From positions 2,199 to 66,198 of the forward strand of contig JBDRCZ010000051.1 of the NCBI GenBank assembly GCA_043821285.1: DNA of 64,000 nt. The letters are read 5' to 3'. Positions 1 to 64,000 of this stretch are shown piece by piece. This DNA comes from Candidatus Omnitrophota bacterium. Lineage in GTDB: Bacteria > Omnitrophota > Gorgyraeia > B26-G9 > JBDRCZ01. Numbering within the stretch: the stretch's first letter is position 1; every line of letters begins with the position of its first letter. Below the pieces are notes generated by a model. That model made no database searches. It was not told the origin of the DNA and was given only the letters and a program-made list of their open reading frames with translations. The position numbers were made by a program, and so were the translations under genes.

Positions 1-1335
1 TACGAAAATAAGAATAGACTTAAAGAGGCAATTCGCGAATATAAGAAAGCATTGTCTTATGACTATCGTTCAGCAACAATGCATATGCATTTGGGAGCGG
101 TTTACGTGAAATGTGCACAGATTTCAAACGCGGTTAATGAATTTGAGTTAGCTCTTAAGTTTGATCCGCAAAGTGAGCGGTCGCTGTTTCTCCTGGCAAT
201 ACTCTATGCCACCCAGGGCAGAACTGCCGATGCCATTTCGACTTATGAAAAATTAATTACCGTAAATCCCAGCCATCTCCATGGACTGATGAATTTGGCC
301 GATCTTTATGAGCAGCAGGGTAATGCGGAGAAAGCAATTCTTGTTTACGAAAATCTGACAAAGGAAGAAGGGTATCCTGGAATTGTCGCGTTTAATTTAG
401 GGATGCTTTATGGACGTATTGCTAAATACGATGAGGCGATATCTTGTTTGGAAAAGGCCGTAAATCTTAGCCCAAATTTCGCCCAGGCTTATTTAGGATT
501 GGGATTGATTTATGAGCTTAAAAATGAACTAAGTAAATCAGAACAGGCTTATGAAAAGGCAATTGCCTTAAGTCCAGACTCAACGTTTGCTTATCACCGC
601 CTGGCAATGGTCTATCAGCAATATAAATTATATGATCAGGCAAAAGAGCTATATGAAAAGATACTCACAATTAACCCGCAGGACTTAGATGGATATATCG
701 AACTTGCCCAGATATACTTCAAAGAGAAAAACGATGATGTGGCCATAGAAATATTAAATAAGGCGGAAAAACTAAATCTAAAAAGTGAACAGCTTTATTT
801 AATGCTCGGGATTTTATATACAGAAAAAAAAGAATATGAGAAAGCTAAAAAATATTATGAACAGGCATTGCAAATTAATCCCAAAGATGATATAATACTT
901 TTTTATTTTAGCGTATTTTATGATACGATAAATGAACGCGCGAAAGCCGTAGAATATTTAAAAGAGACTCTGAAGCTTAACCCCTATAATGCTACGGCTT
1001 GTAATTACCTGGGATATATATATGCCGAGGATGGGGTAAATCTCGATCAGGCGGTTGAATTAATAAAACGTGCGCTGGAGCAGGACCCGCAAAATGGGGC
1101 GTATGTGGACTCTTTAGGCTGGGTATATTTTAAGAAAGGAATGATTGAGGAGGCGGTTGTAGAATTAGAACGTGCGGTGCAATTGATCCCGGAAGATGCG
1201 ATTATCCGTGATCATTTGGGAGATGTTTATTATGAAAAGGGATTGAAGGATGAGGCGAAAGAACAATGGCAGAAATCTTTCGAACTTAATCCAGACCAGC
1301 CAAAAGTTAAACAAAAAATTGGAGAGCCTGAATAA
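1..1335 (+). CDS. TPR-repeat protein (5'-partial; frame is open to the window start, first in-window TTG at 52)
   Basis: The reading frame continues upstream of the ORF-track start (YENKNRLKEAIREYKKAL...). Repeated 34-aa TPR-like units (A..Y.KAL..NP....A...LG.IY). Confidence 0.7.
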   Translation, partial: YENKNRLKEAIREYKKALSYDYRSATMHMHLGAVYVKCAQISNAVNEFELALKFDPQSERSLFLLAILYATQGRTADAISTYEKLITVNPSHLHGLMNLADLYEQQGNAEKAILVYENLTKEEGYPGIVAFNLGMLYGRIAKYDEAISCLEKAVNLSPNFAQAYLGLGLIYELKNELSKSEQAYEKAIALSPDSTFAYHRLAMVYQQYKLYDQAKELYEKILTINPQDLDGYIELAQIYFKEKNDDVAIEILNKAEKLNLKSEQLYLMLGILYTEKKEYEKAKKYYEQALQINPKDDIILFYFSVFYDTINERAKAVEYLKETLKLNPYNATACNYLGYIYAEDGVNLDQAVELIKRALEQDPQNGAYVDSLGWVYFKKGMIEEAVVELERAVQLIPEDAIIRDHLGDVYYEKGLKDEAKEQWQKSFELNPDQPKVKQKIGEPE

Positions 1336-2160
1336 ATGAAAGAAAAAGTAAACTTCAAAGAACTCGAAAAAGCTGCCGGTCAAATACGCCGGAATATTTT
1401 ACAAATGCTTGAAAAAGCCGGCACCGGGCATCCCGGGGGTTCGCTGTCTTGTGTGGAACTTATGGTTGGACTCTATCTTGCTAAAATGCGCCATGACCCG
1501 AAAAATCCCTGCTGGGAGAATAGAGACCGATTTATTCTTTCAAAAGGACATGGTTGTCCCACATTATATGCGGCGCTTTCATATTGTGGTTATTTCCCGC
1601 ATGAAGAACTCTTGACTCTGCGCAGTTTTGGTTCACGCCTGCAAGGACATCCGGCCAGGTGTGTTGCTATGGGCATTGAGGTTTCCAGCGGCTCGCTTGG
1701 CCAAGGGTTATCAATCGCGAATGGCTTGTGTTTAGCCGCAAAAATGGATAAAAAACAAACACGGGTTTATTGCCTTATGGGTGACGGTGAGACTAATGAG
1801 GGACAGGTCTGGGAGGCGGCAATGACTGCGGCACATTATAAGCTGGATAATCTTTGCGCAATTATTGATTTTAATAACCAGCAGATTGATGGTTGGCTGA
1901 AAGACGTAAAAGATATGGAGCCATATGCGGAAAAATGGAAGGCATTTGCATGGCATGTGCTTGAAATTAATGGTCATGATTTTAACGAAATTTTGACAGC
2001 CTTTGACACTGCTGAACAGGTTAAAGATAAACCGACACTGATCCTTGCGCATACGATAAAAGGGAAAGGGGTTTCGTTTATGGAAAATAACCCGCATTGG
2101 CATGGCGTGGCCCCAAATAAAGATGAACTTAATCAGGCCTTGGCGGAGTTGAAGATTTAG
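1336..2160 (+). CDS. tktA_N: Transketolase, N-terminal (TPP-binding) subunit
   Basis: GHPGGSLS and the GDGE..EG TPP-binding motifs. The length matches the N-terminal half only. The C-terminal half is a separate gene at 5341. Confidence 0.85.
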   Translation: MKEKVNFKELEKAAGQIRRNILQMLEKAGTGHPGGSLSCVELMVGLYLAKMRHDPKNPCWENRDRFILSKGHGCPTLYAALSYCGYFPHEELLTLRSFGSRLQGHPARCVAMGIEVSSGSLGQGLSIANGLCLAAKMDKKQTRVYCLMGDGETNEGQVWEAAMTAAHYKLDNLCAIIDFNNQQIDGWLKDVKDMEPYAEKWKAFAWHVLEINGHDFNEILTAFDTAEQVKDKPTLILAHTIKGKGVSFMENNPHWHGVAPNKDELNQALAELKI

Positions 2161-2318
2161 GACAATATGGCGGGGCATTTAAAGGAAAATAGCTGAAGAT
2201 CCCGCCTCGCCGACTGTGGGGAAATTATTTGTCAATAATTTTCCCACAGTCGGTGGGATAAATTCCGACGATATAAGTTACCGTGCTTAAGCACGGTAAC
2301 TTATATCGTCATTTAAAG
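2161..2318 (+). repeat. Structured intergenic element, copy A (hairpin units each followed by GGGATAAATTC / TCATTTAAAG boxes)
   Basis: A near-perfect palindrome ccgactgtggggaaatt...aatttcccacagtcgg is followed by gggataaattccgac. A second perfect palindrome gacgatataagttaccgtgctt/aagcacggtaacttatatcgtc is followed by atttaaag. The same architecture occurs at 17207, 19526, 22121 and 27053. Confidence 0.7.
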
Positions 2319-2412
2319 TTTGAAAACCGCAGGTTTTCATATGACAACCTGAACGAGCCAGAAAAACCCTGATGATGTTTGGTTCAGGCTCGTGTAGGTT
2401 GAGGAGGACAAA

Positions 2413-4035
2413 ATGAAGTTTTTTCGAAAAATGATATTTTTTTGGCAGCAGAGCTGGGTAATTATTGTGGTAATTACGGTAATTACCGGGTTGATTACCT
2501 GGGCAGTAATTGGCTTAACGTCTTTGGAGTCTTTTTACCGGAATCAAATATTGGCGACAATGCCGGTCTGGATGCTTATTGGGATATTCCAGGGGATTGC
2601 ATTTGTTACGATGTATTGGTTTATCTTGTATGGCGGATTTACAAAGATTACTTCAAAAAAGATTAAGGCAAGAGACATTAATATTCGGTTTGATGATGTG
2701 ATTGGAATTGAGCAGGCAAAAACAGAGGCTTGGGAAATGGTTGAGCTGATTAAGGACCGGGCAAAGCTTAAAAAGATTGGCGGTAAAATTCTGCGCGGGA
2801 TACTTATGGTTGGCCCCCCCGGATGCGGTAAAACTTATCTGGCAAAAGCTATCTCTACCGAAGCAAAAGTGCCTTTTTTAGCCATGGCCTCTAGTGAGTT
2901 TAATGAGGTTTTTGTTGGCGTGGGCGCAAGCAGAATAAGAAAATTATTCCGGCAGGCGCGCATGCTGGCTTATGCCCATGGGGCATGTATTATCTTTATT
3001 GACGAATTAGACGCGATTGGCCGGTCAAGAACTTTTAGTTTTTTAGGCGGAAGTGAAACAAATGCCACCCAGAACCAGCTGCTCGTGGAAATGGATGGTT
3101 TAAAAGAAAAAGATTATAATGTTATTGTTATCGGGGCAACTAATGCTGCAGAAAATGTGCTTGACCTGGCGCTGCTAAGACCCGGGAGATTTGACCGGAA
3201 GATTTATATCCACTTGCCTAATCTTGAAGGCCGGGAAAAATTGTTTCAATACTATTTAAGCAAGGTAAAATATGACCCTTCCATAGATATTGGGCGGCTG
3301 GCGCGTAAAGCCGTGTATAAAAGCCCGGCGGATATTGAAAATATCATCAAAGAAGCCGCGCTTATTGCCACGCGTTATAAGAAAGATATTGTCAGCTATA
3401 AAGAAATAACCGAGGCCATGGAACGTATTGATATGGGAATAAAACATAAGCGTAATCTTACCCCGCAGGAACGGGAGATGGTTGCTTATCACGAATCCGG
3501 ACATTTGTTAGTGCTTTATATATTGCATCCTACAGATGATGTGTTTAAAGCTTCAATTGTTTCAAGAGGCGCGGCTTTGGGAGTAGTGCATCATCAGCCG
3601 CGTGAAGAATTATTTACCTATAGCCGGGAAAGGGTACTCGCAGAAATAAAAGTTGCTTTAGGGGGATATATTGCCGAAAGACTGCAATGTGGGGTAACTT
3701 CTACCGGTGTTTCCAGTGATTTCAAACAAGCCATGCACTGGGCACATGATATGGTATGGATGTATGGTATGGGTATTGGCGGATATGTGGGTGATTATAC
3801 ACTTATCGATAAATCGGAGATTTCGGAAAAAATAAAAGAAAAATTGAATGAGGAAAGTAATCAGATTTTAAGGCAGTGTCTCAAAGAAGTAGAAGAGCTG
3901 TTAGTGCGGGAAAAGACACTGCTTGACCGATTTGCTAAGGAGCTGCTCGCCCGGGATGAGTTGGAATACGATGAAATCGAGGCAATTTTTGCGGAATATG
4001 GTAAAAGCAATATCCGCAGTAAAATTACGGTGTAA
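2413..4035 (+). CDS. FtsH-like membrane AAA+ ATP-dependent zinc metalloprotease (short N-terminal paralog)
   Basis: Two N-terminal TM helices. Walker A GPPGCGKT, Walker B IIFIDELD, second region of homology, and an HESGH zinc motif. Confidence 0.85.
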   Translation: MKFFRKMIFFWQQSWVIIVVITVITGLITWAVIGLTSLESFYRNQILATMPVWMLIGIFQGIAFVTMYWFILYGGFTKITSKKIKARDINIRFDDVIGIEQAKTEAWEMVELIKDRAKLKKIGGKILRGILMVGPPGCGKTYLAKAISTEAKVPFLAMASSEFNEVFVGVGASRIRKLFRQARMLAYAHGACIIFIDELDAIGRSRTFSFLGGSETNATQNQLLVEMDGLKEKDYNVIVIGATNAAENVLDLALLRPGRFDRKIYIHLPNLEGREKLFQYYLSKVKYDPSIDIGRLARKAVYKSPADIENIIKEAALIATRYKKDIVSYKEITEAMERIDMGIKHKRNLTPQEREMVAYHESGHLLVLYILHPTDDVFKASIVSRGAALGVVHHQPREELFTYSRERVLAEIKVALGGYIAERLQCGVTSTGVSSDFKQAMHWAHDMVWMYGMGIGGYVGDYTLIDKSEISEKIKEKLNEESNQILRQCLKEVEELLVREKTLLDRFAKELLARDELEYDEIEAIFAEYGKSNIRSKITV

Positions 4036-4081
4036 AAAATCGCACCAGGGGTCTCCACTGCGTATACCGGGGGGGAGATTT

Positions 4082-5344
4082 GTGCAAATAGCCGCGATAA
4101 TTATTGTTTTATCATTTTGTAAATGCGCGCCAGGGCCGACCTATCATCAAGATAAGATTGCCGAATCAATAAAAGAAATTTGCCGGAAAGAATACAATAT
4201 CAATGTGTGCGCAAAAATTATTGGTAAAACGATTGGCGTGTATATTCCCTTAGAGAGATTATTTGACGAAAACTTAAATATTGACCAGCAAATTTCGCAA
4301 AAAATCGATGATGTGATTTTAGGCACATCAAGAGTATTGCTCAGTTCCGATACCGAGCTTGATTTTTATCAGGTGGTTGCCGCGGATACGGCACAAATCG
4401 CCGCTGAACTGGTGATGATCCGTTATATTCCAGACATTAAAAAAATTTATTGCGGCAGTATCTCCCGCGATGAATATACCAAACGCATGCTCTGGGAGGT
4501 AAAGATAAATACCCAGATACTCGCGCGCAAAAGGGTGGAAGAATTGTTTCATATGATGCCGACGGGGAATAGTGATAAGATTATTGCGGATTTTTTTGTA
4601 CGAAAACCAAAAGTTAGTCTGGAGGCGATGATTTTTTTCCGGACGCTCAAAGAGTTAGCGATGAAAAAAAACATTGAATATAAGATTTTGAAAATTAAAT
4701 CGAGAGCAATTGATAAAAATAAAATACTGGTTTATTGCCGCGTATTTGAGGACTATACGCCAAAAACAGGATTTATGGATTATGATTTTTTGTCCCCGCG
4801 GCAATTTTATAACGAATATCTATCATTAGTCATGATAAACAGAGGCGCGGCGACAATTGACCAGATTTATTCCCTTTATCATCGAAGCGAAGGCCGTCAG
4901 ATTCGCCGCTTCCCGGACCAGTATATTACCATGAATAATATCGATGAATGGCTGGAGACAGATTTTGTTTTTTCCGATATGACCACCGGAGATTTTTTGG
5001 CGAAACAGATTTTGAAAAGAATAAAGGATGATTTAATCGAAAATTTTGAAGTTAGTTTTTTACAGGGATATTTTGATCAGGAGAAAAAGAACTTCATTTT
5101 TTTATTAAGCGCAAAAAGTAAAAAACCGGATCTTTTGTTTGGGGAAACCGGGATTAACCATGTTATCGATTTAATTAGTAATTTGTTATATAGTTATGAG
5201 TTTTCGGATTACCAGACGCTCTATCTAACGGATATTTCGGAAAATAAGGAATTAGTCATCAGCCGGGAAGATTTGGAACAGAGGGAATTAGATAAAATGA
5301 ATGTGATAAGGAAATTTTTTATAAAAAAAGGGAAAAAAAGATGA
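4082..5344 (+). CDS. Hypothetical lipoprotein-like protein (GTG start proposed at 4082)
   Basis: The ORF-track start at 3923 overlaps ftsH. A GGGGGAGA RBS precedes GTG 4082, which is followed by the hydrophobic IAAIIIVLSFCKC signal with a lipobox-like Cys. No recognisable domain. Confidence 0.5.
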   Translation: MQIAAIIIVLSFCKCAPGPTYHQDKIAESIKEICRKEYNINVCAKIIGKTIGVYIPLERLFDENLNIDQQISQKIDDVILGTSRVLLSSDTELDFYQVVAADTAQIAAELVMIRYIPDIKKIYCGSISRDEYTKRMLWEVKINTQILARKRVEELFHMMPTGNSDKIIADFFVRKPKVSLEAMIFFRTLKELAMKKNIEYKILKIKSRAIDKNKILVYCRVFEDYTPKTGFMDYDFLSPRQFYNEYLSLVMINRGAATIDQIYSLYHRSEGRQIRRFPDQYITMNNIDEWLETDFVFSDMTTGDFLAKQILKRIKDDLIENFEVSFLQGYFDQEKKNFIFLLSAKSKKPDLLFGETGINHVIDLISNLLYSYEFSDYQTLYLTDISENKELVISREDLEQRELDKMNVIRKFFIKKGKKR

Positions 5345-6297
5345 TTGTTGAAAAACCAACACGGGACGGATTTGGTGAGGGGCTTTTGGAATTAGGCGAA
5401 ACAAATAAGGATGTGGTAGTATTGACCGCGGATTTATCGGCTTCGGTAAGGGCACAATGGTTTATGGATAAATATCCCCTGCGCAGTTTTAAATTAGGGG
5501 TGGCCGAACAGGACATGATTGGCACGGCCGCGGGGCTTAGCCTTGGAGGCAAAATCCCATTTGCCGGTACATTTGGAGTTTTTGCCAGCGGCCGGGCATG
5601 GGATCAATTAAGGGTTTCGGTATGCTATATGAACCTGAATGTTAATATTGCCGCCAGCCATGGCGGTATTTCTGTAGGTGAAGACGGGGCAACGCATCAG
5701 GCGCTCGAAGATATAACGTTAATGCGTGCCTTACCGAATATGACGGTAGTTGTTCCTTGTGATGCTCTGGAGGCAAAAAAGGCAACTATTGCCAGTGCAA
5801 GTTATCCCGGACCGGTATATTTACGGCTGGGGAAACAAAAGGTTCCTTTTATGACTTCACCAGAGGCAATTTTTAACATTGGTAAGGCAGATATATTGCG
5901 GACGGGAAAGGATATAACAATTTTTGCCTGTGGTCTTATGGTCGCTGAAGCATTGAAAGCAGGGGAGTTATTGACCAAGAAAGGCATTGATGCGCGGATT
6001 ATTAATATGCATACCATAAGCCCGATAGATATTCAGGCGATAATCGATGCGGCTCAAGAAACCCGGGCCATTGTTACCATAGAAGAGCATAGTTTAACCG
6101 GAGGACTCGGGTCGGCGGTTGCCGAGGTTGTTGTCGAAAGGTGCCCGGTACCGATGAAAATGATTGGTATTCGATCGCAATTTGGCCAATCCGGCAAGCC
6201 GCTGGTTTTACTAAAAGAGTACGGCTTAACCGCCGAGGACATAAAAAATACGATCATTGGTTTTTTAGAGACGGTTAAACCGAATTATTCCCTGTAG
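5341..6297 (+). CDS. tktA_C: Transketolase, C-terminal (pyrimidine-binding) subunit
   Basis: Pyr and C-terminal transketolase domains (GLSLGGKIPF..., EDGATHQ, HTISPID). Its stop-start overlaps the upstream gene. Confidence 0.85.
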   Translation: MIVEKPTRDGFGEGLLELGETNKDVVVLTADLSASVRAQWFMDKYPLRSFKLGVAEQDMIGTAAGLSLGGKIPFAGTFGVFASGRAWDQLRVSVCYMNLNVNIAASHGGISVGEDGATHQALEDITLMRALPNMTVVVPCDALEAKKATIASASYPGPVYLRLGKQKVPFMTSPEAIFNIGKADILRTGKDITIFACGLMVAEALKAGELLTKKGIDARIINMHTISPIDIQAIIDAAQETRAIVTIEEHSLTGGLGSAVAEVVVERCPVPMKMIGIRSQFGQSGKPLVLLKEYGLTAEDIKNTIIGFLETVKPNYSL

Positions 6298-6317
6298 CAA
6301 ACTAGTGCACTGTGACA

Positions 6318-6941
6318 TTAATTTTTGATATTATCATAGAATATAGAGAATTTCTCACGAGCCTTGTTCTTTGTAAACTGCCAAGAGATTGTAATCTTTT
6401 TTTGGTTCCGTTGTTTTGTCCAAGGATAAACTTCATCGGCTAATTTTTTTATGTTTGCGATACGCCGGTCAAGACACTGCTTTGATAGCGCCGACAACTC
6501 AATCTCGGCCATATTCAGCCAGCTGGCTTTCTTGGGAGTATAGGCCATTTCAAAGCGTTGCGATAACACAAAGGTCTCAGGCGCGTCAAAAAGTTCGTAA
6601 AACGAAGAAGGATTATGCGTGTTAAGATTATCCTGAACCAAAATAATCTTATCGGCATCGGGATAATGTGACGCTACATCTTTCATAAAATCAGCATAAT
6701 CTTTCTTAGTCTTGCGTTCTGTGACTTTAACAATACGCTTACCGGCTAAAGGTTCAACAGCCATAAGCACAGCACATGTTCCGTTGCGCTCATAATGATA
6801 GTCCTGACGCTCAACGCATCCTGTTTTCATGGGAATTGGCATCATAACATCACCCAACAACTGACAGGGGCGTTCGTCAAAACAGACAACTGGCCTTTTC
6901 GGATTATAAGGTTGTTCATAAATGTCCAAAACCTGCTCCAT
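6318..6941 (-). pseudogene. IS630 transposase, C-terminal DDE fragment
   Basis: DDE_3-like motifs. It lacks its own N-terminal DNA-binding domain. Confidence 0.7.
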
Positions 6942-7120
6942 CCGCCAGAGATAATCGGCGGTGATGGTTGTAACACACCATTGTTTCTTTAGGTGAGGCT
7001 TAAGTTCGTTTTTTTAAAGTTCTCTCAATGGTTTTATAAGAAATGTTATTAACAAAATTTAACTTGGAATTCTCCGCCCCTTGGGGCGTGGAATGGCGAA
7101 GTTATAAAAAAAGTTCCTTA

Positions 7121-7558
7121 TTATCGGCGAAGCGTAGCGAAGTCGACGTGATGCCCCGCTCCCTTGGGGCGGGGAGAGTTCATTTCAACGACTTTATCGG
7201 CTAAAAGACGCAGACTCCACCTGCAGTGTTCTTGGGGAGCTTTTGAACATGCCAGGGCTGTAATCTGTGCCAGTTGCTTACCGCTGAACTTATTGGGGGC
7301 GCCAGGCCGAGGCTGTTCATATATTGCTGCATTAATTCCTTCTTTTGTATATCGCTGGCGTACTTGGCGAACGGTATTTCGGACTAATCCCAGCGCTTTG
7401 ATGATTCCGCTGTCAGTTTCGCCCTTATCCGCTAACAGTAATATTCGGCACCGAGTTAATGTGCGTGCTTTTTCTTTACCTTTTACCAAAGACCATGAGC
7501 TAGGCTTAAGGGAACAGAGCAATCTTTCAGCAGTCCCTTGAAGGTGTAGAAGACCCAA
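7121..7558 (-). pseudogene. IS630 transposase, N-terminal HTH fragment
   Basis: Transposase HTH_Tnp_IS630-like segment (LLLADKGETDSGIIKALGLVRNTVRQVRQRYTKEG). Confidence 0.65.
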
Positions 7559-7991
7559 GACTTCTTCTTACCATCTTTGCTCGTGGAGGTAAAAACCCAA
7601 CACTTATGCGGATAATGTTTTTTGATGAGTTTCACCAGCTCATCCTGCTGGCTCCAGCAGTGTTTCCGCTTTAGCGGATGGTAAAAGAAGATGTTACGAT
7701 TGGACTTTAATTCACCAATGAAGGGCAGTTTTTTATGGGAGAGAACAAACTTAAGGAATTCAGAGGACTGAGCATACTAGGCACCAATGACCAGGGAAGA
7801 GAATTTTATTTTTCTATGTAAGGCATTATCGACTAATATTCGGGCAAGATCGAGCTTACTTTTAAAATCTACATCCTCTTTGCCAAATAAGAACTCCTCT
7901 GCGGGGAGATAAGATTTAAAGTTTATCGGGAAGCGTTTGGTTTTGGAGGCGAAGGCAGAGAAGACAGCAACATTACAGATTTCTTCACGAT

Positions 7992-8363
7992 TTAAGACAC
8001 CACAGTGTTGACGTTTAGCGCCGGCGTAGCTTTAGCAAAAGGCTTAGGAGAAGAAGTATCATCGATAACTAAGACGCCGGAGGAAGTAGCAGAAGTAGTT
8101 CTTTGATGTTCAATAATTTTTAACCTTATATTGTTAAGATCATTGCTACTCCATTTTGCTTCAGATAAGAAGTACTGACAAGCATGATAGTTGATTGGGG
8201 TTTTAGAGGCGAGGGCATAAAGGGAATTTCTCTTGTAGTCTTTAAACAAAGCATAGATAAGGAAGGAGAAAACGATAAATTGTTTTTTTGAGAAGGCAGG
8301 TTTAAAACGAAATAAGAAATTATTGATTACCGAAATAGTGAGATTAAAAATACCCATATCCAC
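7992..8363 (-). pseudogene. IS701/IS4-like transposase, N-terminal fragment; the remainder is decayed
   Basis: The N-terminal motif ACQYFLSEAKWSSNDLN resembles the IS701-family HxFLS(D/E)SPW box. No intact downstream DDE ORF lies between 7560 and 7990. Confidence 0.5.
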
Positions 8364-8565
8364 CTCCTGTTGTGTGTTACGGTAGTTTAGTTACAACTAT
8401 ATACCATAGCAGGAGTTGTGGATATTGTTAAGGGAAAAATTAACGTAACACATTGAAATTACATAAGTTATTAGTTTTCACGACTTACGTTAAAAGATTT
8501 TTTGAAAAAGCTTAAATTTTAACAAAGTACTAGAAGTACAGAAGGTACCACAGCTTATTTCCTAA

Positions 8566-8913
8566 GGGATTGAATGGAAAAAATCCTTATCTGAAATAAA
8601 AGATATAATAAAAACGGTATCGGTTTTTTCCAATACCGAAGGTGGAAGAATGCTAATTGGATTATCGGAAACAGGCACTGTTGCTGGTGTAGAAATTGGC
8701 AAAGGCACAATAGAAAACATTACCAATCTAATTTCACAGCATACTGAACCTAAAATCCATCCACGAATTATTGTAAAAACAACTGGCGGTAAGGATATCA
8801 TTATAATTGACGTAACAAAATCACATGACAGCCCTGTTTTAGCTGACGGAATTTCTTATATACGAGTTGGTAAGTCAAGCATGAAAATGTCGAAGCACGG
8901 AGAAAAACTTTAA
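8566..8913 (+). pseudogene. AlbA_2 (Schlafen-like, ATP-dependent DNA-binding) domain fragment, truncated at both ends
   Basis: The in-frame stretch SEIKDIIKTVSVFSNTEGGRMLIGLSETGTVAGVEIG matches the AlbA_2 N-terminal consensus. It has no start codon upstream (stop at 8563) and ends after about 115 codons. Confidence 0.5.
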
Positions 8914-9157
8914 TTGCTTTTTTTAAGAACAAATCAGATAAATTGCATGTATTAATTACTACGGCGTATTAATAAAACTGTTTCAATACACAATACACAA
9001 TACTCAATACAATCTTCTAAACGACACGGCGGGCAGGCGATACAAAAAAATAAAATAAAATTATCACACAGAGGCACAGGGCACACGGAGAAAAACGTTT
9101 GAACTACGTATTGCGGATTTTGTGTAAAAACAGATAAGAAGAGAATAAAAGGAAAAA

Positions 9158-10480
9158 ATGCTATTAAAAGTATGGGTAGCAATTATATTAGTTATGACAA
9201 TTGTGGCAAGTACGGTTTTTTGTGCTGAAAGGATAGATGTTAGCCAATTAGAAGAGCAGAGCGAGATTTATTTTAGCCGGGATGACTATGATGGGTTTAT
9301 AGAGTATTTAAACAGCATAGATATAACAAAGGAAAACATATTAGCTGCCTATCGTAACTATTATCTGGCATTAACCTATATGAAAAAAATAGAATATTTG
9401 GACAAAAGAGAGGATTGGGAACGTTTTTATAAAGTCAAAGGTAAATATTGCAAAGAGGTTTCTAATCTTACTATACAGTTTTCATCATTGTCCGCATCTG
9501 AGGAATTAATTATTGATTTTTTATATCTAAATTGGGCTATCCATGAAAAAGCCGAATATCGAGAATATGCCGCTCAAGCATTTACGAAACTAAAGAAAAG
9601 ATTATTTGACTATGCAATTAGTACCGGTGATTATAAAAAACTTAAAGAAATAGCTGATCGAATAGAGTCAGAAATTGGTGGGAATTTTTCTTCGAAATTT
9701 TTTCAGAAATATATTATGCAGCTTGTTAAAGTGGATGATTATAATAAGGTATTTGCAATAATATTTTCTTTTTCCAAAGAACGGTTTGAAAAGTCCGACT
9801 TTACTGCTTCAAGTTTTGCAGATGAGAAATTATTGGAATTGTCACAACAAATTTATGATATAGATAAACAGATTAGTTTAGCAAATAGTATCGCAGAAAA
9901 GTATTTAGATCGCAATGAATTTTATTATTATGATTCATTTTATAGGCAGTACTTAACTTTACTCTTAAAAAAAGGGAAGGAAGAAGAATTCTATAATGCT
10001 GTACAAAAGGCTATTGATGTATTTGATAGTTCACCGACAAGAAATTCCCAACTGGCAAGAATATATTATAGTATGCTTTTAAATCACACCCCCAAAGAAT
10101 CAGTCTCTTTTACTGTTCTTTATGCCTCAGCTCGTGCTTCGTTGAGGTCAGGAGAATTTGAGGAAGCAATAGGGGAATTTGGGGAAATTATAGAACTTTT
10201 CCCTTCGCACAAAAATATTGCCGATTGCTACTTTCAGATTGCAAACGCTTATTTTTATCTTGAAAAATATGAAAAGGCTGCTGAAAATTTATCAATTATT
10301 GTTGAAAAATTCCCTGAAACAAGTATAGCGGAAGAGGCATTATATTTACTTGGTATTGCAAAAATAAAAGAGAAAAAATATTCCGATGCCTTACACAACT
10401 TTGAAAATTTTTTAATAATATATCCCGAAAGTGTTAGAAATGATAAAGTAATGAAAAAGGTTATGGAGATAAAAAAGTGA
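9158..10480 (+). CDS. Secreted TPR-like repeat protein
   Basis: N-terminal signal peptide. C-terminal TPR-like helices (YFQIANAYFYLEKYEKAAENL...). Confidence 0.55.
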   Translation: MLLKVWVAIILVMTIVASTVFCAERIDVSQLEEQSEIYFSRDDYDGFIEYLNSIDITKENILAAYRNYYLALTYMKKIEYLDKREDWERFYKVKGKYCKEVSNLTIQFSSLSASEELIIDFLYLNWAIHEKAEYREYAAQAFTKLKKRLFDYAISTGDYKKLKEIADRIESEIGGNFSSKFFQKYIMQLVKVDDYNKVFAIIFSFSKERFEKSDFTASSFADEKLLELSQQIYDIDKQISLANSIAEKYLDRNEFYYYDSFYRQYLTLLLKKGKEEEFYNAVQKAIDVFDSSPTRNSQLARIYYSMLLNHTPKESVSFTVLYASARASLRSGEFEEAIGEFGEIIELFPSHKNIADCYFQIANAYFYLEKYEKAAENLSIIVEKFPETSIAEEALYLLGIAKIKEKKYSDALHNFENFLIIYPESVRNDKVMKKVMEIKK

Positions 10481-11283
10481 AGAAAACAAAATTTTTTACA
10501 AAAAAACTGCCTTTAATATTTTTTCTTACATTAATATTAAACTCTGCGTTTATTTTAGATGTTTTATCAATCGATGAGAGTGTTAGTAGAGATATTGTAA
10601 AGGTTATAAACAGTTATTGCAATGCGTGGATTAGAGGCAATGCAAAAGAAATGTATCAATTTCTAATCCGGCCGACCGTGTTAACAGAAGAAGAATACGT
10701 GAAAGACTGGGAAGGGAAGCTCGATGATGGTAAACGTCCAATAAAAATCATTAATATTAATGACGTTAAGTATATAAATAATACAAGCTATAGTATTGTT
10801 GTAACCTTAGAAGTTCCTCCAAGCTGGTATAAACCATGTAATGCAGCGCAATTTGAATACTTTTTAGAACTTGGCATAGATGACGAATGGGGCATAACAG
10901 GTAGTCGCGAACTTGTTGTTAAAAAAGAAGTAAATATTGCAGAATTAAAAGAAATTGTTCGTAAAGAGATAGAGTTTTGGATGGCAGGAGATGTGCACGC
11001 GATGTATCAATTAGGTACCAAACCGATTACCTTACCGGAAGAGCAATTTGTAAAAGATATGGCAGAAGGGCTTAAACCTGAAAATCGTCCAAAAAAGATA
11101 ATATCCATAAGTGAACCAGAACATGTGAAAGGAAATATGTACAGTGTAATTGCGAAATTGGCGGTGCCTGAGAGTTGGATTAAGCCGGATAATGCAGCAA
11201 AAATTAAGTATTTTTTATTACCGGGAGCAGATAATAAATGGGGACTAACCGGTCAAACAGAGCTATCATTGTCTCTAAAATAA
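10477..11283 (+). CDS. Secreted protein with a tandemly duplicated ~110-aa domain
   Basis: GTG start overlapping the upstream stop (GTGA). Signal peptide. Two internal repeats: EMYQFLIRPTVLTEEEYVKD...WGITGSRELVVKKE versus AMYQLGTKPITLPEEQFVKD...WGLTGQTELSLSLK. Confidence 0.55.
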   Translation: MKKTKFFTKKLPLIFFLTLILNSAFILDVLSIDESVSRDIVKVINSYCNAWIRGNAKEMYQFLIRPTVLTEEEYVKDWEGKLDDGKRPIKIININDVKYINNTSYSIVVTLEVPPSWYKPCNAAQFEYFLELGIDDEWGITGSRELVVKKEVNIAELKEIVRKEIEFWMAGDVHAMYQLGTKPITLPEEQFVKDMAEGLKPENRPKKIISISEPEHVKGNMYSVIAKLAVPESWIKPDNAAKIKYFLLPGADNKWGLTGQTELSLSLK

Positions 11284-11297
11284 TGCAAAAAATATAA

Positions 11298-11540
11298 ATG
11301 AAGAATAATAACAAAATTACAGAAACGGTTATTTTTATTTTAGCATTTATTTTTATTCAGATAATACAGTTAAATAAAAGTTTTCAAGATTTATTTACTC
11401 AATATTTGTCTAAAAATAAAGATAGAAGTAAACAAGAAACCATTGAGTCAATTCGTGTTATTTTAACTTTGTCTGGAGTAAATGCTGCGATAAGTAAAAG
11501 CAGTGGTTGCGGCATGGCTGCAGATTGTATTGGATGTTAG
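11298..11540 (+). CDS. Small membrane-anchored Cys-rich protein; C-terminus GCGMAADCIGC
   Basis: 80-aa ORF with an N-terminal TM helix. It overlaps the start of the SPASM gene by 34 nt in another frame. Coding status is uncertain. Confidence 0.3.
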   Translation: MKNNNKITETVIFILAFIFIQIIQLNKSFQDLFTQYLSKNKDRSKQETIESIRVILTLSGVNAAISKSSGCGMAADCIGC

Positions 11541-12325
11541 TAGAAAACTCAATAAAAAGATTAATATCTATCGGAAAAACTCCTGGGATTAGAGTAACTC
11601 TTACTGATCATAACCAGAATAGGATTGTAGAATCCATAGATTACTTAAAAAAGTTAGGAATACGTTCAGCTGCCTTTATTCCGATGGAAATACCTTTTTA
11701 TTTAGAAGACAATATAGCTCAGCTGGCAACGGATCCTGAGATAGTATATAATGAATATATTAGGGCTTATGAATATACATACAGATTATATTGTAATGAG
11801 GGGTATGCCTTCCATCTTTTGCCGATAACCATGATTTTAGAAGGAGTGATGTCCGGAGGAAGGTTTCAAGGTTGTGGGATGGGAAGAGGTTTTTTTTCGA
11901 TAGGTACTAGTGGAAATATACATTCATGTCAAAGAGTGAGAACAGATGAATTTTATATAGGAAATATATACGATAATGATATTTTTTATAAACTTGATAA
12001 TGTGCCGGAAAGTAAAAAAGGAAATAGCGTTTTGTCAGCATTGCTTAGTGAACGAACTACTGATGTAAAAGGCAATTCTTGTGCTAATTGTGAAGTTTTA
12101 GCGTTTTGTGCGGGAGGTTGTGCTGCCGCTGCCTGGGCGCAGTTTAAAGATAAGGACATAGGGTCCCCTAATATTAATGACTCGATGTACCATGAAAAAT
12201 GTTATTATACAAAGAAATTGATAAAAAGGCTTTTTTGGGATTATATTGAACGTCCAAAGAAAGATGACAAATATTTCAAATATCTTTCAACTATTGCGCC
12301 AATAAGACGAAATTTTTGGATGTAA
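11507..12325 (+). pseudogene. Radical SAM / SPASM-domain maturase, 5'-truncated (no CxxxCxxC cluster motif)
   Basis: Complete SPASM/twitch signature CGMGRGFFSIGTSGNIHSC ... CANCEVLAFCAGGC ... HEKC. The upstream rSAM-barrel-like segment is present but the N-terminal ~100 aa with the SAM-cluster cysteines is absent. The frame is closed by a stop at 11495. Confidence 0.6.
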
Positions 12326-12465
12326 ACAACGTTTTTTTATCATTAAACAGTTCCGCTATACGGTTATGCAGTTCAAAACATTTAATGTTTATTGGATGAG
12401 ATTTACATGAACTGATTGCACAGTTAAATGCACAAAAGGAACTGTTAGGACAAACATTTGCAGAA

Positions 12466-12560
12466 ATGGATAAAAAAAATTCCGGTGCTGCGGAGCAGTA
12501 TTAGCTTGGCATAATGCTCTGTAGCCTTGCTGGAGAATGGTCAAACTGCAGAAAATTATT
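12466..12560 (+). repeat. ~95-bp intergenic repeat family (GGATAAAAAATTCCGGTGCTGC...CTGTAGnCTTGCT...GGTCAA)
   Basis: Near-identical copy at 21906-22000 and a partial copy at 63648-63708. Confidence 0.7.
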
Positions 12561-12583
12561 TATTTGGTATTATTTAACAAGTT

Positions 12584-13438
12584 ATGAAAAGTATTCGCTT
12601 GCTTGCCCCGGCAAAGATAAATTTGTATTTAGATATAGTTGGCCGCCGCCGGGATGGCTATCATAATATTTTAACTTTTTTGCATAAAATTAATTTAGCA
12701 GATACGATTGAACTAAAGCCGCGGCAGCAGAAGATTGTGGTGAAATGTAGTCATGCACATGTGCCCAGTGGCCGGACAAATCTTGTGTATAAAGCCGCGA
12801 GGATGCTTCAGCAGAAGACGTGTACAAATTTTGGTGCGGAGATTAAAATAATAAAAAGGATTCCTCCAGCCAGTGGGTTAGCAGGAGGTTCCAGTGATGC
12901 GGCAAGTGTGCTTTTAGGGTTAAACCGGTTATGGAAGCTAAAGATTCCGGCAAAAACGCTTGAACTCTGGGCAGCAGAGATTGGTGCAGATGTTCCATTT
13001 TTTGTTAGCAGATATAATTCAGCTATTGCTCGCGGCATTGGAGATAAACTTCGGCCGATAGACACCACGGCAAAATACTGGGTTGTCCTGGCAGTTCCGC
13101 ATAGAAGGATTTCTACAAAAAAAATTTACCGTCTGTTAAAACAAATCTTGACAAAGAGACCGGGTAATGTTAAACTAATCATTCACGCCTTCAAGCATAA
13201 AGACTTAGAAACGTTATCGGTCTATTTGTATAATGCATTGGAACATATAACACTTAAGCGGTGTAAAGAGACCGGGAAGATTAAGTCGCTGTTTAGTCTT
13301 TTAGGTTGTAAGGTAGCACTTATGTCCGGCAGCGGCCCAACAGTATTTACACTAACAACATCAAGGGGGGAGGCGAGGAGAATAGCACAGAGCACGAGTT
13401 CAGAGAAGTGCGAGACATTTGTCGTAAGAAGCTTGTAG
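12584..13438 (+). CDS. ispE: 4-diphosphocytidyl-2-C-methyl-D-erythritol kinase
   Basis: N-terminal LLAPAKINLYLDIVGRRRDGYH and the GHMP kinase motif PPASGLAGGSSDAA. Confidence 0.9.
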   Translation: MKSIRLLAPAKINLYLDIVGRRRDGYHNILTFLHKINLADTIELKPRQQKIVVKCSHAHVPSGRTNLVYKAARMLQQKTCTNFGAEIKIIKRIPPASGLAGGSSDAASVLLGLNRLWKLKIPAKTLELWAAEIGADVPFFVSRYNSAIARGIGDKLRPIDTTAKYWVVLAVPHRRISTKKIYRLLKQILTKRPGNVKLIIHAFKHKDLETLSVYLYNALEHITLKRCKETGKIKSLFSLLGCKVALMSGSGPTVFTLTTSRGEARRIAQSTSSEKCETFVVRSL

Positions 13439-13553
13439 CTAATAGTAGACAGCCGGTACATGCAAGCGTACCTTAAAAGAGAATTGTTACTGCGATGTTT
13501 TTTCAATGGTTTCTTCGGCTGCCTACAACAACATGGAAAAAGGAGTGAGTTCA

Positions 13554-13976
13554 ATGGAGATTACCGAGGTGAGAGTGTTTTTGAAAACAAGTCCGGATAA
13601 AAAATTAAAGGCATATACCACAATAACATTAGATAATGCCTTTGTTGTTCGAGATATTAAGGTCATTGAAGGCAGTAAAGGATTATTTGTCGCGATGCCT
13701 TCAAGAAAGCTAAAAAATCAATGTGCAAAATGCGGATATAGAAATGTTGTTCGCAGCAAGTTTTGCAACCAATGCGGCTCAGCACAAGACACTTATTCGA
13801 GTAAGCCCGCAGTAACCCCGGAAGAACAGCGTCAGTCAGAACACCGCGATATTGCCCACCCAATTACGCCAGAATGCCGTGAATATATCCAGCGCAAAGT
13901 CTTAGAAGCTTATGATCTGGAAAAGAAAAAGGCCCCTGGGGTGACGGTTGTGTCTGAAGAAGAGGTAGAAGAATAA
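13554..13976 (+). CDS. spoVG: SpoVG-family protein with an inserted 4-Cys zinc ribbon
   Basis: MEITEVRV...TITLDNAFVVRDIKVIEGSKGLFVAMPS and RDIAHPIT match the SpoVG core. The insert reads CAKCGYRNVVRSKFCNQCG. An AGGAG RBS sits 8 nt before ATG 13554. The ORF track started at 13506. Confidence 0.85.
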   Translation: MEITEVRVFLKTSPDKKLKAYTTITLDNAFVVRDIKVIEGSKGLFVAMPSRKLKNQCAKCGYRNVVRSKFCNQCGSAQDTYSSKPAVTPEEQRQSEHRDIAHPITPECREYIQRKVLEAYDLEKKKAPGVTVVSEEEVEE

Positions 13977-14146
13977 CCCGGGCAAAAAGGGTGTGGCAAA
14001 GAGGCATGCCTTTATGACAGCGTAAAATTAGCTATGCTAATTTTGTTTTTGCCGGTCAAGGTGTGTAGTAGAAAAAACCTGGCATATTTTGTATAAAGAT
14101 ACCGGGGCAAGTGCTTTTATATTAGTGAAAACTACAAAATATGGTT

Positions 14147-14220
14147 TGCCCGGTAGTGTAATGGTAACACATCAGATTTTGGTTCTGAGTTTCGAGGTTC
14201 GAATCCTCGCCGGGCAGCCA
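14147..14220 (+). tRNA. tRNA-Gln (anticodon UUG), CCA encoded
   Basis: Cloverleaf folds by hand: acceptor TGCCCGG/CCGGGCA, anticodon stem UCAGA/UCUGA with loop UUUUGGU, T-arm CGAGG-TTCGAAT-CCTCG, discriminator G plus CCA. Confidence 0.85.
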
Positions 14221-14477
14221 GTTCAGCAAATTGCAAATAATAAGTAGCAAATGGTAATTGACAAAGAGGATGAGAACCTAAAAGGGGATTTTAAGGGGAA
14301 AGATTGTTTCCCTTTATCCGCGTACTGGAATATCCTTGCGGAAGGAAGGAAAATATTAAAAGGAAACAATCAGAGTTTCTTTTTAAGGAGCGAAATCGAA
14401 GAGAGCCCGTCATGCTTTATGGCGGGACGAAGCTGCTGAATAGCAGCGGAGTGTTGAGCGACAGGTTCAAGCACGAA

Positions 14478-14500
14478 GTGCGGAATCCTCGCAGGGCAGC
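14478..14500 (+). repeat. Direct repeat of the tRNA-Gln 3' end (att-like)
   Basis: ggaatcctcgcagggcagcca versus cgaatcctcgccgggcagcca at 14200-14220. Confidence 0.6.
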
Positions 14501-14587
14501 CAATTTTTGGCGATGCCAAAAATTGGCAGAGTCCGCCTAAGGCGGACGGTCTAATGTTCTATTGTTTATGGCTCAAAAAGGTGATTT

Positions 14588-14716
14588 ATGCCTTTCATGT
14601 TCGAAAACCTTGAAGTTTATCAGAAAGCAATCGGAAATCTTACAGAAAGGTTTACAAAAGGCAATTATTATCTTATATGTGAGAATAAGATAGCAGGTAA
14701 AGCGAAGGAATTATGA
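14588..14716 (+). pseudogene. Four-helix-bundle (23S rRNA IVS) family protein, truncated to 42 aa
   Basis: MPFMFENLEVYQKAIGNLTERF matches the family N-terminus. It stops after 42 codons, and its TGA overlaps the ATG of the methyltransferase (ATGA). Confidence 0.45.
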
Positions 14717-15855
14717 AAACGAGCGAACAGGCTATAGATTTGTTTGTAGATTTAGAAAAAGAACAGTATGACTGGAAGAAAGATATTATTATTAATAAGT
14801 CTAAACTGTTGGAAAAGATCAAAGAAATCACACAGATAGATGCGCCCATTCAACTGAAAAGAAATATAGCTTTTATTAAATCAGTAATTAATTATCCTAA
14901 AAATGATAGAGATGGTTTAGTTAATATAGATCAGAATGGCGATACTACGGTTTTGAAGAAAGGGACTCTCCTTGAAGAGTTAAATCAAATTGAAGAAGCC
15001 CAAACAGTAGAAAGAGCAAGATATTATCTCCATCGGTTAAGAAAGGGCATAAGTGAAATAAAAACTAGTAAAATTAATGACATAAATCTCAATCGCTGGA
15101 AGGAGTATCAAAATATTTTAACTGATAGTTTATGGATTTTAGAGAGAAGAGATGATTCGGGTGTTCATGCGGGCTGGTACTGGGGTAATTTTATCCCGCA
15201 AATACCACATCAGTTAATGATGCGGTATACAAAAAAAGGCGATTGGGTTCTTGATCCATTTTTAGGTAGTGGCACGACTTTAATTGAGTGTCGGCATTTA
15301 GGCAGAAACGGGATTGGGGTTGAATTAAATCCAGAAACCGCGAGAAAAGCGAAAGATTTAATCGAAAGAGAAAACAACAGTGAAAATATTACTACTGAAG
15401 TTGGAGCCGGAGATAGCAGAAAAATAAATTTTAAAGAACTTTTAGATAAACAAGGAGTTAAGCAAGTTCAACTTATTATTATGCATCCGCCATATCACGA
15501 CATAATTAAGTTTAGTAGAGAAACAGAAGATTTATCTAACGCCGCAACCACGGAAGATTTCATAGAAATGTTTGATGAGGTTTTAGATAACACTGCCCCG
15601 CTTTTAGAGAAAGGCAGATATCTTGGGATAGTTATCGGAGATAAATATTATAAAGGTACTTGGATCCCCTTATGTTTTTATATTATGAATGAAGTTTTAA
15701 AAAAGGATTTTACCCTTAAAAGTATAATTGTTAAAAACTTTGAAGAAACAAGAGGAAAGAGGAATCAAAGAGAGTTATGGCGCTATCGAGCATTGGTGGG
15801 CGGTTTTTATATTTTCAAACACGAGTATATTTTATTATTTAAAAAAGGGAAGTAG
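14713..15855 (+). CDS. DNA N6-adenine/N4-cytosine methyltransferase (type II R-M, M subunit)
   Basis: Motif I DPFLGSGTT and motif IV HPPY (N6_N4_Mtase family). Low-GC coding style relative to its neighbours. Confidence 0.8.
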   Translation: MKTSEQAIDLFVDLEKEQYDWKKDIIINKSKLLEKIKEITQIDAPIQLKRNIAFIKSVINYPKNDRDGLVNIDQNGDTTVLKKGTLLEELNQIEEAQTVERARYYLHRLRKGISEIKTSKINDINLNRWKEYQNILTDSLWILERRDDSGVHAGWYWGNFIPQIPHQLMMRYTKKGDWVLDPFLGSGTTLIECRHLGRNGIGVELNPETARKAKDLIERENNSENITTEVGAGDSRKINFKELLDKQGVKQVQLIIMHPPYHDIIKFSRETEDLSNAATTEDFIEMFDEVLDNTAPLLEKGRYLGIVIGDKYYKGTWIPLCFYIMNEVLKKDFTLKSIIVKNFEETRGKRNQRELWRYRALVGGFYIFKHEYILLFKKGK

Positions 15856-15858
15856 TAG

Positions 15859-17013
15859 ATGACAACGCATGTTTTTATTGTTGATTTTGTAACTTTTAAA
15901 TATCACTTAGAATACTTATTTGCTGGTACCGGAGCAAAAGATAATGTCATTGATTTTAATGCAAAATCCAGCACGTCGTTAAAGCCTATGACTGAAAATA
16001 ATTTAGTAGGAATGATTGCGGATTCGCAAAGAATAAGAACAGGCGATTATATAATTTTCTATTTACAACAAGATATGTCCGAAGGCATTTATGAAGGCAA
16101 GTTTTACGGTATATTTAAGGCTAAAGAAGACCTGTCGTTTTTAGACAACAATGATAAGAATCAATTTCTCAAAAAAGAATTAATAAAGTCATTAACTTTC
16201 AGAACTCTTATAGAACCCTATGAAGTTTATGCTGTAGGTGTTACAGAATGGGAAGCGTTAGATGAAATAAAGTTTATACAGTCACCTAACCAGATGCTTT
16301 GGAGTCTTATTTATAGAAAATTAAAAGTGAATAGAGGCAACACGATGATAACCATTTATGAAAGCGATAGACTTTTTAAGCTATTGCGCGATAAAAATAA
16401 TAGAAAAACGCTCGATAGTCAAAATCTTACATATGACAATGTAACACGAGAAATAAAGCCAAGTAATGACAAAAATGTTTATTTGGGGAGAAAAGTAGCG
16501 ATAGACATCTTAACTCGATTAGTAAGAAAGCATAATGAAGGAAAAGCATTTGAGATGCATTTACAAGCTTATGTAATTCAGAATATTGACAGGAATAAAA
16601 ATAAAACTTTAGACGTCTGTTTGCTTGATAGCTTATCACTGGAATGGATTGGTAATGAGGTTTCTTGCGGCGTAGGAATGCAAAGAATAGACGTCATGCT
16701 CTCGGTTTTTAAGGAGAATTCAAGAATAATTATCCCTATAGAATTAAAAGCGGTCGAAGCAGATGAAAAAAATATTTCCCAGATTCAAAGATATGTCGAC
16801 TGGCTCGAGCAATATTACATTCCTAACAGGATCAGTGATACACAACCGGTATTAATTTCAAAGAAGATTGAAAACAAAACAACAGCTTCATATAAAAATA
16901 TTATCAAAACTTTCGAAGAGTTTAATAAAAAGAATACCAGATGCTTGCCTTTGAAATTTATAGAGTATGAGTTAGCCAGTAATAATTTATATTTTAAAGA
17001 AGAAAAGTATTAA
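15859..17013 (+). CDS. Putative cognate type II restriction endonuclease
   Basis: Lies 4 nt downstream of the MTase. Candidate PD-(D/E)xK core RIDVMLSVFKENSRIIIPIELK. No other recognisable domain. Confidence 0.45.
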   Translation: MTTHVFIVDFVTFKYHLEYLFAGTGAKDNVIDFNAKSSTSLKPMTENNLVGMIADSQRIRTGDYIIFYLQQDMSEGIYEGKFYGIFKAKEDLSFLDNNDKNQFLKKELIKSLTFRTLIEPYEVYAVGVTEWEALDEIKFIQSPNQMLWSLIYRKLKVNRGNTMITIYESDRLFKLLRDKNNRKTLDSQNLTYDNVTREIKPSNDKNVYLGRKVAIDILTRLVRKHNEGKAFEMHLQAYVIQNIDRNKNKTLDVCLLDSLSLEWIGNEVSCGVGMQRIDVMLSVFKENSRIIIPIELKAVEADEKNISQIQRYVDWLEQYYIPNRISDTQPVLISKKIENKTTASYKNIIKTFEEFNKKNTRCLPLKFIEYELASNNLYFKEEKY

Positions 17014-17206
17014 GATTGGTTGATAATTAGGTTGATGGTTTTAACCCCGTGGTTTACCTAAATATAAATATCCCTTTGCCACGGTTGACTATAATTTTAT
17101 GACTAATTGGCAACATTGATTCTTTGATTTTCGGTTGATGACAACTTTCTTTCTTTTGGTTCTACCTTTTCTTTTTAAGAAAAGGTAGAGCAAAATATCC
17201 GCCTAA

Positions 17207-17279
17207 TAAACTGGCGGATTAAATTCCGACAAATAATTTACATCGCCTATAGCTCTGTAAATTATGTCGTTATTTAAGG
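17207..17279 (+). repeat. Structured intergenic element, copy B (upstream of glmU)
   Basis: Hairpin atccgcc-taataaact-ggcggat, then taaattccgac, then a second hairpin cgacaaataatttaca.../tgtaaattatgtcg, then ttatttaagg. Confidence 0.7.
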
Positions 17280-17314
17280 TAGATGGCAAAATTAGTGCCG
17301 AAGGCAATAATTTT

Positions 17315-18580
17315 ATGAAAAACATTACCGCGATAATATTAGCTGCAGGAGAAGGTACGCGGATGTATTCACAGCGGCCGAAAATTTTGCATAAGATTTG
17401 CGGTCAGCCGATGATTGATTATGTTGTAAATGCGGTCAGGGGTATTGGGATTAAAAAGATTATTATTGTTGTCGGACATAAATCTCAACTGGTAGAAGAC
17501 CACCTTAGTAAAGATGTCATCACGGTAAAACAGAAAAAACTGTTAGGTACCGGTGATGCGGTAATGAGCGCAAAATCCAATATCGGGCTGGATGATGAGC
17601 TGCTTATTCTTTATGGCGATACCCCGCTGGTAACCAGTGAGACCTTGAAAGAGCTTCTAAAAAAACACCGTGAGACCGCAGCAGCGTGCACTCTTTTAAC
17701 CGCGGTAATAAAAAATCCTTCCGGCTATGGACGGGTTTTACGTGATGATAGCGGAAAAATCCAGCGCATTGTTGAAGAAAATGATGCAACCTTGTTTCAA
17801 AAGGTTGTGGAAGAAATAAACGTAGGGGTATATTTCTATAAAGCCAAAGACCTGTTTGAAGCATTAGCAAAAATCCGGCCGTTGAATAAAAAAAATGAGT
17901 ATTATTTAACCGATACAATTTCTTTACTGATTAAAAAAAATAAACAGATTGCCTCGATACGAACAGAAAATAATGATGAAATTTTAGGGATTAATTCCCG
18001 GCGTGAACTCTCAGTTGCCAGCCGGATTATTAAGATGTGCTTGATTGAAAAAATAGTTGATTGTGGGGTAACCGTAGTTGACCCGGATAATACCTATATT
18101 GAAGTTAATGTAACAGCTTCGAAAGATACGGTTATTTATCCATTTACCTACATCGAACAAGACGTTACTATTGGTAAAAATTGTATCATCGGGCCGTTTG
18201 TTAGAATTAGGCGGGGGACGACGATTGGTAATGACACCATAGTCGGTAATTTCGTTGAGCTCAACCGTTCGGAAATTGGCAATCAATGCCGGATAAAACA
18301 TCAAAGCTATTTAGGCGATACGTTATTAGAGGATGAAGTGAATATTGGTGCGGGAACAGTGGTCGCTAATTATGACGGAAAGAATAAACATAAGACGAAG
18401 ATAAAAAAAGGTGCCTTTATTGGCTGCGGGACGATTCTTGTTGCTCCGGTGACCATAGGTAAATCTGCGGTTACCGGTGCGGGTACCGTAGTGCCGAAAA
18501 ACAAGGATGTTGCGGATAACACCGTGGTTGTTGGTGTGCCGGCACGGACGCTAAAGAAGAAGGAAAATGGCAATGCGTAA
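17315..18580 (+). CDS. glmU: Bifunctional GlcNAc-1-P uridyltransferase / glucosamine-1-P acetyltransferase
   Basis: N-terminal AIILAAGEGTRM nucleotidyltransferase motif and C-terminal left-handed beta-helix hexapeptide repeats. ATG at 17315 is preferred over the ORF-track start at 17264. Confidence 0.9.
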   Translation: MKNITAIILAAGEGTRMYSQRPKILHKICGQPMIDYVVNAVRGIGIKKIIIVVGHKSQLVEDHLSKDVITVKQKKLLGTGDAVMSAKSNIGLDDELLILYGDTPLVTSETLKELLKKHRETAAACTLLTAVIKNPSGYGRVLRDDSGKIQRIVEENDATLFQKVVEEINVGVYFYKAKDLFEALAKIRPLNKKNEYYLTDTISLLIKKNKQIASIRTENNDEILGINSRRELSVASRIIKMCLIEKIVDCGVTVVDPDNTYIEVNVTASKDTVIYPFTYIEQDVTIGKNCIIGPFVRIRRGTTIGNDTIVGNFVELNRSEIGNQCRIKHQSYLGDTLLEDEVNIGAGTVVANYDGKNKHKTKIKKGAFIGCGTILVAPVTIGKSAVTGAGTVVPKNKDVADNTVVVGVPARTLKKKENGNA

Positions 18581-19511
18581 TGATATTGTTATTTTTTCTG
18601 GCAATTCTAATATTAAACTGGCGGAAGATATTTGCAGGTATTTAGGTATCGAACTGGGTGCGGCAATCGTCGATAGGTTTAGTGAGGGAGAAATAAGAGT
18701 AAAAATAGATCACAATGTCCGCGGCAAAGATGTGTTTGTAATACAGCCGACTTCTCCGCCGGTCAATGATAATCTGATGGAGCTTTTAATATTACTTGAT
18801 GCCTTAAAACGGGCATCCAGCGGGAGACTAACCGCGGTTATTCCTTTTTACGGGTATGCACGCCAGGACAGAAAAGATCAGCCGCGGGTGCCGATTACGG
18901 CCAAACTTGTGGCTAATCTATTAACAACAGCAGGAGCGGATAGAATTTTAACAATGGATTTGCATGCCGGACAAATCCAGGGATTTTTCGATATCCCGGT
19001 AGATCATCTTTTTGCTGCGCCGGTATTGGTTAAATATTTTGAGAAACTTAAAGGGCCGGATTTGGTTATTGCCGCGCCTGATGTTGGCGGGGTTAAAATG
19101 GCCAGGGCATTTGCCAAACGTCTGGAAGCCGGACTGGCAATTGTTGACAAAAGGCGTATTGATGCCCAAAGCGCAGAAGTGATGAATGTCCTGGGTGACA
19201 TTAAAAATAAACGGGTTATTATTGCGGATGATATGATTGCCACTGCGGGTTCTTTGACGGAAGCGGCAATTGTTTTAAAGGAAAAAGGGGCAGAGGAAGT
19301 CTATGCCGGGGTGTCGCATGGCGTATTTTCCGGACCGGCAATAGAAAGAATTACAAAATGTCCATTAAAAGAAGTTGTGATTACCGACAGCATTTTATTT
19401 GACGATGGTAAACAGCATTTTAAGATCAAGGTATTATCAATAGCAGAGCTTTTGGGTGAAGCGATAAAACGTATACATGAGGAGGAATCTGTAAGTTCGC
19501 TGTTTATTTAA
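18567..19511 (+). CDS. prs: Ribose-phosphate pyrophosphokinase
   Basis: Classic Prs N-terminus and the PRPP-binding loop. Confidence 0.9.
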   Translation: MAMRNDIVIFSGNSNIKLAEDICRYLGIELGAAIVDRFSEGEIRVKIDHNVRGKDVFVIQPTSPPVNDNLMELLILLDALKRASSGRLTAVIPFYGYARQDRKDQPRVPITAKLVANLLTTAGADRILTMDLHAGQIQGFFDIPVDHLFAAPVLVKYFEKLKGPDLVIAAPDVGGVKMARAFAKRLEAGLAIVDKRRIDAQSAEVMNVLGDIKNKRVIIADDMIATAGSLTEAAIVLKEKGAEEVYAGVSHGVFSGPAIERITKCPLKEVVITDSILFDDGKQHFKIKVLSIAELLGEAIKRIHEEESVSSLFI

Positions 19512-19525
19512 GGAATAATTTTAAT

Positions 19526-19647
19526 ATCCCACCTCGCAGATCGTGAGGAAATTCTTGATTAATAATTTCCTCCACGCTCGGTGGGATAAATTCGCACACA
19601 TAAGTAATGTCGCTTTACAGCGGCATAACTTATGTGCTCATTTAAAC
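19526..19647 (+). repeat. Structured intergenic element, copy C (upstream of rplY)
   Basis: Outer stem atcccacc...ggtgggat, then aaattcgcac, then the hairpin gcacacataagtaatg.../...cataacttatgtgc, then tcatttaaac. Confidence 0.7.
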
Positions 19648-19686
19648 TTTGAAAACCGTAGATTTTTAAATGACCCGCCAAAAGAC

Positions 19687-20388
19687 ATGGCGGGGGAGGA
19701 TATTGTCGTGGAAAATGTGGTGCTTAAGGCAGAAGAGAGGGAGATTACCGGAAAGTCGACAGTTAAAAAACTTCGGCAGAGGTCTAAGGTTCCGGCGGTT
19801 ATTTACAGAAAAGGCAAAACTGGCGCGAATGTTTTTGTGGACAAAAAAGATGTTTTAAAGGTTTTGCATACTAAAGCGGGTGAAAATGTCCTGATTAATC
19901 TAGAAATTATGGATGCAGATAAGGATAAGAATAAAACAGTTATTATTAAAGAAATTCAGCATGATCCGATAACTAGAGAGATGTTGCATATTGATTTTTA
20001 TCAGATAAGTCTGACGGAACGTATAAAAATAAATGTTCCTTTGATGGTAAAAGGAGATGCCCCGGGAATTAAAGAAGGCGGTATTTTGGAACATGTAATA
20101 CGGGAAGTGGAGATTGAGTGCTTGCCGACAAAGATTCCGGAAAGTATTGATATTGATGTTTCAAATATGAATATTGGTGATGTTATGCATTTAAAGGACA
20201 TAGCTTTGCCAGTAGATCTGCATGTGCTTACAAACTTAGAACAGGTAGTTGTTTTAATTAAGGCGCCGGTTGAAGAAAAGGCAGCAGAAGAAGCGGTGAT
20301 CACAGAAGCAGCACCAGCAGAGCCGGAAGTAATAAAACAAAAGAAGCCAGAAGCAGCGGCTGAAGGTGAAACCAAAGAAGAAAAATAG
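19687..20388 (+). CDS. rplY: 50S ribosomal protein L25 / general stress protein Ctc (long form)
   Basis: The L25 N-terminal domain (KVPAVIYRKGK...) plus the Ctc C-terminal domain and an acidic/Lys tail. The internal ATG is preferred (MAGEDIVV...). The exact coordinate may be off by one: my reading of the printed sequence at about 19680 disagrees with the ORF track by one base. Confidence 0.8.
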   Translation: MAGEDIVVENVVLKAEEREITGKSTVKKLRQRSKVPAVIYRKGKTGANVFVDKKDVLKVLHTKAGENVLINLEIMDADKDKNKTVIIKEIQHDPITREMLHIDFYQISLTERIKINVPLMVKGDAPGIKEGGILEHVIREVEIECLPTKIPESIDIDVSNMNIGDVMHLKDIALPVDLHVLTNLEQVVVLIKAPVEEKAAEEAVITEAAPAEPEVIKQKKPEAAAEGETKEEK

Positions 20389-20421
20389 CAAATTAGTGTC
20401 GCAGACAATAATTTGATTTAT

Positions 20422-20976
20422 ATGAAAATATTGATTGGGCTGGGGAATCCGGGGATTGCTTATAAAGATACCCGGCATAACATTGGCTTTAGAATTATTG
20501 ATAATTTTGCCCAGAGACATAAGTTTTTGTTGAAAAAAAGAAAGTTTAGAAGTATTATTTTAGAAGGGAATAGCTGTAATCAGAAAGTACTACTGGTTAA
20601 AGCCCAGACATTTATGAATTTGAGCGGGGAGGCAGTGCGAGCAGTAGTATCATTTTATAAAATTGTTCTTGAAGAGATGCTCGTAATATGCGATGATAGC
20701 GCCTTGCCGCTGGGGAAAATACGTTTGCGTAAAAAAGGCAGTGCCGGGGGACACAAGGGAATCATTTCGATAATTGAAAATATTCATAGCAATAACTTCC
20801 CGCGCCTTAGAGTAGGTATTGGCCGGCCCCGGGACCGGAACATGACAAATTATGTACTGCAGCCTTTTGAAAAGGAAGAAAAAAAAACGGTTGAGACGGC
20901 AATTAACCTGGCAACTGATGCGATAGAGTTGTGGATTGAATTAGGCATAACTGAGGTAATGAATACATATAACTAA
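20422..20976 (+). CDS. pth: Peptidyl-tRNA hydrolase
   Basis: MKILIGLGNPG...RHNIGF signature. Confidence 0.9.
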   Translation: MKILIGLGNPGIAYKDTRHNIGFRIIDNFAQRHKFLLKKRKFRSIILEGNSCNQKVLLVKAQTFMNLSGEAVRAVVSFYKIVLEEMLVICDDSALPLGKIRLRKKGSAGGHKGIISIIENIHSNNFPRLRVGIGRPRDRNMTNYVLQPFEKEEKKTVETAINLATDAIELWIELGITEVMNTYN

Positions 20977-21057
20977 AAACGATAAAATCCTAAGCACGAA
21001 TATCGAAATCCGAGTGTAGGTAATTCTTGACCGACCGGTATGGGGGGGTAAAAAGTA

Positions 21058-21348
21058 ATGAAAAGTTATGAAGCAATGTTTATAATTTCTACGCAACTGG
21101 ATAAAGACGCATTAAGTAATGCAATTACGCAAATCAATGAGCTAATCACAAAAAACAGCGGGATTATAGAAAATACGCAAAACTGGGGAAGACGGTCGCT
21201 TTCGTTTAAAATAAAGAAAAGGCATGAGGGGGTATATTATTTAGTAAATTTCAAAATTTCACCGGATGAAATTTCTAAGCTCAATGCGCAATATCGATTG
21301 AAAGAATTCATTTTACGCCATACGATTTTTGCGGCACAAAAATCATAA
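21058..21348 (+). CDS. rpsF: 30S ribosomal protein S6
   Basis: MKSYEAMFII..., S6 family. Confidence 0.85.
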   Translation: MKSYEAMFIISTQLDKDALSNAITQINELITKNSGIIENTQNWGRRSLSFKIKKRHEGVYYLVNFKISPDEISKLNAQYRLKEFILRHTIFAAQKS

Positions 21349-21405
21349 GTCATATAATCTACAGCCGTTTTAATCAGGCTAAAAAACAGAAAGGAGAGAA
21401 ATAAA

Positions 21406-21834
21406 TTGGCAAGTCTTAATAAGGTGTTTTTGATTGGTAACCTGACCCGTGATCCGGAACTGCGTTATGTTCCGAGTGGTACCGCGGTCACAACGTTTTC
21501 TATAGCCGTAAACCGTGTATTTACACAACAGAACGGAGAACGTAAAGAAGATGTGTGTTTTATCCGGATCGTTGCATGGGGAAAGCTGGCGCAAAGCTGT
21601 GGTGAATATTTAAATAAAGGAAGTTCTGTTTTTATTGAAGGACGGCTGCAAAACCGCAGCTGGGAAGCAGGAGACGGTACGAAACGTTCAACAATGGAAG
21701 TTATTGCCCAGCGGGTACAATTTCTCGATCGGGTAAAACAAACCTCCACGGGAAGCAATGCGGAGATGGCCATGGATGAAGACACAGAACCAATGGAACC
21801 AGTATCTGCTCCTGATGAGACTGTGCCATTTTAA
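21406..21834 (+). CDS. ssb: Single-stranded DNA-binding protein
   Basis: OB-fold N-terminus NKVFLIGNLTRDPELRY, and an acidic C-terminal tail ending DETVPF. Confidence 0.9.
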   Translation: MASLNKVFLIGNLTRDPELRYVPSGTAVTTFSIAVNRVFTQQNGERKEDVCFIRIVAWGKLAQSCGEYLNKGSSVFIEGRLQNRSWEAGDGTKRSTMEVIAQRVQFLDRVKQTSTGSNAEMAMDEDTEPMEPVSAPDETVPF

Positions 21835-21866
21835 ACTTGATTATTCCCTATAGCTTGATAGAGGGT
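21831..21866 (+). terminator. Repeat-family terminator-like element (TTAAACTTGATTATTCCC plus hairpin)
   Basis: ttaaacttgattattccc followed by ccctatagcttgatagaggg. Paralogs at 40711 and 47401 have the same conserved flank with different, compensating hairpin sequences. Confidence 0.55.
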
Positions 21867-21881
21867 GATCTTTTGGATGGA

Positions 21882-21909
21882 AAGTTTGAAAACCTACGGT
21901 TTTCAAATG
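21882..21909 (+). repeat. Palindromic unit AAGTTTGAAAACC-N3-GGTTTTCAAATG
   Basis: Other copies at 2316-2342, 40788-40815 and 45760-45788, and a degenerate copy at 19645-19675. Confidence 0.7.
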
Positions 21910-22000
21910 GATAAAAAATTTCCGGTGCTGCATTGCCTCATCAGCTTGGCAAAATACCCTGTAGTCTTGCTACAGGGATGGTCAAGCTGAAGGAAATTTT
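21906..22000 (+). repeat. ~95-bp intergenic repeat family, copy 2
   Basis: Matches 12466-12560. Contains the hairpin ccctgtagtcttgctacaggg. Confidence 0.7.
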
Positions 22001-22120
22001 TTATTTATTATTTTTACTGCGCAAAAATAAGCATTTATAAGCAAAGCGGATAAAAAAAGACGAAGCGCAAATATTAAATACCCCGCCAAAATACCGAAGA
22101 TCCGCCGAAGTATTAGTGGT

Positions 22121-22231
22121 GGACATGGCGGGTCATTTTAAGGAACTAAGCTGAATATCCCCCCAGTTTTCTAACGAAAACAAGACGGAGGGATAAATTC
22201 GCCCGCCCAAAAGCATGGCGGGCTCATTTAA
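22121..22231 (+). repeat. Structured intergenic element, copy D (upstream of rpsR)
   Basis: ggacatggcgggtcattttaaggaa...atcccccc...ggagggat, then aaattcgcccgcc, then hairpin gcccgcc/ggcgggc, then tcatttaagagaggg. Confidence 0.7.
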
Positions 22232-22246
22232 GAGAGGGTTGGTTAA

Positions 22247-22498
22247 ATGGCGAGAGTCGTGAAGAAAAATAAAAAGCTGGATATGATCCGAAGAAGACCA
22301 AGAAGTTGCAGATTGTGTATAGAGAAAATAAATGCGATGGATTATAAAGATCATACCAGGCTGCGGAAGTTTATCAACGAACGCGGAAAGATTATCCCGA
22401 GCCGTATATTTGCAACCTGTGCAAAACACCAAAGAATGTTAGCCCGAGCGATTAAACGTGCAAGATTTATGGCGCTGTTGCCTTATACTAACGAATAA
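22247..22498 (+). CDS. rpsR: 30S ribosomal protein S18
   Basis: [10 protein letters not shown]...DYKD...LRKFI conserved S18 core. Confidence 0.85.
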
Positions 22499-22680
22499 AA
22501 TTTTATTCGTTTGCCTGCGGCTGTGCAGAGAGTAGAAGCGGCAGTGATAATTGATGCAAAAGAGATTTTTAAATTCCCATAACCTGCCTTTTTTTCTTTT
22601 GGCATACCTTTTCTTTTCTAAAGAAAAGGTAGTGGATAGATTAGTGCCTTCGGCACTAATCTATGAGGTGATGATTTATT

Positions 22681-23130
22681 ATGATAAAGATAATCTTAAG
22701 AGAAGATATTAAGAGCTTAGGCAAACGTGGTGAAATTTTCAATGTCCGGGACGGCTATGTGCGTAATTTTCTTATTCCCAGAGGATTGGCTTATGAGGCG
22801 ACCGATGCGAATGTGCGTTCTTTTGAACAGCACAAGAGGCTGGAAGAAGTCCGTCTGACGAGCGAGAAGAAAAATGCCGAACGTCTTGCCAATAAACTGA
22901 TGAACGTTTCTTGTACCGTGATAATGAACGCGACCAGTGATGATAAACTATTCGGTGCGGTTACCGCAAAAGATATTGCCGCTGCTCTCGAGCAACAGGG
23001 CAATATCCTTATTGACAGAAAATTAATCTGCCTGGACTCTCCAATCAAAGAACTTGGTGTGTTTCATGTTCCGGTAAAATTACATCCGGAGTTTACGCAA
23101 ACCATAAAAGTTTGGGTTGTGAAAAAATGA
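22681..23130 (+). CDS. rplI: 50S ribosomal protein L9
   Basis: MKIILREDIKSLGKRGEI...VRNFLIPRGLA. Confidence 0.9.
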   Translation: MIKIILREDIKSLGKRGEIFNVRDGYVRNFLIPRGLAYEATDANVRSFEQHKRLEEVRLTSEKKNAERLANKLMNVSCTVIMNATSDDKLFGAVTAKDIAAALEQQGNILIDRKLICLDSPIKELGVFHVPVKLHPEFTQTIKVWVVKK

Positions 23131-24488
23131 ACGGTAATTTTTCCACGGTGCAGAATGCAGTTTTAGATAAAGTCCCGCCGCAGAATGTTGAGGCAGAGGC
23201 AGCGGTTTTAGGCTCGATGCTTTTGGAAGAGAGCGCAATTGGCATAGCTATTGAACTGCTTAGCGAAGGTTCTTTCTATAATGATGCCCACCGAAAAATA
23301 TTTGCAACAATCAGTAAAATGTATAATGCCAACCAGGCCGTTGATATTGTAACGTTATCAGAATGCTTGCGGCAGGGAAGTATTTTAGAAAACGTGGGCG
23401 GGGCGATGTATCTCACCCATCTGGTTAATTCCATTCCTACAGCAGCAAATGCAGCCCACCATGCAAAAATTATAAAAGAAAAAGCGATCTTGCGTAATTT
23501 AATTTCCGCGGCGACCCAGATTGTTTCTGAGAGTTTTGAAAGTCATGCCGATGCCGCAAGCATGCTTGATAAAGCTGAGCGGTTGATTTTTGATATTGCC
23601 TCCTCCAAAATAAAAGGCGGATTTGTCAATATCAAGGAAATAATTAAAAATAGTATCGAAGCAATAGAAAGTCTTTACCAGAAAAAAACGTATGTTACTG
23701 GTGTGCCTACTGGATTTTATGATTTAGATGTTATGACCGCCGGGCTTCAACCTTCGGATTTTATCGTTGTTGCCGGAAGACCATCAATGGGCAAAAGTGC
23801 ATTAGTTGCGAATATCATTGAGCATGTTGCCGTAGTCGAACATATGCCGGTTGCCGTTTTTAGTATCGAGATGTCCAGAGAACAATTAGTTCAGAGAATA
23901 CTTTGTTCTCATGCCCGGGTAAATATGCAGAATGTAAGAACCGGATATCTTGCCGAAAGGGAATGGGGTAATCTGGTCAATTCCGCCAGTAAATTATCAA
24001 TGGCGCCAATATTTATCGATGATACTCCGGCGATCAACGTCTTAGAATTAAAGGCAAAGGCAAGAAGATTAAAATCACAGCATGATATAAAACTTGTGGT
24101 ATTGGATTATATGCAATTAATGCAGGCCGCGGTATTTGTCCAGAGTCGTCAACAGGAGATTGCCGACATTTCCCGTTCCCTGAAATCTTTGGCAAAAGAA
24201 CTGAATGTCCCGATGGTTGCGGTAAGCCAGTTATCACGCGCTCCGGAACGCCGCGAAAACTTTCGCCCCCGATTGTCAGATTTGCGGGAATCAGGAGCAA
24301 TTGAACAGGATGCAGATGTAGTAATGCTTTTGTTTAGAGAGGAATATTATAACCCCACGCCGGAAAATAAGGGAATTGCCGAGGTGATAATTGCCAAACA
24401 AAGAAATGGTCCGGTGGGAACAAAAAACATGTCTTTTTTAAAAGAATTTAGCCGTTTCGAAAGCATATCTACTAGGGAGAAAACTTAA
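23127..24488 (+). CDS. dnaB: Replicative DNA helicase
   Basis: DnaB N-terminal domain (PQNVEAEAAVLGSML), Walker A GRPSMGKSAL, RecA-like C-terminal domain. Confidence 0.9.
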   Translation: MNGNFSTVQNAVLDKVPPQNVEAEAAVLGSMLLEESAIGIAIELLSEGSFYNDAHRKIFATISKMYNANQAVDIVTLSECLRQGSILENVGGAMYLTHLVNSIPTAANAAHHAKIIKEKAILRNLISAATQIVSESFESHADAASMLDKAERLIFDIASSKIKGGFVNIKEIIKNSIEAIESLYQKKTYVTGVPTGFYDLDVMTAGLQPSDFIVVAGRPSMGKSALVANIIEHVAVVEHMPVAVFSIEMSREQLVQRILCSHARVNMQNVRTGYLAEREWGNLVNSASKLSMAPIFIDDTPAINVLELKAKARRLKSQHDIKLVVLDYMQLMQAAVFVQSRQQEIADISRSLKSLAKELNVPMVAVSQLSRAPERRENFRPRLSDLRESGAIEQDADVVMLLFREEYYNPTPENKGIAEVIIAKQRNGPVGTKNMSFLKEFSRFESISTREKT

Positions 24489-24489
24489 T

Positions 24490-26781
24490 ATGCTGACCAG
24501 TATGGGAGGTAAAAAATTTTTCATTTGTCTTGCGATGTTGATTATTGTTTCATTTTGTACCTGCGGGCTTGCAGATGAGCCGGGGGGGGCAAAAAAAATT
24601 ACCGCGGTTCTGGTAGTGAATAATCAGGCAGTTAGTACACAGGCAATATTATCTAAAGTGCGTATCCGTACCGGACAAGAGTTTTTACCCGCGGCTTTAA
24701 GCGAGGATATAAAAAAATTATATGCTACTGGTTATTTTTCTGAAGTAAGCGTAGATATCGAAGATTATGAACAGGGGGTTAAAATTACGTTTATCGTTAA
24801 GGAAAAACCAGTGCTTGATGAGATAGTATTTTCAGGAAATAAAAAATTCCATCGACGCCGATTGAACGAAAAGATACAATGCCGGATTGGAACTTTTGTT
24901 AATCAGCAGCAATTAAAGGCTGATCAGAAAAGACTTTCTGATTTTTATAATAATCAGGGATACCCGCACAATTCTGTGCATTATCAGGTTGAGGTTAATC
25001 AGGATACGAACCGTGCGGTCGCTACATTTGTGATTGATGAGGGCACGCATGTTAAGATAAAAAGGATGGAGTTAAGCGGTAATTTGGCATTTAAGACTGG
25101 CAGGATTTTGAAGATAATTAAAACCAAAAAGGCCTGGCTTTTTGGCCGGGGGTATTTTCAGGAAGACACATTTCAGGAAGATATGGAGCGGATAAGATCG
25201 TTTTACCGCGAAAATGGTTTTTTGGATGTTGCCGCTGATTATAGCATTGAATACCAGAAAAAAGACCGGTTAATGATCATTAAAATTAAAATTGCAGAAG
25301 GCAAAAAATATGTTACGCGCAAGATTAGTTTTTCTGGAAATAAAATTATTGCCGGTGACTTGCTTCTTGAACAATGTGCGCTTAAACCCGGGTCAGCATA
25401 TGGACAGGAATTATTAAGGGGAGATATTTCTCGCATTCAGGGGTATTATTTTGGCAAAGGATATATTTATGCACGGATTAAAGTAGATACGTATTTAGAC
25501 CCTGAAACCGGCAGTGTTGATATTAGTTATAATATCGAAGAGGGTGAAATAGCTCATGTAGATAAAATAGAAGTTAAAGGAAATACGCGTACCCGGGATA
25601 TTATAATAAGACGTGAACTGCGGCTGGTGCCGGGAGATAGATTTGACGGAGATAAACTGCAGCGCAGTAGAGAAAGAATTCAGAATCTTGGTTATTTTGA
25701 AGAGGTAAGTTTTGATACTGAGGCAACGGATGAAAAAAATAAAGAGAAATTGATTGTTAATGTAAAAGAGACGAAGACCGGAGAGTTTAGTTTTGGTGCG
25801 GGGTATAGCTCGTTAGACAAATTTGTTGGTTTTTTTGATATTTCCCAGAAAAATTTTGACATCACGAATTTTCCTAATTTTACCGGCGGCGGACAGCTTT
25901 TGCGTGCCCGGGCGGAATTTGGCACGACAAAGAAAGATTATGACCTTGACTTTACCGAACCCTGGCTTTTTAACCGTCCGATATCAGTGGGTTTTGCGGC
26001 TTATCAGCGTTCGCGGGAATGGGAACAATATGACCAGGAACGTAAAGGTTTTGACTTGCGTTTTGGCAAGGAGTTTGATGAGTATTTAAGAGGTGATATT
26101 GGCTACCGTAATCAAAATGTTAAAATTTATAATTTTGACGAAGGGGTGTCGGGGGAAATTCGAATGGAAGAAGGAAAGAATATGATTAGCGCGCTTTCCC
26201 TTTCGGTAACTTATGATAAGAGAGATAATGTATTTGAACCCACGCGCGGCTATTTGCGTAGTGCAACCTTTGAAGTTGCCGGCGGCATGTTTGGCGGAGA
26301 TAAGGATTTTCTGAAATATACTGCCTACCATAGCTGGTATTTTACGCAATTCGAAAAGATTGTGCTGGAGATTAAACTAAGAGGCGGATATATGACGACT
26401 TATGATGATAGTCCGACTATTCCGATATATGAACGATTTTATGCTGGAGGCGCAAGTACATTACGTGGATTTAAAGACCGCCGGGTTGGTCCGATAGATT
26501 CTGCCGGTGACCCGGTTGGGGGAAAAATGATGTTTATGGCCAATGTGGAATATCTTTTTCCATTAGTAAATAATATCAAATGGGCAATCTTTTATGATAC
26601 CGGGAACGTATGGGATTCTTTAGATCATGCCGAGTTTGGGGATTTACGTTCCAGTGTGGGAGCAGGAATACGTTTGAAAACGCCGGTTGGCCCGATAAAA
26701 TTTGATTATGGCTTTGTCCTTGACCATAAAGAAGGCGAGGCGAGGACTAGACCGCATTTCAGTATGGGTTATGCTTTTTAG
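24490..26781 (+). CDS. bamA: Outer membrane protein assembly factor BamA
   Basis: Signal peptide, multiple POTRA repeats, C-terminal Omp85 beta-barrel ending in aromatic ...GYAF. Confidence 0.9.
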   Translation: MLTSMGGKKFFICLAMLIIVSFCTCGLADEPGGAKKITAVLVVNNQAVSTQAILSKVRIRTGQEFLPAALSEDIKKLYATGYFSEVSVDIEDYEQGVKITFIVKEKPVLDEIVFSGNKKFHRRRLNEKIQCRIGTFVNQQQLKADQKRLSDFYNNQGYPHNSVHYQVEVNQDTNRAVATFVIDEGTHVKIKRMELSGNLAFKTGRILKIIKTKKAWLFGRGYFQEDTFQEDMERIRSFYRENGFLDVAADYSIEYQKKDRLMIIKIKIAEGKKYVTRKISFSGNKIIAGDLLLEQCALKPGSAYGQELLRGDISRIQGYYFGKGYIYARIKVDTYLDPETGSVDISYNIEEGEIAHVDKIEVKGNTRTRDIIIRRELRLVPGDRFDGDKLQRSRERIQNLGYFEEVSFDTEATDEKNKEKLIVNVKETKTGEFSFGAGYSSLDKFVGFFDISQKNFDITNFPNFTGGGQLLRARAEFGTTKKDYDLDFTEPWLFNRPISVGFAAYQRSREWEQYDQERKGFDLRFGKEFDEYLRGDIGYRNQNVKIYNFDEGVSGEIRMEEGKNMISALSLSVTYDKRDNVFEPTRGYLRSATFEVAGGMFGGDKDFLKYTAYHSWYFTQFEKIVLEIKLRGGYMTTYDDSPTIPIYERFYAGGASTLRGFKDRRVGPIDSAGDPVGGKMMFMANVEYLFPLVNNIKWAIFYDTGNVWDSLDHAEFGDLRSSVGAGIRLKTPVGPIKFDYGFVLDHKEGEARTRPHFSMGYAF

Positions 26782-26973
26782 TTAGCCGAACAAAGGTAGT
26801 GTCAAAAATAAAATGAAATAAACCACAGAGAGCACAGAGGGGGAGGGGTAAGATTACACGGTAAGTGTTTTATTCTCAAGTAGCTCTGTGTCCTCTGTGG
26901 TTAAGTATATGACAGAACCCGAACAAAAAAAGGAGGATGTGATGTTAGTAGAAAACCGAAGTTAAACTTTGTC

Positions 26974-27002
26974 TTGACCGTAAGTAGTTGTTGTGCTATA
27001 AT
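26974..27002 (+). promoter_or_regulatory. Sigma-70-type promoter candidate (TTGACC-17 bp-TATAAT)
   Basis: ttgacc gtaagtagttgttgtgc tataat. Consensus hexamers with the optimal spacer, about 190 bp upstream of skp and just ahead of repeat copy E. Confidence 0.5.
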
Positions 27003-27052
27003 TAAGTGAAATTCCCTTGCCAAAAAATTGAAAATCCGCCAGTGTTTTGTGG

Positions 27053-27182
27053 AGGACATGGCGGGGTCATTAAAGGAAGCTGCTTAATATCCGCCTAACA
27101 AACTGGCGGGTTAAATTCGCAGACGGACATAGTCCTACAATTTACGAAGTTTACACCCCGTAAATTGTCTGCTCATTTAAGG
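27053..27182 (+). repeat. Structured intergenic element, copy E (5' leader of skp)
   Basis: ggaggacatggcggggtcattaaaggaa; hairpin atccgcc-taacaaact-ggcggg, then ttaaattcgcagac, then the hairpin gcagac...caatttacg/cgtaaattgtctgc, then tcatttaaggagg with its RBS, then GTGATG. Confidence 0.7.
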
Positions 27183-27189
27183 AGGTTAC

Positions 27190-27672
27190 GTGATGAAGAG
27201 ATTAGTAGTTTTTACCGTAGTGTGTGTGTTGGTATTGACAGGGTCGGCTTATGCCGCAGATAAATTTGTTTGTGTTGATATTGCTAAAATATTTGATGAG
27301 TATAACAAAACTAAAGACTTAGATGAACAATTACAGAACAAGAAAACAGACCGTGATAATTTAATCAATGAAATGAAAACACTTAACGAAGGTATGGATT
27401 TGTTAAGTGATAAGGCTAAACAGGAGCGCCAGCAGCAGATTGCCGATAAAGAAAAAGAGCTGCGTCAACTAAGTGAAGATTTATTACGTGAACGTGATGA
27501 ACTGGCGCGTAAAATATTAGAAGAAATACAGTCAGTTATTGAGGAACAGAGTAAAAAAAATGGATATGTATTTGTATTTAATGATCGTCTGCTACTTTAT
27601 AAAGATAAAAAACTTGATATCACAGATGATATTATTAAAATCTTAAATACCGGCTATAAAAAAGGTAAATAA
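27190..27672 (+). CDS. skp: Periplasmic chaperone Skp (OmpH family)
   Basis: Signal peptide, then a long coiled-coil region. Located between bamA and lpxD as in many diderms. Confidence 0.75.
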   Translation: MMKRLVVFTVVCVLVLTGSAYAADKFVCVDIAKIFDEYNKTKDLDEQLQNKKTDRDNLINEMKTLNEGMDLLSDKAKQERQQQIADKEKELRQLSEDLLRERDELARKILEEIQSVIEEQSKKNGYVFVFNDRLLLYKDKKLDITDDIIKILNTGYKKGK

Positions 27673-27707
27673 ATCTTCCCCGCAGCAAGAGACGGGGTAT
27701 TTTCATA

Positions 27708-27733
27708 CACGGAAAATGCAAGCATTTTCCACG
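27708..27733 (+). repeat. 23-nt palindrome family CGGAAAATGC-N3-GCATTTTCCG
   Basis: Copies at 27708, 40172, 45619 and 55116. Each follows a terminator-like hairpin. Confidence 0.7.
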
Positions 27734-27877
27734 CATCCGCCAATGCGGATGCAAGCGAAATTGTCTTCGCTTCCGCCACAAGGCGTTGGCGGACAGGTCC
27801 GCCAACGCCTTGTGGCGGGTCTTCGACAATTTCGCAGAAAATAAAAACCGTTTACCTTCTGCTTGCTACAGGGAATA

Positions 27878-28954
27878 ATGAAGGTTATGAGAAAGACACT
27901 TAAAGAATTAGCAGAATTGGTGGATGGTGAAGTAGTTGGCGACGGGAAAACAGTAATTACCGGTATTTGCGGTATTAAAGAGGCGAAAGAAGGAGATATT
28001 ACTTTTATTGCCAACCATCGTTACCTGCCACTTATGGAAAGTACACGCGCTTCGGCAATTATTACCGGTAGAGAGATTGAATGTGCAGCAACACCGATAA
28101 TTCGAACGGACAATCCTTCTCTTAGTTTTGCAAAAATTGTCGGATTGCTTGCCCCTAATTCCATAATCTCTCCTGTGGGAATTCATCCGACAGTTGTTTT
28201 AGGAAGAAATGTTGTTTTAAGTAAAGATGTTGCCATACAGGCGTATGTGGTTATTGAAGATAATGTTACAATTGGGGAAGGGACAATAATATATGCCGGC
28301 GTCTACATTGGCGCGCATACAAGGATTGGGAAAAATACGATTATTTATCCCCATGTGAGCATAAGGGAACGGGTTGTTATTGGTGACCGGGTGATCATTC
28401 ATAATGGGACAGTTATCGGAAGTGACGGTTTTGGTTTTGCAACTGTTCGTGGAATTCACCATAAAATTCCGCAGATTGGCACAGTGGTTATTGAAGACGA
28501 CGTTGAAATTGGGGCAAATGTGACGATTGACCGTGCCCGATTTGAAAAAACTTTGATAAAAAAAGGAACAAAAATTGATAATCTCGTTCAGATTGCCCAT
28601 AATGTTGTTTTAGGAGAAAACACAATTATTGTTGCCCAGGCCGGGATATCGGGAAGTACCGTTATTGGTAAGAACGTTACCTTAGCCGGGCAAGCCGGTC
28701 TTGTCGGACATATAACCGTTGGTGATAATGCGGTGATTGCTGCTCAGTCGGGAGTAACAAAATCAGTGCCCGCGCACACTTGTGTATCCGGATATCCGGC
28801 AAAACCGCATGATCGGGCAAAGAAAATTAATGCACACCTGCAGCGGCTGCCGCAGTTGTATAAGCAAATTCAAAAATTGCAGAAAAAAATTGAGGAGTTG
28901 GAAAAAAATAATGGTAAATCAGCAGACAATAAAGGAGGAGGTCAGCCTACCTGA
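27878..28954 (+). CDS. lpxD: UDP-3-O-(3-hydroxyacyl)glucosamine N-acyltransferase
   Basis: LpxD N-terminal domain plus left-handed beta-helix hexapeptide repeats. The start is ambiguous between 27863 (TTG), 27878 and 27887. Confidence 0.85.
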
Positions 28955-30227
28955 AGGTATTGGTCTACATACCGGTAAAAAAGTAAAAGTTAAATTTAGA
29001 CCAGCTCCTGTTGGTGAGGGGATAGTGTTTATTCGCGTTGACCTTACTAATAAACCACAAGTTCCTGCCAGTATATCACATGTAATTGATGAAACCAAAC
29101 GTTCCCGCCGTACCTCCGTAGGAATAAATTCAGTAGAGGTTCATACGATTGAGCATTTAATGGCCGCGTTATGCGGATCATGGATTGATAATATTTATAT
29201 AGAAATCAGCGGGGAAGAATTACCCGGTTATGATGGGAGTGCCTGGGCGTTTTATCAGGCAATAAAAGAAGCCGGGATTAAGGAGCAATCCGCGTCAAAG
29301 AAAATATTTAAAATAAAAGAGCCGATTTGGATGGAGGAAGATGATGCATCGATTATAATTTTACCCGGGAAGGAATTTCAGGTTTCGTATACTTTGAACT
29401 ATGAGCATCAATTTTTAAGATCACAATACGCCAATATTATATTTAATAACGATGTTTTTGAACGGGAGATTGCTTCAAGCCGGACATTTTGCATGGAAAA
29501 TGAAATAGAGAGATTACGTGCTCAGGGGTTAGGCAAAGGGGCAGATTATAACAATACGATTGTGGTAACAAAAGATGGTATTTTGGGTAAACTAAGATTT
29601 CCCGATGAATTTGTTCGGCATAAAATTTCCGACTTAATGGGTGATCTATATCTTTTAGGCTGTATGATTGAAGGGCATGTAATTGCCATAAAAAGCGGAC
29701 ATTCTCTTAATATAAAATTATTACATAAAATAAAGGCACAACTTGACAGATATGACCGGCAGGCCGTCAATCGAAGGGGTAGTTTGACGGCAGCCACTTC
29801 TTCTTTGGATATTACCTCAATACAGAAGATTCTGCCGCACCGCTATCCATTTTTATTAGTAGACCGGATATTAGAACTGGAAGACAGATACGCCGCAGGC
29901 ATTAAAAATGTGACGATTAATGAACAATTTTTTAATGGGCATTTTCCCGCGTATCCGGTGATGCCTGGTGTTTTAATCATTGAAGCAATGGCTCAGGTCG
30001 CGGGAGTTTTAATGCTCAGCCGTCAGGAAAATTTAGGCAAACTCGCTTATTTTATGAGCATGGATAAAGTAAAATTCAGAAAAAGAGTTGTGCCGGGAGA
30101 CCAGTTATTGATCAAAGTAACTGTGGGCAAAGTGCGCTCCCGTGTATTACAGGTTGAGGCAAAGGCATTTGTTGACGGCAGGGTGGTTACCGAAGCAGAT
30201 TTAATGTTTTCTTTAGGTCAGGCATAG
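28911..30227 (+). CDS. lpxC-fabZ: Bifunctional UDP-3-O-acyl-GlcNAc deacetylase / 3-hydroxyacyl-ACP dehydratase (LpxC-FabZ fusion)
   Basis: LpxC N-terminus ([40 protein letters not shown]) and a C-terminal FabZ hot-dog domain ([35 protein letters not shown]). ATG 28911 is preferred. It overlaps the lpxD end by 44 nt. Confidence 0.85.
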
Positions 30228-30320
30228 TTTTAACCTATAGAATTTTTTTTATTTGGTCCACCGTTTCTTTTTTTAAAAGAAAAGGTAAGTGCTAAATTAG
30301 TGCCGAAGGCAATAATTTAT

Positions 30321-31145
30321 ATGAAAATACATAAAACAGCAATAATTCATCCCGGGGCACATTTGGAAGACAATGTTGAGGTTGGCCCGTATACGGTTAT
30401 TGGTACGGGTGTGAAGATTAGCAAAAATACCAAAATTTTCGCTAACTGTGTTATTGAAGGCGATACAACTATTGGCGAAAACTGCCAGATTTTTTCCGGC
30501 GCGGTAATCGGGAGTATCCCGCAAGATTTGAAATACAGCGGCGAAGAGACTAAAGTTGTTATGGGCAATAATAATATTATTCGTGAATATGTGACAATAA
30601 ATTTAGGGACGAAAGAAAAAGGGATTACCGAGATCGGAGACAACAATCTGCTGATGGCTTATGCGCATATTGCACATGACTGTACCGTAGGCTCAGAGGT
30701 GGTTATTGCAAACTGCGGCACCTTAGCAGGGCATGTACATATCGATGATGGGGTAATTATTGGCGGGCTGGTGGCAATTCATCAATTTGTTCATGTGGGG
30801 AAACTGGCGATAATTGGGGGATGCTCTAAGGTTGTTCAGGACATCCCGCCGTATGTTATGGCCGATGGTCACCCGGCCCAGGTATATGGATTAAATACGT
30901 TGGGACTTAAGAGAGTAGGGGTTAGTCAACTTGTGCGTCAGAGCATAAAAACTGCGGTGCGTGTCCTATTTTCTTCTGGTTTGGTGACCAGGGCTTCAAT
31001 TGATAAACTTGAGAAATTATTATCTGCGCAGCCGTCGGTAGAAGAAATACGTTATCTAATAGAATTTGTTAAAAATTCAAAAAGAGGTTTGTGCAAGTCA
31101 TCATGGTCGAAGAAAAATCTCTACCGGGGCAAACTATCGGCTTAA
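30321..31145 (+). CDS. lpxA: Acyl-ACP--UDP-GlcNAc O-acyltransferase
   Basis: Hexapeptide-repeat beta-helix (AIIHPGAHLEDNVEVGPYTVIG...) and C-terminal helical domain. Alternative GTG start at 30300. Confidence 0.8.
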   Translation: MKIHKTAIIHPGAHLEDNVEVGPYTVIGTGVKISKNTKIFANCVIEGDTTIGENCQIFSGAVIGSIPQDLKYSGEETKVVMGNNNIIREYVTINLGTKEKGITEIGDNNLLMAYAHIAHDCTVGSEVVIANCGTLAGHVHIDDGVIIGGLVAIHQFVHVGKLAIIGGCSKVVQDIPPYVMADGHPAQVYGLNTLGLKRVGVSQLVRQSIKTAVRVLFSSGLVTRASIDKLEKLLSAQPSVEEIRYLIEFVKNSKRGLCKSSWSKKNLYRGKLSA

Positions 31146-31924
31146 TTGCCGGTAATGGCCGCTTACCGTTATTATTTATTAAGAGCGCGAAAGAGCGGAA
31201 TTATAAAGTTATTGCAGTTGCCTTTTATCAAGAAACAAGCCGCCGGGTGGCGCAGTTAGCAGATAAAGTTTGCTGGATAAATGTGGGCGAGCTTTCCCGC
31301 CTTGCGGAAATTTTTCAAAAAGAAAATATTAAACATGCTGTGATGATCGGACAAATCAGGCATACGTTTCTTTTGCGCAGATTAGCCATAGATGATGAAT
31401 TAACGAATTTATTGGGACAGGTAAAAGATAAAAAAACCGATACCCTCTTAGGAAAAATTGCCGAATGGCTGGAAAATAAAGGCATAATCCTTATTAATTC
31501 AACAACATTTTTGAGTGAATATATGCCCGGAGCGGGAGTACGGACGAAAATTCCCCCGGCTACCGGTGAATGGGAAGACATCAGATTTGGCGTGGATACG
31601 GCGAAGTATTTAGGAGCTGCTGATATTGGACAGACGGTTGTGGTGAAAGATAAGATCGTACTTGCGGTTGAAGCTATTGAAGGTACGGATCAAACGATTA
31701 GACGCGGGGGGAGACTGGCGCGCGGTAGCGTTGTGGTTAAGACCAGCAAACCAGAGCAGGATTTTCGGTTTGATGTTCCGGTAATCGGGCCGCGTACAAT
31801 AACTAATCTTACCAGGGTAAAAGCGAAAATTTTGGCTTATGAAGCAGGCAAGACTTTAATAATTGATGAGCCGGCCTGCGTAAAATTAGCAAATCGTCAT
31901 AATATTTGTATTGTGGGAGTGTAG
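31103..31924 (+). CDS. lpxI: UDP-2,3-diacylglucosamine hydrolase LpxI (DUF1009) candidate
   Basis: N-terminal GLIAGNGRLP motif, about 275 aa, positioned directly after lpxA as in LpxI-using bacteria. Confidence 0.55.
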   Translation: MVEEKSLPGQTIGLIAGNGRLPLLFIKSAKERNYKVIAVAFYQETSRRVAQLADKVCWINVGELSRLAEIFQKENIKHAVMIGQIRHTFLLRRLAIDDELTNLLGQVKDKKTDTLLGKIAEWLENKGIILINSTTFLSEYMPGAGVRTKIPPATGEWEDIRFGVDTAKYLGAADIGQTVVVKDKIVLAVEAIEGTDQTIRRGGRLARGSVVVKTSKPEQDFRFDVPVIGPRTITNLTRVKAKILAYEAGKTLIIDEPACVKLANRHNICIVGV

Positions 31925-31931
31925 GAAATAA

Positions 31932-32711
31932 ATGACAAATATCAAAAGACAAAAGCCAGGATTTATATTAAAAAAAATAAAGGAGCAGAGAGTGGAAAAG
32001 ATTAAAGAGAATATTATAAACTGGATAAAACAACAGGTTGTTCAGGCAAAGGCGCGGGGTGTTGTCTTGGGATTAAGCGGCGGGGTAGACTCTGCGGTTT
32101 GTGCGGCTTTGGTTAAAGATGTCTGTGAAAAAAATCACCAGGCATTAATCTTACCGTGTGAGAGTATAGAAAATGATATTAAAGATGCAAAACTTGTTGC
32201 GGATGTTTTAAAGCTTAATATGCAGCTAATGGATTTAACCGCGGTATATACTAAACTGTTGGAAATTTTGCCAAAGGGTAATCTGGTTGCGCAAGGCAAT
32301 CTTAAGGCCAGGCTGCGGATGACGACCCTGTATTATTTTGCCAACAGCCGCAATTTTTTAGTCTGCGGTACAGGAAATCGAACAGAACTATTGCTGGGGT
32401 ATTTTACGAAATACGGTGATGGCGGAGCGGATATTTTACCAATTGGTGACTTATTCAAGCATGAAGTTCGGCAGTTGGCAGAGAGCGTTGGTATCCCAAA
32501 AAAGATAATTAAAAAGAGACCAAGTGCCGGACTTTGGCCGGGACAGACCGATGAGCAAGAATTGGGATTAAGCTATAGAGAGCTGGATGATATTTTAAGT
32601 AATCTTTATCACCCAAAACATATCTCCAAAAAATTTAAAAAGGTTAAGGGGTTAATAGATAAATCATTACATAAAAGGCAGGGAGCAAAAATATTTTATT
32701 GTAAAGAGTGA
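31932..32711 (+). CDS. nadE: NH3-dependent NAD+ synthetase
   Basis: PP-loop SGGVDS motif. Length and surrounding conservation fit. Confidence 0.8.
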   Translation: MTNIKRQKPGFILKKIKEQRVEKIKENIINWIKQQVVQAKARGVVLGLSGGVDSAVCAALVKDVCEKNHQALILPCESIENDIKDAKLVADVLKLNMQLMDLTAVYTKLLEILPKGNLVAQGNLKARLRMTTLYYFANSRNFLVCGTGNRTELLLGYFTKYGDGGADILPIGDLFKHEVRQLAESVGIPKKIIKKRPSAGLWPGQTDEQELGLSYRELDDILSNLYHPKHISKKFKKVKGLIDKSLHKRQGAKIFYCKE

Positions 32712-32905
32712 ATAAATCTTCCCCTCCGCTTGCCGAGGGGAAAATTTATTATAATTTTTTTTATTGACAACAATCATATTATATGTTACGCTCGAAAATG
32801 GGAAATAATGTTTAACCATCTAAACTTAAAGGGCTTAAATTATAAACTAAAAATATTTTAAAAAGAAATTAAATGCCTGCGTTATAGAGAAAAAATGAGG
32901 AAGAG

Positions 32906-34510
32906 ATGCTGGGATTAGGAAATTGTCCGACACTTTATATTGGCTTGGAGTCTTTGCAGTTAATTCAAGTGCAGGGAGCAGGGGCTAATATTAAGATAGC
33001 TAATTTAGCGCATGTTGACATCTTCTCCGATAATGCTCGTCCTTCAGAAGAAGCGATACGTAATGAATTGATCGTTTCTGCCATTCAAAAAGCTATCCGT
33101 AAATGTAAATTGAACATAAAAGAAGTCTATACCGTTCTACCGCATGGAGCAGTACTCGCGCGTTTTTTTGCAATGCCCAAGCTGCCTAAAGAGGAATGGG
33201 ATAGTGCTATTCGTTTTGAATCTAAAAAATATATACCATTTAGGTTAGAAGAAATAATTGCTGATTATGTTGTAGTTCATGATCCAAAGCAAAAGAAGAT
33301 AAAAGTAGTTTATGTGGCGGCAAAGATTGAAACGATAAAACGCCACATTGCCTTACTGGCCAAGGCGGGACTTCGTCCGAGAAAAATCGACATTATTCCC
33401 TTTGCCTTGATTAGAGCGTTTAAGCAGATGGGAGTTATCGATAATAAGGATAGTTATGCCATTATTGACATTAATCCGGGGATGGCCACAGTTGTGATTA
33501 TCTCTGAAGACATTCCCTACTTTATACGGGATATTTCGTTATCACAGGCAGAAGAATGGATTGATGATGCAGCGGCGCAGACAATATTTGAACAGGGAGT
33601 GGCATCCGTAGATGAGCGGGTTAAAATGCAGGAGAGTCTGGTGAGTGAATTGCGCCTTTCTTTTGATTATTATCAAAAGGAGTTGAATAATAAACCGATT
33701 ACGAAAATCGTGCTCTGCGGCGAGACAAACATATTTGATAAAATTGATGATTTGCTGTTTGAGCGGCTGAACACTCCGGTGGTTATACCAGATGTGGTTA
33801 AATATCTCGAAGGGACAAAGATAAAATTGCAGCCACGGTTTAATTCGATTATGCCAATCAGTTTTGGGGCCGCGTTAAACAAAATCGTTAGATCAAAGAT
33901 TACGGTGGACATGTTCAAGGTAAAAGAAGTTGTTCAGGTTAAAAAGAAGGTCTTCATGCGTAAACTGATATTTACAGAAATAATGACCGCGCTTATTTGC
34001 CTTTCACTTTTATTTCTGGTGATGAATGCAACCATTATCAAAGAACGAAGTATTTTCAGTAACATTGAGGCCCAGCGTCCAAACCTGGCGATTATAGAGA
34101 CGGATCTCAGCAAAAAACAATTAGAGGATACCAAAGAAGAATTAGGGGGACGGTTGAGGCTGTATCGTAAAATTGTCAAGGAAAGGCAGACTTGGACGAA
34201 GAAGTTAAACAGCCTGACGAAAATGCTGCCAGATTCTGTCTGGCTTACATCTATTGCCGGGCAGGATATCATTACCAAAAGCGGTATATCGAATAAAGAT
34301 CTTGTGCTTTCCGGAGTTGTTTATACAAGGAAAATGGGTGAGGAAACGAATATCATCAATAAACTAATCGCCGACTTTAAGCAGGATGAGGATTTTTATG
34401 AAGGATTTTCGATGCTTAATTTGACTTCAACAGAAAGTATGCGGGTGTTGGAATACGACGTTATGAAGTTTGAGATCTTGTGTTCAGCACAATTGGAGAA
34501 GACAGAGTAA
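32906..34510 (+). CDS. pilMN: Type IV pilus assembly PilM-PilN fusion
   Basis: N-terminal actin-like ATPase-fold PilM (~350 aa). A C-terminal TM helix (MRKLIFTEIMTALICLSLLFLV) plus coiled-coil/periplasmic region matches PilN. Confidence 0.65.
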   Translation: MLGLGNCPTLYIGLESLQLIQVQGAGANIKIANLAHVDIFSDNARPSEEAIRNELIVSAIQKAIRKCKLNIKEVYTVLPHGAVLARFFAMPKLPKEEWDSAIRFESKKYIPFRLEEIIADYVVVHDPKQKKIKVVYVAAKIETIKRHIALLAKAGLRPRKIDIIPFALIRAFKQMGVIDNKDSYAIIDINPGMATVVIISEDIPYFIRDISLSQAEEWIDDAAAQTIFEQGVASVDERVKMQESLVSELRLSFDYYQKELNNKPITKIVLCGETNIFDKIDDLLFERLNTPVVIPDVVKYLEGTKIKLQPRFNSIMPISFGAALNKIVRSKITVDMFKVKEVVQVKKKVFMRKLIFTEIMTALICLSLLFLVMNATIIKERSIFSNIEAQRPNLAIIETDLSKKQLEDTKEELGGRLRLYRKIVKERQTWTKKLNSLTKMLPDSVWLTSIAGQDIITKSGISNKDLVLSGVVYTRKMGEETNIINKLIADFKQDEDFYEGFSMLNLTSTESMRVLEYDVMKFEILCSAQLEKTE

Positions 34511-34512
34511 CT

Positions 34513-35064
34513 ATGCCAAAACAACAGCTGTCTCAGGAATTTGATCAAATCAGTATTATTAGTATAATTATCGTAATTATCGGAATTCTTTTTGGCGGGT
34601 ATATTATCTATACCAACCGTATTGCAGAAATACAAAATCTACGTAATGCGCAAGAGAAGGAGAGATTACGTAATCATGTAGGTAAATTACAGGAGGCATA
34701 TGACCGCTGTCAGCAAAATTTACCCGAGGTGAAAGAGACGGCCTGGCTTTTAGGCAGAGTGGCAAAAATCGCCAACGAAAACAGAATAAAACTTGAGGCA
34801 ATTAAACCAAAACCCATGCTGCGTGAAAAAGATTATCTTAAATTCTCAATCGAGCTGGATATAAAATGTACTTATCACGAATTGGGCAGTTTTATCAGCC
34901 GTTTAGAAAGTCATAAGAAATTTATCCGCGTAGATAAGTTAGCGGTTAACGTGATTAAAGAAAAACCATCGGAAGCAGATGAAAAAAAAGACACATCTCC
35001 GCTGGCTGATGTTTTGCTTGAAGTTAGCACTTTTGTTTTTAACCGGTTGAAGGTAACGTTATGA
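34513..35064 (+). CDS. PilO-like pilus assembly protein
   Basis: Single N-terminal TM helix, coiled coil, and the expected position after pilN. Confidence 0.5.
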   Translation: MPKQQLSQEFDQISIISIIIVIIGILFGGYIIYTNRIAEIQNLRNAQEKERLRNHVGKLQEAYDRCQQNLPEVKETAWLLGRVAKIANENRIKLEAIKPKPMLREKDYLKFSIELDIKCTYHELGSFISRLESHKKFIRVDKLAVNVIKEKPSEADEKKDTSPLADVLLEVSTFVFNRLKVTL

Positions 35065-35555
35065 CAAAATCAGATATTTTCATAACCACACCCGTACGCG
35101 TATCCTTGGCAGCTTCCATCTGCCAAAACGGATTAGTGGAAAATATAAAACTTATCCAAAACTGGCGATGGCAGAAGTTCATAGTTTTTATGATGATAAG
35201 TATTCTTGCAATAAATGCCTGGGCAGAAGTGGATAAAATCGGGGATGAGACTGAGGAAATTGATGAGATTCCCACGATCGAATATATTGGCCGAAGCCGT
35301 CGCGATCCACTGAAAAGTCCAATAAAAATAAAAGACCTTGACAATCCCCAGCCGTCGCCGGAAACAATTGTCCTGCCGAAATTGCAGCTTCAGGGACTGC
35401 TGAGTGGTGCGCAGACGCCGGCCGCAATAATAAATAATCAGATTATCAGGGTTGGCAATTTAATAATGGAAGCAGAAATTATAGAAATTACGAATAATGG
35501 AGTAAAATTATTATATAAAGGTAAGGAATTTTTTATCGAAAAAGAACATTTGTAA
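35061..35555 (+). CDS. PilP-like small periplasmic protein
   Basis: Single TM helix, about 160 aa, positioned just before the secretin. Confidence 0.4.
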   Translation: MTKSDIFITTPVRVSLAASICQNGLVENIKLIQNWRWQKFIVFMMISILAINAWAEVDKIGDETEEIDEIPTIEYIGRSRRDPLKSPIKIKDLDNPQPSPETIVLPKLQLQGLLSGAQTPAAIINNQIIRVGNLIMEAEIIEITNNGVKLLYKGKEFFIEKEHL

Positions 35556-35577
35556 AATTAACAAGAGGAGAGAGAAA

Positions 35578-37167
35578 ATGCAAAAGTATAAATGGATTAT
35601 AGCTTATATACTCATTATCTTATTTATGAACAGTTTGAGTTTTAGCCAGACGGTTACTCCTTTGAAAGATGACCTGGATGAAGATGTTTCCCTGCCAGCG
35701 GTATCTGCTAATAAAATTTCCCTGGACTTTAAAGATGCAAATATTATTGATGTGTTGAGATTGCTTTCTCAGGAAGCAGGTATTAGTTTTGTTCCGACTA
35801 AGGATGTCGAAGATAAGGAAGTAACATTGATTATGGAAAACGTTACGGTTGAAGAAGCAATTGCCGCGCTGATGAGTGCCAATGACCTGATTTTTGAAAA
35901 GACAAAGGGTAACATAAATATTATTAGAAAAAGCGGTGCCCCGGAAATAAAAACTGAAACTAAGATATATACCTTGAATTATGTCCGGATTGGAGAGGCA
36001 GCCAGTGGGAGTAAAGACAAGCGGGTCGGGGATGAGAAAGGTGGAATATTTGAAATAATGAAGAAAATACTGACGTCTTACGGTTCAGTGGTGGCAGATG
36101 CCAGAACGAACAGTATAATTATTACGGATATATCTACGCGTTTCGAACTAATTGAAGAAGTCCTGGCGCGTTTGGATACGCCAACACCACAGGTGGTAAT
36201 CGAGGTGGAGGTGATTGAGACAACGGCCGGATTAGTTGATGACTTAGGTTTTAAATGGGGTGGGGTGACCGGAACGATATTATCGGCAACTCCAGCAATA
36301 AGGCCATCACCATTTCCTTTTAAAAAGGTTGGGGTCCCGACTAGTTATGGAGTGGAATATAAGGAAAACACCTTTACTTTTGGCACATTGTCCGCATCAG
36401 CATTTGAGACGACTTTAAATATGATTAGACAGGATACCTCTACAAGATTTCTTGCACGGCCAAAAATTATGGTATTGAATAATGAATCTGCAGAGATTAA
36501 GATTGTTGCGGATCAGGCTATTGGCCGGGAGATAACCACGGATCCTGATTCTAATCTTGTAACCATTACATATGAACGGGCAGAGATTGGCACAACTTTA
36601 AAAGTTACGCCGCTGGTAAATAATATAAATATGATTACGTTAAAGATCGAACCGGAAGTGAGCAGGGCAGTTGATTCACCAGTTTTTTCTGAGGTTATTG
36701 ATAAACATTCCCGTAAGGCAGATACCGTGGTTATGTTAAAAGACGGAGAGACGGTTGTCTTGGGAGGATTTATTACGACTGAAGATAGCGGAGCAGAGCG
36801 GAATTTACCAGGACTCTCCAGCCTGCCATTTATCGGCGCATTGTTTAAACATAATAGAAAATCCAGAACAGACAAAGAACTGCTTGTATTTTTAACTCCC
36901 CATGTTGTAAAACAGTTAGAAACTGTAGTCCTGCCGGTTGAGCAGAGGGAAGAAATAGCCGAACAGCCGCAGCGAGAGGAGGTTACAAAAAAGACATCTA
37001 AAGAAATAAAAGTGATAAAAGAATCAGAGCGGATAGAAGGACAAAGCGCCTCAAAGCCAAAGGCTCTTCAGCCGAGTGCTAAACCAATAGCATTACAACC
37101 GCAGGAAAAATTTTCCTCGAAAAAAGATACCCCAAAAGTTGAAAATACTTTTATAAGAGAACAATGA
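35578..37167 (+). CDS. pilQ: Secretin PilQ/GspD family
   Basis: Signal peptide and C-terminal secretin domain (VVLGGFITTEDSGAERNLPGLSSLPFIGALFKH...LLVFLTPHVV). Extra charged C-terminal tail. Confidence 0.85.
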   Translation: MQKYKWIIAYILIILFMNSLSFSQTVTPLKDDLDEDVSLPAVSANKISLDFKDANIIDVLRLLSQEAGISFVPTKDVEDKEVTLIMENVTVEEAIAALMSANDLIFEKTKGNINIIRKSGAPEIKTETKIYTLNYVRIGEAASGSKDKRVGDEKGGIFEIMKKILTSYGSVVADARTNSIIITDISTRFELIEEVLARLDTPTPQVVIEVEVIETTAGLVDDLGFKWGGVTGTILSATPAIRPSPFPFKKVGVPTSYGVEYKENTFTFGTLSASAFETTLNMIRQDTSTRFLARPKIMVLNNESAEIKIVADQAIGREITTDPDSNLVTITYERAEIGTTLKVTPLVNNINMITLKIEPEVSRAVDSPVFSEVIDKHSRKADTVVMLKDGETVVLGGFITTEDSGAERNLPGLSSLPFIGALFKHNRKSRTDKELLVFLTPHVVKQLETVVLPVEQREEIAEQPQREEVTKKTSKEIKVIKESERIEGQSASKPKALQPSAKPIALQPQEKFSSKKDTPKVENTFIREQ

Positions 37168-38867
37168 TAAAATCAAACCTAAAATTAGGTGAAATATTAA
37201 TAAAACAGAGATTAATTACCAAGGAACAGCTTCAAGCGGCATTAGAGGTTCAAAAGAGAGAAAAATGCCGCTTAGGCGAAGCATTGGTAAAGACCGGGGT
37301 TGTCAGTGAAGAAAACATAGCTATGGCGCTGTCTAAGCAGTTAGGAATTATTTATGCTTCTTTAGAAAAGGGGCTGCTGCGGCCGAGTTTATTTCAGGAT
37401 TTAGATAAAATAATTCCCGAAGAATTTGCCCGGCTAAATAAGGTCATGCCGCTTTCCCATCATCTTAACTCTTTAACCATTGCCTGTGTAGATCCGTTGG
37501 ATTTAATCCTTATTGATAATATTACAAAGATGACTGGTTGTGATATTCATGTTGCGGTCAGTACGCCAGGCGAGATAACCGAGGCAATTGACCGTTTTTA
37601 CGGCAAGCAGGATTTATTAAAAAAGGCAATCGACGGCACATATTCGATTGAGGATGACACGGAAAGAAGTGAGACCGAGAAGAGAGATTTAGATAATTTA
37701 ATTGCCCAGGCAGAAGAAGCGCCGGTAATAAAACTTGTGGATTTAATTCTTCGACAGGCAATTGATGACCGGGCCAGTGATGTTCATGTAGAAAAGTTTG
37801 AAACGCGAGTGAGCATCCGCTACCGAATAGACGGCATATTATATGAAATTGCTCCCCCGGCACATCAATTATACCTGCCGATTGTTTCCCGGATTAAAAT
37901 AATTTCAAAAATGGATATTGCTGAACGCCGGCTGCCGCAAGACGGCGGGTTGAGTATTAAAGCCGGCAGCCGGCACCTGGATCTACGGGCATCGAGTATC
38001 CCTACGGTTTATGGCGAAAAGATCGTGCTTCGAATTTTGGATAAATCATCTTTGCCTACGAGTTTAGACATTTTAGGATTTTTACCGCATGAGCTTGAAA
38101 TCTTAAGGCAGGAAGTTGTCAAGCCCCATGGTATGGTTTTAACTACCGGTCCGACAGGTAGTGGAAAAACAACAACGTTATATGCGATTTTAAATACCAT
38201 AAAAACTCCGAAAAAGAATATTTTGACAGTTGAAGATCCGGTGGAATACAAGTTAGATGGGGTAAATCAGGTGTTGGTAAGACCGGAAATCGGTTTGAAA
38301 TTTTCAAGTGTTCTACGTGCATTTTTACGCCAGGATCCGGATATTATATTAGTTGGTGAAGTCAGAGATTTGGAGACGGTACAAATATGTTTGCGTGCCG
38401 CTTTAACCGGACATCTGGTGCTTAGCACACTACATACTAATGATGCGGCGGGAGCAGTTGTACGTTTGATGGATATGGGGGTTGAGCCGTTTTTGATCGG
38501 TTCCTGTATAAATCTAATCATGGCACAGCGTCTGGTGCGGAGAATTTGTCCTAAATGTAGAGTCGAATGTAAGGCACCGTTTGATGTTCCGCATTACGGC
38601 AAAATAACTCAGCCGATATTCGAGGCCAGGGGATGCAATGAGTGCCGTTTTATCGGATATAAGGGAAGAGTGGGGATTTATGAGTTATTGAGGTTAACAC
38701 CACGGATACGGAGTTTGATTCACCGCCGGGCAACAACAGATGAAATAAGAAAAGCCGCAATTGATGAAGGAATGACAACATTGTTCCAGGCGGGGATGGA
38801 AAAGGTTATCAGCGGATTGACCACGCTGGAAGAGATAATGTCAGTTACCACGATAGAGGAGGATTAA
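37164..38867 (+). CDS. pilB: Type IV pilus / T2SS assembly ATPase PilB/GspE
   Basis: N-terminal MshEN-like domain, Walker A GPTGSGKTT, and tetracysteine motif CPKC...CNEC. Confidence 0.9.
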   Translation: MIKSNLKLGEILIKQRLITKEQLQAALEVQKREKCRLGEALVKTGVVSEENIAMALSKQLGIIYASLEKGLLRPSLFQDLDKIIPEEFARLNKVMPLSHHLNSLTIACVDPLDLILIDNITKMTGCDIHVAVSTPGEITEAIDRFYGKQDLLKKAIDGTYSIEDDTERSETEKRDLDNLIAQAEEAPVIKLVDLILRQAIDDRASDVHVEKFETRVSIRYRIDGILYEIAPPAHQLYLPIVSRIKIISKMDIAERRLPQDGGLSIKAGSRHLDLRASSIPTVYGEKIVLRILDKSSLPTSLDILGFLPHELEILRQEVVKPHGMVLTTGPTGSGKTTTLYAILNTIKTPKKNILTVEDPVEYKLDGVNQVLVRPEIGLKFSSVLRAFLRQDPDIILVGEVRDLETVQICLRAALTGHLVLSTLHTNDAAGAVVRLMDMGVEPFLIGSCINLIMAQRLVRRICPKCRVECKAPFDVPHYGKITQPIFEARGCNECRFIGYKGRVGIYELLRLTPRIRSLIHRRATTDEIRKAAIDEGMTTLFQAGMEKVISGLTTLEEIMSVTTIEED

Positions 38868-38873
38868 TCTTTA

Positions 38874-40127
38874 ATGCCCGATTTTTTATATCGTGCACGG
38901 GATAGCAGTGGAAACATTGTACAAGGGACACTTAGTGCGCAAAGCCGCGATGATTTAGTTGATATCTTACAGCGCCGTAATTTATTAGTTACCTATATTG
39001 AAGCGCTTACCTCGCCGAAATCAACCGTACAGAAAAAAGAATATATTCGCCAGCGATCAAAAAGCAAATTTCGGATTTCTCTATTTCAACGGGTCAAATT
39101 GGATGATTTGACCCTGTTTGCCCGTCAGCTCTCAACCCTGCTTAATGCGGGTGTGCCCCTGCTGCGCAGTTTGACCATTTTAACAAAACAGGTAGAAAGT
39201 CTGCCCCTGCAGGAGGCAATTTCCGGGGTAAGAAAAGATATCCAGTCTGGTTTTACGCTGCGGGATTCCTTGGCGAAATATCCGCAGATTTTTACTAAGT
39301 TTTGGGTTAATTTAGTAGGTACGGGGGAGGCGAGCGGACAACTGCCTTTGGTGCTTGGGCAGATTGCAGTCTATTTTGAGAATGAAGGCGCTTTACGCCG
39401 TAAAATTATCTCGGCATTGATATATCCGGCAATTCTGATGACTGTGGCGGTGGTTGCAATATTTATCTTTATTATGAAAATTGTTCCTATTTTTGCAGCA
39501 ATGTTTGAGTCTTTTGATGTGGAATTACCTCAAGCAACAAAATTTCTGATAGTTTTGAGCAAGCTATTAGGGGGGTATAATTCTCTTTGGGTTATTGCGT
39601 CTTTAATCATAGGTTTTTTTATTTTAAAAAAGGTTATTTCGACCAAGCACGGCCGGTTTATTTTTGATAGCATTAGATTAAAACTTCCGATTTTTGGGAA
39701 TTTTTTCAGAAATATTGCCATTGCGACTTTTACGCGCGGGTTAGGGACAATGATCTCCAGCGGGGTACCGATATTATATGCCTTAGAGATTGTTACCAGC
39801 ACCGTAGGCAATAGCGTCATCGAGCGTTCGCTGGATGTAGTTAAGGAGAGTGTCCGCGAGGGCAAAACTGTAGCAGAACCATTAGAAGCAAATACGATAT
39901 TTCCGCCGCTGGTAGTACAGATGGTGAATGTTGGCGAAGAGACCGGAAATCTTGCGGATATGTTGATTAAGATTGCGGAGTTTTATGAAGAACGGGTAAC
40001 GGTAGTAACCGAACGGATGGCTTCACTGATTGAACCGATAATGCTGGTATTTATGGGGATCATTATTGGCGCGATGGTTGTTTCGATGTTTTTACCAATA
40101 TTTAAATTAGCTACGTCGGTAAGATAA
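38874..40127 (+). CDS. pilC: Type IV pilus platform protein PilC/GspF
   Basis: Two GspF repeats and three TM segments. Confidence 0.85.
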   Translation: MPDFLYRARDSSGNIVQGTLSAQSRDDLVDILQRRNLLVTYIEALTSPKSTVQKKEYIRQRSKSKFRISLFQRVKLDDLTLFARQLSTLLNAGVPLLRSLTILTKQVESLPLQEAISGVRKDIQSGFTLRDSLAKYPQIFTKFWVNLVGTGEASGQLPLVLGQIAVYFENEGALRRKIISALIYPAILMTVAVVAIFIFIMKIVPIFAAMFESFDVELPQATKFLIVLSKLLGGYNSLWVIASLIIGFFILKKVISTKHGRFIFDSIRLKLPIFGNFFRNIAIATFTRGLGTMISSGVPILYALEIVTSTVGNSVIERSLDVVKESVREGKTVAEPLEANTIFPPLVVQMVNVGEETGNLADMLIKIAEFYEERVTVVTERMASLIEPIMLVFMGIIIGAMVVSMFLPIFKLATSVR

Positions 40128-40130
40128 GAA

Positions 40131-40165
40131 ACAAATCTCTCCCTCCGCTTGCGGAGGGGGAGATT
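40131..40165 (+). terminator. Rho-independent terminator, member of a conserved repeat family
   Basis: aaatctctccctccgcttgcggagggggagattt. Paralogs at 27672, 32714, 42095 (opposite orientation) and 45585 share the cgcttgcg-type loop region. Confidence 0.65.
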
Positions 40166-40320
40166 TATACACGGAAAATGCAGCACATTTTCCGGAGGTT
40201 ATGCCTTTTTCACAAAGGGGAAAGAATAAGATTGCACCATAACTGTTTTGTTCTTAAGCCGTTCTGTGTCCGCGGTGGTTAAGTATTTGACAAAATGCTG
40301 GATTAATACAGGGGGATGAT

Positions 40321-40710
40321 ATGAGAAAGACAGCATTTACCTTAATTGAGGTAATGATTACAATCATAATCGTCGCGATTTTAGCGACACTTGCTGTGCC
40401 AACATATATGAAGATGGCAGAGCGGGCAAAAAGACGTGAGGCAATTGCTACTTTAAACACAATATTTGCCGCGGAGAGGGTCTATTGTACAGAGAGAAGG
40501 ACGTATATTGATGCTGCTGCTGCCGCTGAGTGGGCGGCATTAAATATGGATGATCCTAATGCCAACCCGCAAAGTAATTTTGGCTATACAATTAGTGGTG
40601 CAACAACAACTACTTTTAACGCTACGGCGACGAGAAACTCCGGTACTTATTCGGGTAATACAGTAACTATTGACCAAACAGGTAACCTCGGAGGGACATT
40701 TAACCCCTAA
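40321..40710 (+). CDS. pilA: Type IV pilin (prepilin with class III signal)
   Basis: MRKTAFTLIEVMITIIIVAILATLAVP, i.e. the G-F-T-L-I-E prepilin cleavage/methylation motif. Confidence 0.85.
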   Translation: MRKTAFTLIEVMITIIIVAILATLAVPTYMKMAERAKRREAIATLNTIFAAERVYCTERRTYIDAAAAAEWAALNMDDPNANPQSNFGYTISGATTTTFNATATRNSGTYSGNTVTIDQTGNLGGTFNP

Positions 40711-40845
40711 TTAAACTTAATTATTCCCGGCAGCTAGAGGGTAAAAAGGTTTTGGTTCTTTCTTATCTGGGTTGTAAGAAGTGATGTAAAGTTTGAAAAC
40801 CGTAGGTTTTTAAATGGATAAAAAGATTCCAAAGGAATTTTTTTA

Positions 40846-41976
40846 TTAGGCAAGATAACTGATAATTATCTCGGCGGCGCGTTCTGAGGCATTATGCGGC
40901 AGAAAATTTTCTTTAAGCAGTCTTAGTTTTTCACGGATATCCGCTCTATTGTTCTCCCGATGTAAAAGCTTAAGTGCATGGTGAGAAATCGTTTTTGGAT
41001 TTGCCTGAAACTGGATAAGTTCAGAAACTACCTTTTCATTGGCAATAATATTTACCATACCAATAAATTTTACCTTAATCAAGAGTTTTAAAATCAGCCA
41101 GGTAAGGAGGGTTGTTTTATATACAATAATCATTGGTACTTCCATGAGTGCAAGTTCTACGGTTGCGGTTCCGGAGCAGGCTAAAACTAACTCACACCCC
41201 TTAACCGCGGCATAGTGTTCGGTTTCAATAATCGTAATATTTATTTTATATCTTTTAATTAATTGTCTGATTATGTCCAGTTCAATCGTTTCAGCCTTGA
41301 TCAGTACAAATTGGACTTCCGGGATTTTATTTTTAATCAGTGCGGCGCTATTAAGGAGGAGGGGAAGGATTTTTTTAATTTCATTTAGGCGTGAGCCGGG
41401 CATAAGGCCAATAGTATGTTTATTTTCGTAGAGACGGTAGCGCGCAAAAAGCGCCGGCTGGCTGCACTCTAAATGGATTAATTCGAGTAAGGGATGCCCG
41501 AGGTAGATTACCTCAATGCCGTGTGATTTATAAAATTTTTTTTCGAACTCAAAAATTACGAGCATCTGGGTAACATAACGTTTAATTAAACTCAGGCGAT
41601 TTTTACCCCAGGCCCAGAGCTGCGGGCTGATATAGTAAATTACTGGGATGCTTTTATTAATCTTTTTTGCCAACCGCAGGTTAAACCCGGGAAAATCAAT
41701 CAGGACTAGAGCCGCGGGGTGATGGGTTCTGATAAAGGAAAGGATTAGTTTAAAGGCTGATTTAAATTTTTGAATATTTTTTAATACTTCGAAAAATCCG
41801 ATCACGGCAAATTGGGAAATATCGCAGATAATCTCAGCCCCGGCCTGTTGCATTAATTTACCACCCATAGCAAATATGCCAAGCGACGGCTGTTGCTGTT
41901 TCAGAGATTTTACCAGTTGTGCGCCGTAGAGGTCACCAGAGGCTTCTCCAGCAATGATCAGAATTTTTTTTGGCAT
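40846..41976 (-). CDS. lpxB: Lipid-A-disaccharide synthase
   Basis: MPKKILIIAGEASGDLYGAQL... LpxB N-terminus and GT-B fold. Confidence 0.85.
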   Translation of the reverse strand: MPKKILIIAGEASGDLYGAQLVKSLKQQQPSLGIFAMGGKLMQQAGAEIICDISQFAVIGFFEVLKNIQKFKSAFKLILSFIRTHHPAALVLIDFPGFNLRLAKKINKSIPVIYYISPQLWAWGKNRLSLIKRYVTQMLVIFEFEKKFYKSHGIEVIYLGHPLLELIHLECSQPALFARYRLYENKHTIGLMPGSRLNEIKKILPLLLNSAALIKNKIPEVQFVLIKAETIELDIIRQLIKRYKINITIIETEHYAAVKGCELVLACSGTATVELALMEVPMIIVYKTTLLTWLILKLLIKVKFIGMVNIIANEKVVSELIQFQANPKTISHHALKLLHRENNRADIREKLRLLKENFLPHNASERAAEIIISYLA

Positions 41977-42064
41977 AGGATTATATATTTTTTAGCCACG
42001 GATTTACACAGATATTGCACGAATTTTTAAAAAACAATTTTGCTTCCTTAAATAAGCTTATTCC

Positions 42065-43036
42065 TCATGTCGGATACGACTTAGGCCTATCCGTGTATAA
42101 ATTCCCCCTCTGCTTGCGGGAGGGGGAATTTATTTTTCTGGTGATTTTCAGGGCAATCTTTAATGCCTCTAAGGCTTCACGGCCCGAGACCATTGGCGGT
42201 TTTTTTGTTTTTATCGAATTAATAAAAGACAAAAGCTCGGCTTTTAGGGGATTTTCTTTTTTTATATTTAGTTTTTGTTTATAGATCATATGATTAATTT
42301 TTCGATAGATTACTGCCTGCTGGCTGACATAATCAAGTGAGATATATGCGTCTTGGGTAAATATTCTAATTTTGCGCATTGTTTCCTGGGTCAGGCGGCT
42401 GGCGGTGAGGTTACAGATAGTGTTGTTTTCAAAGACCACCCGGGCATTAGCAATGTCTTCCTGATTAGTCAGTACGTTTACGCCCACGGCTGCGATATTT
42501 TTAATCCTTGATTTTATCAACCCGAGGATAATATCAATATCATGGATCATTAAATCCAGCACCACGCCAATATCTTTTACCCGCGGGTCAAAAGGGCCGA
42601 GGCGGTGACATTCAATAAAGCGCGGGGCAGAGATCATTGATTGGACTGCCTGAAAGGCCGAATTGAACCGTTCGATATGTCCGACCTGCAGGATGCACCC
42701 ATTTCGCTGGGCAAGAGCAAGCAGTGCGGCGGCATGGGTTACGGTTTTTGTAATCGGTTTTTCTACCAGCACATGTATTTTTCGGCGCAGGAATTCTTTG
42801 GCAATTTTATAATGCCAGATTGTCGGTACGGCAATGCTTACTGCATCCACCTTCTCAAACATCTGAGTAAAATTAAGGAAGGGGGTGCAATTTGTTTCGC
42901 GGGCGGCCTTTTTTGCCTTTTGCGGCAAGATATCACATACCCCGGTAAGGTTAACCGCCGGGATATGTTTATAATTGTGGGCATGAAAATATCCCACCCG
43001 TCCAACACCAATAACACCGACTTTTATTTTTTTCAT
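42065..43036 (-). CDS. Gfo/Idh/MocA-family NAD(P)-dependent oxidoreductase
   Basis: Rossmann N-terminus KIKVGVIGVGRVGYFHAHNY. ATG at 43036 is preferred over the ORF-track start at 43144. Its 3' end reads through a terminator-family repeat at 42095-42131. Confidence 0.75.
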   Translation of the reverse strand: MKKIKVGVIGVGRVGYFHAHNYKHIPAVNLTGVCDILPQKAKKAARETNCTPFLNFTQMFEKVDAVSIAVPTIWHYKIAKEFLRRKIHVLVEKPITKTVTHAAALLALAQRNGCILQVGHIERFNSAFQAVQSMISAPRFIECHRLGPFDPRVKDIGVVLDLMIHDIDIILGLIKSRIKNIAAVGVNVLTNQEDIANARVVFENNTICNLTASRLTQETMRKIRIFTQDAYISLDYVSQQAVIYRKINHMIYKQKLNIKKENPLKAELLSFINSIKTKKPPMVSGREALEALKIALKITRKINSPSRKQRGNLYTDRPKSYPT

Positions 43037-43473
43037 CGTTATTTTCTTTTTGATTACTGTAACATAGACAAATATTTTTGTCAAGTCAAACCAGGAGTTA
43101 ATGCCGTCGGCCGGGGAAAAATAAAAATTAAAATTGTTGCACAAAACAGTAAAGGGTTAAAAACTTGACAGGCGTTATAACTTGGGGGCAGATAAAATAA
43201 AAACCTAAAAACTAAAAAAACATTTTCGCACGAAGTTGGTTAGCACACAAGGCATTTTATCCAAATTATCACATTTTGTATCAGATTTAGCAAGTATAAC
43301 ATATTGTAATTACTAATGGTTATAGAAAAGTTTTATAAAAGACTTGACAAAACGTTAAAAATGTGATAAACTTATCTTGGGTATAAAGAGATAAGCGTGG
43401 CGGAAATATATTTTAGAACAAATATCCACTATAATAACTCATAAAATATTCAATTTTAATCCTGAAATTTTAC

Positions 43474-43506
43474 TTGACAAAAAATAATGCTTTATTACAA
43501 TATAAT
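43474..43506 (+). promoter_or_regulatory. Strong sigma-70 promoter candidate upstream of the second pilin
   Basis: TTGACA, 16 nt, TACAAT overlapping TATAAT, about 280 bp upstream of ATG 43784. A 12-codon uORF (GTG, MRKRLIGKRGFT) with an AAGGAGG RBS lies at about 43557. Confidence 0.45.
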
Positions 43507-43780
43507 CAACCGGAATAATCATGATTTTTTAATCTAAAACAAGGAGGTGAGCAAGGTGAGAAAAAGACTTATCGGCAAAAGGGGGTTTACCTAAGGAGAA
43601 CGCTGAGGCGTATTTTTATTACACCAGAGTCTAAGTTTCATGCTATAGATAATACTGGGGCAATAATCAGAAGAGAAGAATATACCGGGAGCGATGTTAG
43701 GCAATGTCTTTTAAGATTATTGAGTTTTATGGTTTTGTTATAATCTATCAGGGAATTGTATAATTTAAAAGGGGGAGATT

Positions 43781-44158
43781 GTGATGAAGTTAGGTACAAA
43801 AAAAGGTTTTACGTTAGTAGAGTTAATGATTGTTGTAATCATCATTGGTATTTTGGTATCGGTGGCATTACCACAATACGCTAGATCAGTCAATCGCGCA
43901 AAGGCAACCGAAGCAACAAGAATACTAGGTCAAATAAAAGAAGCTGAGCAGGTTGTGCTTGATGCAACTGGAGCGTATACCGCTGCATGGGTTACGCTAG
44001 GAATGGATGACCCATCTAATGCAAAGTGGACATACACCATACCAGCGGCAGCTGCGGCTGCTTTTCAAGCTCAAGCTAGTGATGGAACTGATACAGTTAC
44101 GATAGATGAAACTGGGACGCTAGTGGGTACAGGTAAATATACCGGTCTTTTGCAATAA
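43781..44158 (+). CDS. Type IV pilin paralog
   Basis: GFTLVELMIVVIIIGILVSVALPQY prepilin motif. The C-terminal region is paralogous to pilA at 40321 (MDDP..N...YTI...T.TID.TG.L.GT). The likely true start is ATG 43784. Confidence 0.85.
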   Translation: MMKLGTKKGFTLVELMIVVIIIGILVSVALPQYARSVNRAKATEATRILGQIKEAEQVVLDATGAYTAAWVTLGMDDPSNAKWTYTIPAAAAAAFQAQASDGTDTVTIDETGTLVGTGKYTGLLQ

Positions 44159-44491
44159 GTAAACATGGCATGACTAAGATATTGAAGGAAGATAATACTT
44201 GGACATTGTAAGTGTAAAATGTTTGTCTAAAAAGACCCACGGAATTTCATTCCGTGGGTCTTTTTATTATAAAAGTTCTTTTATGGTATAGGAAAGTATA
44301 CCCTTACACCCTTACGGGCACAAGCAAAATATTTTCCTAACCTAGGGAAAATCGCTAAAAACAGCTAAAAACGATTTTCTTGTTGCAATTTTTAGGATTA
44401 TAGGGTATACTTTTATTAGTAATAATAATTCCTGCCGGGTAGAAAGAAAGATTAAATAAGTAAACAGAACAACCTAAAAAAGGAAGGTGAT

Positions 44492-45583
44492 ATGCGAGTA
44501 ATTGCTGTTGCTAATCAGAAAGGTGGATGTGGTAAAACAACAGTTGCCATAAACCTTGCCGCAGCTCTTGCCAAAAGAAAAAAACAGGTTCTCTTAATTG
44601 ATTTAGATCCGCAGGCACACGCGACATTAGGACTTAATGTGAAATCCGAGGGATTAGAAGACTCGATGTATAATGTATTGACCGTAGATGAGGCAAAAAA
44701 GAAACGTTTGGATGAGATTGTTGTTTCTTTTAATGAAAATCTTGATTTAGCCCCGGCGACAATTATGCTTAGTGCAATTGAACAGGAATTAAATGCCCGA
44801 GAGGAGCGGCATGCCCGGCTTTCCCAGGCAGTATCTTTGATGGTTAATGCTAAAAATTATGATTATATGATCATTGATTGTCCGCCAAACCTTGGGATGA
44901 TCACCTTTAATGCCTTACATTGCGCGGATGAGGTAATTGTGCCGATTGATATTGGGTTTTTCTCTTTACACGGTGTTGCCAGGCTTATGGAGACAATTAC
45001 CATGCTGCGCGAGACAACCCGGCATAAATTAGCGGTAAGGATTTTGATTAATATGTATGAGCGGCGGACGCGTTTTACCCAGGAAGTAGTTGAAGAGATC
45101 CGCACGCATTTTAAAGAAGCGGTGTTTAATACCCAGATTGTTGCTTCCGTGAGATTGAAGGAAGCAACAGGGTTTGGCCTGCCGGTAATCGAATATGCCA
45201 AAGGGACATCTGTGGCAGAGTCTTTTTTAAATCTTGCCCATGAAGTAATTACCGATGGCGTGGACCAGTCCAGACCGGATTTAGCGGCAAAAGATAAATT
45301 GGCCGGTCCGCGATTTATTGATCAAGGAGTAATGTTTACTTATTATGCGCCAAATGCGCGTTCGATAGAAATTGTCGGTGATTTTAATAACTGGATTGCG
45401 GATAAACAGAGTAAGTTAGAACTAATTTCCGACGGCCTTTGGGCAAGAACATTACCGTTGAACCGGGGCAAATACTTTTACAAATTTCTCGTCGACGGTA
45501 TTTGGAAAAATGATCCGGGAAATTTACATATTGAAAATGATTCATTCGGCGGAGTAAATTCTGTAGTCGAGATACATAAATAA
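44492..45583 (+). CDS. ParA/Soj-type ATPase fused to a C-terminal CBM48 / AMPK-beta-like glycogen-binding domain
   Basis: Deviant Walker A KGGCGKTT and the ParA fold through about residue 260. The C-terminal ~85 aa (IEIVGDFNNW...GKYFYKFLVDGIWKNDPGNL...GGVNSVVEI) aligns by eye to the AMPK beta glycogen-binding domain / CBM48. Confidence 0.8.
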   Translation: MRVIAVANQKGGCGKTTVAINLAAALAKRKKQVLLIDLDPQAHATLGLNVKSEGLEDSMYNVLTVDEAKKKRLDEIVVSFNENLDLAPATIMLSAIEQELNAREERHARLSQAVSLMVNAKNYDYMIIDCPPNLGMITFNALHCADEVIVPIDIGFFSLHGVARLMETITMLRETTRHKLAVRILINMYERRTRFTQEVVEEIRTHFKEAVFNTQIVASVRLKEATGFGLPVIEYAKGTSVAESFLNLAHEVITDGVDQSRPDLAAKDKLAGPRFIDQGVMFTYYAPNARSIEIVGDFNNWIADKQSKLELISDGLWARTLPLNRGKYFYKFLVDGIWKNDPGNLHIENDSFGGVNSVVEIHK

Positions 45584-45879
45584 AATTCTCCGCAGCAAAC
45601 TGCGGAGAATTTTATAATCGGAAAATGCTGTGCATTTTCCGGAAATTTGAATAACGCAGGAAAAGCACCATTGGATTTAGCAATTATGTGTTTTGAATAC
45701 TACAACGAAACATTGTATCAAAGAAAGGAAACGATAGATAAATAAATCAACCAAAGGGAAAGTTTGAACACGAAAGGTTTTCAAATGACAAGCTGAACGA
45801 GCGAATAACATCTAAGTATTAATAAATTACTCGTCCGGTACCCCAGATCTGGTTGATTATAGTTCGTTTAGCTTATACA

Positions 45880-46770
45880 ATGGATAAAAAATTAGGAAAA
45901 GGACTAGACCAGCTCTCTCAGGTATTTATTGACACGCAGTCATCTGTGCTTGATTTAAGGCAGGCCGCTCAAGAAAACAGACATAAGGTATCAACCACGC
46001 GGGTAATCTGTATTTTAGGTACCGAAGGGTATATTACCCGTAATGCTTTTCTTACCTGTAACCTTTCCGCAGCACTTTCACGTTTAGGTATGAAAATTGC
46101 TATTTTGGATACAAACAGTTCGCTATCCTGCAGAAATTTTTTTTTCGGAGAAGGCAATATCCCTGGCACCAACTCTGGAGACAAGGAAAAAATTATAAAG
46201 GAAGGTCCTTTAGGGATAAAATTAATACCTTTTACCCTGGATATGACTGGGGCAGGCACTGGTGAATATGCAGAGATATTAAAAGATTTGAAGAATAATC
46301 ATTATGATTTAACACTTATATCTGCTTCAATATCAGATATTAACATTCAGGCGCTGGCTAAGAATATCCAAACCTTTATTTTAATTGCTCCGGCGGCAAC
46401 TCCGGAGATGATTAAGACCTACCAAATAATCAAGGCGATTTATTACCATAATCCGCGTGGAGAAATTGGGCTGGTTGTTGACGGGGCAGAGGAGGAATTT
46501 AAGGCGGATTCTATTTTTGCCAAAATTGCCGAAGTGACCAGCAAATATTTAAATAAAGAGGTGTTAAAGTTTGGCAATCTTTGTTATAAAATGAAGGATT
46601 TGCATTGTGAAAAAAACAGACAAACGAGCCACATTTCGATTTATGACGCAAGACTGCAGGCTTCAATTTCAAATATTGCCCAGATAATTGTCTTGCGGAT
46701 GAATGTTAATAATGGTTCGGCTGAGATGATTTTTTCTTTTGAAGATCTGAGCAAAATTCTTGAAAAATAA
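45880..46770 (+). CDS. MinD/FlhG/ParA-like protein with a degenerate Walker A (likely ATPase-dead partner)
   Basis: The overall MinD-like succession of motifs is kept (...AILDTNSS..., ...GIKLIPFT..., ...TFILIAPAATPEMIKTYQIIKAI...). The P-loop is ILGTEGYITRN, with no GK[ST]. Confidence 0.5.
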   Translation: MDKKLGKGLDQLSQVFIDTQSSVLDLRQAAQENRHKVSTTRVICILGTEGYITRNAFLTCNLSAALSRLGMKIAILDTNSSLSCRNFFFGEGNIPGTNSGDKEKIIKEGPLGIKLIPFTLDMTGAGTGEYAEILKDLKNNHYDLTLISASISDINIQALAKNIQTFILIAPAATPEMIKTYQIIKAIYYHNPRGEIGLVVDGAEEEFKADSIFAKIAEVTSKYLNKEVLKFGNLCYKMKDLHCEKNRQTSHISIYDARLQASISNIAQIIVLRMNVNNGSAEMIFSFEDLSKILEK

Positions 46771-46782
46771 GGGAGTGGTTAT

Positions 46783-47364
46783 ATGTCGTTAATATTTAAT
46801 GAGAAAAAAATAAAACAGTCGGAATTGAAAAATATTTTAACCGCTAATATCAGAAATCTCCAGAATAATCTCCGAATTGTTGATTTGGAATGTGACATGG
46901 TGGAAAAAGATACGGTGTTATTTGCGGCGGATGCCCGGGGTCTGGTGGTGATTGCATATTCTACCGCACCAAACAGTATAAAACTTATCCACGGTTTTGC
47001 GGCTGTTGGCTGGCTTAAGAAAAATTTTAAACTCGTCAAAGGTTATTTAAAAGGGCAGGATATTGCCTGCGGTGATCATACCAGATTATGGTATATTTCG
47101 TCCCGGCATAGCGATGAACTAAAGCAGGCAATAGGGTTTATGAATATCCCGGTTACCCTGATAAGTTACAAATATATATATTCTGAAGGGGTAAGCGGCA
47201 TACTCTTTGAACGTTTTGAACTTAATCAGCTTAATGATGTTAAGCCGGAAACAATCGAGGAAGAGCCATCGCTGATAATATCTGCACAAGATCAGGATAG
47301 AGTTAATTTAACATCAGAAGAAGAAGCAGAATTTATAAATTTTGGCAAACTGATAAATCCCTAA
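46783..47364 (+). CDS. Hypothetical protein, third gene of the ParA-like module
   Basis: No recognisable motif. Tightly spaced after the MinD-like gene. Confidence 0.4.
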   Translation: MSLIFNEKKIKQSELKNILTANIRNLQNNLRIVDLECDMVEKDTVLFAADARGLVVIAYSTAPNSIKLIHGFAAVGWLKKNFKLVKGYLKGQDIACGDHTRLWYISSRHSDELKQAIGFMNIPVTLISYKYIYSEGVSGILFERFELNQLNDVKPETIEEEPSLIISAQDQDRVNLTSEEEAEFINFGKLINP

Positions 47365-47400
47365 CCAAAATTCTAAATCCAAAATCCGAATATCGAAATT

Positions 47401-47437
47401 TTAAACTTGATTATTCCCTGCAGCTTGCTGCGGGGAA
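47401..47437 (+). terminator. Repeat-family terminator-like element (TTAAACTTGATTATTCCC plus hairpin)
   Basis: ttaaacttgattattccctgcagcttgctgcgggg. Confidence 0.55.
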
Positions 47438-47522
47438 GATTCAGTAAAATAAAAATTTTCGTCAGCTTAAATTGTTTCGTGCTTTGTGATGAGGAGTTAG
47501 AGTTTATGCTGCTGGGGATTTA

Positions 47523-50500
47523 TCAGTCACCGCTTATCTCTATAATATACGCTGCCCGTGGATGGTTTTTGTTACGCTGGAGGATTTTTTTTGCGTATGC
47601 TCTGGCTTTTGCCTTGTTCCCGCAATTTAACTGAGTAACAGCAATATCGGCAAGAAATTTCTCATAGTTAATTCCTTGAGCCTTTGCCGCATTTTTGGTC
47701 GTAATTAATTTCTCCGCCTGATTAAAGAAATTTAAGGCATTTTTATCGTCATTTATGCTCAAATAAATTTTTCCTAAAAAATAATAAAACCTTGCCTTTT
47801 TATCCAAAGATAAATCAACGCACGTTTTTATATTTTCTACGGTTTCCGTGAACACTTCCGGTAAAAGAAAAGACTGCAGGGTATGATACCTATTCATCGC
47901 TAAAGCGGCATATTGCTCTATGTGTTCAATTTTTTTGTCAGTAAAAATTAATTTTTTTAATATCCGGATAGATGTCTCCAATCCTTCAATGTTATATGAA
48001 CAAAAAGCCAGCGCAGCTTGTTCGTCTTCGGGGTATTTTGTATGCCATTTTTTAACCAAAGAGATAAGGAAATGATTATTATATGCGGGATTTTCATGGA
48101 GATAGGTATAGAGATTTTTCAGATTGTTATAATTGATTTGCGCGGATCCAAGGTAATTTTTAATTAAAAGCACGCTGTTTTCTAAAGGCAATTTTCGCTC
48201 ATCGAACATTTTAATGAATTTCTCGGATACGGATATTTTTGTATACAGGCCCAAAGGCGCTTGATAATCCAAGGATGGGAAGTAATCGCTATTTACCGCG
48301 GCAGCATTTTTGGGAATTAATTTAGCGATACTTTTACTGGAGGACAATTGCAGGCTGAGCAAGGTAAATATGTCATTTACCTTTATTCTAAATAAGTCAT
48401 GGGTTATATTTTCCTCGGCAAGTCTTTTTTCCATTTCAATAAAATCAGGGGTAAATTCTTCCCGTGAGCCGATGATAAAGATATCATAAATCCCGGTCGT
48501 CCACAAAGAGACGTGCGGGAAGACGGAGAAAAATGTTTGCAGGATCAGAGCAAATGTTTCATTATTCATCTCATAAGTCTGGACCCACTGGAGCATTATT
48601 CCGCGTTTATTGAGATGATTGTAACATTCCTGATAAAACTCTTGTGAAAACAACGCCCCGATTCCGCTAATCCACGGATTAGAAGGTTCGCTGATTATTA
48701 CATCGTATTTCTTATCAGTTCGTAATAAAAAGGTTTTTGCATCTTCCAGATGGAGATTGAGACGCGCGTCTCTCAAGGCATTATAATTATAAGAGGAAAA
48801 ACATTTGTTTGCTTCAACGACGGTGCGGGAGATTTCAATAAGGTCAAGGTTTTTAATCGGATGAAGTAGCGCCGAACCACAAGTAACCCCGCTGCCTAAC
48901 CCTACGACCAGGACGTCTTTTGCCGCGGGTTTTAATAATAAAGGAAGGTGTGCGCTAAGTATTTGTGTGGGCATATCAGCACCGGTAGATGCATCCGGTT
49001 TTCCATTTATAAATAATATACGTTCCTCACGGGAGGCGCTTACAACATGCATAACCGCGACGCTGGCATTTAACCCATCCTGATAAAAGAGGATATTGTT
49101 TTCTTTTATTTCCTGGGAAAAATCGTTAAAGGTTTCCTTAATATTACGGGGGTACCTAAAGGCTTGGGTGCTAAAATAGGCCATATTCCAGTCAGGCACA
49201 AGTATTTTATAACTGGTGAAAATACAAACTACTAAGAAGGAACAGATTAGTTTTTGCTTTAATTTAAAACTATTGTCTAAAAATAGCACAATCATACCCA
49301 GCAGCAGATTTATTATTATTCCAAGCTCTAACGTATATTTTAAGCCAATAAGCGGAATGATAAATAACCCGGTGGCAAAGGCGCCGGCAATATTGCCGCT
49401 GGTATTAGCCGCAAAGACACTGCCAATATTTTTTCCGAGGGTCTGCAGTTTAGACGATGCAATTTTACTCACCAAGGGCAGGGTCATGCCCATAAACATG
49501 GTCGGGATAAACATTACGGTAAATGAGAGTAAAAATTTAAGTCCGGCATACAACGGAAAGGTTTGTGGCGTTCTTACGAAAATTGCCGCGAGTTTCGAAA
49601 ATATAAACGGGAGTTTTTCATAAAAAGGCAGCGTACAAATCAGGGAAATCCCGATTAAAATTTCGCAGATACCAAATACGAAGAAGGTAAATTTTTCTTT
49701 CGGCATAAGACGAGAGATTAAAAATGAACCGAGCGTAATGCCCGAGATAAATGCCGCAAGCATCAGTGAAAATGAATAAGTAGAAGAGCCGAGGATAAGC
49801 GAAAGTAATCTTATCCAGACAATTTCATAAAGCATTGCCGCAAACCCGGAGACAAATATTCCGGTTTTGGCAATATTTACTGTTTTGTCAGTGAAAACAT
49901 ATTGGTACACGGACGATAGTTCTTGCGGCGGAGTTTTTTCAAAAGGGCGTGGTTTTTTAGAGATATTTCGATAGAGCAGGTTTAAAATAATCGCGGCACC
50001 GCCAACAAAAAAATTAATAAACACGGCGATAAATATAGAAAACTCAAGGCCGAAAGAATAAATCAGATAAAACCCGGCCCAAATTGTTCCGGCTACCGCA
50101 CCGAAACTATTTAGATAATATAGCCGGGCGACTATTTTCCCGCGCACCGAGAGTGCTTTAATCATAAATCTGCTCAAAATCGGCAGTGTCCCCCCCATCA
50201 GAATTGTCGGCGGCAGCATGATCAAGGCGCTAATAATAAATTTAGTAATAACAATTAACACCGGAAATTGAGATAAATTTTTAGCAGCCGCTAAATAGAT
50301 ATTTCGTGAAAAGACAAAAAGATTTGGCGTGAAGACACAAAATAAGGCAATGCCGATTTCTACCCAGGCAAAAAAGGAAAGCCGGTTTTTAACCCGGTCG
50401 GCAAACTTACCTAATAAAAAGCTGCCCAAGGTAAGCCCGGTCATAAACGTAGCCAGTACTAAAGTATGGGCATAGGCAGTATTGCCGAGTATTAATGTGA

Positions 50501-50591
50501 GATATTTAGCCCAGACAATCTCATAGATAAGGCCGGCCACCCCGGAAAGAAAAAAACAGAGATATAGTACGAAATTGTATTTTAATCGCAT
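47523..50591 (-). CDS. Fused MFS-type membrane domain / spermidine-synthase-like methyltransferase / C-terminal TPR protein
   Basis: About 500 aa of polytopic TM region. A PABS-like fold (VLVVGLGSGVT...DVIISEPSNPW...) follows. TPR-like helices run to the C-terminus. Confidence 0.75.
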   Translation of the reverse strand: MRLKYNFVLYLCFFLSGVAGLIYEIVWAKYLTLILGNTAYAHTLVLATFMTGLTLGSFLLGKFADRVKNRLSFFAWVEIGIALFCVFTPNLFVFSRNIYLAAAKNLSQFPVLIVITKFIISALIMLPPTILMGGTLPILSRFMIKALSVRGKIVARLYYLNSFGAVAGTIWAGFYLIYSFGLEFSIFIAVFINFFVGGAAIILNLLYRNISKKPRPFEKTPPQELSSVYQYVFTDKTVNIAKTGIFVSGFAAMLYEIVWIRLLSLILGSSTYSFSLMLAAFISGITLGSFLISRLMPKEKFTFFVFGICEILIGISLICTLPFYEKLPFIFSKLAAIFVRTPQTFPLYAGLKFLLSFTVMFIPTMFMGMTLPLVSKIASSKLQTLGKNIGSVFAANTSGNIAGAFATGLFIIPLIGLKYTLELGIIINLLLGMIVLFLDNSFKLKQKLICSFLVVCIFTSYKILVPDWNMAYFSTQAFRYPRNIKETFNDFSQEIKENNILFYQDGLNASVAVMHVVSASREERILFINGKPDASTGADMPTQILSAHLPLLLKPAAKDVLVVGLGSGVTCGSALLHPIKNLDLIEISRTVVEANKCFSSYNYNALRDARLNLHLEDAKTFLLRTDKKYDVIISEPSNPWISGIGALFSQEFYQECYNHLNKRGIMLQWVQTYEMNNETFALILQTFFSVFPHVSLWTTGIYDIFIIGSREEFTPDFIEMEKRLAEENITHDLFRIKVNDIFTLLSLQLSSSKSIAKLIPKNAAAVNSDYFPSLDYQAPLGLYTKISVSEKFIKMFDERKLPLENSVLLIKNYLGSAQINYNNLKNLYTYLHENPAYNNHFLISLVKKWHTKYPEDEQAALAFCSYNIEGLETSIRILKKLIFTDKKIEHIEQYAALAMNRYHTLQSFLLPEVFTETVENIKTCVDLSLDKKARFYYFLGKIYLSINDDKNALNFFNQAEKLITTKNAAKAQGINYEKFLADIAVTQLNCGNKAKARAYAKKILQRNKNHPRAAYIIEISGD

Positions 50592-50921
50592 CGGAATTTG
50601 CCTTTTTATTAGTTTATTTTTTCTTTATTCTAACAGAATTAATTATTTTGTGAAAGTAAAATGTGTGTAGATGCTAAGAGCCATAGTTTGTGCCTTTATT
50701 TTTTCAATCTCCCGCAAAGTTGCCGGAATGCCAAGCTGCTCATCACATCCGCCCAGGCGGATGACCGGAAAATGATTGCATTTTCCGTGTATGAAACAAT
50801 CTCGCAGCAAGCTGCAGGGTGGTTTCATTCGGCAGACAGGTATATTTTTCATTGTGTATAATTGACTTGCCATTTATCGCAACTTTGGTTAACATATTAA
50901 AGAAAGGCGCACAGAGGCAAA

Positions 50922-51665
50922 ATGGTAAAAATAGATAGGATTTTTATCAGCCGCGGTAAAGAGGTAGTGATTGGCATAAGTAGCGGGAGAAGAAATTTTG
51001 ATCTACGTGCGGGAAATTTCAAACAAGAAATAATCGCCGCCCGGCAGGAGTTTTTTCATCAACTGGGAATGGAGATTAATGATAGTGTTTTTTTAGAACA
51101 GGTTCATGGGGCGCGGGTTTTTCAGGTTTCAAAAAAACACCGCGGCCGCGGGAGCTTTAATTATCAGCACAGTATAAAAGGATCGGATGCCGCGGTTACT
51201 GATGAAGCGAATCTGGGACTGTGTATTTTAACCGCTGATTGCTTAAATATATTTTTTTATCAAAGAAGGTCTCAGGCTATTGGCATCTCTCATGCCGGCT
51301 GGCGTAGTACACAAAAACAGATCGCCGTAAAAACCGCCGAGAAATTAATAAATGTTTATAAAGGGGCAATCGTTGACCTTGAGGTATATATTGGCCCGGG
51401 GATTAGAAGATGCTGTTATGAGGTAAGCCGTAGTTTTAAGAAAATTTTTCCCGAGTCAACTGTTAGCCGGAGGGGGAAAGTTTATTTAGATTTAGCAGGA
51501 GAAAACATCTTACAGCTTAAACGTATCGGGGTATTAGCAAAGAATATCAAAGTCATCAGCCAATGTACGAGTTGTTTACACAGAAAATATTTTTCATACC
51601 GCCAGGGAGATATAAAAGAACGAATGATTGGGGTGATTGTTAAGAGAGACAAAAACAAAAAATGA
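50922..51665 (+). CDS. pgeF: Peptidoglycan editing factor PgeF / YfiH (laccase-domain, DUF152)
   Basis: LEQVHGARV, TADCLNIFFY, HAGWRST and C.YEV motifs conserved in the YfiH family. Confidence 0.75.
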   Translation: MVKIDRIFISRGKEVVIGISSGRRNFDLRAGNFKQEIIAARQEFFHQLGMEINDSVFLEQVHGARVFQVSKKHRGRGSFNYQHSIKGSDAAVTDEANLGLCILTADCLNIFFYQRRSQAIGISHAGWRSTQKQIAVKTAEKLINVYKGAIVDLEVYIGPGIRRCCYEVSRSFKKIFPESTVSRRGKVYLDLAGENILQLKRIGVLAKNIKVISQCTSCLHRKYFSYRQGDIKERMIGVIVKRDKNKK

Positions 51666-51758
51666 ATTTCGTATTTCCAGTTAGCCATTGATATATCTGT
51701 CATTATAGCATAGAAGATCGATAATGGTAATAGACGGGAACCGAGAAGGAGAGTAAAA

Positions 51759-53663
51759 TTGTCAGAACAATCTTATCGTCAAGTGCCGGTTAAAATTAAA
51801 GAAGCAATGTATCAAGCCCTGAAGCAGTATTGGGGATATAGCGCATTTCGCCCGCTGCAGGAGGTGATTGTTGGCGCGGTTTTAAACGGAGAAGAATCCC
51901 TTACGGTTTTGCCCACCGGCGGCGGGAAATCTTTGTGCTATCAGCTTCCGGCATTGCTTGTTCAGGGCATGGCGGTAATTATTTCTCCGCTGATTTCTTT
52001 GATGAAAGATCAGGTCGATAGTCTGAGAGAAATGGGAATTGCCGCGGCCTATCTTAATTCCAGCCTCCTGACAGAAGAGCGTGTTTCACTGGTCAGACGG
52101 ATTAAAGCAAAAGAAATAAAATTACTTTATATCTCTCCGGAAGGTCTGCAAAAAGAGGGAATGATTGATTTATTGCAGAAAACGCCGCTTTCTTTTTTCG
52201 TGATTGATGAAGCACATTGTATTAGCCACTGGGGGCATGACTTTCGCGAAGATTACCGAAATTTAAAGATTATAAAACAATGCCTTCCGAATGTAAATCT
52301 GCATGCATTTACGGCTACGGCGACGATCGAGGTGCAGCGGGATATTATCGAACAATTACAGTTTCAAAATCACCGCACTTTTGTTTCCCCGGTAGACCGG
52401 ATAAATTTAACCTACCGGGTAAAACCACGCGCACAGTTAATTTTCCAATTAAAAGAAATTCTGGAAAAACATCCCAACGAACCAGGGATTGTTTATTGTT
52501 TGCGCCGGGATGACGTGGATCGGATTTCTTTAGAACTTAATGAATTAGGTTATAAGAATTTGCCTTATCATGCCGGACTTTCTGATGAACGGCGCCATCG
52601 GCATCAGGATGCATTTTTGCAGGAAGAAGTTGATATCATTGTCGCAACGATTGCTTTTGGCATGGGGATTGACCGTTCAAATATTCGTTTTATCATTCAT
52701 GCGGCTATGCCCAAGAGTATCGAACATTACCAGCAGGAAACCGGCCGCGCCGGCCGTGACGGGTTGCCGGCATATTGTTATATGTTTTATGGCGGGGGAG
52801 ATTACCGCACCTGGAGCTTTTTTGCCGGACAGTCGCCTAACCGCACGGTGATGCTCGATAAACTTAATTTTATGTATAATTTTTGCTCGCGGCCGCAGTG
52901 TAAACATCAGGCGTTAACAAATTATTTTGGACAAAGCTATGAAAAACATTCATGTAATAGTTGTGATTATTGTTTAGGAGAAGTGGAGATGGTGGAGGAC
53001 CCTTTAGATGTTGGACAGAAAATATTATCGTGTGTGGAACATGTTAAACATGGAGAGAACCGGGGATTTGGCGCCGGGTATATTGCCAATTTATTAAAAG
53101 GAAATTTAACCGAACAGATTGAACGGTGGGGACATCATCATCTGCCGGCTTTTGGTACGATGGCAGAAAAATCATTGGCCTATATCCGTTATATGACCGA
53201 GCAGTTAATCGGGCAGGGATTTTTACAGCGTGAAGCGGAATACGCCATGCTTTTTTTGACGGAGCTGGGGGGAGAGGTTTTACAAGGCAAATTAACCCCG
53301 GTTCTAGCAAAACCCCTTGTGGCAAAAAAGAAAAAAGAGATTTCCCGGATGAGTAAAGAAAGAAGAGAGCAGGAATGGGGAGATATTGATAAACAATTAT
53401 TTGAAGATTTACGTAATAAAAGGGCAGAGCTGGCAAGAGAGCAGAATGTTCCGGCCTTTATTATTTTTGCCGATACTTCATTGAAAGATATGGCGGCAAA
53501 AATGCCTACGACCAAACAGGCTTTTGCTAATGTCTTTGGCGTGGGAGAACAGAAATTAAAGGCGTATGCCGAGCATTTCATTACGGTGATTGAACAATAC
53601 CGGCTTAGTTCAGAACCTGAAGCGGATAATCAAGGGCAGGAAAAGGCAGCAAAGGTGTCTTAA
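51759..53663 (+). CDS. recQ: ATP-dependent DNA helicase RecQ
   Basis: DEAD/DEAH helicase motifs (TGGGKS, DEAH), the RQC zinc-binding cysteines, and a C-terminal HRDC domain. TTG start with an AAGGAGAG RBS. Confidence 0.9.
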   Translation: MSEQSYRQVPVKIKEAMYQALKQYWGYSAFRPLQEVIVGAVLNGEESLTVLPTGGGKSLCYQLPALLVQGMAVIISPLISLMKDQVDSLREMGIAAAYLNSSLLTEERVSLVRRIKAKEIKLLYISPEGLQKEGMIDLLQKTPLSFFVIDEAHCISHWGHDFREDYRNLKIIKQCLPNVNLHAFTATATIEVQRDIIEQLQFQNHRTFVSPVDRINLTYRVKPRAQLIFQLKEILEKHPNEPGIVYCLRRDDVDRISLELNELGYKNLPYHAGLSDERRHRHQDAFLQEEVDIIVATIAFGMGIDRSNIRFIIHAAMPKSIEHYQQETGRAGRDGLPAYCYMFYGGGDYRTWSFFAGQSPNRTVMLDKLNFMYNFCSRPQCKHQALTNYFGQSYEKHSCNSCDYCLGEVEMVEDPLDVGQKILSCVEHVKHGENRGFGAGYIANLLKGNLTEQIERWGHHHLPAFGTMAEKSLAYIRYMTEQLIGQGFLQREAEYAMLFLTELGGEVLQGKLTPVLAKPLVAKKKKEISRMSKERREQEWGDIDKQLFEDLRNKRAELAREQNVPAFIIFADTSLKDMAAKMPTTKQAFANVFGVGEQKLKAYAEHFITVIEQYRLSSEPEADNQGQEKAAKVS

Positions 53664-53710
53664 CCCCGCGATGATTAAACACCAATGATGGAGAGTTTAT
53701 TATATTCTAC

Positions 53711-54148
53711 TTAATCTTCCTTGGTTCTGGGTTGTCCAAGATAGGCCTTATCTAATAATTTATTGATCAGGGATACCAAAGGCCAGAATTTATCATTCTT
53801 TCTGATCGTGATATGTTGCCCCCCTCCGTTTTTAAGACGCTCGCCTAATTCGTTTATTATCCGATCAAAAGGACCGATTATTGCGTGAGTTATCCGGTAA
53901 ACAAAGATGAGCATTACTGAGATATAAACCGGCGCCAGCGCTAATAATATTATGATCACCTTCCGGGCCGCAGGGATAATATTATAGGCAATAGATTCGG
54001 GGATAGCAAATTGACTGGCGGTAATATTAAAGATTAGATAATAAAGGACAATTGTAACAATAATTGTTGGTGATGAAACTGCCATGAGGACAAGCAGGAA
54101 GATATTCCGGTGCATTTTATTGGCAAATATTTTTTTTCTTTTATTCAT
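53711..54148 (-). CDS. Hypothetical small membrane protein
   Basis: Two or three N-terminal TM helices. Overlaps the upstream gene by 4 nt. Confidence 0.4.
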   Translation of the reverse strand: MNKRKKIFANKMHRNIFLLVLMAVSSPTIIVTIVLYYLIFNITASQFAIPESIAYNIIPAARKVIIILLALAPVYISVMLIFVYRITHAIIGPFDRIINELGERLKNGGGQHITIRKNDKFWPLVSLINKLLDKAYLGQPRTKED

Positions 54149-54825
54149 TTTTTATACCCCACCTTTATATCTTTATATAATGTCTCAGCCGTAGATAATG
54201 TATTATCGGTATCTGTCATTAAGGCAATGGCGCCGACATAATCAGAAGGAAATGTGCCAAAGGCTTTGTTATAGTCTTCATAGATATTATGTTCTTCAAA
54301 GATCCATTTGCCGATTTTTTCTCTACCGGATTGTGCGACGATTAATTTAATATTATGGAAATAAGGACTGGATAGTATTGTTCCTTCGGGTAGGCTTTCA
54401 TCCCAGATATATTCGATGCTCTTTGTATGGGTAAAAATCCAACTGGGAAATATAACGTATACCCTGCCGGCATAATCATCTTTTTCGATCCAACCCTTCT
54501 TTGTACCGTCAATTGTTTCTTTTTCAGGAAATTTTAATACCTTCCATTGCCAGCTGATCATCGGGAGTTCTCGGGGATGGAACTTTATTTTATAAAATAA
54601 ACCGGAACAGGACTCGGTGCTTTTGGCTAAAAGATAACCGCCTTCCTTGATCGGTTCGACCAGGTACAACACTTTGTTTTTAAATACCTTTTCTTCCCAT
54701 TCCCCTAATGCATCCTTTTTATTAAACGGGAACAATTTGGGCAGGTCAAAGCTGTAGGTATAATGAATAAATAAGGTTGATAATATTAACAATATCAAAA
54801 GATAAATAAATCTTCTTCTACGCAT
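54145..54825 (-). CDS. Hypothetical secreted/membrane-anchored protein (possibly DUF3047-like)
   Basis: N-terminal signal/anchor. Trp-rich conserved segments (W.EK.F...Y..V.., ISWQWKV). Confidence 0.4.
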   Translation of the reverse strand: MRRRRFIYLLILLILSTLFIHYTYSFDLPKLFPFNKKDALGEWEEKVFKNKVLYLVEPIKEGGYLLAKSTESCSGLFYKIKFHPRELPMISWQWKVLKFPEKETIDGTKKGWIEKDDYAGRVYVIFPSWIFTHTKSIEYIWDESLPEGTILSSPYFHNIKLIVAQSGREKIGKWIFEEHNIYEDYNKAFGTFPSDYVGAIALMTDTDNTLSTAETLYKDIKVGYKK

Positions 54826-54967
54826 GCTTTTATTTTAATTCAAATAAAGAAAATAGTCAAATATTACTTAGCTTTTTAATAAAAATCTTGAAAAAATCAT
54901 GGGGTTTTATTATAATATTTATTATAAGGGCATTGATATTTTGGCCGGCTCATGAGGAGGTGGAAAT

Positions 54968-55036
54968 ATGGGGTGTGGGACTTGCAGACCAAAGAAGAAA
55001 GCAAAGAAAAAAGCTGCTAAAAAGAAAAAGAGATAA
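54968..55036 (+). CDS. Small 22-aa poly-Lys peptide with a CxxC motif (MGCGTCRPKKKAKKKAAKKKKR), not in the ORF track
   Basis: A perfect GGAGGTGGAAAT-ATG RBS, an in-frame TGA just upstream, and a TAA stop. Lies immediately upstream of the ABC transporter genes. Confidence 0.4.
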   Translation: MGCGTCRPKKKAKKKAAKKKKR

Positions 55037-55180
55037 CATAAACCATTAACTTAATTCTCTATGGTCTTGTCGCAGATCCGCGGTGGCGGAGCTGAAACTA
55101 ATTTCGCTTCACGGTCGGAAAATGCAGTGCATTTTCCGAACATGAAGATACCCTGTCTCAAGAGACGGGGGAGATGCATT

Positions 55181-55936
55181 ATGGAAAATATAATCCTCGT
55201 AGAAAATTTGCGGGTTGTTTATAAACCGAGTGGGGGAATGACTAAATCAGCGCTAAAAGATGTGAGCTTTAGGGTGAGGCCGGGAGAAATATTTGGTTTT
55301 TTAGGACCGAATGGAGCCGGGAAAACTACCGCAATTAAGGTAATCCTGGGATTAGTCAGACCGGCCCAGGGCCGGGTAGAGGTTTTAGGCCGGCCCTGCG
55401 GAGATATTAAAAGTCATTATCAATTAGGGTATATGCCGGAAATTGCTTATTATTATCAATATCTTACCCCGCAAGAACTGCTGTTCATGTATGGCCGATT
55501 GCTGAAATTAAGTAAAAACACAATAAAAGAACGTACGGATTATCTGCTGGATATTGTGGGGCTTATTGACAGCCGGAATATCCTGATGAAAACCTTTTCT
55601 AAAGGCATGATGCAAAAGGTAAGTTTAGCACAGGCATTGCTAAATGAACCGGAACTGTTAGTTCTTGATGAACCGACTTCCGGCTTAGACCCAATTGCCC
55701 GGATGAAGGTACGGGACATTATCCGGGATTTAAAATCAAAAAACAAAACGATATTTTTTTCATCGCATGAGCTCTCAGAGGTAGAAACCGTAAGTGATAA
55801 CATTGGAATTTTACATGAGGGAAATTTGTTAAAAATTGGTAAACTCAATGAAGTGCTTAATGAACGCGGACAGCATGAGAGCCTGGAAAAATATTTTTTA
55901 AGAATAATTCAGAAAGAGATATGTTTAAATCTTTAA
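55181..55936 (+). CDS. ABC transporter ATP-binding protein (ABC-2 type)
   Basis: Walker A GPNGAGKTT, ABC signature LSKGMMQKVSLAQ, Walker B LLVLDEPTSGLD. ATG at 55181 with a GGGGGAG RBS. Confidence 0.85.
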   Translation: MENIILVENLRVVYKPSGGMTKSALKDVSFRVRPGEIFGFLGPNGAGKTTAIKVILGLVRPAQGRVEVLGRPCGDIKSHYQLGYMPEIAYYYQYLTPQELLFMYGRLLKLSKNTIKERTDYLLDIVGLIDSRNILMKTFSKGMMQKVSLAQALLNEPELLVLDEPTSGLDPIARMKVRDIIRDLKSKNKTIFFSSHELSEVETVSDNIGILHEGNLLKIGKLNEVLNERGQHESLEKYFLRIIQKEICLNL

Positions 55937-56691
55937 TTATTGCCCAAAATGTCCTGCGGGAGTCATTACGCAAAAAAGATTTTTATGTCTTTTTGATATT
56001 TTTGCTTATTTTGGTGGTTTTTTTGGCAAATATCAATATGTTTAATGTTTCCGGTATTTCGCGTTATCTTAAAGAAATGTCTTTGGAAATGGCTTATCTT
56101 TTTAGTCTGATTATTGTTATCGTCTTTAGTGCTAAACTTATGCCGCAGGAACTTGGTGCAAAGACAATATATCCGCTGCTGGCAAAACCGGTGAGCCGCA
56201 GAGATGTGCTCGCGGGTAAATTTCTTGGGGCATGTTTTATTGCCGGTGTTTGTTTTAGTATCTTTTATTCTCTGATTGGTATTGCTGCGGCACTTAAAGG
56301 TGAAGGATTTTCGCTGGATTTATTTTTTCAGGGATATATTTTATGGAGCCTGCAGCTAATGCTTATGGCGGCAATGGTAATCTTTTTTTCAATGCACTTG
56401 ACCGTTTCGGCAAATATAACCCTTAGTTTTTGTATTTATTTTTTGATGAACTGGTTTGGCCCGCATATTCGAGAAATATCTTTTATGTTAAATAAGACCA
56501 GCGGCATTGTGCTGTCGCTATTTTATTATCTCCTGCCGCATTTTGAATTTTATGATCTACGTACCAGAATGGTACATATGTGGACTCCTTTACCGGCATT
56601 TATTATGGGCTACATTATGCTTTATACACTTATCTATGTACTATTATTAATTTCCGCAGCGATTTATTCCTTTAAGAAAAAAATATTATGA
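55921..56691 (+). CDS. ABC-2 family permease
   Basis: Six predicted TM segments. Overlaps the ATPase gene. Confidence 0.7.
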   Translation: MFKSLIIAQNVLRESLRKKDFYVFLIFLLILVVFLANINMFNVSGISRYLKEMSLEMAYLFSLIIVIVFSAKLMPQELGAKTIYPLLAKPVSRRDVLAGKFLGACFIAGVCFSIFYSLIGIAAALKGEGFSLDLFFQGYILWSLQLMLMAAMVIFFSMHLTVSANITLSFCIYFLMNWFGPHIREISFMLNKTSGIVLSLFYYLLPHFEFYDLRTRMVHMWTPLPAFIMGYIMLYTLIYVLLLISAAIYSFKKKIL

Positions 56692-57506
56692 TTCTCAAAG
56701 GGAAAACTATCCTTTTTTTACCGCTGTTAATCCTGATTCTCTCGATAAACCTTGATACGTATTTTTTCGACGATAATTTCAAAAAAGGCATCAGAGAAAA
56801 AGATATCTTATTTAAGGCAATCGGCAGTTTTCGGGAGTCAATCGGCGCGATGGTCTGGCTGAAAACTGATGAATATTTTCATGGGGGTATTCCGCGGCCA
56901 AAAGAAGAAAAATGTTTAGAACAAGGGATGGACGCGGAGCATGAGCATGAACATAAAGAAAGACATAGCACAGATGTGGTCAGGTTAGCCGGAGATGATT
57001 TTATCGCGTTGATTAACCATTATGTATCAATTGCCGAACATAAACACTTAAGCAGCCAGCAGGAAAAAGAAATTGTTCCTTGGTTTATGCTGGCAGCAAA
57101 AATTGACCCGCATAATATTCAGGCATATGTTGTGGGCGGTTACTGGCTTGGGGAGAGACTGGGACGTCCGGACGAAGCATTACAGTTTTTGGAGGAAGGA
57201 AGGATGAATAATCCTGACGAGTGGCAGATTTATGAGCAATTTGGGGACATTTACTATCGTGCAAAGCAGGATTATTTAAAAGCGGCAAATTATTTTAAGA
57301 TGTGTTATCGCCTGATGACGGGTGAAAACTCAACCGTTCATGACCGAAAGAGAATATTGACCTTTTTAGCGGCAAGCTACGAGAAGATAGAGGAGTATTC
57401 TTTAGCCATAGAATATTTTAAATTGCTTAAGCAGTTAGAGAGCACCGCCGGGGATATTGACAAACGCATTAAACATCTGGAAGAACTGAACAGAAAGTTA
57501 AATTGA
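56688..57506 (+). CDS. Secreted TPR-like protein with a His/Glu-rich segment (DAEHEHEHKERH)
   Basis: Signal peptide. TPR-like C-terminus. Overlaps the permease stop. Confidence 0.5.
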   Translation: MILKGKTILFLPLLILILSINLDTYFFDDNFKKGIREKDILFKAIGSFRESIGAMVWLKTDEYFHGGIPRPKEEKCLEQGMDAEHEHEHKERHSTDVVRLAGDDFIALINHYVSIAEHKHLSSQQEKEIVPWFMLAAKIDPHNIQAYVVGGYWLGERLGRPDEALQFLEEGRMNNPDEWQIYEQFGDIYYRAKQDYLKAANYFKMCYRLMTGENSTVHDRKRILTFLAASYEKIEEYSLAIEYFKLLKQLESTAGDIDKRIKHLEELNRKLN

Positions 57507-58440
57507 TGAAAAGTTTAAAAACAATTATTCCTCATTATTTTTTAGCTACGGATTTACACGGATGGAACACGGATTTTTAATAATTAATTCATTTTTTGAC
57601 CCGTTTACCCTATTTTATACCCTCCCCGGATTTAATCAAAAGATTTTTTCTAAAAAAGATTGGGATAGGTTTAACATTGCAACGCTAATAGGGCAAGCGG
57701 TATAAGGTATTTAAGGATTCATTTTATTTTTAACAACAAATATCACCAATTACACGAATATGGTAAGTATCTTTTATTTGTGATGTTTGTGTGATTTGTT
57801 GTTTAAAAAAAAATTATTTTTTATGCTCTAATGTAAAGCTCAGCAATACGTTGTAAATTTTTTTATTCTCACACAGAGCCACAGCGCTCACAGAGTTTTT
57901 TTTAATTTCTGACCAGCTGGTACAGACTTTTCTGCGTATTGATTATTGTTTTAAATATTATCGGAAAGATATTTAAATTTTTTCTCATCCTTGGGATATT
58001 CGCAGCCTTGATTGTTTGGTTGATGATTAAATTTAATCTTATCAGTTTTTGAACCTAAGACATAAGACAGAAATTTTTGATTTTTATTAATCCCCCGCCA
58101 AGCCACAAAGCTTACAAGAAAAATTTATGTAGATAATTTTTTGTTCCCCGCCCAAAAAAATATTTTTGTTTTGAATTTAGTTTATGTTTAGAGTAAAATA
58201 TATGCTGTATATCGTATGTCGTGAGGCTTGTTGTTAAGCGGGTACCGTTTGTCGGTACAGAGAGTGGATAGAAATATACAACGGGACTTTGTCTCAAGGT
58301 CTGTGATCATCCCTGCCTGTGGCAGGCAGGAGTATCTTTCAATCTGCGATCATGAGGAAAAAGAAGAGAAAGAGTTGTTTCCGCTTGTAAAGAAATATGA
58401 GGTTGAGTTAGAATAATATGGCGGCCAGTAGTGATTAGAT

Positions 58441-59223
58441 ATGATAGATACGTATTGCGTGAAAAAAATATTAATTTTTTTAGTGATTGTTTTAACCGCG
58501 CAGGTTAGTTATGCCGAAGAAACTGGGGAAAAGACATGGAATAGAATTCTCGGGATCGGATGGTTAGCGTATAATGGCCCGTATAAAGATAAAGACGCTG
58601 ACCTGGCACCGGTTTTGATTACCTTTTGGCAGCAAGACCGGGTTTTTATCCGTGGGTCAAAAGCCGGGTATGTCGTGGGAAAACTAAAAGACTTAAATCA
58701 AACAGAGATTGACCTGTATATTGAACCGCGCTTTATGGGATATTCTGCCGAAGATAGTGCTGTGTTTCAAGGGATGTCTGATAGAAAATATTCAGCGGAT
58801 ATTGGGGTGCAGTTTAAAGGGAAGCTGCCGGATTTAAAAGATGTATCCGTTAATGTTTCCCTGTCCACGGATTTACTGGCTAAGCATGAAGGTCAGGAGA
58901 TAAAACTTGAGTTGTTAAAATCCTTTGACCATGGCTTTTATTTTTTAAGACCAGGGATCGGGGTGGAGTGGCAAAGCAAGGATATGGTGGATTATTATTA
59001 TGGGGTGTGCGGAGAAGAGGTGACGACAATTAGGTTTGAATATTCGCCGAATGATGCGATAAATTTTTATACGGGCATAGATGGTTATCTGGGCTTGTCC
59101 GAGAACTGGCTTTTAGTAGGAAATGTCTGTGTTTATTTTTTGCATAAGGCAATTAAGAATAGCCCGATTGTGGATAGTGCATATGCCCTGCGCGGGATTG
59201 TTGGGGTTAGTAGAAAATTTTGA
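58441..59223 (+). CDS. MipA/OmpV-family outer membrane protein
   Basis: Signal peptide and an alternating beta-strand pattern. Family-like segments (GIGWLAYNGPYKDKDAD, LYIEPRF, GYSAEDS). Confidence 0.55.
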   Translation: MIDTYCVKKILIFLVIVLTAQVSYAEETGEKTWNRILGIGWLAYNGPYKDKDADLAPVLITFWQQDRVFIRGSKAGYVVGKLKDLNQTEIDLYIEPRFMGYSAEDSAVFQGMSDRKYSADIGVQFKGKLPDLKDVSVNVSLSTDLLAKHEGQEIKLELLKSFDHGFYFLRPGIGVEWQSKDMVDYYYGVCGEEVTTIRFEYSPNDAINFYTGIDGYLGLSENWLLVGNVCVYFLHKAIKNSPIVDSAYALRGIVGVSRKF

Positions 59224-59396
59224 TATAACTTCGTATTGAGTATTGCGTATCGAGTATTAAGCATAAAAAGACGATAATAAAAAACGCAATACTCACGACG
59301 CAATACACAATACAGAAAATTACGTTACTGTAACCGATACCAAAATGCTGAAGAACTACTCTATCGGCAGGCATTTGGCAAGGAGCGGATGTAGGC

Positions 59397-59942
59397 ATGG
59401 CGCGGGTACGCGGGATACATATTATTGCTATTTTAGAGTATCTTAAGAAAAAAGGGGTAAATAACCAGGTTTTATCTGCTTTGGGTGAACAGAAATATAA
59501 GATTGATCACGGACTAAACCCCTATGAATGGTATTCGATTGAAGAAATAGAAACCCCCTTACTTGAGGCCGCGGATAAGATTATTGGCAAAGGTAATGAA
59601 CAGTTTTTTATTGATATGGGCTGGTATGATGCGGAGTATAATGCGAAGTGGTATCTTAAGCTCTTTTTTAAATTCATATCACCCTCGGGAATGATCAAGA
59701 AACTGCCGACCTTATGGAGTATATACTTTGATACCGGCGGGATTAATATTATCTCCTTAGATAAAAATTCTGCCATGTGCCGGTTGATAGATATTCATAC
59801 CATATCTTTGCTTGATCTTAAAATTAAAGGCTGGATTCTCTATGCCTTAGAAAAGGCCGGGGCAAAAAATGTGCGATGTGATATCACTAAAGGCAGCGAA
59901 AATAATAAGGAATATACGGAGTTGGGGATGGAATGGGAGTGA
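59397..59942 (+). CDS. Hypothetical sensor-like protein upstream of the histidine kinase
   Basis: 181 aa, no firm motif. A weak H-NOX-like N-terminal pattern, but no Y-x-S-x-R motif. Confidence 0.4.
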   Translation: MARVRGIHIIAILEYLKKKGVNNQVLSALGEQKYKIDHGLNPYEWYSIEEIETPLLEAADKIIGKGNEQFFIDMGWYDAEYNAKWYLKLFFKFISPSGMIKKLPTLWSIYFDTGGINIISLDKNSAMCRLIDIHTISLLDLKIKGWILYALEKAGAKNVRCDITKGSENNKEYTELGMEWE

Positions 59943-60099
59943 GGTAAAATGACAAAATCCAAATTTCAAATGAATCATTCAACAAAAAAATGACAAATGA
60001 AAGACAAAAGAATCGATTTTTTAAGATTAAAATATTTAGAGATTTATTTGGATTTTGGGTTTTGATATTTGGAATTCTTTGCGGGGTGAGGAGCAAAGC

Positions 60100-61155
60100 A
60101 TGGCTTTTATTGATGAATTAAAGGCACAGATTGAGCAGTTGAAGAGTGAAAAAAAAGAATACGAACAGTATGTGGAGAGGCAATTGACGCATATGATCGG
60201 GGTAATCTCCCAGATTGCCCTGGGTGATTATAACGTGCGCGCGCAGTATGAAAAGGAAGATGATTTTGCCGCATTGGTTATGGGGATAAATATGATGATT
60301 GATGAGATAAATAAAAAGGTGCGGGAGGAGCATACCCTTGCGGCAATTGCCACCGAAGCTGCCGAGGCAGAACGGGCAAAGGCGGAAGAGTTGCAAATGA
60401 CCTATGAGGAATTAAATAAGACTCAGGCACAATTAATTCATGGAGAGAAACTTTCTGCTCTCGGACAGATGGTTGCGGGAATCGCGCATGAACTACATAA
60501 TCCCCTGACAGTTATTTCCTGCGAGGCACAGATGTTGTTAAAGGAGGATCACCGTAAAGATGCAGAAAAGATTACAAAAATTATCCTCGAACAAACAGAA
60601 AGAATTAAAGCAATAATTGAGACACTGTTAGAATTTTCCCGCGTGCGGCCGGCGCAATATGCACCCTTAGACGTAAATAATGTAGTGGAAAAATCTATTT
60701 CCCTGCTGATGTATCAGGCGGAGATTGAAGGCAAAGAGATCATAACAGAACTGAATGCTGGTCTTCCAACAATACTCGCGGATAATACCCAGCTGCAACA
60801 GGTATTTTTGAATATAATGTTGAATGCCGTGCAGGCAATGGAACGCGGGGGAAAAATAACCGTACAAACCCGCAAAGAAAATGTGCCAGAAGATAAAAAA
60901 GAAGATGTAGAAAAATTTACCCCGGGGCGAGAACTTGCGGTGGTGGCAATTGAAGATACCGGCAAAGGCATGGATGCCGGAACCAGAGAAAAGGTATTTA
61001 TGCCGTTTTTTTCGACCAAAGAACAGGGTACCGGGCTGGGACTGGCGATTTGCCAGAAGATTGTCGAAGAGCATAAAGGAGTTATTGAGATCGATAGCAG
61101 ATTGGACGCGGGCACACGATTTATTATTAAATTACCGGCGATAAGCAGGAGATAA
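60100..61155 (+). CDS. Cytoplasmic sensor histidine kinase
   Basis: HAMP-like segment, then HisKA H-box HELHNPLT, then HATPase_c N/G1/G2 boxes. ATG at 60100 with a GAGGAG RBS. Confidence 0.85.
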   Translation: MAFIDELKAQIEQLKSEKKEYEQYVERQLTHMIGVISQIALGDYNVRAQYEKEDDFAALVMGINMMIDEINKKVREEHTLAAIATEAAEAERAKAEELQMTYEELNKTQAQLIHGEKLSALGQMVAGIAHELHNPLTVISCEAQMLLKEDHRKDAEKITKIILEQTERIKAIIETLLEFSRVRPAQYAPLDVNNVVEKSISLLMYQAEIEGKEIITELNAGLPTILADNTQLQQVFLNIMLNAVQAMERGGKITVQTRKENVPEDKKEDVEKFTPGRELAVVAIEDTGKGMDAGTREKVFMPFFSTKEQGTGLGLAICQKIVEEHKGVIEIDSRLDAGTRFIIKLPAISRR

Positions 61156-61156
61156 G

Positions 61157-61774
61157 ATGCGAGATATTTTTAATGAACGCATTAATAAAAATAAACAAAA
61201 AGCTATCTCGATATTGGAAATACTGATCATATTGGCAATCGTGGCGGTTATGCTGGGAGCAATGGTTCCGATAATGACATCTTTTACTGAACAAAGACAA
61301 TTAGAAACCGCAGCAGTTACTTTGCTCGGAGACCTAAGACAGACTTATCAGTTTTCCCGTACACAACGAGATGGTTATAAATATTATGGACTTCGCTTTT
61401 ATAACAATCTGGGGGAAGGTGGAGACCGTTTTGGGTACAAGATAATCCGCTATGAACCCCCAGACGGCACTCCTCCGCAGGATTATATGCCGCCGGTAAC
61501 GCTTGCGAATTTTAGCGTGATAAAAGGTCCTGATCCCGTGGATAATCATGAGCTTTTGGAAAATACATTTTTTGGGCCAAGAGTGGTTATTGATGCGAGT
61601 AGTGAGTTTCATGTTGGCGTTGTGGAAGATATTATCTTTACCCCGGAAGGCGCAGCAACGTATGATGGATTAAAGTTGCTTACCCCCAGCAACGACGAGA
61701 TTGTCCTTTCGGTAAATGGGAATACGAAAACAATAACCATACAACCATTAACCGGAAATATTAGAATACAGTAG
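61157..61774 (+). CDS. Pseudopilin / minor pilin-like protein
   Basis: Prepilin-type N-terminus ...KAISILEILIILAIVAV. Confidence 0.6.
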   Translation: MRDIFNERINKNKQKAISILEILIILAIVAVMLGAMVPIMTSFTEQRQLETAAVTLLGDLRQTYQFSRTQRDGYKYYGLRFYNNLGEGGDRFGYKIIRYEPPDGTPPQDYMPPVTLANFSVIKGPDPVDNHELLENTFFGPRVVIDASSEFHVGVVEDIIFTPEGAATYDGLKLLTPSNDEIVLSVNGNTKTITIQPLTGNIRIQ

Positions 61775-61775
61775 A

Positions 61776-62291
61776 ATGAAATTTAGTAAAGGACTTACAT
61801 TCTTAGAGATTATTATCGCCCTGTCACTGTTTACGATTGCCTTACTTGGCATTTTTCAAATGTTTAATATGGCTTTGAATGCCGGATACCGGGCAACGCA
61901 GGAAACTATTGCCACAAACCTTGCCCGCGGACTGATGAACGAAATAATGAGTAAGAATTTTGAAGACCCCATGGAGCCTGGCACGGATATTGGCCCAAAT
62001 ACCGAAGAAATTACCCGTAGTCACTTTGATGATGTAGATGATTATCATGGATTAACGGAGTCACCTCCGGTCACAGTCGGGGGAGCAGACATGGATGGAA
62101 CCGGGGAGCCCCCTTTACCTGATTATTCAGATTTTACCCGTAACGTTACCGTTGTTTATTGTAACATCGATGGGGCGAATAATATTGTAGTAAGTGGTAG
62201 TCCTACTAATTATAAACAGATCAAAGTGACGGTCAGCGGTCCGTATACCCGGGATATTCTTATAGATGCCGTTAAGGCAAGAGTGCCTTAG
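61776..62291 (+). CDS. Pseudopilin / minor pilin-like protein
   Basis: MKFSKGLTFLEIIIALSLF, i.e. the G-(F/L)-T-(F/L)-(L/I)-E N-terminal methylation motif. Confidence 0.7.
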   Translation: MKFSKGLTFLEIIIALSLFTIALLGIFQMFNMALNAGYRATQETIATNLARGLMNEIMSKNFEDPMEPGTDIGPNTEEITRSHFDDVDDYHGLTESPPVTVGGADMDGTGEPPLPDYSDFTRNVTVVYCNIDGANNIVVSGSPTNYKQIKVTVSGPYTRDILIDAVKARVP

Positions 62292-62322
62292 AGGAAATTT
62301 TTTATTTGAAGGAACAGGTTTT

Positions 62323-63543
62323 ATGTTGTTGATCCCAATATTAGCCTTAGGGATTATTGCCATGGTAATTCTTGCGGCGGTATTATTAAGGAAGAATATT
62401 AATTTAAATAAAAAGTCGCAGGTATTGGAAAAAGAAATTGCCATCCAGAGCGATAAACTAAGTTACCAGAAAAAAACCTACTCGGAAGCAGCAAATTATT
62501 TTTATTCGACCATGGTAATCATTATCGAGATTATCCGGGAAATAGAAAGTGTACTGAGGTCCGAAGAGGGGGATTTGTCCGAGAAGGTGTTGCAGATCAT
62601 TTTTGAAAAGGTAAAGACCATCCTTGATCCTCAAAAATGTGTGCTGTTTACGATAAATAATGCTAACCATACTTCAGCTTGTCTTTATGCGTTTGGCTAT
62701 GATCAAGAGAAATTAGACAGCCTGAATCCTTCCATTGATGCGGACAATAGTTTTTTAGGCTGGACCGCGGTTACCGGCAGGTTTCTTTCCATATCCGATG
62801 CAAAACACGATTCGGTTTTGCGCCACCTAATTGATACTGACCCCATTGGCTGTCATTATGCCCAGCCGTTTAAGGTACAGAATAAAGTCAGAGCGGTTCT
62901 TTGCGTGGGAGAAATTAAGCAAAACATGCAGGATGATTTTATATTACGGCTGTTTTCGATATTATCGAACATTACCGCAATATCATTAAATAATGCCTCA
63001 CTCACGCAGCAATTAAGGGAATTATCCGTAAAAGACGGACTAACCGGAGTGTATAATCATAGTTATTTTCAGAAGTGGCTTAAAAACGCCCTCGCAGAGT
63101 TAAATGGGAAAAATACAACCCTTTCTTTGGCGATGGTCGATTTAGATAATTTTAAAACGATAAATGATACTTATGGACATCAGACGGGAGATCTTATGTT
63201 GCAAGCCGTAACTAGTGCGTTGAATAGTATAAAAACCCCGGATTATATTTGTGCCCGATATGGCGGGGATGAATTTGTTTTAGGGTTTAAGAATAAGGAT
63301 ATTAATCAAACACAGGCAATTATGACCAGGGTTAGAGAAAAAATCGCACAGGAACTATTTTCATTGCAAAATAATGGGATTAGCGTTACCATAAGTATCG
63401 GCGTTGCCGAAGCACGGTTTTCGGAAAATAAAAAAATAAATAAAACAGATCTGATTAAATCAGTAGATCAGGCATTGTATCAGGCAAAGGCTGCCGGGAG
63501 AAATACAGTGGTGATCGCAGATATTAGTTCGTATTGTGTATAA
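62323..63543 (+). CDS. GGDEF-domain diguanylate cyclase with N-terminal TM and GAF-like region
   Basis: GGDEF motif RYGGDEFVL. An inhibitory-site-like RxxD is not obvious. One TM helix near the N-terminus. Confidence 0.8.
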   Translation: MLLIPILALGIIAMVILAAVLLRKNINLNKKSQVLEKEIAIQSDKLSYQKKTYSEAANYFYSTMVIIIEIIREIESVLRSEEGDLSEKVLQIIFEKVKTILDPQKCVLFTINNANHTSACLYAFGYDQEKLDSLNPSIDADNSFLGWTAVTGRFLSISDAKHDSVLRHLIDTDPIGCHYAQPFKVQNKVRAVLCVGEIKQNMQDDFILRLFSILSNITAISLNNASLTQQLRELSVKDGLTGVYNHSYFQKWLKNALAELNGKNTTLSLAMVDLDNFKTINDTYGHQTGDLMLQAVTSALNSIKTPDYICARYGGDEFVLGFKNKDINQTQAIMTRVREKIAQELFSLQNNGISVTISIGVAEARFSENKKINKTDLIKSVDQALYQAKAAGRNTVVIADISSYCV

Positions 63544-63717
63544 GAAAGCAGAAGGCGGAAGACAGACGGCAGAAAAGATGACGAATGACGAAACAAAAAA
63601 CAACAATACATAAAAAATTTCTTACTGTTGCTAAATAGTAACATTTTAGAGCAATACCTCTGTAGTCTTACTACAAAAGTAGTCAAGAAGAGAGAAATTT
63701 TTTTATAAGGAGTAAAC

Positions 63718-64000
63718 ATGGATATTGAAGAATTGATGTCTATGACTAAAGAAAGAGAGGCTTCGGATTTGATCTTGACCGCGGGTAGTCCTCCGATACT
63801 TAGAATAGATAAAAGAATCGTATTTACAAAACTTTCCGCACTTTCTCCCGGACAGATCGATAAGTTGCTTGAGCCGCTCATGGATGAAGATAAAAAGGCG
63901 AGATTTAAAAAATCATCAGAGGTTAGCTTTATTTATTCGATGAGCGGGTGGGGAAGATTTCGGGTAACGGTTTTTAAACAGAGAGGTTCCGCGGCAATTG
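63718..64000 (+). CDS. pilT: Twitching motility ATPase PilT (3'-partial, runs off the window)
   Basis: N-terminal ASDLILTAGSPPILRIDKRI, typical of the PilT N-terminal domain. Confidence 0.75.
   Translation, partial: MDIEELMSMTKEREASDLILTAGSPPILRIDKRIVFTKLSALSPGQIDKLLEPLMDEDKKARFKKSSEVSFIYSMSGWGRFRVTVFKQRGSAAI

Follow-up and report, generated by a model that had tools for sequence, protein, structure and literature searches.

A three-gene module from a Candidatus Omnitrophota bacterium, lying within the 64-kb stretch of DNA that we analysed (the window), encodes a ParA-type ATPase fused to an AMPK-beta-type CBM48 domain and two partner proteins, one of which carries a ParB-type peptide. We tentatively propose, with slightly less than even confidence, that the module is a nucleoid-based ParA system by which particles of cytoplasmic alpha-glucan (glycogen) would be tethered or positioned through the CBM of the ATPase, and in which the peptide-bearing partners would trigger ATP turnover. 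This role with glycogen is a prediction built on the domain assignments. The open reading frames reported in the initial annotation (44492–45583, 45853–46770 and 46783–47364; genes 1, 2 and 3) are present and encode 363, 305 (longest ORF) and 193 amino acids, respectively, and the strings KGGCGKTT, IEIVGDFNNW, YFYKFLVDGIWKNDP, GGVNSVVEI and ILGTEGY quoted there are all found in the translations.

Table 1. Features of the ParA-CBM48 module and its immediate surroundings (window coordinates).
Feature	Position (nt)	Strand	Details
Pilin gene (context, outside the module)	43781–44266	+	125 aa; N_methyl and pilin matches
Gene 1, ParA-CBM48 fusion	44492–45583	+	363 aa; Pfam and NCBIfam matches
Gene 1 ParA ATPase domain	44492–45253	+	Residues 1–254
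Deviant Walker A KGGCGKTT	44519–44542	+	Residues 10–17; signature Lys K10, family-specific invariant Cys13
Gene 1 variable linker	45254–45340	+	Residues 255–283
CBM48 (AMPK-beta type) module	45341–45580	+	Residues 284–363; AMPK1_CBM, CBM_48, 1z0m alignment
Hairpin after gene 1 stop	45580–45615		Perfect 16 bp, then T-run; terminator-like
Gene 2, FlhG/MinD-fold predicted pseudo-ATPase	45880–46770	+	296 aa from M10 of the ORF starting at 45853
Gene 2 N-terminal peptide DKKLGKGLDQLSQVF	45883–45927	+	ParB-type ParA-binding/activating motif
Degenerate P-loop GTEGYITR of gene 2	46018–46041	+	Residues 47–54; relatives have GKGGxGK[ST]
Gene 2 C-terminal amphipathic tail SFEDLSKILEK	46735–46767	+	Hydrophobic moment 0.64, among the protein's highest
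Gene 3, NucS-C-like (PD-(D/E)xK fold) core without catalytic D/E/K	46783–47364	+	193 aa
Gene 3 C-terminal motif LTSEEEAEFINF	47308–47343	+	Consensus (L/V)(S/T)xEE(I/R)xxF
Hairpin after gene 3	47413–47437		Shared with convergent 1022-aa gene

The N-terminal half of gene 1 is, by sequence, an intact Soj-like ParA. AAA_31 matches residues 1–181 (E=1.5e-54, 185 bits against a cut-off of 27) and CbiA scores 84 bits against a cut-off of 25.4 (both Pfam), while in the PDB M. xanthus ParA ranks first (8ray_B, E=1.5e-51, 39% identity) and Soj comes next, the ParA and Soj matches there standing at E≤1e-40. The fusion family was retrieved from genome contigs with the pattern N[QH]KGGCGK, and conservation was counted over 86 distinct fusion sequences/loci. 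The possibility, raised at annotation, that the ParA half is itself degenerate is not borne out, as the nucleotide-binding motifs are essentially invariant: K10, K15 and T16 are kept in 85 fusions and C13 in 84, and D37 and D39 of Motif 2/A' (M. xanthus D58 and D60) and the Walker B D129 in all 86. Gene 1 also keeps the basic residues equivalent to the non-specific DNA binders of Soj and M. xanthus ParA, namely R192 (83/86), which we take to be the position of Soj R189, and R/K221 (74/86), the equivalent of M. xanthus R238. The hydrophobic pocket in which the ParB peptide is received is likewise kept in large part: residues at L134, M136 and F139 (M. xanthus L150, L152 and L155) are hydrophobic across the fusions and Y60 (M. 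xanthus Y81) is found in 82 of them. Two positions count against the positioning reading, in that E99 (the E117 equivalent) is kept in only 41 of the 86 fusions and the equivalent of L192 is T176. ATP-dependent dimerisation, DNA binding and partner-stimulated ATPase activity may be expected of gene 1, with R192, R/K221 and the peptide pocket serving as sequence proxies.

The C-terminal module is matched significantly by AMPK1_CBM (PF16561; residues 284–362, E=6.2e-12, 46.0 bits against a gathering score of 26.8) and by CBM_48 (PF02922; residues 278–338, 33.2 bits against a cut-off of 22.4). Both domains of the proposed ParA-CBM48 fusion are thus above their Pfam cut-offs, and the resemblance to AMPK-beta is upheld. 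A phmmer search of the PDB with residues 256–363 retrieved the AMPK beta1/beta2 CBMs (1z0m, E=5.6e-7) and GlgB CBM48 domains. In the HMMER alignment to the rat AMPK-beta1 CBM (1z0m), W100, K126, W133, L146 and N150, which we take to be the carbohydrate contacts in that structure, align with W301, K331, W338, F352 and N356, the putative glucan contacts of gene 1. The annotation had left room for a fold devoid of carbohydrate-binding residues; these positions are instead kept family-wide, W301 in 86/86 fusions, W338 in 85/86, K/R331 in 83/86 and N/D356 in 84/86, with an aromatic or hydrophobic residue at the position of F352. The linker between ParA and CBM is flexible and varies from 19 to 103 amino acids across the family. 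Glycogen or an alpha-1,4/1,6-glucan is the probable ligand, and, since the gene 1 sequence lacks a signal peptide, any glucan ligand must be cytoplasmic.

Gene 2 most likely starts at M10 (nt 45880), because both the NCBI annotation and the conserved N-terminal peptide of the orthologues begin there. Its profile matches in Pfam and NCBIfam are all sub-threshold (CbiA, E=0.053; minD_arch, E=8e-4). A Foldseek search with its AF2 model (pTM 0.64, core pLDDT ~75) identified FlhG (4rz2, E=1.6e-8, prob 1.0), FleN and MinD. Word-indexed searches for homologues yielded just two sequences related to gene 2 and, for gene 3, none at all; to uncover homology, it took local jackhmmer runs over the neighbourhood ORFs, in which gene 2 as a seed reaches the ParA fusions at ~1e-50, and an exhaustive search of a 1.8-billion-protein library. 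The latter gave 1215 clusters for gene 2 at E≤0.001, the nearest active relatives being FlhG-type SGKGGVGKT proteins, and three of the peptide-bearing relatives (P0137, P0146 and P0163) exceed the Pfam thresholds of AAA_31, ParA and CbiA. GK[ST] is retained in 3 of 28 neighbourhood orthologues and in 3 of 37 peptide-bearing library representatives. The absence of a functional Walker A from gene 2 points to a pseudo-ATPase and not an active member of the family, in line with its annotation as a dead MinD-like protein that has lost the P-loop lysine. Derivation as a recent paralogue of gene 1 was rejected (BLASTP E=0.14), gene 2 being closer to FlhG. AF2 predicts a helix at residues 287–295, within the amphipathic C-terminal tail, and comparable tails are found in the relatives P0122, P0123, L001, L003 and L009; with low confidence, the tail is possibly a membrane-targeting helix like that of MinD/FlhG.

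At its N-terminus, gene 2 carries a conserved peptide (written out, MDKKLGKGLDQLSQVFID; consensus KKLGKGLxxLSxxF) with the motif pattern L-G-(K/R)-G-L-x-x-(L/I/V), and few other segments of the protein are as amphipathic. The peptide is conserved at the N-terminus of the aligned orthologues, although degenerate (P[RK]xL) in some, and is present in 37 or more library representatives of gene 2. It matches L11, R13 (as K), L15 and L18 of the experimentally defined motif at residues 11–19 of M. xanthus ParB (PMC12462528). In Rokubacteria, Gemmatimonadota and Acidobacteriota loci without a gene 2, an LGRGL peptide is borne by the gene 3 homologue, and in locus L009 the same peptide is carried by a DUF4912/Glucodextran_B-like protein beside a GH57 branching enzyme. 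The activating peptide thus appears to be modular, residing on gene 2, on a gene 3 homologue or on a DUF4912 protein. The initial annotation had recognised the ParA, the CBM and the dead partner; new here are the ParB-like peptide on gene 2, which it had missed, the occurrence of this peptide on the gene 3 homologue and the DUF4912 protein, the spread of the fusion over more than ten phyla with GH57 often in its proximity, and the separate transcription unit of the pilin, which adjoins the module in close relatives only. Its notion of a glycogen-tethered motor is supported by each computational test that it proposed, except that, with a ParB-type activating peptide on the partners, the fusion would not be alone in specifying the cargo.

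Gene 3 is best described as a catalytically dead NucS-like domain and a putative adaptor. The NucS-like assignment rests on the match of family profile A2 to NucS in PDB 2vld (E=5.7e-4), which covers the first half of the RecB-like domain; NucS_C matches 3 of 18 family members. The E-x-K of the nuclease is replaced by D-F-E or A-Y-S in the family alignment, the catalytic residues are absent from the window protein, and the N-terminal NucS domain, and with it the two-domain NucS architecture, is missing. A single-sequence AF2 model had a pLDDT of 33. In 17 loci the gene 3 homologue comes after gene 2, and in 5 it stands immediately behind the fusion. The C-terminal motif is present in 15 of the 17 homologues that have a separate gene 2 and in none of the 5 that do not, 4 of which carry the LGRGL peptide. 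ParB, HTH and RHH domains gave no match in genes 2 and 3 (Pfam, NCBIfam); from ParB, the module has the N-terminal peptide motif only, and neither the ParB/Srx CTPase domain nor the parS-binding HTH.

The ParA-CBM48 fusion occurs in many species genomes of more than 10 phyla, among them Omnitrophota, Planctomycetota, Myxococcota, Thermodesulfobacteriota, Nitrospirota, Acidobacteriota, Gemmatimonadota and Rokubacteria, and more than 120 full-length gene 1 homologues have the identical Pfam set. The order gene 1-gene 2-gene 3 likewise recurs in several phyla. Constant company with the dead paralogue, which the annotation had suggested checking along with recurrence, is not seen: in some clades its place is taken by the NucS-like protein alone or by a membrane protein, and the partner of the fusion in clades B and C is a transmembrane protein. 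Of the 86 distinct loci, 17 have GH57 alpha-glucan genes close to the fusion: a GH57 branching enzyme and DUF4912 are 3–5 kb downstream in L001, L003, L009 and L010, and GH57 is directly upstream of paralogous clade B fusions in 13 loci. This neighbourhood is an independent pointer to glycogen, although the loci themselves are not independent events because they come from few synteny classes. GH57 and DUF4912 are the sole recurrent functional neighbours of the fusion, and the comparison of 86 loci revealed no second cargo candidate conserved across phyla. The 64-kb window itself contains no glycogen genes, GH57 and DUF4912 included. Literature searches for ParA with glycogen, CBM48, AMPK1_CBM or carbohydrate-binding module, or for DUF4912, found no such system described.

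Combining these observations, we envisage the following mechanism. ATP-bound dimers of gene 1 would coat the nucleoid, and the two CBMs of a dimer would keep glycogen granules, or assemblies of glycogen and enzymes, attached to it. The N-terminal ParB-type peptide of gene 2 would dock at the edge of the gene 1 dimer and trigger ATP hydrolysis, freeing gene 1 from the DNA. The acidic-aromatic motif at the C-terminus of gene 3 may recruit or localise gene 2 and, where gene 2 is missing, gene 3 would itself bear the activating peptide. Repeated rounds of binding and release would spread the granules out or partition them, in the fashion of McdAB and the carboxysome. Binding, ATPase stimulation and localisation are all predictions from sequence in this scheme, and several points speak against it: (i) a classical ratchet with a cargo-binding ATPase would also require a cargo-borne activator, (ii) genes 2 and 3 contain no recognisable glucan-binding domain, and (iii) the amphipathic tail of gene 2 and the transmembrane partner of clades B and C suggest a membrane-linked function. 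The broader claim of a widespread, previously unrecognised glycogen-granule partition system, with a relay from a NucS-like adaptor through an FlhG-like pseudo-ATPase to ParA-CBM48 and a peptide portable among at least three unrelated scaffolds, is one that we regard as doubtful, if plausible.

Glycogen could be a signal and not a cargo, with the CBM48 reporting glycogen status as in AMPK and modulating a ParA system whose real target would lie elsewhere, for example in the choice of the division site, in the organisation of the nucleoid or in an envelope machine accessible via the membrane-associated partner. The CBM of gene 1 is indeed of the AMPK-beta type and not of the enzyme type, and the FlhG-like scaffold of gene 2 with its possible membrane-targeting helix, the transmembrane protein of clades B and C, and the lack of glucan-binding domains in genes 2 and 3 fit this explanation as well. 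We nevertheless consider it unlikely, given that no other cargo candidate is kept across phyla, that the recurrent functional neighbours are GH57 and DUF4912 only, and that the activating peptide is also found on the glucan-related DUF4912 protein. E-set/CBM48 folds also contact proteins; in AMPK, for instance, the CBM of the beta subunit packs against the kinase domain. The C-terminal beta-sandwich might by the same token have been re-purposed for protein-protein or other non-glucan interactions, making glycogen irrelevant, and the window without glycogen genes would agree with this; it seems quite improbable, however, when the invariants across more than 10 phyla are the very positions that align with the Trp pair stacking on the sugar and with the Lys/Asn contacts, and when GH57 genes are found in the neighbourhood.

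That same constraint on the glucan-contact residues would be left unexplained by a DNA partition-like system, in which gene 3 would be a DNA-binding ParB analogue acting through the peptide, directly or via gene 2, and the CBM a mere anchor. The ParA half is nearest to chromosomal ParA/Soj, and gene 3 of some phyla, with its N-terminal ParA-activating peptide, linker and nucleic-acid-enzyme fold, has the very layout of small centromere-binding proteins. The ParB/Srx, HTH and RHH domains are not found, no centromere-like repeats were detected near the genes, and the loci are chromosomal with housekeeping neighbours and no plasmid or phage context, all of which renders this explanation decidedly unlikely. 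As for a type IV pilus accessory, positioning for example the pilus machinery, a pilin gene immediately precedes the module in the window, as it does in L001, L003 and L009, a T4P cluster (pilM-pilC) occupies 32.9–40.7 kb of the window, 4–11 kb upstream of the module, and L006 has an upstream PilSR-like two-component pair and a pseudopilin 5 kb downstream. The pilin, however, appears to be a separate transcription unit that ends in a strong terminator of its own (44228–44266, a perfect 18-bp hairpin and a T-run; Rfam matches in this region are sub-threshold only), and lpxB and an opposite-strand oxidoreductase separate the T4P cluster from the module. The link is weak because of this terminator and because the adjacency is confined to four closely related loci of one Omnitrophota clade (4/86), and a pilus function strikes us as very improbable. 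The terminator-like hairpin 3' of gene 1 would separate this gene from genes 2 and 3, and the hairpin 3' of gene 3 is 84% complementary to it; as terminators flank both the pilin and gene 1, a pilus operon was rejected. Of the pilus context noted at annotation, the upstream pilin stands, but neither tandem nor 'pilus-related' repeats adjoin the module, a search for tandem repeats near it having found none. Anti-phage defence was also discarded, PADLOC giving only local P-loop matches and one weak match (E≥1e-5, 17–23 bits).

Known systems share parts of the design that we propose for glycogen positioning. Chromosomal ParABS (Soj/Spo0J, ParA/ParB) has the closest ATPase, as the ATPase domain of gene 1 shares 39% identity with M. 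xanthus ParA (8RAY), is close to Soj and contains the deviant Walker A motif together with Motif 2, Walker B and the DNA-binding basic residues, and the L-G-(R/K)-G-L-x-x-L peptide of the partner resembles the ParB N-terminus. The module differs in lacking a ParB/Srx CTPase, an HTH domain and parS, in carrying the peptide on an FlhG-like pseudo-ATPase, a NucS-like or a DUF4912 protein, and in the CBM48 and the invariant P-loop Cys (KGGCGKT) of gene 1 itself. The McdA-McdB, chemoreceptor-array and PomXYZ systems also employ a ParA-family ATPase, stimulated by a small partner, for non-DNA cytoplasmic cargo; their link to the cargo comes from the partner only, whereas gene 1 has a fused cargo-binding domain, and its putative cargo, glycogen, has no ParA system described in the literature searched. 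The AMPK beta-subunit CBM (CBM48, PF16561) is the best sequence match of residues 284–363, and equivalents of its W100, K126, W133, L146 and N150 are conserved, but in the fusions it is attached to a bacterial P-loop ATPase instead of a kinase scaffold, and the ligand is putative. FlhG (FleN/YlxH) is a MinD-like protein, the N-terminal DQAxxLR of which activates a partner SIMIBI NTPase and which ends in an amphipathic helix. It is the nearest relative of gene 2 by structure and sequence, with a common layout, yet gene 2 has lost the Walker A, carries a peptide of ParB type and presumably acts on a ParA and not on FlhF. Gene 3 shares with the NucS/EndoMS C-terminal nuclease the profile match to the first half of the RecB-like domain (2vld), but has neither the conserved catalytic D...E-x-K nor the NucS N-terminal domain. 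PhaM and PhaF link PHB/PHA granules to the nucleoid and offer the concept of a storage granule tied to DNA for even distribution; they are bifunctional but bind passively, with no ATPase cycle, and share no homology with the module.

ParA/MinD ATPases are a general bacterial means of placing large cytoplasmic objects, and glycogen is the commonest bacterial carbon store, for which we know of no positioning system. The ParA-CBM48 family, present in many phyla, is a concrete and testable candidate for such a role. Two features of its design are unusual: motor and cargo-binding domain are joined in one protein, and an activating peptide of ParB type appears to have been transferred to new scaffolds, a dead FlhG-like ATPase among them. 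These features would bear on how ParA proteins acquire new cargos and on how their activators evolve.

The three open reading frames singled out in the initial annotation lie in the window at their assigned positions, the first encoding the ParA-CBM48 fusion (gene 1). In Pfam, residues 1–181 of its product match AAA_31 (E=1.5e-54), with further matches to CbiA, BcsQ, ParA and MipZ, and the C-terminal part matches AMPK1_CBM (residues 284–362, E=6.2e-12, 46 bits, gathering score 26.8) and CBM_48 (residues 278–338, 33 bits, cut-off 22.4). NCBIfam adds sub-threshold ParA_partition, RepA and MinD matches and GlgB matches at the C-terminus. The nearest PDB entries to residues 1–269 are M. xanthus ParA (8RAY, E=1.5e-51, 39% identity) and Soj, and those to residues 256–363 are the CBMs of AMPK β1/β2 (E ~6e-7), followed by GlgB CBM48 domains. 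The window belongs to an Omnitrophota MAG, in which the existing annotation of this protein is 'AAA family ATPase' and nothing more.

Conservation was counted across 86 non-redundant fusions. The catalytic residues are near-invariant (K10, K15 and T16, 85/86; D37, D39 and D129, 86/86), and Cys13, present in 84/86, gives the signature KGGCGKT. R192, at the position of the DNA-binding Arg189 of Soj, is kept in 83/86. R/K221, kept in 74/86, aligns with R238 of M. xanthus ParA, which was mutated to abolish DNA binding (PMC12462528). The CBM retains W301 (86/86), K/R331 (83/86), W338 (85/86) and N/D356 (84/86), which align with AMPK-β1 W100, K126, W133 and N150, respectively. The ParA half thus shows no degeneration, and the sugar-contact set of the CBM is retained, which answers the two objections anticipated for this protein. 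The linker between the two halves is 19–103 aa long.

More than 120 full-length homologues with the same Pfam set share 41–55% identity with gene 1, and scanning a single genome for each species gave at least 590 loci with relatives. The best 80 of these align over nearly the whole query, from residue 1 to about 360, so that the CBM is covered; among their sources are Omnitrophota, Planctomycetota, Myxococcota, Thermodesulfobacteriota, Zixibacteria, Rokubacteria, Gemmatimonadota, Acidobacteriota and Krumholzibacteriota. The fusion is a recurrent family, not an isolated event. One fusion locus (L061) lies on a 3-kb contig assigned to a 'Methanobacteriota archaeon' MAG; this probably reflects contamination of the bin and not presence in an archaeon.

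The sequence-profile signal of gene 2 is weak (CbiA, E=0.053; minD_arch, E=8e-4). Its assignment to the MinD/ParA fold follows from (i) a jackhmmer search over neighbourhood ORFs, which converged on the ParA fusions at ~1e-50, (ii) an AF2 model (pTM 0.64, core pLDDT ~75) that Foldseek matches to FlhG, FleN and MinD (E=1.6e-8), and (iii) a profile search run exhaustively over 1.84 billion representatives, which gave 1215 clusters at E≤0.001 and in which the nearest active relatives are FlhG-type, with SGKGGVGKT and an N-terminal DQAxxLR. GTEGYITR replaces Walker A, which is also gone from 25/28 neighbourhood orthologues and 34/37 peptide-bearing representatives. The earlier proposal of a MinD/FlhG fold that has lost the P-loop lysine therefore holds, and gene 2 is not an active MinD/FlhG. 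A few relatives retain GKGGTGKS, score above the Pfam ParA/AAA_31 thresholds and look like evolutionary intermediates. A recent duplication of gene 1 as the origin of gene 2 is ruled out (BLASTP E=0.14). Among the most amphipathic segments of gene 2 are its N-terminal peptide and its C-terminal tail, SFEDLSKILEK, whose counterparts in relatives include FFERLFKVVMK and FFKKMVSGF.

The aligned N-termini of gene 2 orthologues read K(K/R)LG(K/R)GL(E/S)D(I/V)S(H/Y)(L/F)F, degenerate in some (P[RK]xL); the window peptide, M-DKKLGKGLDQLSQVF, begins at nt 45880, which makes this the most likely start codon of gene 2. The ParA-binding motif of M. xanthus ParB (residues 11–19) has the same pattern, L-G-(R/K)-G-L-x-x-(L/I/V); its R13 is required for ATPase stimulation and is replaced by Lys in roughly half of the ParBs (PMC12462528). 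The M. xanthus ParA pocket maps onto gene 1 as L150 to L134, L152 to M136, L155 to F139, L187 to M171, Y81 to Y60 (kept in 82/86 fusions) and E117 to E99 (kept in just 41/86).

Gene 3 homologues (150–270 aa) share a core whose profile matches the C-terminal nuclease domain of NucS (PDB 2vld, E=5.7e-4; NucS_C in 3/18 members). The catalytic D/E-x-K is not conserved among them; since the window protein has none of these residues and no NucS N-terminal domain, it does not qualify as a NucS. The LGRGL peptide and a C-terminal motif, (L/V)(S/T)xEE(I/R)xxF, are complementary in occurrence: where gene 2 is a separate gene (17 loci), no gene 3 homologue carries the peptide and 15 end with the motif, and at the five loci without gene 2 (Rokubacteria, Gemmatimonadota, Acidobacteriota), where the homologue directly follows the fusion, four carry PLGRGLEDVSHLF at the N-terminus and none has the motif. 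Written as (S/T)xEE(I/L)xx(F)(F/L/M/Y), the motif resembles the PIP-box/clamp-binding layout (h-x-x-aromatic-aromatic), which is found at the NucS C-terminus, and its partner may be either gene 2 or the sliding clamp. The peptide of gene 2 recurs (ARKKLGKGLEDISTLFLS) at the Omnitrophota locus L009, within the long Lys-rich repetitive N-terminus of a DUF4912 protein (10725–12608) that has a weak C-terminal Glucodextran_B match and adjoins a GH57 branching enzyme; the DUF4912 proteins of the related loci L001 and L003 have Lys-rich tails and no peptide. Because it occurs on gene 2, on gene 3 homologues and on the L009 protein, the peptide behaves, as far as sequence can tell, as a portable cassette addressing ParA-CBM48.

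Features of the module and its surroundings in the window
Feature	Position	Strand	Remarks
FtsH-like gene	2413–4035		
473-aa ORF	3923–5344		no Pfam family at E≤1e-5; overlaps end of FtsH-like gene
DnaB	23112–24488		outer-membrane biogenesis region
BamA	24490–26781		same region
LpxC-FabZ fusion, 481 aa	28782–30227		same region
T4P cluster	32906–40710		PilM-like (534 aa), PilO, 164-aa ORF (35061–35555), secretin, PilB-type ATPase with MshEN domain, PilC, pilin
Second pilin	43781–44158		3 kb beyond T4P cluster; lpxB and Gfo/Idh/MocA oxidoreductase (opposite strand) between
Rfam matches	44227–44398	-	pilin/gene 1 intergenic; sub-threshold
Hairpin, T-run	44228–44266		after pilin; terminator-like
Second hairpin	44303–44324		
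Gene 1	44492–45583	+	363 aa
Hairpin, T-run	45580–45615		after gene 1; terminator-like
Gene 2	45880–46770	+	
Gene 2 tail	46735–46767		strongly amphipathic
Gene 3	46783–47364	+	
Gene 3 motif	47308–47343		
Hairpin, T-run	47413–47437		after gene 3
1022-aa polytopic membrane protein	47523–50591	-	spermidine-synthase-like domain, C-terminal TPRs; between gene 3 and yfiH
yfiH	50922–51665		

At the nearest relatives of the window locus (L001, L003, L009) the order is pilin, fusion, gene 2, gene 3, YfiH/Cu-oxidase_4, DUF4912 and GH57+BE_C, with no 1022-aa membrane protein at its window position; DUF4912 and GH57 are also near the fusion at L010 (Thermodesulfobacteriota). At 17/86 distinct loci, which represent only a few synteny classes, a GH57 gene is found no more than 7 kb from the fusion; the 64-kb window has neither GH57 nor DUF4912, and its module surroundings also include recQ. 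The second pilin, gene 1 and gene 3 are each followed by a strong hairpin with a T-run, so that the pilin, gene 1 and genes 2–3 are probably separate transcription units. The hairpins at 45586–45610 and 47413–47437 are 84% mutually complementary (TTCTCCGCAGCAAACTGCGGAGAAT / ATTCCCTGCAGCTTGCTGCGGGGAA) and could represent either one shared kind of terminator or a short repeat. The sub-threshold Rfam matches (His_leader, 35.8 bits vs 49; BTnc005) overlap the terminator hairpin and the second hairpin and are most likely chance.

The fusion tree splits into clades by gene context: those with gene 2/gene 3, including the window, and clades B and C. The fusion recurs in related genomes, as had been asked; the dead paralogue does not always accompany it, being missing from the five gene 3-only loci and from clades B and C. 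In clade B the order is outer-membrane-like protein, GH57, 190-aa TM protein, fusion, 108-aa membrane protein and 131-aa Lys-rich protein (a beta-barrel with a Lys-rich tail), and clade C has a related TM protein upstream of the fusion. Immediately upstream of the paralogous fusions without genes 2 and 3 is a protein of 190–290 aa in which a conserved N-terminal peptide, KK(D/E)IYEHLA(K/N)IYLDASS, is followed by a Lys-rich region, a TM helix and a beta-sandwich with a weak CBM30 match (loci L015, L018-L020, L022, L023, L028, L030, L031, L033, L034, L040, L043, L047, L049, L051, L060, L062, L065, L069, L074, L081, L082, L085 and L087). This protein and the 108-aa and 131-aa proteins may form an alternative membrane-anchored partner set.

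Having established the domain architecture, the integrity of the catalytic, DNA-binding and glucan-contact residues, a ParB-type peptide distributed as a module, and the proximity of glycogen genes at other loci, we tentatively propose that the system positions glycogen. Gene 1 would dimerize with ATP on the nucleoid, its two tethered CBMs gripping glycogen particles; the gene 2 peptide would trigger ATP hydrolysis by gene 1 and thereby release; gene 3 would use its C-terminal motif to recruit gene 2, or would bear the activating peptide itself; and the cycle of binding and release would distribute the granules. No glucan-binding domain is recognisable in gene 2 or gene 3. Such a system would work like other ParA/partner positioning systems, and it is not a ParABS, as it has no ParB domain. 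Comparison with PADLOC rejected a defence system as the identity of the module.

A membrane-linked role may also apply, in line with the TM partner of clades B and C and with the resemblance of the gene 2 tail to the membrane-targeting helix of MinD/FlhG. That the system is a glycogen-sensing regulator we consider rather unlikely. It is improbable that the C-terminal beta-sandwich is a non-glucan module, since the sugar contacts are kept, and marginally more so that a DNA-partition-like system uses the NucS-like gene 3 as its DNA binder. Least credible by far is a T4P accessory: a pilin gene does lie upstream in the window, as first noted, but the general association suggested by that neighbourhood is weak, with pilin adjacency limited to 4/86 loci and the pilin ending in its own hairpin.

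No description of a ParA-CBM48 system was found in the literature searched. The glycogen-positioning candidate is widespread, uncharacterised and unusual in its activator architecture, and offers a direct handle on the organisation of bacterial glycogen.

Follow-up and report, generated by a model that had tools for sequence, protein, structure and literature searches.

A putative CxxC-polylysine microprotein family of anaerobic bacteria, linked by gene neighbourhood to oxidative-stress defence

The defence of strict anaerobes against oxygen and reactive oxygen species (ROS) is thought to be well catalogued, with superoxide reductase (SOR), rubrerythrin (Rbr), flavodiiron proteins (FDP), rubredoxin and their reductases as components. 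Rubredoxin and desulforedoxin provide four Cys ligands per chain, as two CxxC motifs or as CxxC plus CC. Genomes have one gene each for the ribosomal protein bL32, which usually lies close to plsX/fab or to ribosomal genes and whose zinc ribbon (C-x2-C-x9-C-x2-C) follows a basic N-terminal segment. The Ni-hook of NiSOD (mature H-C-x-x-P-C-G-x-Y) comes with a NiSOD body and a maturation protease, and the HMA domain is a ferredoxin-like fold of approximately 70 aa with MxCxxC.

The window analysed here, a 64-kb stretch of Omnitrophota DNA, contains a 22-codon open reading frame (ORF) upstream of an ABC-2 operon (Table 1). The first-pass annotation had described its ATG, ribosome-binding site, in-frame upstream stop (TGA, 54953–54955) and a translation with a CGTC motif, all of which were present; the ORF starts at ATG 54968 and its stop codon is TAA 55034–55036. 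Its basic residues, given earlier as 14 of 22, were recounted as 12 of 22 (10 Lys and 2 Arg). The pattern MGCGxC occurred once in the window, against 0.00 expected occurrences. No leader, signal sequence or double-glycine motif was found in the peptide. The promoter-like site ahead of the gene was the top-scoring one within the 4 kb scanned (54500–58500), and the same scan found no + strand promoter-like site after 54916 until 57103. Sequence comparison identifies 54968–55036 as a real protein-coding gene, preceded by a promoter-like site of its own and by a strong ribosome-binding site. The inverted repeat over the -10 box (TTATAAT-N4-ATTATAA) could be an operator. A PerR/Fur-like box at this promoter was dropped as evidence, such boxes not being enriched across the promoters of the family described below.

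Table 1. Features of the microprotein gene and the ABC-2 operon that follows it (positions in the window)
Feature	Position	Strand	Remarks
Sigma-70-type promoter-like site TTGAAA-17 nt-TATAAT	54888–54916	+	11/12 matches; microprotein gene
Perfect inverted repeat TTATAATA-TT-TATTATAA	54910–54927		Overlaps -10 box
Shine-Dalgarno (SD) AGGAGGTG	54955–54962	+	GGAGG-to-ATG spacing 7 nt
Predicted 22-aa microprotein gene MGCGTCRPKKKAKKKAAKKKKR	54968–55036	+	CxxC head, then polylysine tail; stop codon included
Short GC hairpin TCCGC-GGTG-GCGGA	55077–55090	+
REP-like palindromic repeat	55107–55147		Core CGGAAAATGC-AGT-GCATTTTCCG at 55116–55138
Hairpin CCCTGTCT-CAAG-AGACGGGG	55151–55170	+	Overlaps GGGGGAG ribosome-binding site of ABC ATPase
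ABC ATPase	55181–55936	+	True start ATG 55181; 144-nt spacer after microprotein ORF
ABC-2 permease	55921–56691	+	Adjacent to ABC ATPase
TPR protein	56688–57506	+	N-terminal hydrophobic segment; EHEHEHKERH stretch

The peptide resembles the described systems in part. Like desulforedoxin and the desulfoferrodoxin N-terminal domain (PF06397), it is of a type of very small Cys-motif protein encoded in the ROS-defence clusters of anaerobes; unlike them, the window peptide carries a single CxxC without a CC pair, and a polylysine tail takes the place of a foldable body. It has two Cys only and gave no Pfam match at E ≤ 10 to rubredoxin or desulforedoxin (PF00301, PF06397). Rubredoxin shares the CxxCG knuckle and the same operons with SOR, FDP, rubrerythrin and reductases, but is approximately 52 aa long and acidic and has two knuckles. 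The likeness to bL32 (and, by size and charge, to bS22, bTHX and bL36) lies in a CxxCG-xxK knuckle, a very high pI, a length of 20–60 aa and a strong SD, whereas the peptide has a single knuckle, no ribosomal gene context and no significant match. The metal hooks of NiSOD (H-C-x-x-P-C) and HMA would be comparable by analogy, through a Cys pair at the mature N-terminus and, in the family, residues at position 2 that would permit Met removal. MGCGTC literally fits the M-x-C-x-x-C of HMA, but the window peptide is 22 aa long, lacks an HMA fold and gave no match to PF00403 at E ≤ 10, which leaves a coincidence over a 6-residue motif. Compared with the Ni-hook, (M)G-C-G-T-C-R-P lacks His1 and a NiSOD body, and its spacing is CxxC rather than CxxxC.

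Two pattern scans returned at least approximately 100 distinct family peptides, 13–39 aa long except for two of 74–79 aa. The scan of species-representative genomes gave at least 119 loci, of which approximately 40 encoded short Lys-rich peptides (30 of them in Omnitrophota or Nitrospirota). Of the 120 matches listed from the metagenome scan, in which positions 2 and 4 could vary, 113 were family members. The CxxC-polylysine type recurred at more than 100 independent loci, and the hosts among the matches listed were Omnitrophota, Nitrospirota/Thermodesulfovibrionia and Planctomycetes. The consensus was M-[GSA]-C-G-x-C-[GA]-P-K-K, followed by a K tail with A, T, S or P. Since the patterns fixed C3, C6 and K9–K10 (and P8 in the second scan), conservation at these positions was set by the search. 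Elsewhere in the head, among the metagenome matches listed, position 2 was G (58), S (18), A (3), P (3), T (2), C (1) or R (1), position 4 was Gly in 81 of 86 family members, and Gly followed the second Cys in 46 of 86. A eukaryote-style N-myristoyl or palmitoyl signal (MGC...) was rejected, position 2 being S, A, P or T in approximately 30% of members. The window peptide agreed at every position with the sequence definition of the family, namely a start of M-[GSA]-C-G-x-C-x-[PT]-K-K, a length of 13–39 aa (rarely longer), at least one third K/R, a leading SD, and no acidic or hydrophobic core. Its nearest relatives among the matches listed were loci L161, L159, L181, L170 and L072. At least one metagenome-assembled genome (MAG) carried two family copies (L037, L071), and the variants of 74–79 aa (L184, L214) contained (KKAVKKVV)n.

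A search for homologues of the TPR protein returned only two relatives, at 40% identity and neither with the small ORF, which made a close-range dN/dS analysis impossible at the window locus; the family-wide pattern scans were therefore used. Most pairwise nucleotide differences between family members affected the third codon position (in one pair 1, 2 and 10 differences at the three positions, in another 0, 0 and 3, all synonymous). Of 37 family loci retrieved by a search that did not demand an SD, 33 had one in the corresponding position, and a hairpin with a T-run, resembling a terminator, followed 54 of 114 family ORFs. With only 22 codons, the ORF might have arisen by chance in A-rich DNA between genes and be no gene at all, and AGGAGGT elsewhere in the window also precedes ORFs of 7 and 12 codons. 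We consider this extremely unlikely, since more than 100 homologous ORFs share the start, SD, frame and stop and vary at third codon positions. An antisense hydrophobic ORF was considered as a type I toxin and discarded, its frame, start and SD not being conserved.

No model in Pfam or NCBIfam matched the window peptide, apart from a sub-threshold dsrm match caused by its KKxAK composition. An exhaustive search of 1.84 billion representative proteins yielded just two members of the family, neither it nor its head appearing in a domain fusion, so that the family is nearly absent from protein databases. Most members (<30 codons) fall below the size that gene callers handle. A literature search that included literal sequence strings found no paper on a CxxC-polylysine family. 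At the level of sequence comparison, the small gene missed by annotation is thus real and translatable, as had been proposed, and belongs to a widespread, conserved, unannotated CxxC-polylysine microprotein family of anaerobic bacteria.

The ABC ATPase within 150 bp of the peptide, the ABC-2 permease and the TPR/His-rich protein were found as claimed, and this layout had been read as a peptide with an export/immunity cassette. Two other Omnitrophota carried the trio (L001, L002), with identities of 55–57% (ATPase), 43–47% (permease) and 40–41% (TPR protein). One had no such small ORF upstream and the other no room for it; synteny of the small ORF with the transporter, proposed earlier as a check, was therefore absent in both. 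Among the 127 other short-form family loci listed, none carried the window permease or TPR protein. Because the trio occurs without the peptide, and the family without the permease and TPR protein, the export/immunity reading is unsupported, and the position of the peptide before the transporter looks incidental. The hallmarks of bacteriocins and lantipeptides, i.e. a leader, a dedicated C39 peptidase-ABC or LanFEG-type immunity, and co-conservation with the peptide, were not found either. The gene is adjacent to the transporter on the same strand, and polylysine peptides are membrane-active, as would befit a secreted polycation with antimicrobial or cell-penetrating activity that the ABC-2 transporter and TPR protein export or neutralise. 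With the two peptide-free trios and the 127 loci against it, and with no leader, double-glycine motif, signal peptide or modification enzyme and an ATPase that contained only ABC_tran/AAA_21 and no peptidase domain, this is very unlikely.

Since neither a sigma-70-like promoter nor a U-tract terminator was found in the spacer, the microprotein gene may be co-transcribed with the ABC operon. Rfam detected only a tRNA in the whole window and no known riboswitch or leader in the spacer. The palindrome CGGAAAATGC-N3-GCATTTTCCG reported by the first-pass annotation was present, but is not specific to the peptide: it is the core of a genome-wide REP-like repeat with five copies in 64 kb, the others lying at 27710, 40172, 45619 and 50766 without a peptide. 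The short GC hairpin before it occupies the same position as the terminator-like hairpin ahead of the other repeat copies. A DNA-uptake sequence was rejected in favour of a REP-like element, as single arms were not over-represented and the arms occurred only in pairs. The region 54925–55200 folded more stably than shuffled sequence (z-score −3.35). Together with a tiny, strong-SD ORF 144 nt ahead of an operon for which no separate promoter was found, this stability would fit a cis-acting leader peptide or uORF, in which stalling on the run of Lys codons would control the ABC operon via the spacer hairpins, with a drop in tRNA-Lys thiolation or Lys supply as a possible trigger. Such a role is quite improbable, however, as members from different phyla share the head motif as protein sequence while their downstream genes differ, and about half of the family ORFs end directly in their own terminator. 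Moreover, the main spacer hairpin is the repeat also found at four peptide-free sites in the window, the ABC trio of L001 and L002 has no leader ORF, and a sister form joins the head to a folded domain. Neither alternative RNA structures nor one conserved downstream operon characterized the family.

Elsewhere, family genes were embedded in, or divergent from, genes for O2, ROS and NO detoxification, in several gene orders. Neighbours were assigned by Pfam and scored against a stress set of rubrerythrin, SOR, FDP, Hcp, TrxR-like, glutaredoxin, Tpx, ferritin-like and Rrf2 genes. Among the matches listed, a stress gene lay within 2.5 kb of 62 of 100 distinct peptides (77 of 128 loci) and of none of the other 38. 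In a comparison set of 83 non-family pattern matches, stress genes were near three, two of which are probably relatives. This linkage amounts to guilt by association and owes part of its strength to common descent: the Nitrospirota family loci were all of a single synteny. At least six adjacency types were distinguished: Rbr divergent, FDP→peptide, Hcp→peptide, peptide→SOR, TrxR→peptide→Rrf2 (two genome loci, L016 and L116) and peptide→ferritin-like. The SOR of these clusters is of the 1Fe type, Hcp stands for hybrid-cluster protein, and rubredoxin and FNR-like reductases were further cluster partners. In one clade without stress genes, a STAS+PilZ gene always followed the peptide. Rbr, SOR, FDP, Hcp, TrxR, Rrf2 and ferritin-like genes were all absent from the 64-kb window, and the window copy therefore lies neither in nor beside an O2/ROS-detoxification cluster.

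A sister form of 44–47 aa carries the MGCGxCxPKK head shared with the microprotein on a desulforedoxin-like body (Y-x-C-x-x-C-G...C-C-G-x-x-M). It matched Desulfoferrod_N (PF06397) with E 0.03, below the cut-off, and its AF2 model (mean pLDDT 82) superposed on 1dxg with an rmsd of 2.3 Å over 33 columns. Its C-x2-C-x9-C-x2-C spacing is also identical to that of the bL32 zinc ribbon, with E of approximately 0.02 against bL32 in the PDB and E 0.008–0.06 for Ribosomal_L32p (PF01783; 13.9–16.8 bits against a cut-off of 21.3 bits). Both likenesses are below significance.

The bL32 matches, with the extreme basicity, tiny size and perfect SD of the short form, bear on a small basic ribosome- or RNA-associated protein, in which a single zinc knuckle like the first of bL32 would be joined to an rRNA-binding tail, as in mini-proteins of the bS22, bTHX or bL36 type, and perhaps swapped under stress. 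We consider it rather unlikely, as there is one knuckle only, the short form has no Pfam or NCBIfam match and the bL32 matches of the sister form stay under gathering thresholds. The tiny nucleic-acid- or ribosome-associated basic protein of the first-pass annotation gained no specific support: among the loci listed, no family gene adjoined a ribosomal gene, and the recurrent neighbours are O2/ROS-detoxification genes instead. The single copy and context of bL32 were not seen either, the family having stress-gene neighbours and two copies in the MAG mentioned above.

The desulforedoxin-like body of the sister form, which lies upstream of SOR in L113, suits another possibility, a minimal rubredoxin/desulforedoxin-type Fe(Cys)4 carrier in which two peptides per iron would pass electrons to SOR, rubrerythrin or FDP. 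The CxxC(G) knuckle is the ligand motif of rubredoxin and desulforedoxin, and 1Fe-SOR was the immediate downstream gene for nine distinct peptides among the matches listed. True 52-aa rubredoxin genes nevertheless occurred in the same clusters (15 loci among the matches listed), so that no carrier is missing; this weakens a replacement carrier and would make the peptide an addition to rubredoxin. As Gly follows the second Cys in just over half of members and, without a bound polyanion, the charge of the +12 tail would drive two copies apart, we regard such a carrier as improbable.

The best explanation overall, to which we assign a probability of roughly 50%, is a conserved microprotein family with an inferred role in oxidative stress, of which the window copy would be a dispersed member before an ABC-2 operon. 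Our best guess is that the family works in oxidative-stress defence through a redox- or metal-active Cys head and a polycationic tail. Against this, a single CxxC is insufficient for a Cys4 site alone, and the window copy, like 38 of the 100 listed peptides, has no stress gene nearby.

Removal of the initiator Met is proposed because nearly all members have G, S, A, P or T at position 2; it would leave Cys at positions 2 and 5, near the free amino terminus. The head could then act as a redox-active dithiol, as in the CGxC of thioredoxin and PDI, or as an Fe, Zn or Ni site, possibly common to two peptides. With thioredoxin and PDI the family shares C-G-x-C, a nearly invariant Gly4 and recurrent TrxR-like, glutaredoxin and Tpx neighbours, but it lacks the thioredoxin fold, and a disulfide and its reduction are putative. 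The +12 polylysine tail would lower the thiol pKa and keep the peptide attached to polyanions, for example DNA, RNA or the acidic surfaces of proteins, and docking would allow local protection or a local hand-off of electrons or metal. An x-P-K-K followed by K/A/T/P-rich low complexity is also found in H1-like/SPKK polycations (Hc1, AlgP) and Lys-rich Dps tails, and the Dps/ferritin-like neighbours may by analogy follow the same DNA-protection logic; the long (KKAVKKVV)n variants add to this likeness. Those polycations are much longer than the peptide, which differs also by its Cys pair at the N-terminus and whose DNA binding is putative. A ribosomally produced polycationic dithiol or metallopeptide that coats nucleic acids or docks on acidic enzymes for local detoxification or repair of oxidative damage in strict anaerobes is put forward tentatively, as a possibility that we rate well below the family-level reading. 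By analogy, it would be an encoded counterpart of the DNA-condensing aminothiol radioprotectors, or a minimal N-terminal metal hook.

For the window, the tempting reading of a peptide plus exporter is corrected. The proposals lend themselves to testing, as the peptide is accessible by synthesis (GCGTCRPKKKAKKKAAKKKKR) and relatives occur in Thermodesulfovibrionia, a class with cultured members. The family also illustrates the annotation loss of genes below 30 codons: a component of 16–32 aa recurs in the O2/ROS clusters of at least three phyla and is absent from Pfam and NCBIfam. If functional, it would be an unrecognised player in this pathway, for example a peptide that serves as thiol or metal cofactor, a protectant of nucleic acids or an Rrf2 partner, and if the proposed role is true, the family would constitute a new class of antioxidant microproteins, largely invisible to gene callers.

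The ORF at ATG 54968 of the window encoded the peptide MGCGTCRPKKKAKKKAAKKKKR, preceded by the ribosome-binding site AGGAGGTG and an in-frame stop codon. Re-reading of the sequence confirmed these features as described in the first-pass annotation, with one count corrected: basic residues accounted for 12 of the 22 positions (10 K, 2 R), not 14. A perfect inverted repeat overlapped the -10 box of the putative promoter. Its half-sites resembled Fur/PerR boxes with unusual spacing, and the upstream regions of other family members showed no enrichment of boxes of this type. The ABC ATPase, ABC-2 permease and TPR protein described downstream were all present. With the ATPase start set by comparison with homologues, the spacer between peptide and ATPase was 144 nt. 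The TPR protein was 100% identical to ABH952_06020 from a Candidatus Omnitrophota MAG.

Positions of the features discussed (window coordinates unless a fetched locus, L-number, is named)
Feature	Position	Remark
Promoter-like match TTGAAA-17-TATAAT	54888-54916	top match in 4 kb scanned; 11/12 positions
Inverted repeat TTATAAT-N4-ATTATAA	54910-54927	perfect
DUF3047 gene		upstream of peptide, divergent
In-frame TGA	54953-54955	upstream of ATG
Ribosome-binding site	54955-54962	
Peptide ORF	54968-55036 (+)	ATG 54968, TAA 55036
Folded region	54925-55200	z = -3.35
ABC ATPase	55181-55936	start ATG 55181
ABC-2 (ABC2_membrane_2) permease	55921-56691	
TPR protein	56688-57506	
Palindromic repeat copies	27710-27731, 40172-40194, 45619-45641, 50766-50787, 55116-55138	
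Type IV pilus block	37164-40710	PilB-like ATPase, PilC-like T2SSF protein, pilin
1022-aa protein	47523-50591 (-)	MFS-like membrane region, spermidine/spermine synthase domain, TPR repeats
TAGTATAAT before ATPase	L001 4478-4502; L002 4492-4511	
Sister form, example	L113 around 4966	
~109-aa membrane protein	L226 +543..+873	from peptide start; also L157, L159, L173, L183

A scan of one genome per GTDB species with the pattern M-G-C-G-x-C-x-x-K-K recovered at least 119 loci, approximately 40 of which were Lys-rich ORFs of 13-32 aa with a stop right after the K-run. Among the matches listed, 33 of 37 short ORFs carried a GGAG-type Shine-Dalgarno (SD) sequence, which was not part of the pattern. 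Omnitrophota or Nitrospirota/Thermodesulfovibrionia contributed 30 of the ~40, and the remainder included two Planctomycetes ORFs and a few in MAGs labelled as archaeal. A metagenome scan anchored on SD plus M-x-C-x-x-C-x-P-K-K, with no constraint on positions 2 and 4, recovered at least 120 loci; those listed comprised 92 short forms, 21 longer sister forms and 7 noise matches. In these matches, position 2 was G58/S18/A3/P3/T2/C1/R1, position 4 was Gly in 81/86 and position 7 was G46/A18. The initiator Met can be removed by methionine aminopeptidase when position 2 is G, S, A, P, T or C, but not R; thus, all position-2 residues except R would permit its removal.

An unconserved frame with a non-coding substitution pattern would have counted against the first-pass annotation. 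Instead, pairwise comparison of equal-length members showed substitutions mainly at third codon positions (e.g. [1,2,10]), every change in a [0,0,3] pair was synonymous, and length differences were whole codons. An ORF antisense to the peptide had its frame, start and SD all unconserved across the family. Judged by these patterns, the peptide family is a real protein-coding family. A hairpin plus T-run lay ≤90 nt past the stop in 54 of 114 distinct loci among the matches listed, so many members would be self-contained transcription units or operon ends.

Neither Pfam nor NCBIfam profile searches matched the short form, and a literature search including literal sequence strings returned no description of the family. 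The few members of ≥30 aa in the protein collection were unnamed or 'hypothetical protein', and exhaustive searching of 1.84 billion representative proteins with HMMER recovered just two. Most members are shorter than gene-caller length limits. From sequence comparison, the peptide belongs to an undescribed, conserved family of CxxC-polylysine microproteins. Several variants were observed. Loci L184 and L214 (both metagenomic), L143 and L167 combined a related head (MTCKTCAPKK or MPCG.CKPKK) with repeats of the (KKAVKKVV)n type over 39-79 aa, similar to H1/AlgP-like polycations. In Nitrospirota members (L031, L037, L060, P0009, P0010, P0020), a C-[GA]-P-K-K-T-K-K unit looked internally duplicated, with a third Cys at approximately position 17-19 in some and Ser there in others. 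MAG JBFKMY01 held two short forms (L037, L071), and JAQTNM01 one short and one desulforedoxin-like form (L073, L105).

The sister form (L105, L113, L127-L234; proteins P0004-P0025), unannotated or 'hypothetical', was 44-47 aa long with six Cys: MGCGSC[E/G]PKK.AKYVC..CGKEE.REVKEGEEVKSCCGQ.M. The body following the peptide-type head contained the desulforedoxin ligand pattern. Pfam Desulfoferrod_N aligned across the whole domain, under the cut-off (E 0.03), and the first two Cys pairs matched the spacing of the bL32 zinc ribbon (E ~0.02). The AlphaFold model had a mean pLDDT of 82, with the head least confident; the tightest local Foldseek fit was desulforedoxin 1dxg (rmsd 2.3 Å over 33 columns, 33% identity), none being significant at this size. 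At L113, the sister form was immediately upstream of superoxide reductase (SOR). Since the same CxxC head occurs on a polylysine tail and on a small, putatively Fe(Cys)4-type protein, it behaves as a module.

The peptide was independent of the ABC-2 transporter. Only two relatives of the TPR protein (~40% identity) were found among 5.8 billion proteins, both on Omnitrophota contigs (L001, L002) with the gene order ATPase-permease-TPR of the window (identities 55-57%, 43-47% and 40-41%, respectively). The ATPase started 14 nt after an FAD oxidase on one contig, and its 220-nt upstream region on the other contained no peptide-type ORF. Conversely, the window's permease and TPR protein were absent from all other 127 short-form loci. 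The export/immunity cassette proposed initially, and synteny of the ORF with the transporter, were therefore not supported. On both contigs, TAGTATAAT lay within ~10 nt before the ATPase start codon and an SD was absent, which suggests leaderless or very short-leader transcripts; the window ATPase, in contrast, is preceded by a GGGGGAG site, part of which lies within a hairpin.

The promoter/terminator scan detected no sigma-70-like promoter and no U-tract terminator in the peptide-ATPase spacer, and co-transcription in the window is possible. The region around the spacer folded better than shuffled sequence, its main hairpin being the palindrome flagged in the first-pass annotation. This palindrome was present as described, but is uninformative on the peptide, being dispersed: the paired CGGAAAATGC-N2-3-GCATTTTCC(G) had five copies in 64 kb, as inverted pairs only. 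Single arms were not over-represented in the window, and the 241 fetched loci held no copies. Four copies were 36-80 nt past the stop codon of a + strand gene and one was in a divergent intergenic region; at least two (40172, 45619) sat a few bases past a GC-rich hairpin and T-rich stretch. The repeat looks like a genome-specific REP-like element or shared operator. One copy separated pilC from the pilin gene, whose product had an N-methylation motif and a ComP_DUS-domain match (E 1.5e-7).

ORFs flanking 128 short-form loci were clustered and named by Pfam. Recurrent neighbours were rubrerythrin (Rbr), a rubrerythrin-like protein, 1Fe SOR (PF01880), flavodiiron protein (FDP), hybrid-cluster protein (Hcp), TrxR-like and FNR-like flavoproteins, a PNPOx-like protein, glutaredoxin, a Tpx-PCD fusion, a ferritin-like protein and an Rrf2 regulator. 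The family was associated with stress genes: at least one lay ≤2.5 kb away at 77/128 loci (62/100 distinct peptides) among the matches listed, compared with 3/83 unrelated pattern matches, two of which look like relatives. Many of the 128 loci, including the window, had no stress neighbour. Arrangements included Rbr divergent from peptide→RidA→PdxA→RdgB (Nitrospirota), FDP→peptide→PNPOx-like, Hcp→peptide→SOR, TrxR→peptide→Rrf2 and peptide→ferritin-like. This variation between lineages argues for maintained linkage to stress genes, not one inherited synteny. One Omnitrophota clade was an exception to this linkage, always having a STAS+PilZ gene downstream. Another recurrent neighbour, at 11 loci, was a ~109-aa membrane protein that matched no Pfam profile and had a tail rich in Met and Cys (MMCMMRAKMCEMMVSGMMGVKEGMM); it may be a partner related to metals or oxidants. 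A cis-acting leader is unlikely, because conservation of the head as protein spans phyla, the genes downstream vary from locus to locus and many members have their own terminators. The peptide is also less likely to be a pure 'mini-rubredoxin replacement', since true rubredoxin genes co-occur with it (15 loci).

After Met removal, the G-C-G-x-C head might form a redox-active dithiol or a two-thiolate metal site. The dithiol is suggested by the CGxC motif, common to thioredoxin and PDI, and by the neighbouring TrxR-like, Grx and Tpx genes. Further ligands of a metal site might come from the free amine or from another peptide molecule. The +12 tail may lower the thiol pKa and bring the peptide to high local concentration on acidic partners, DNA or RNA. 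By its genomic context, the family is linked in anaerobic lineages to defence against oxidative stress, and we infer a role in O2/ROS defence.
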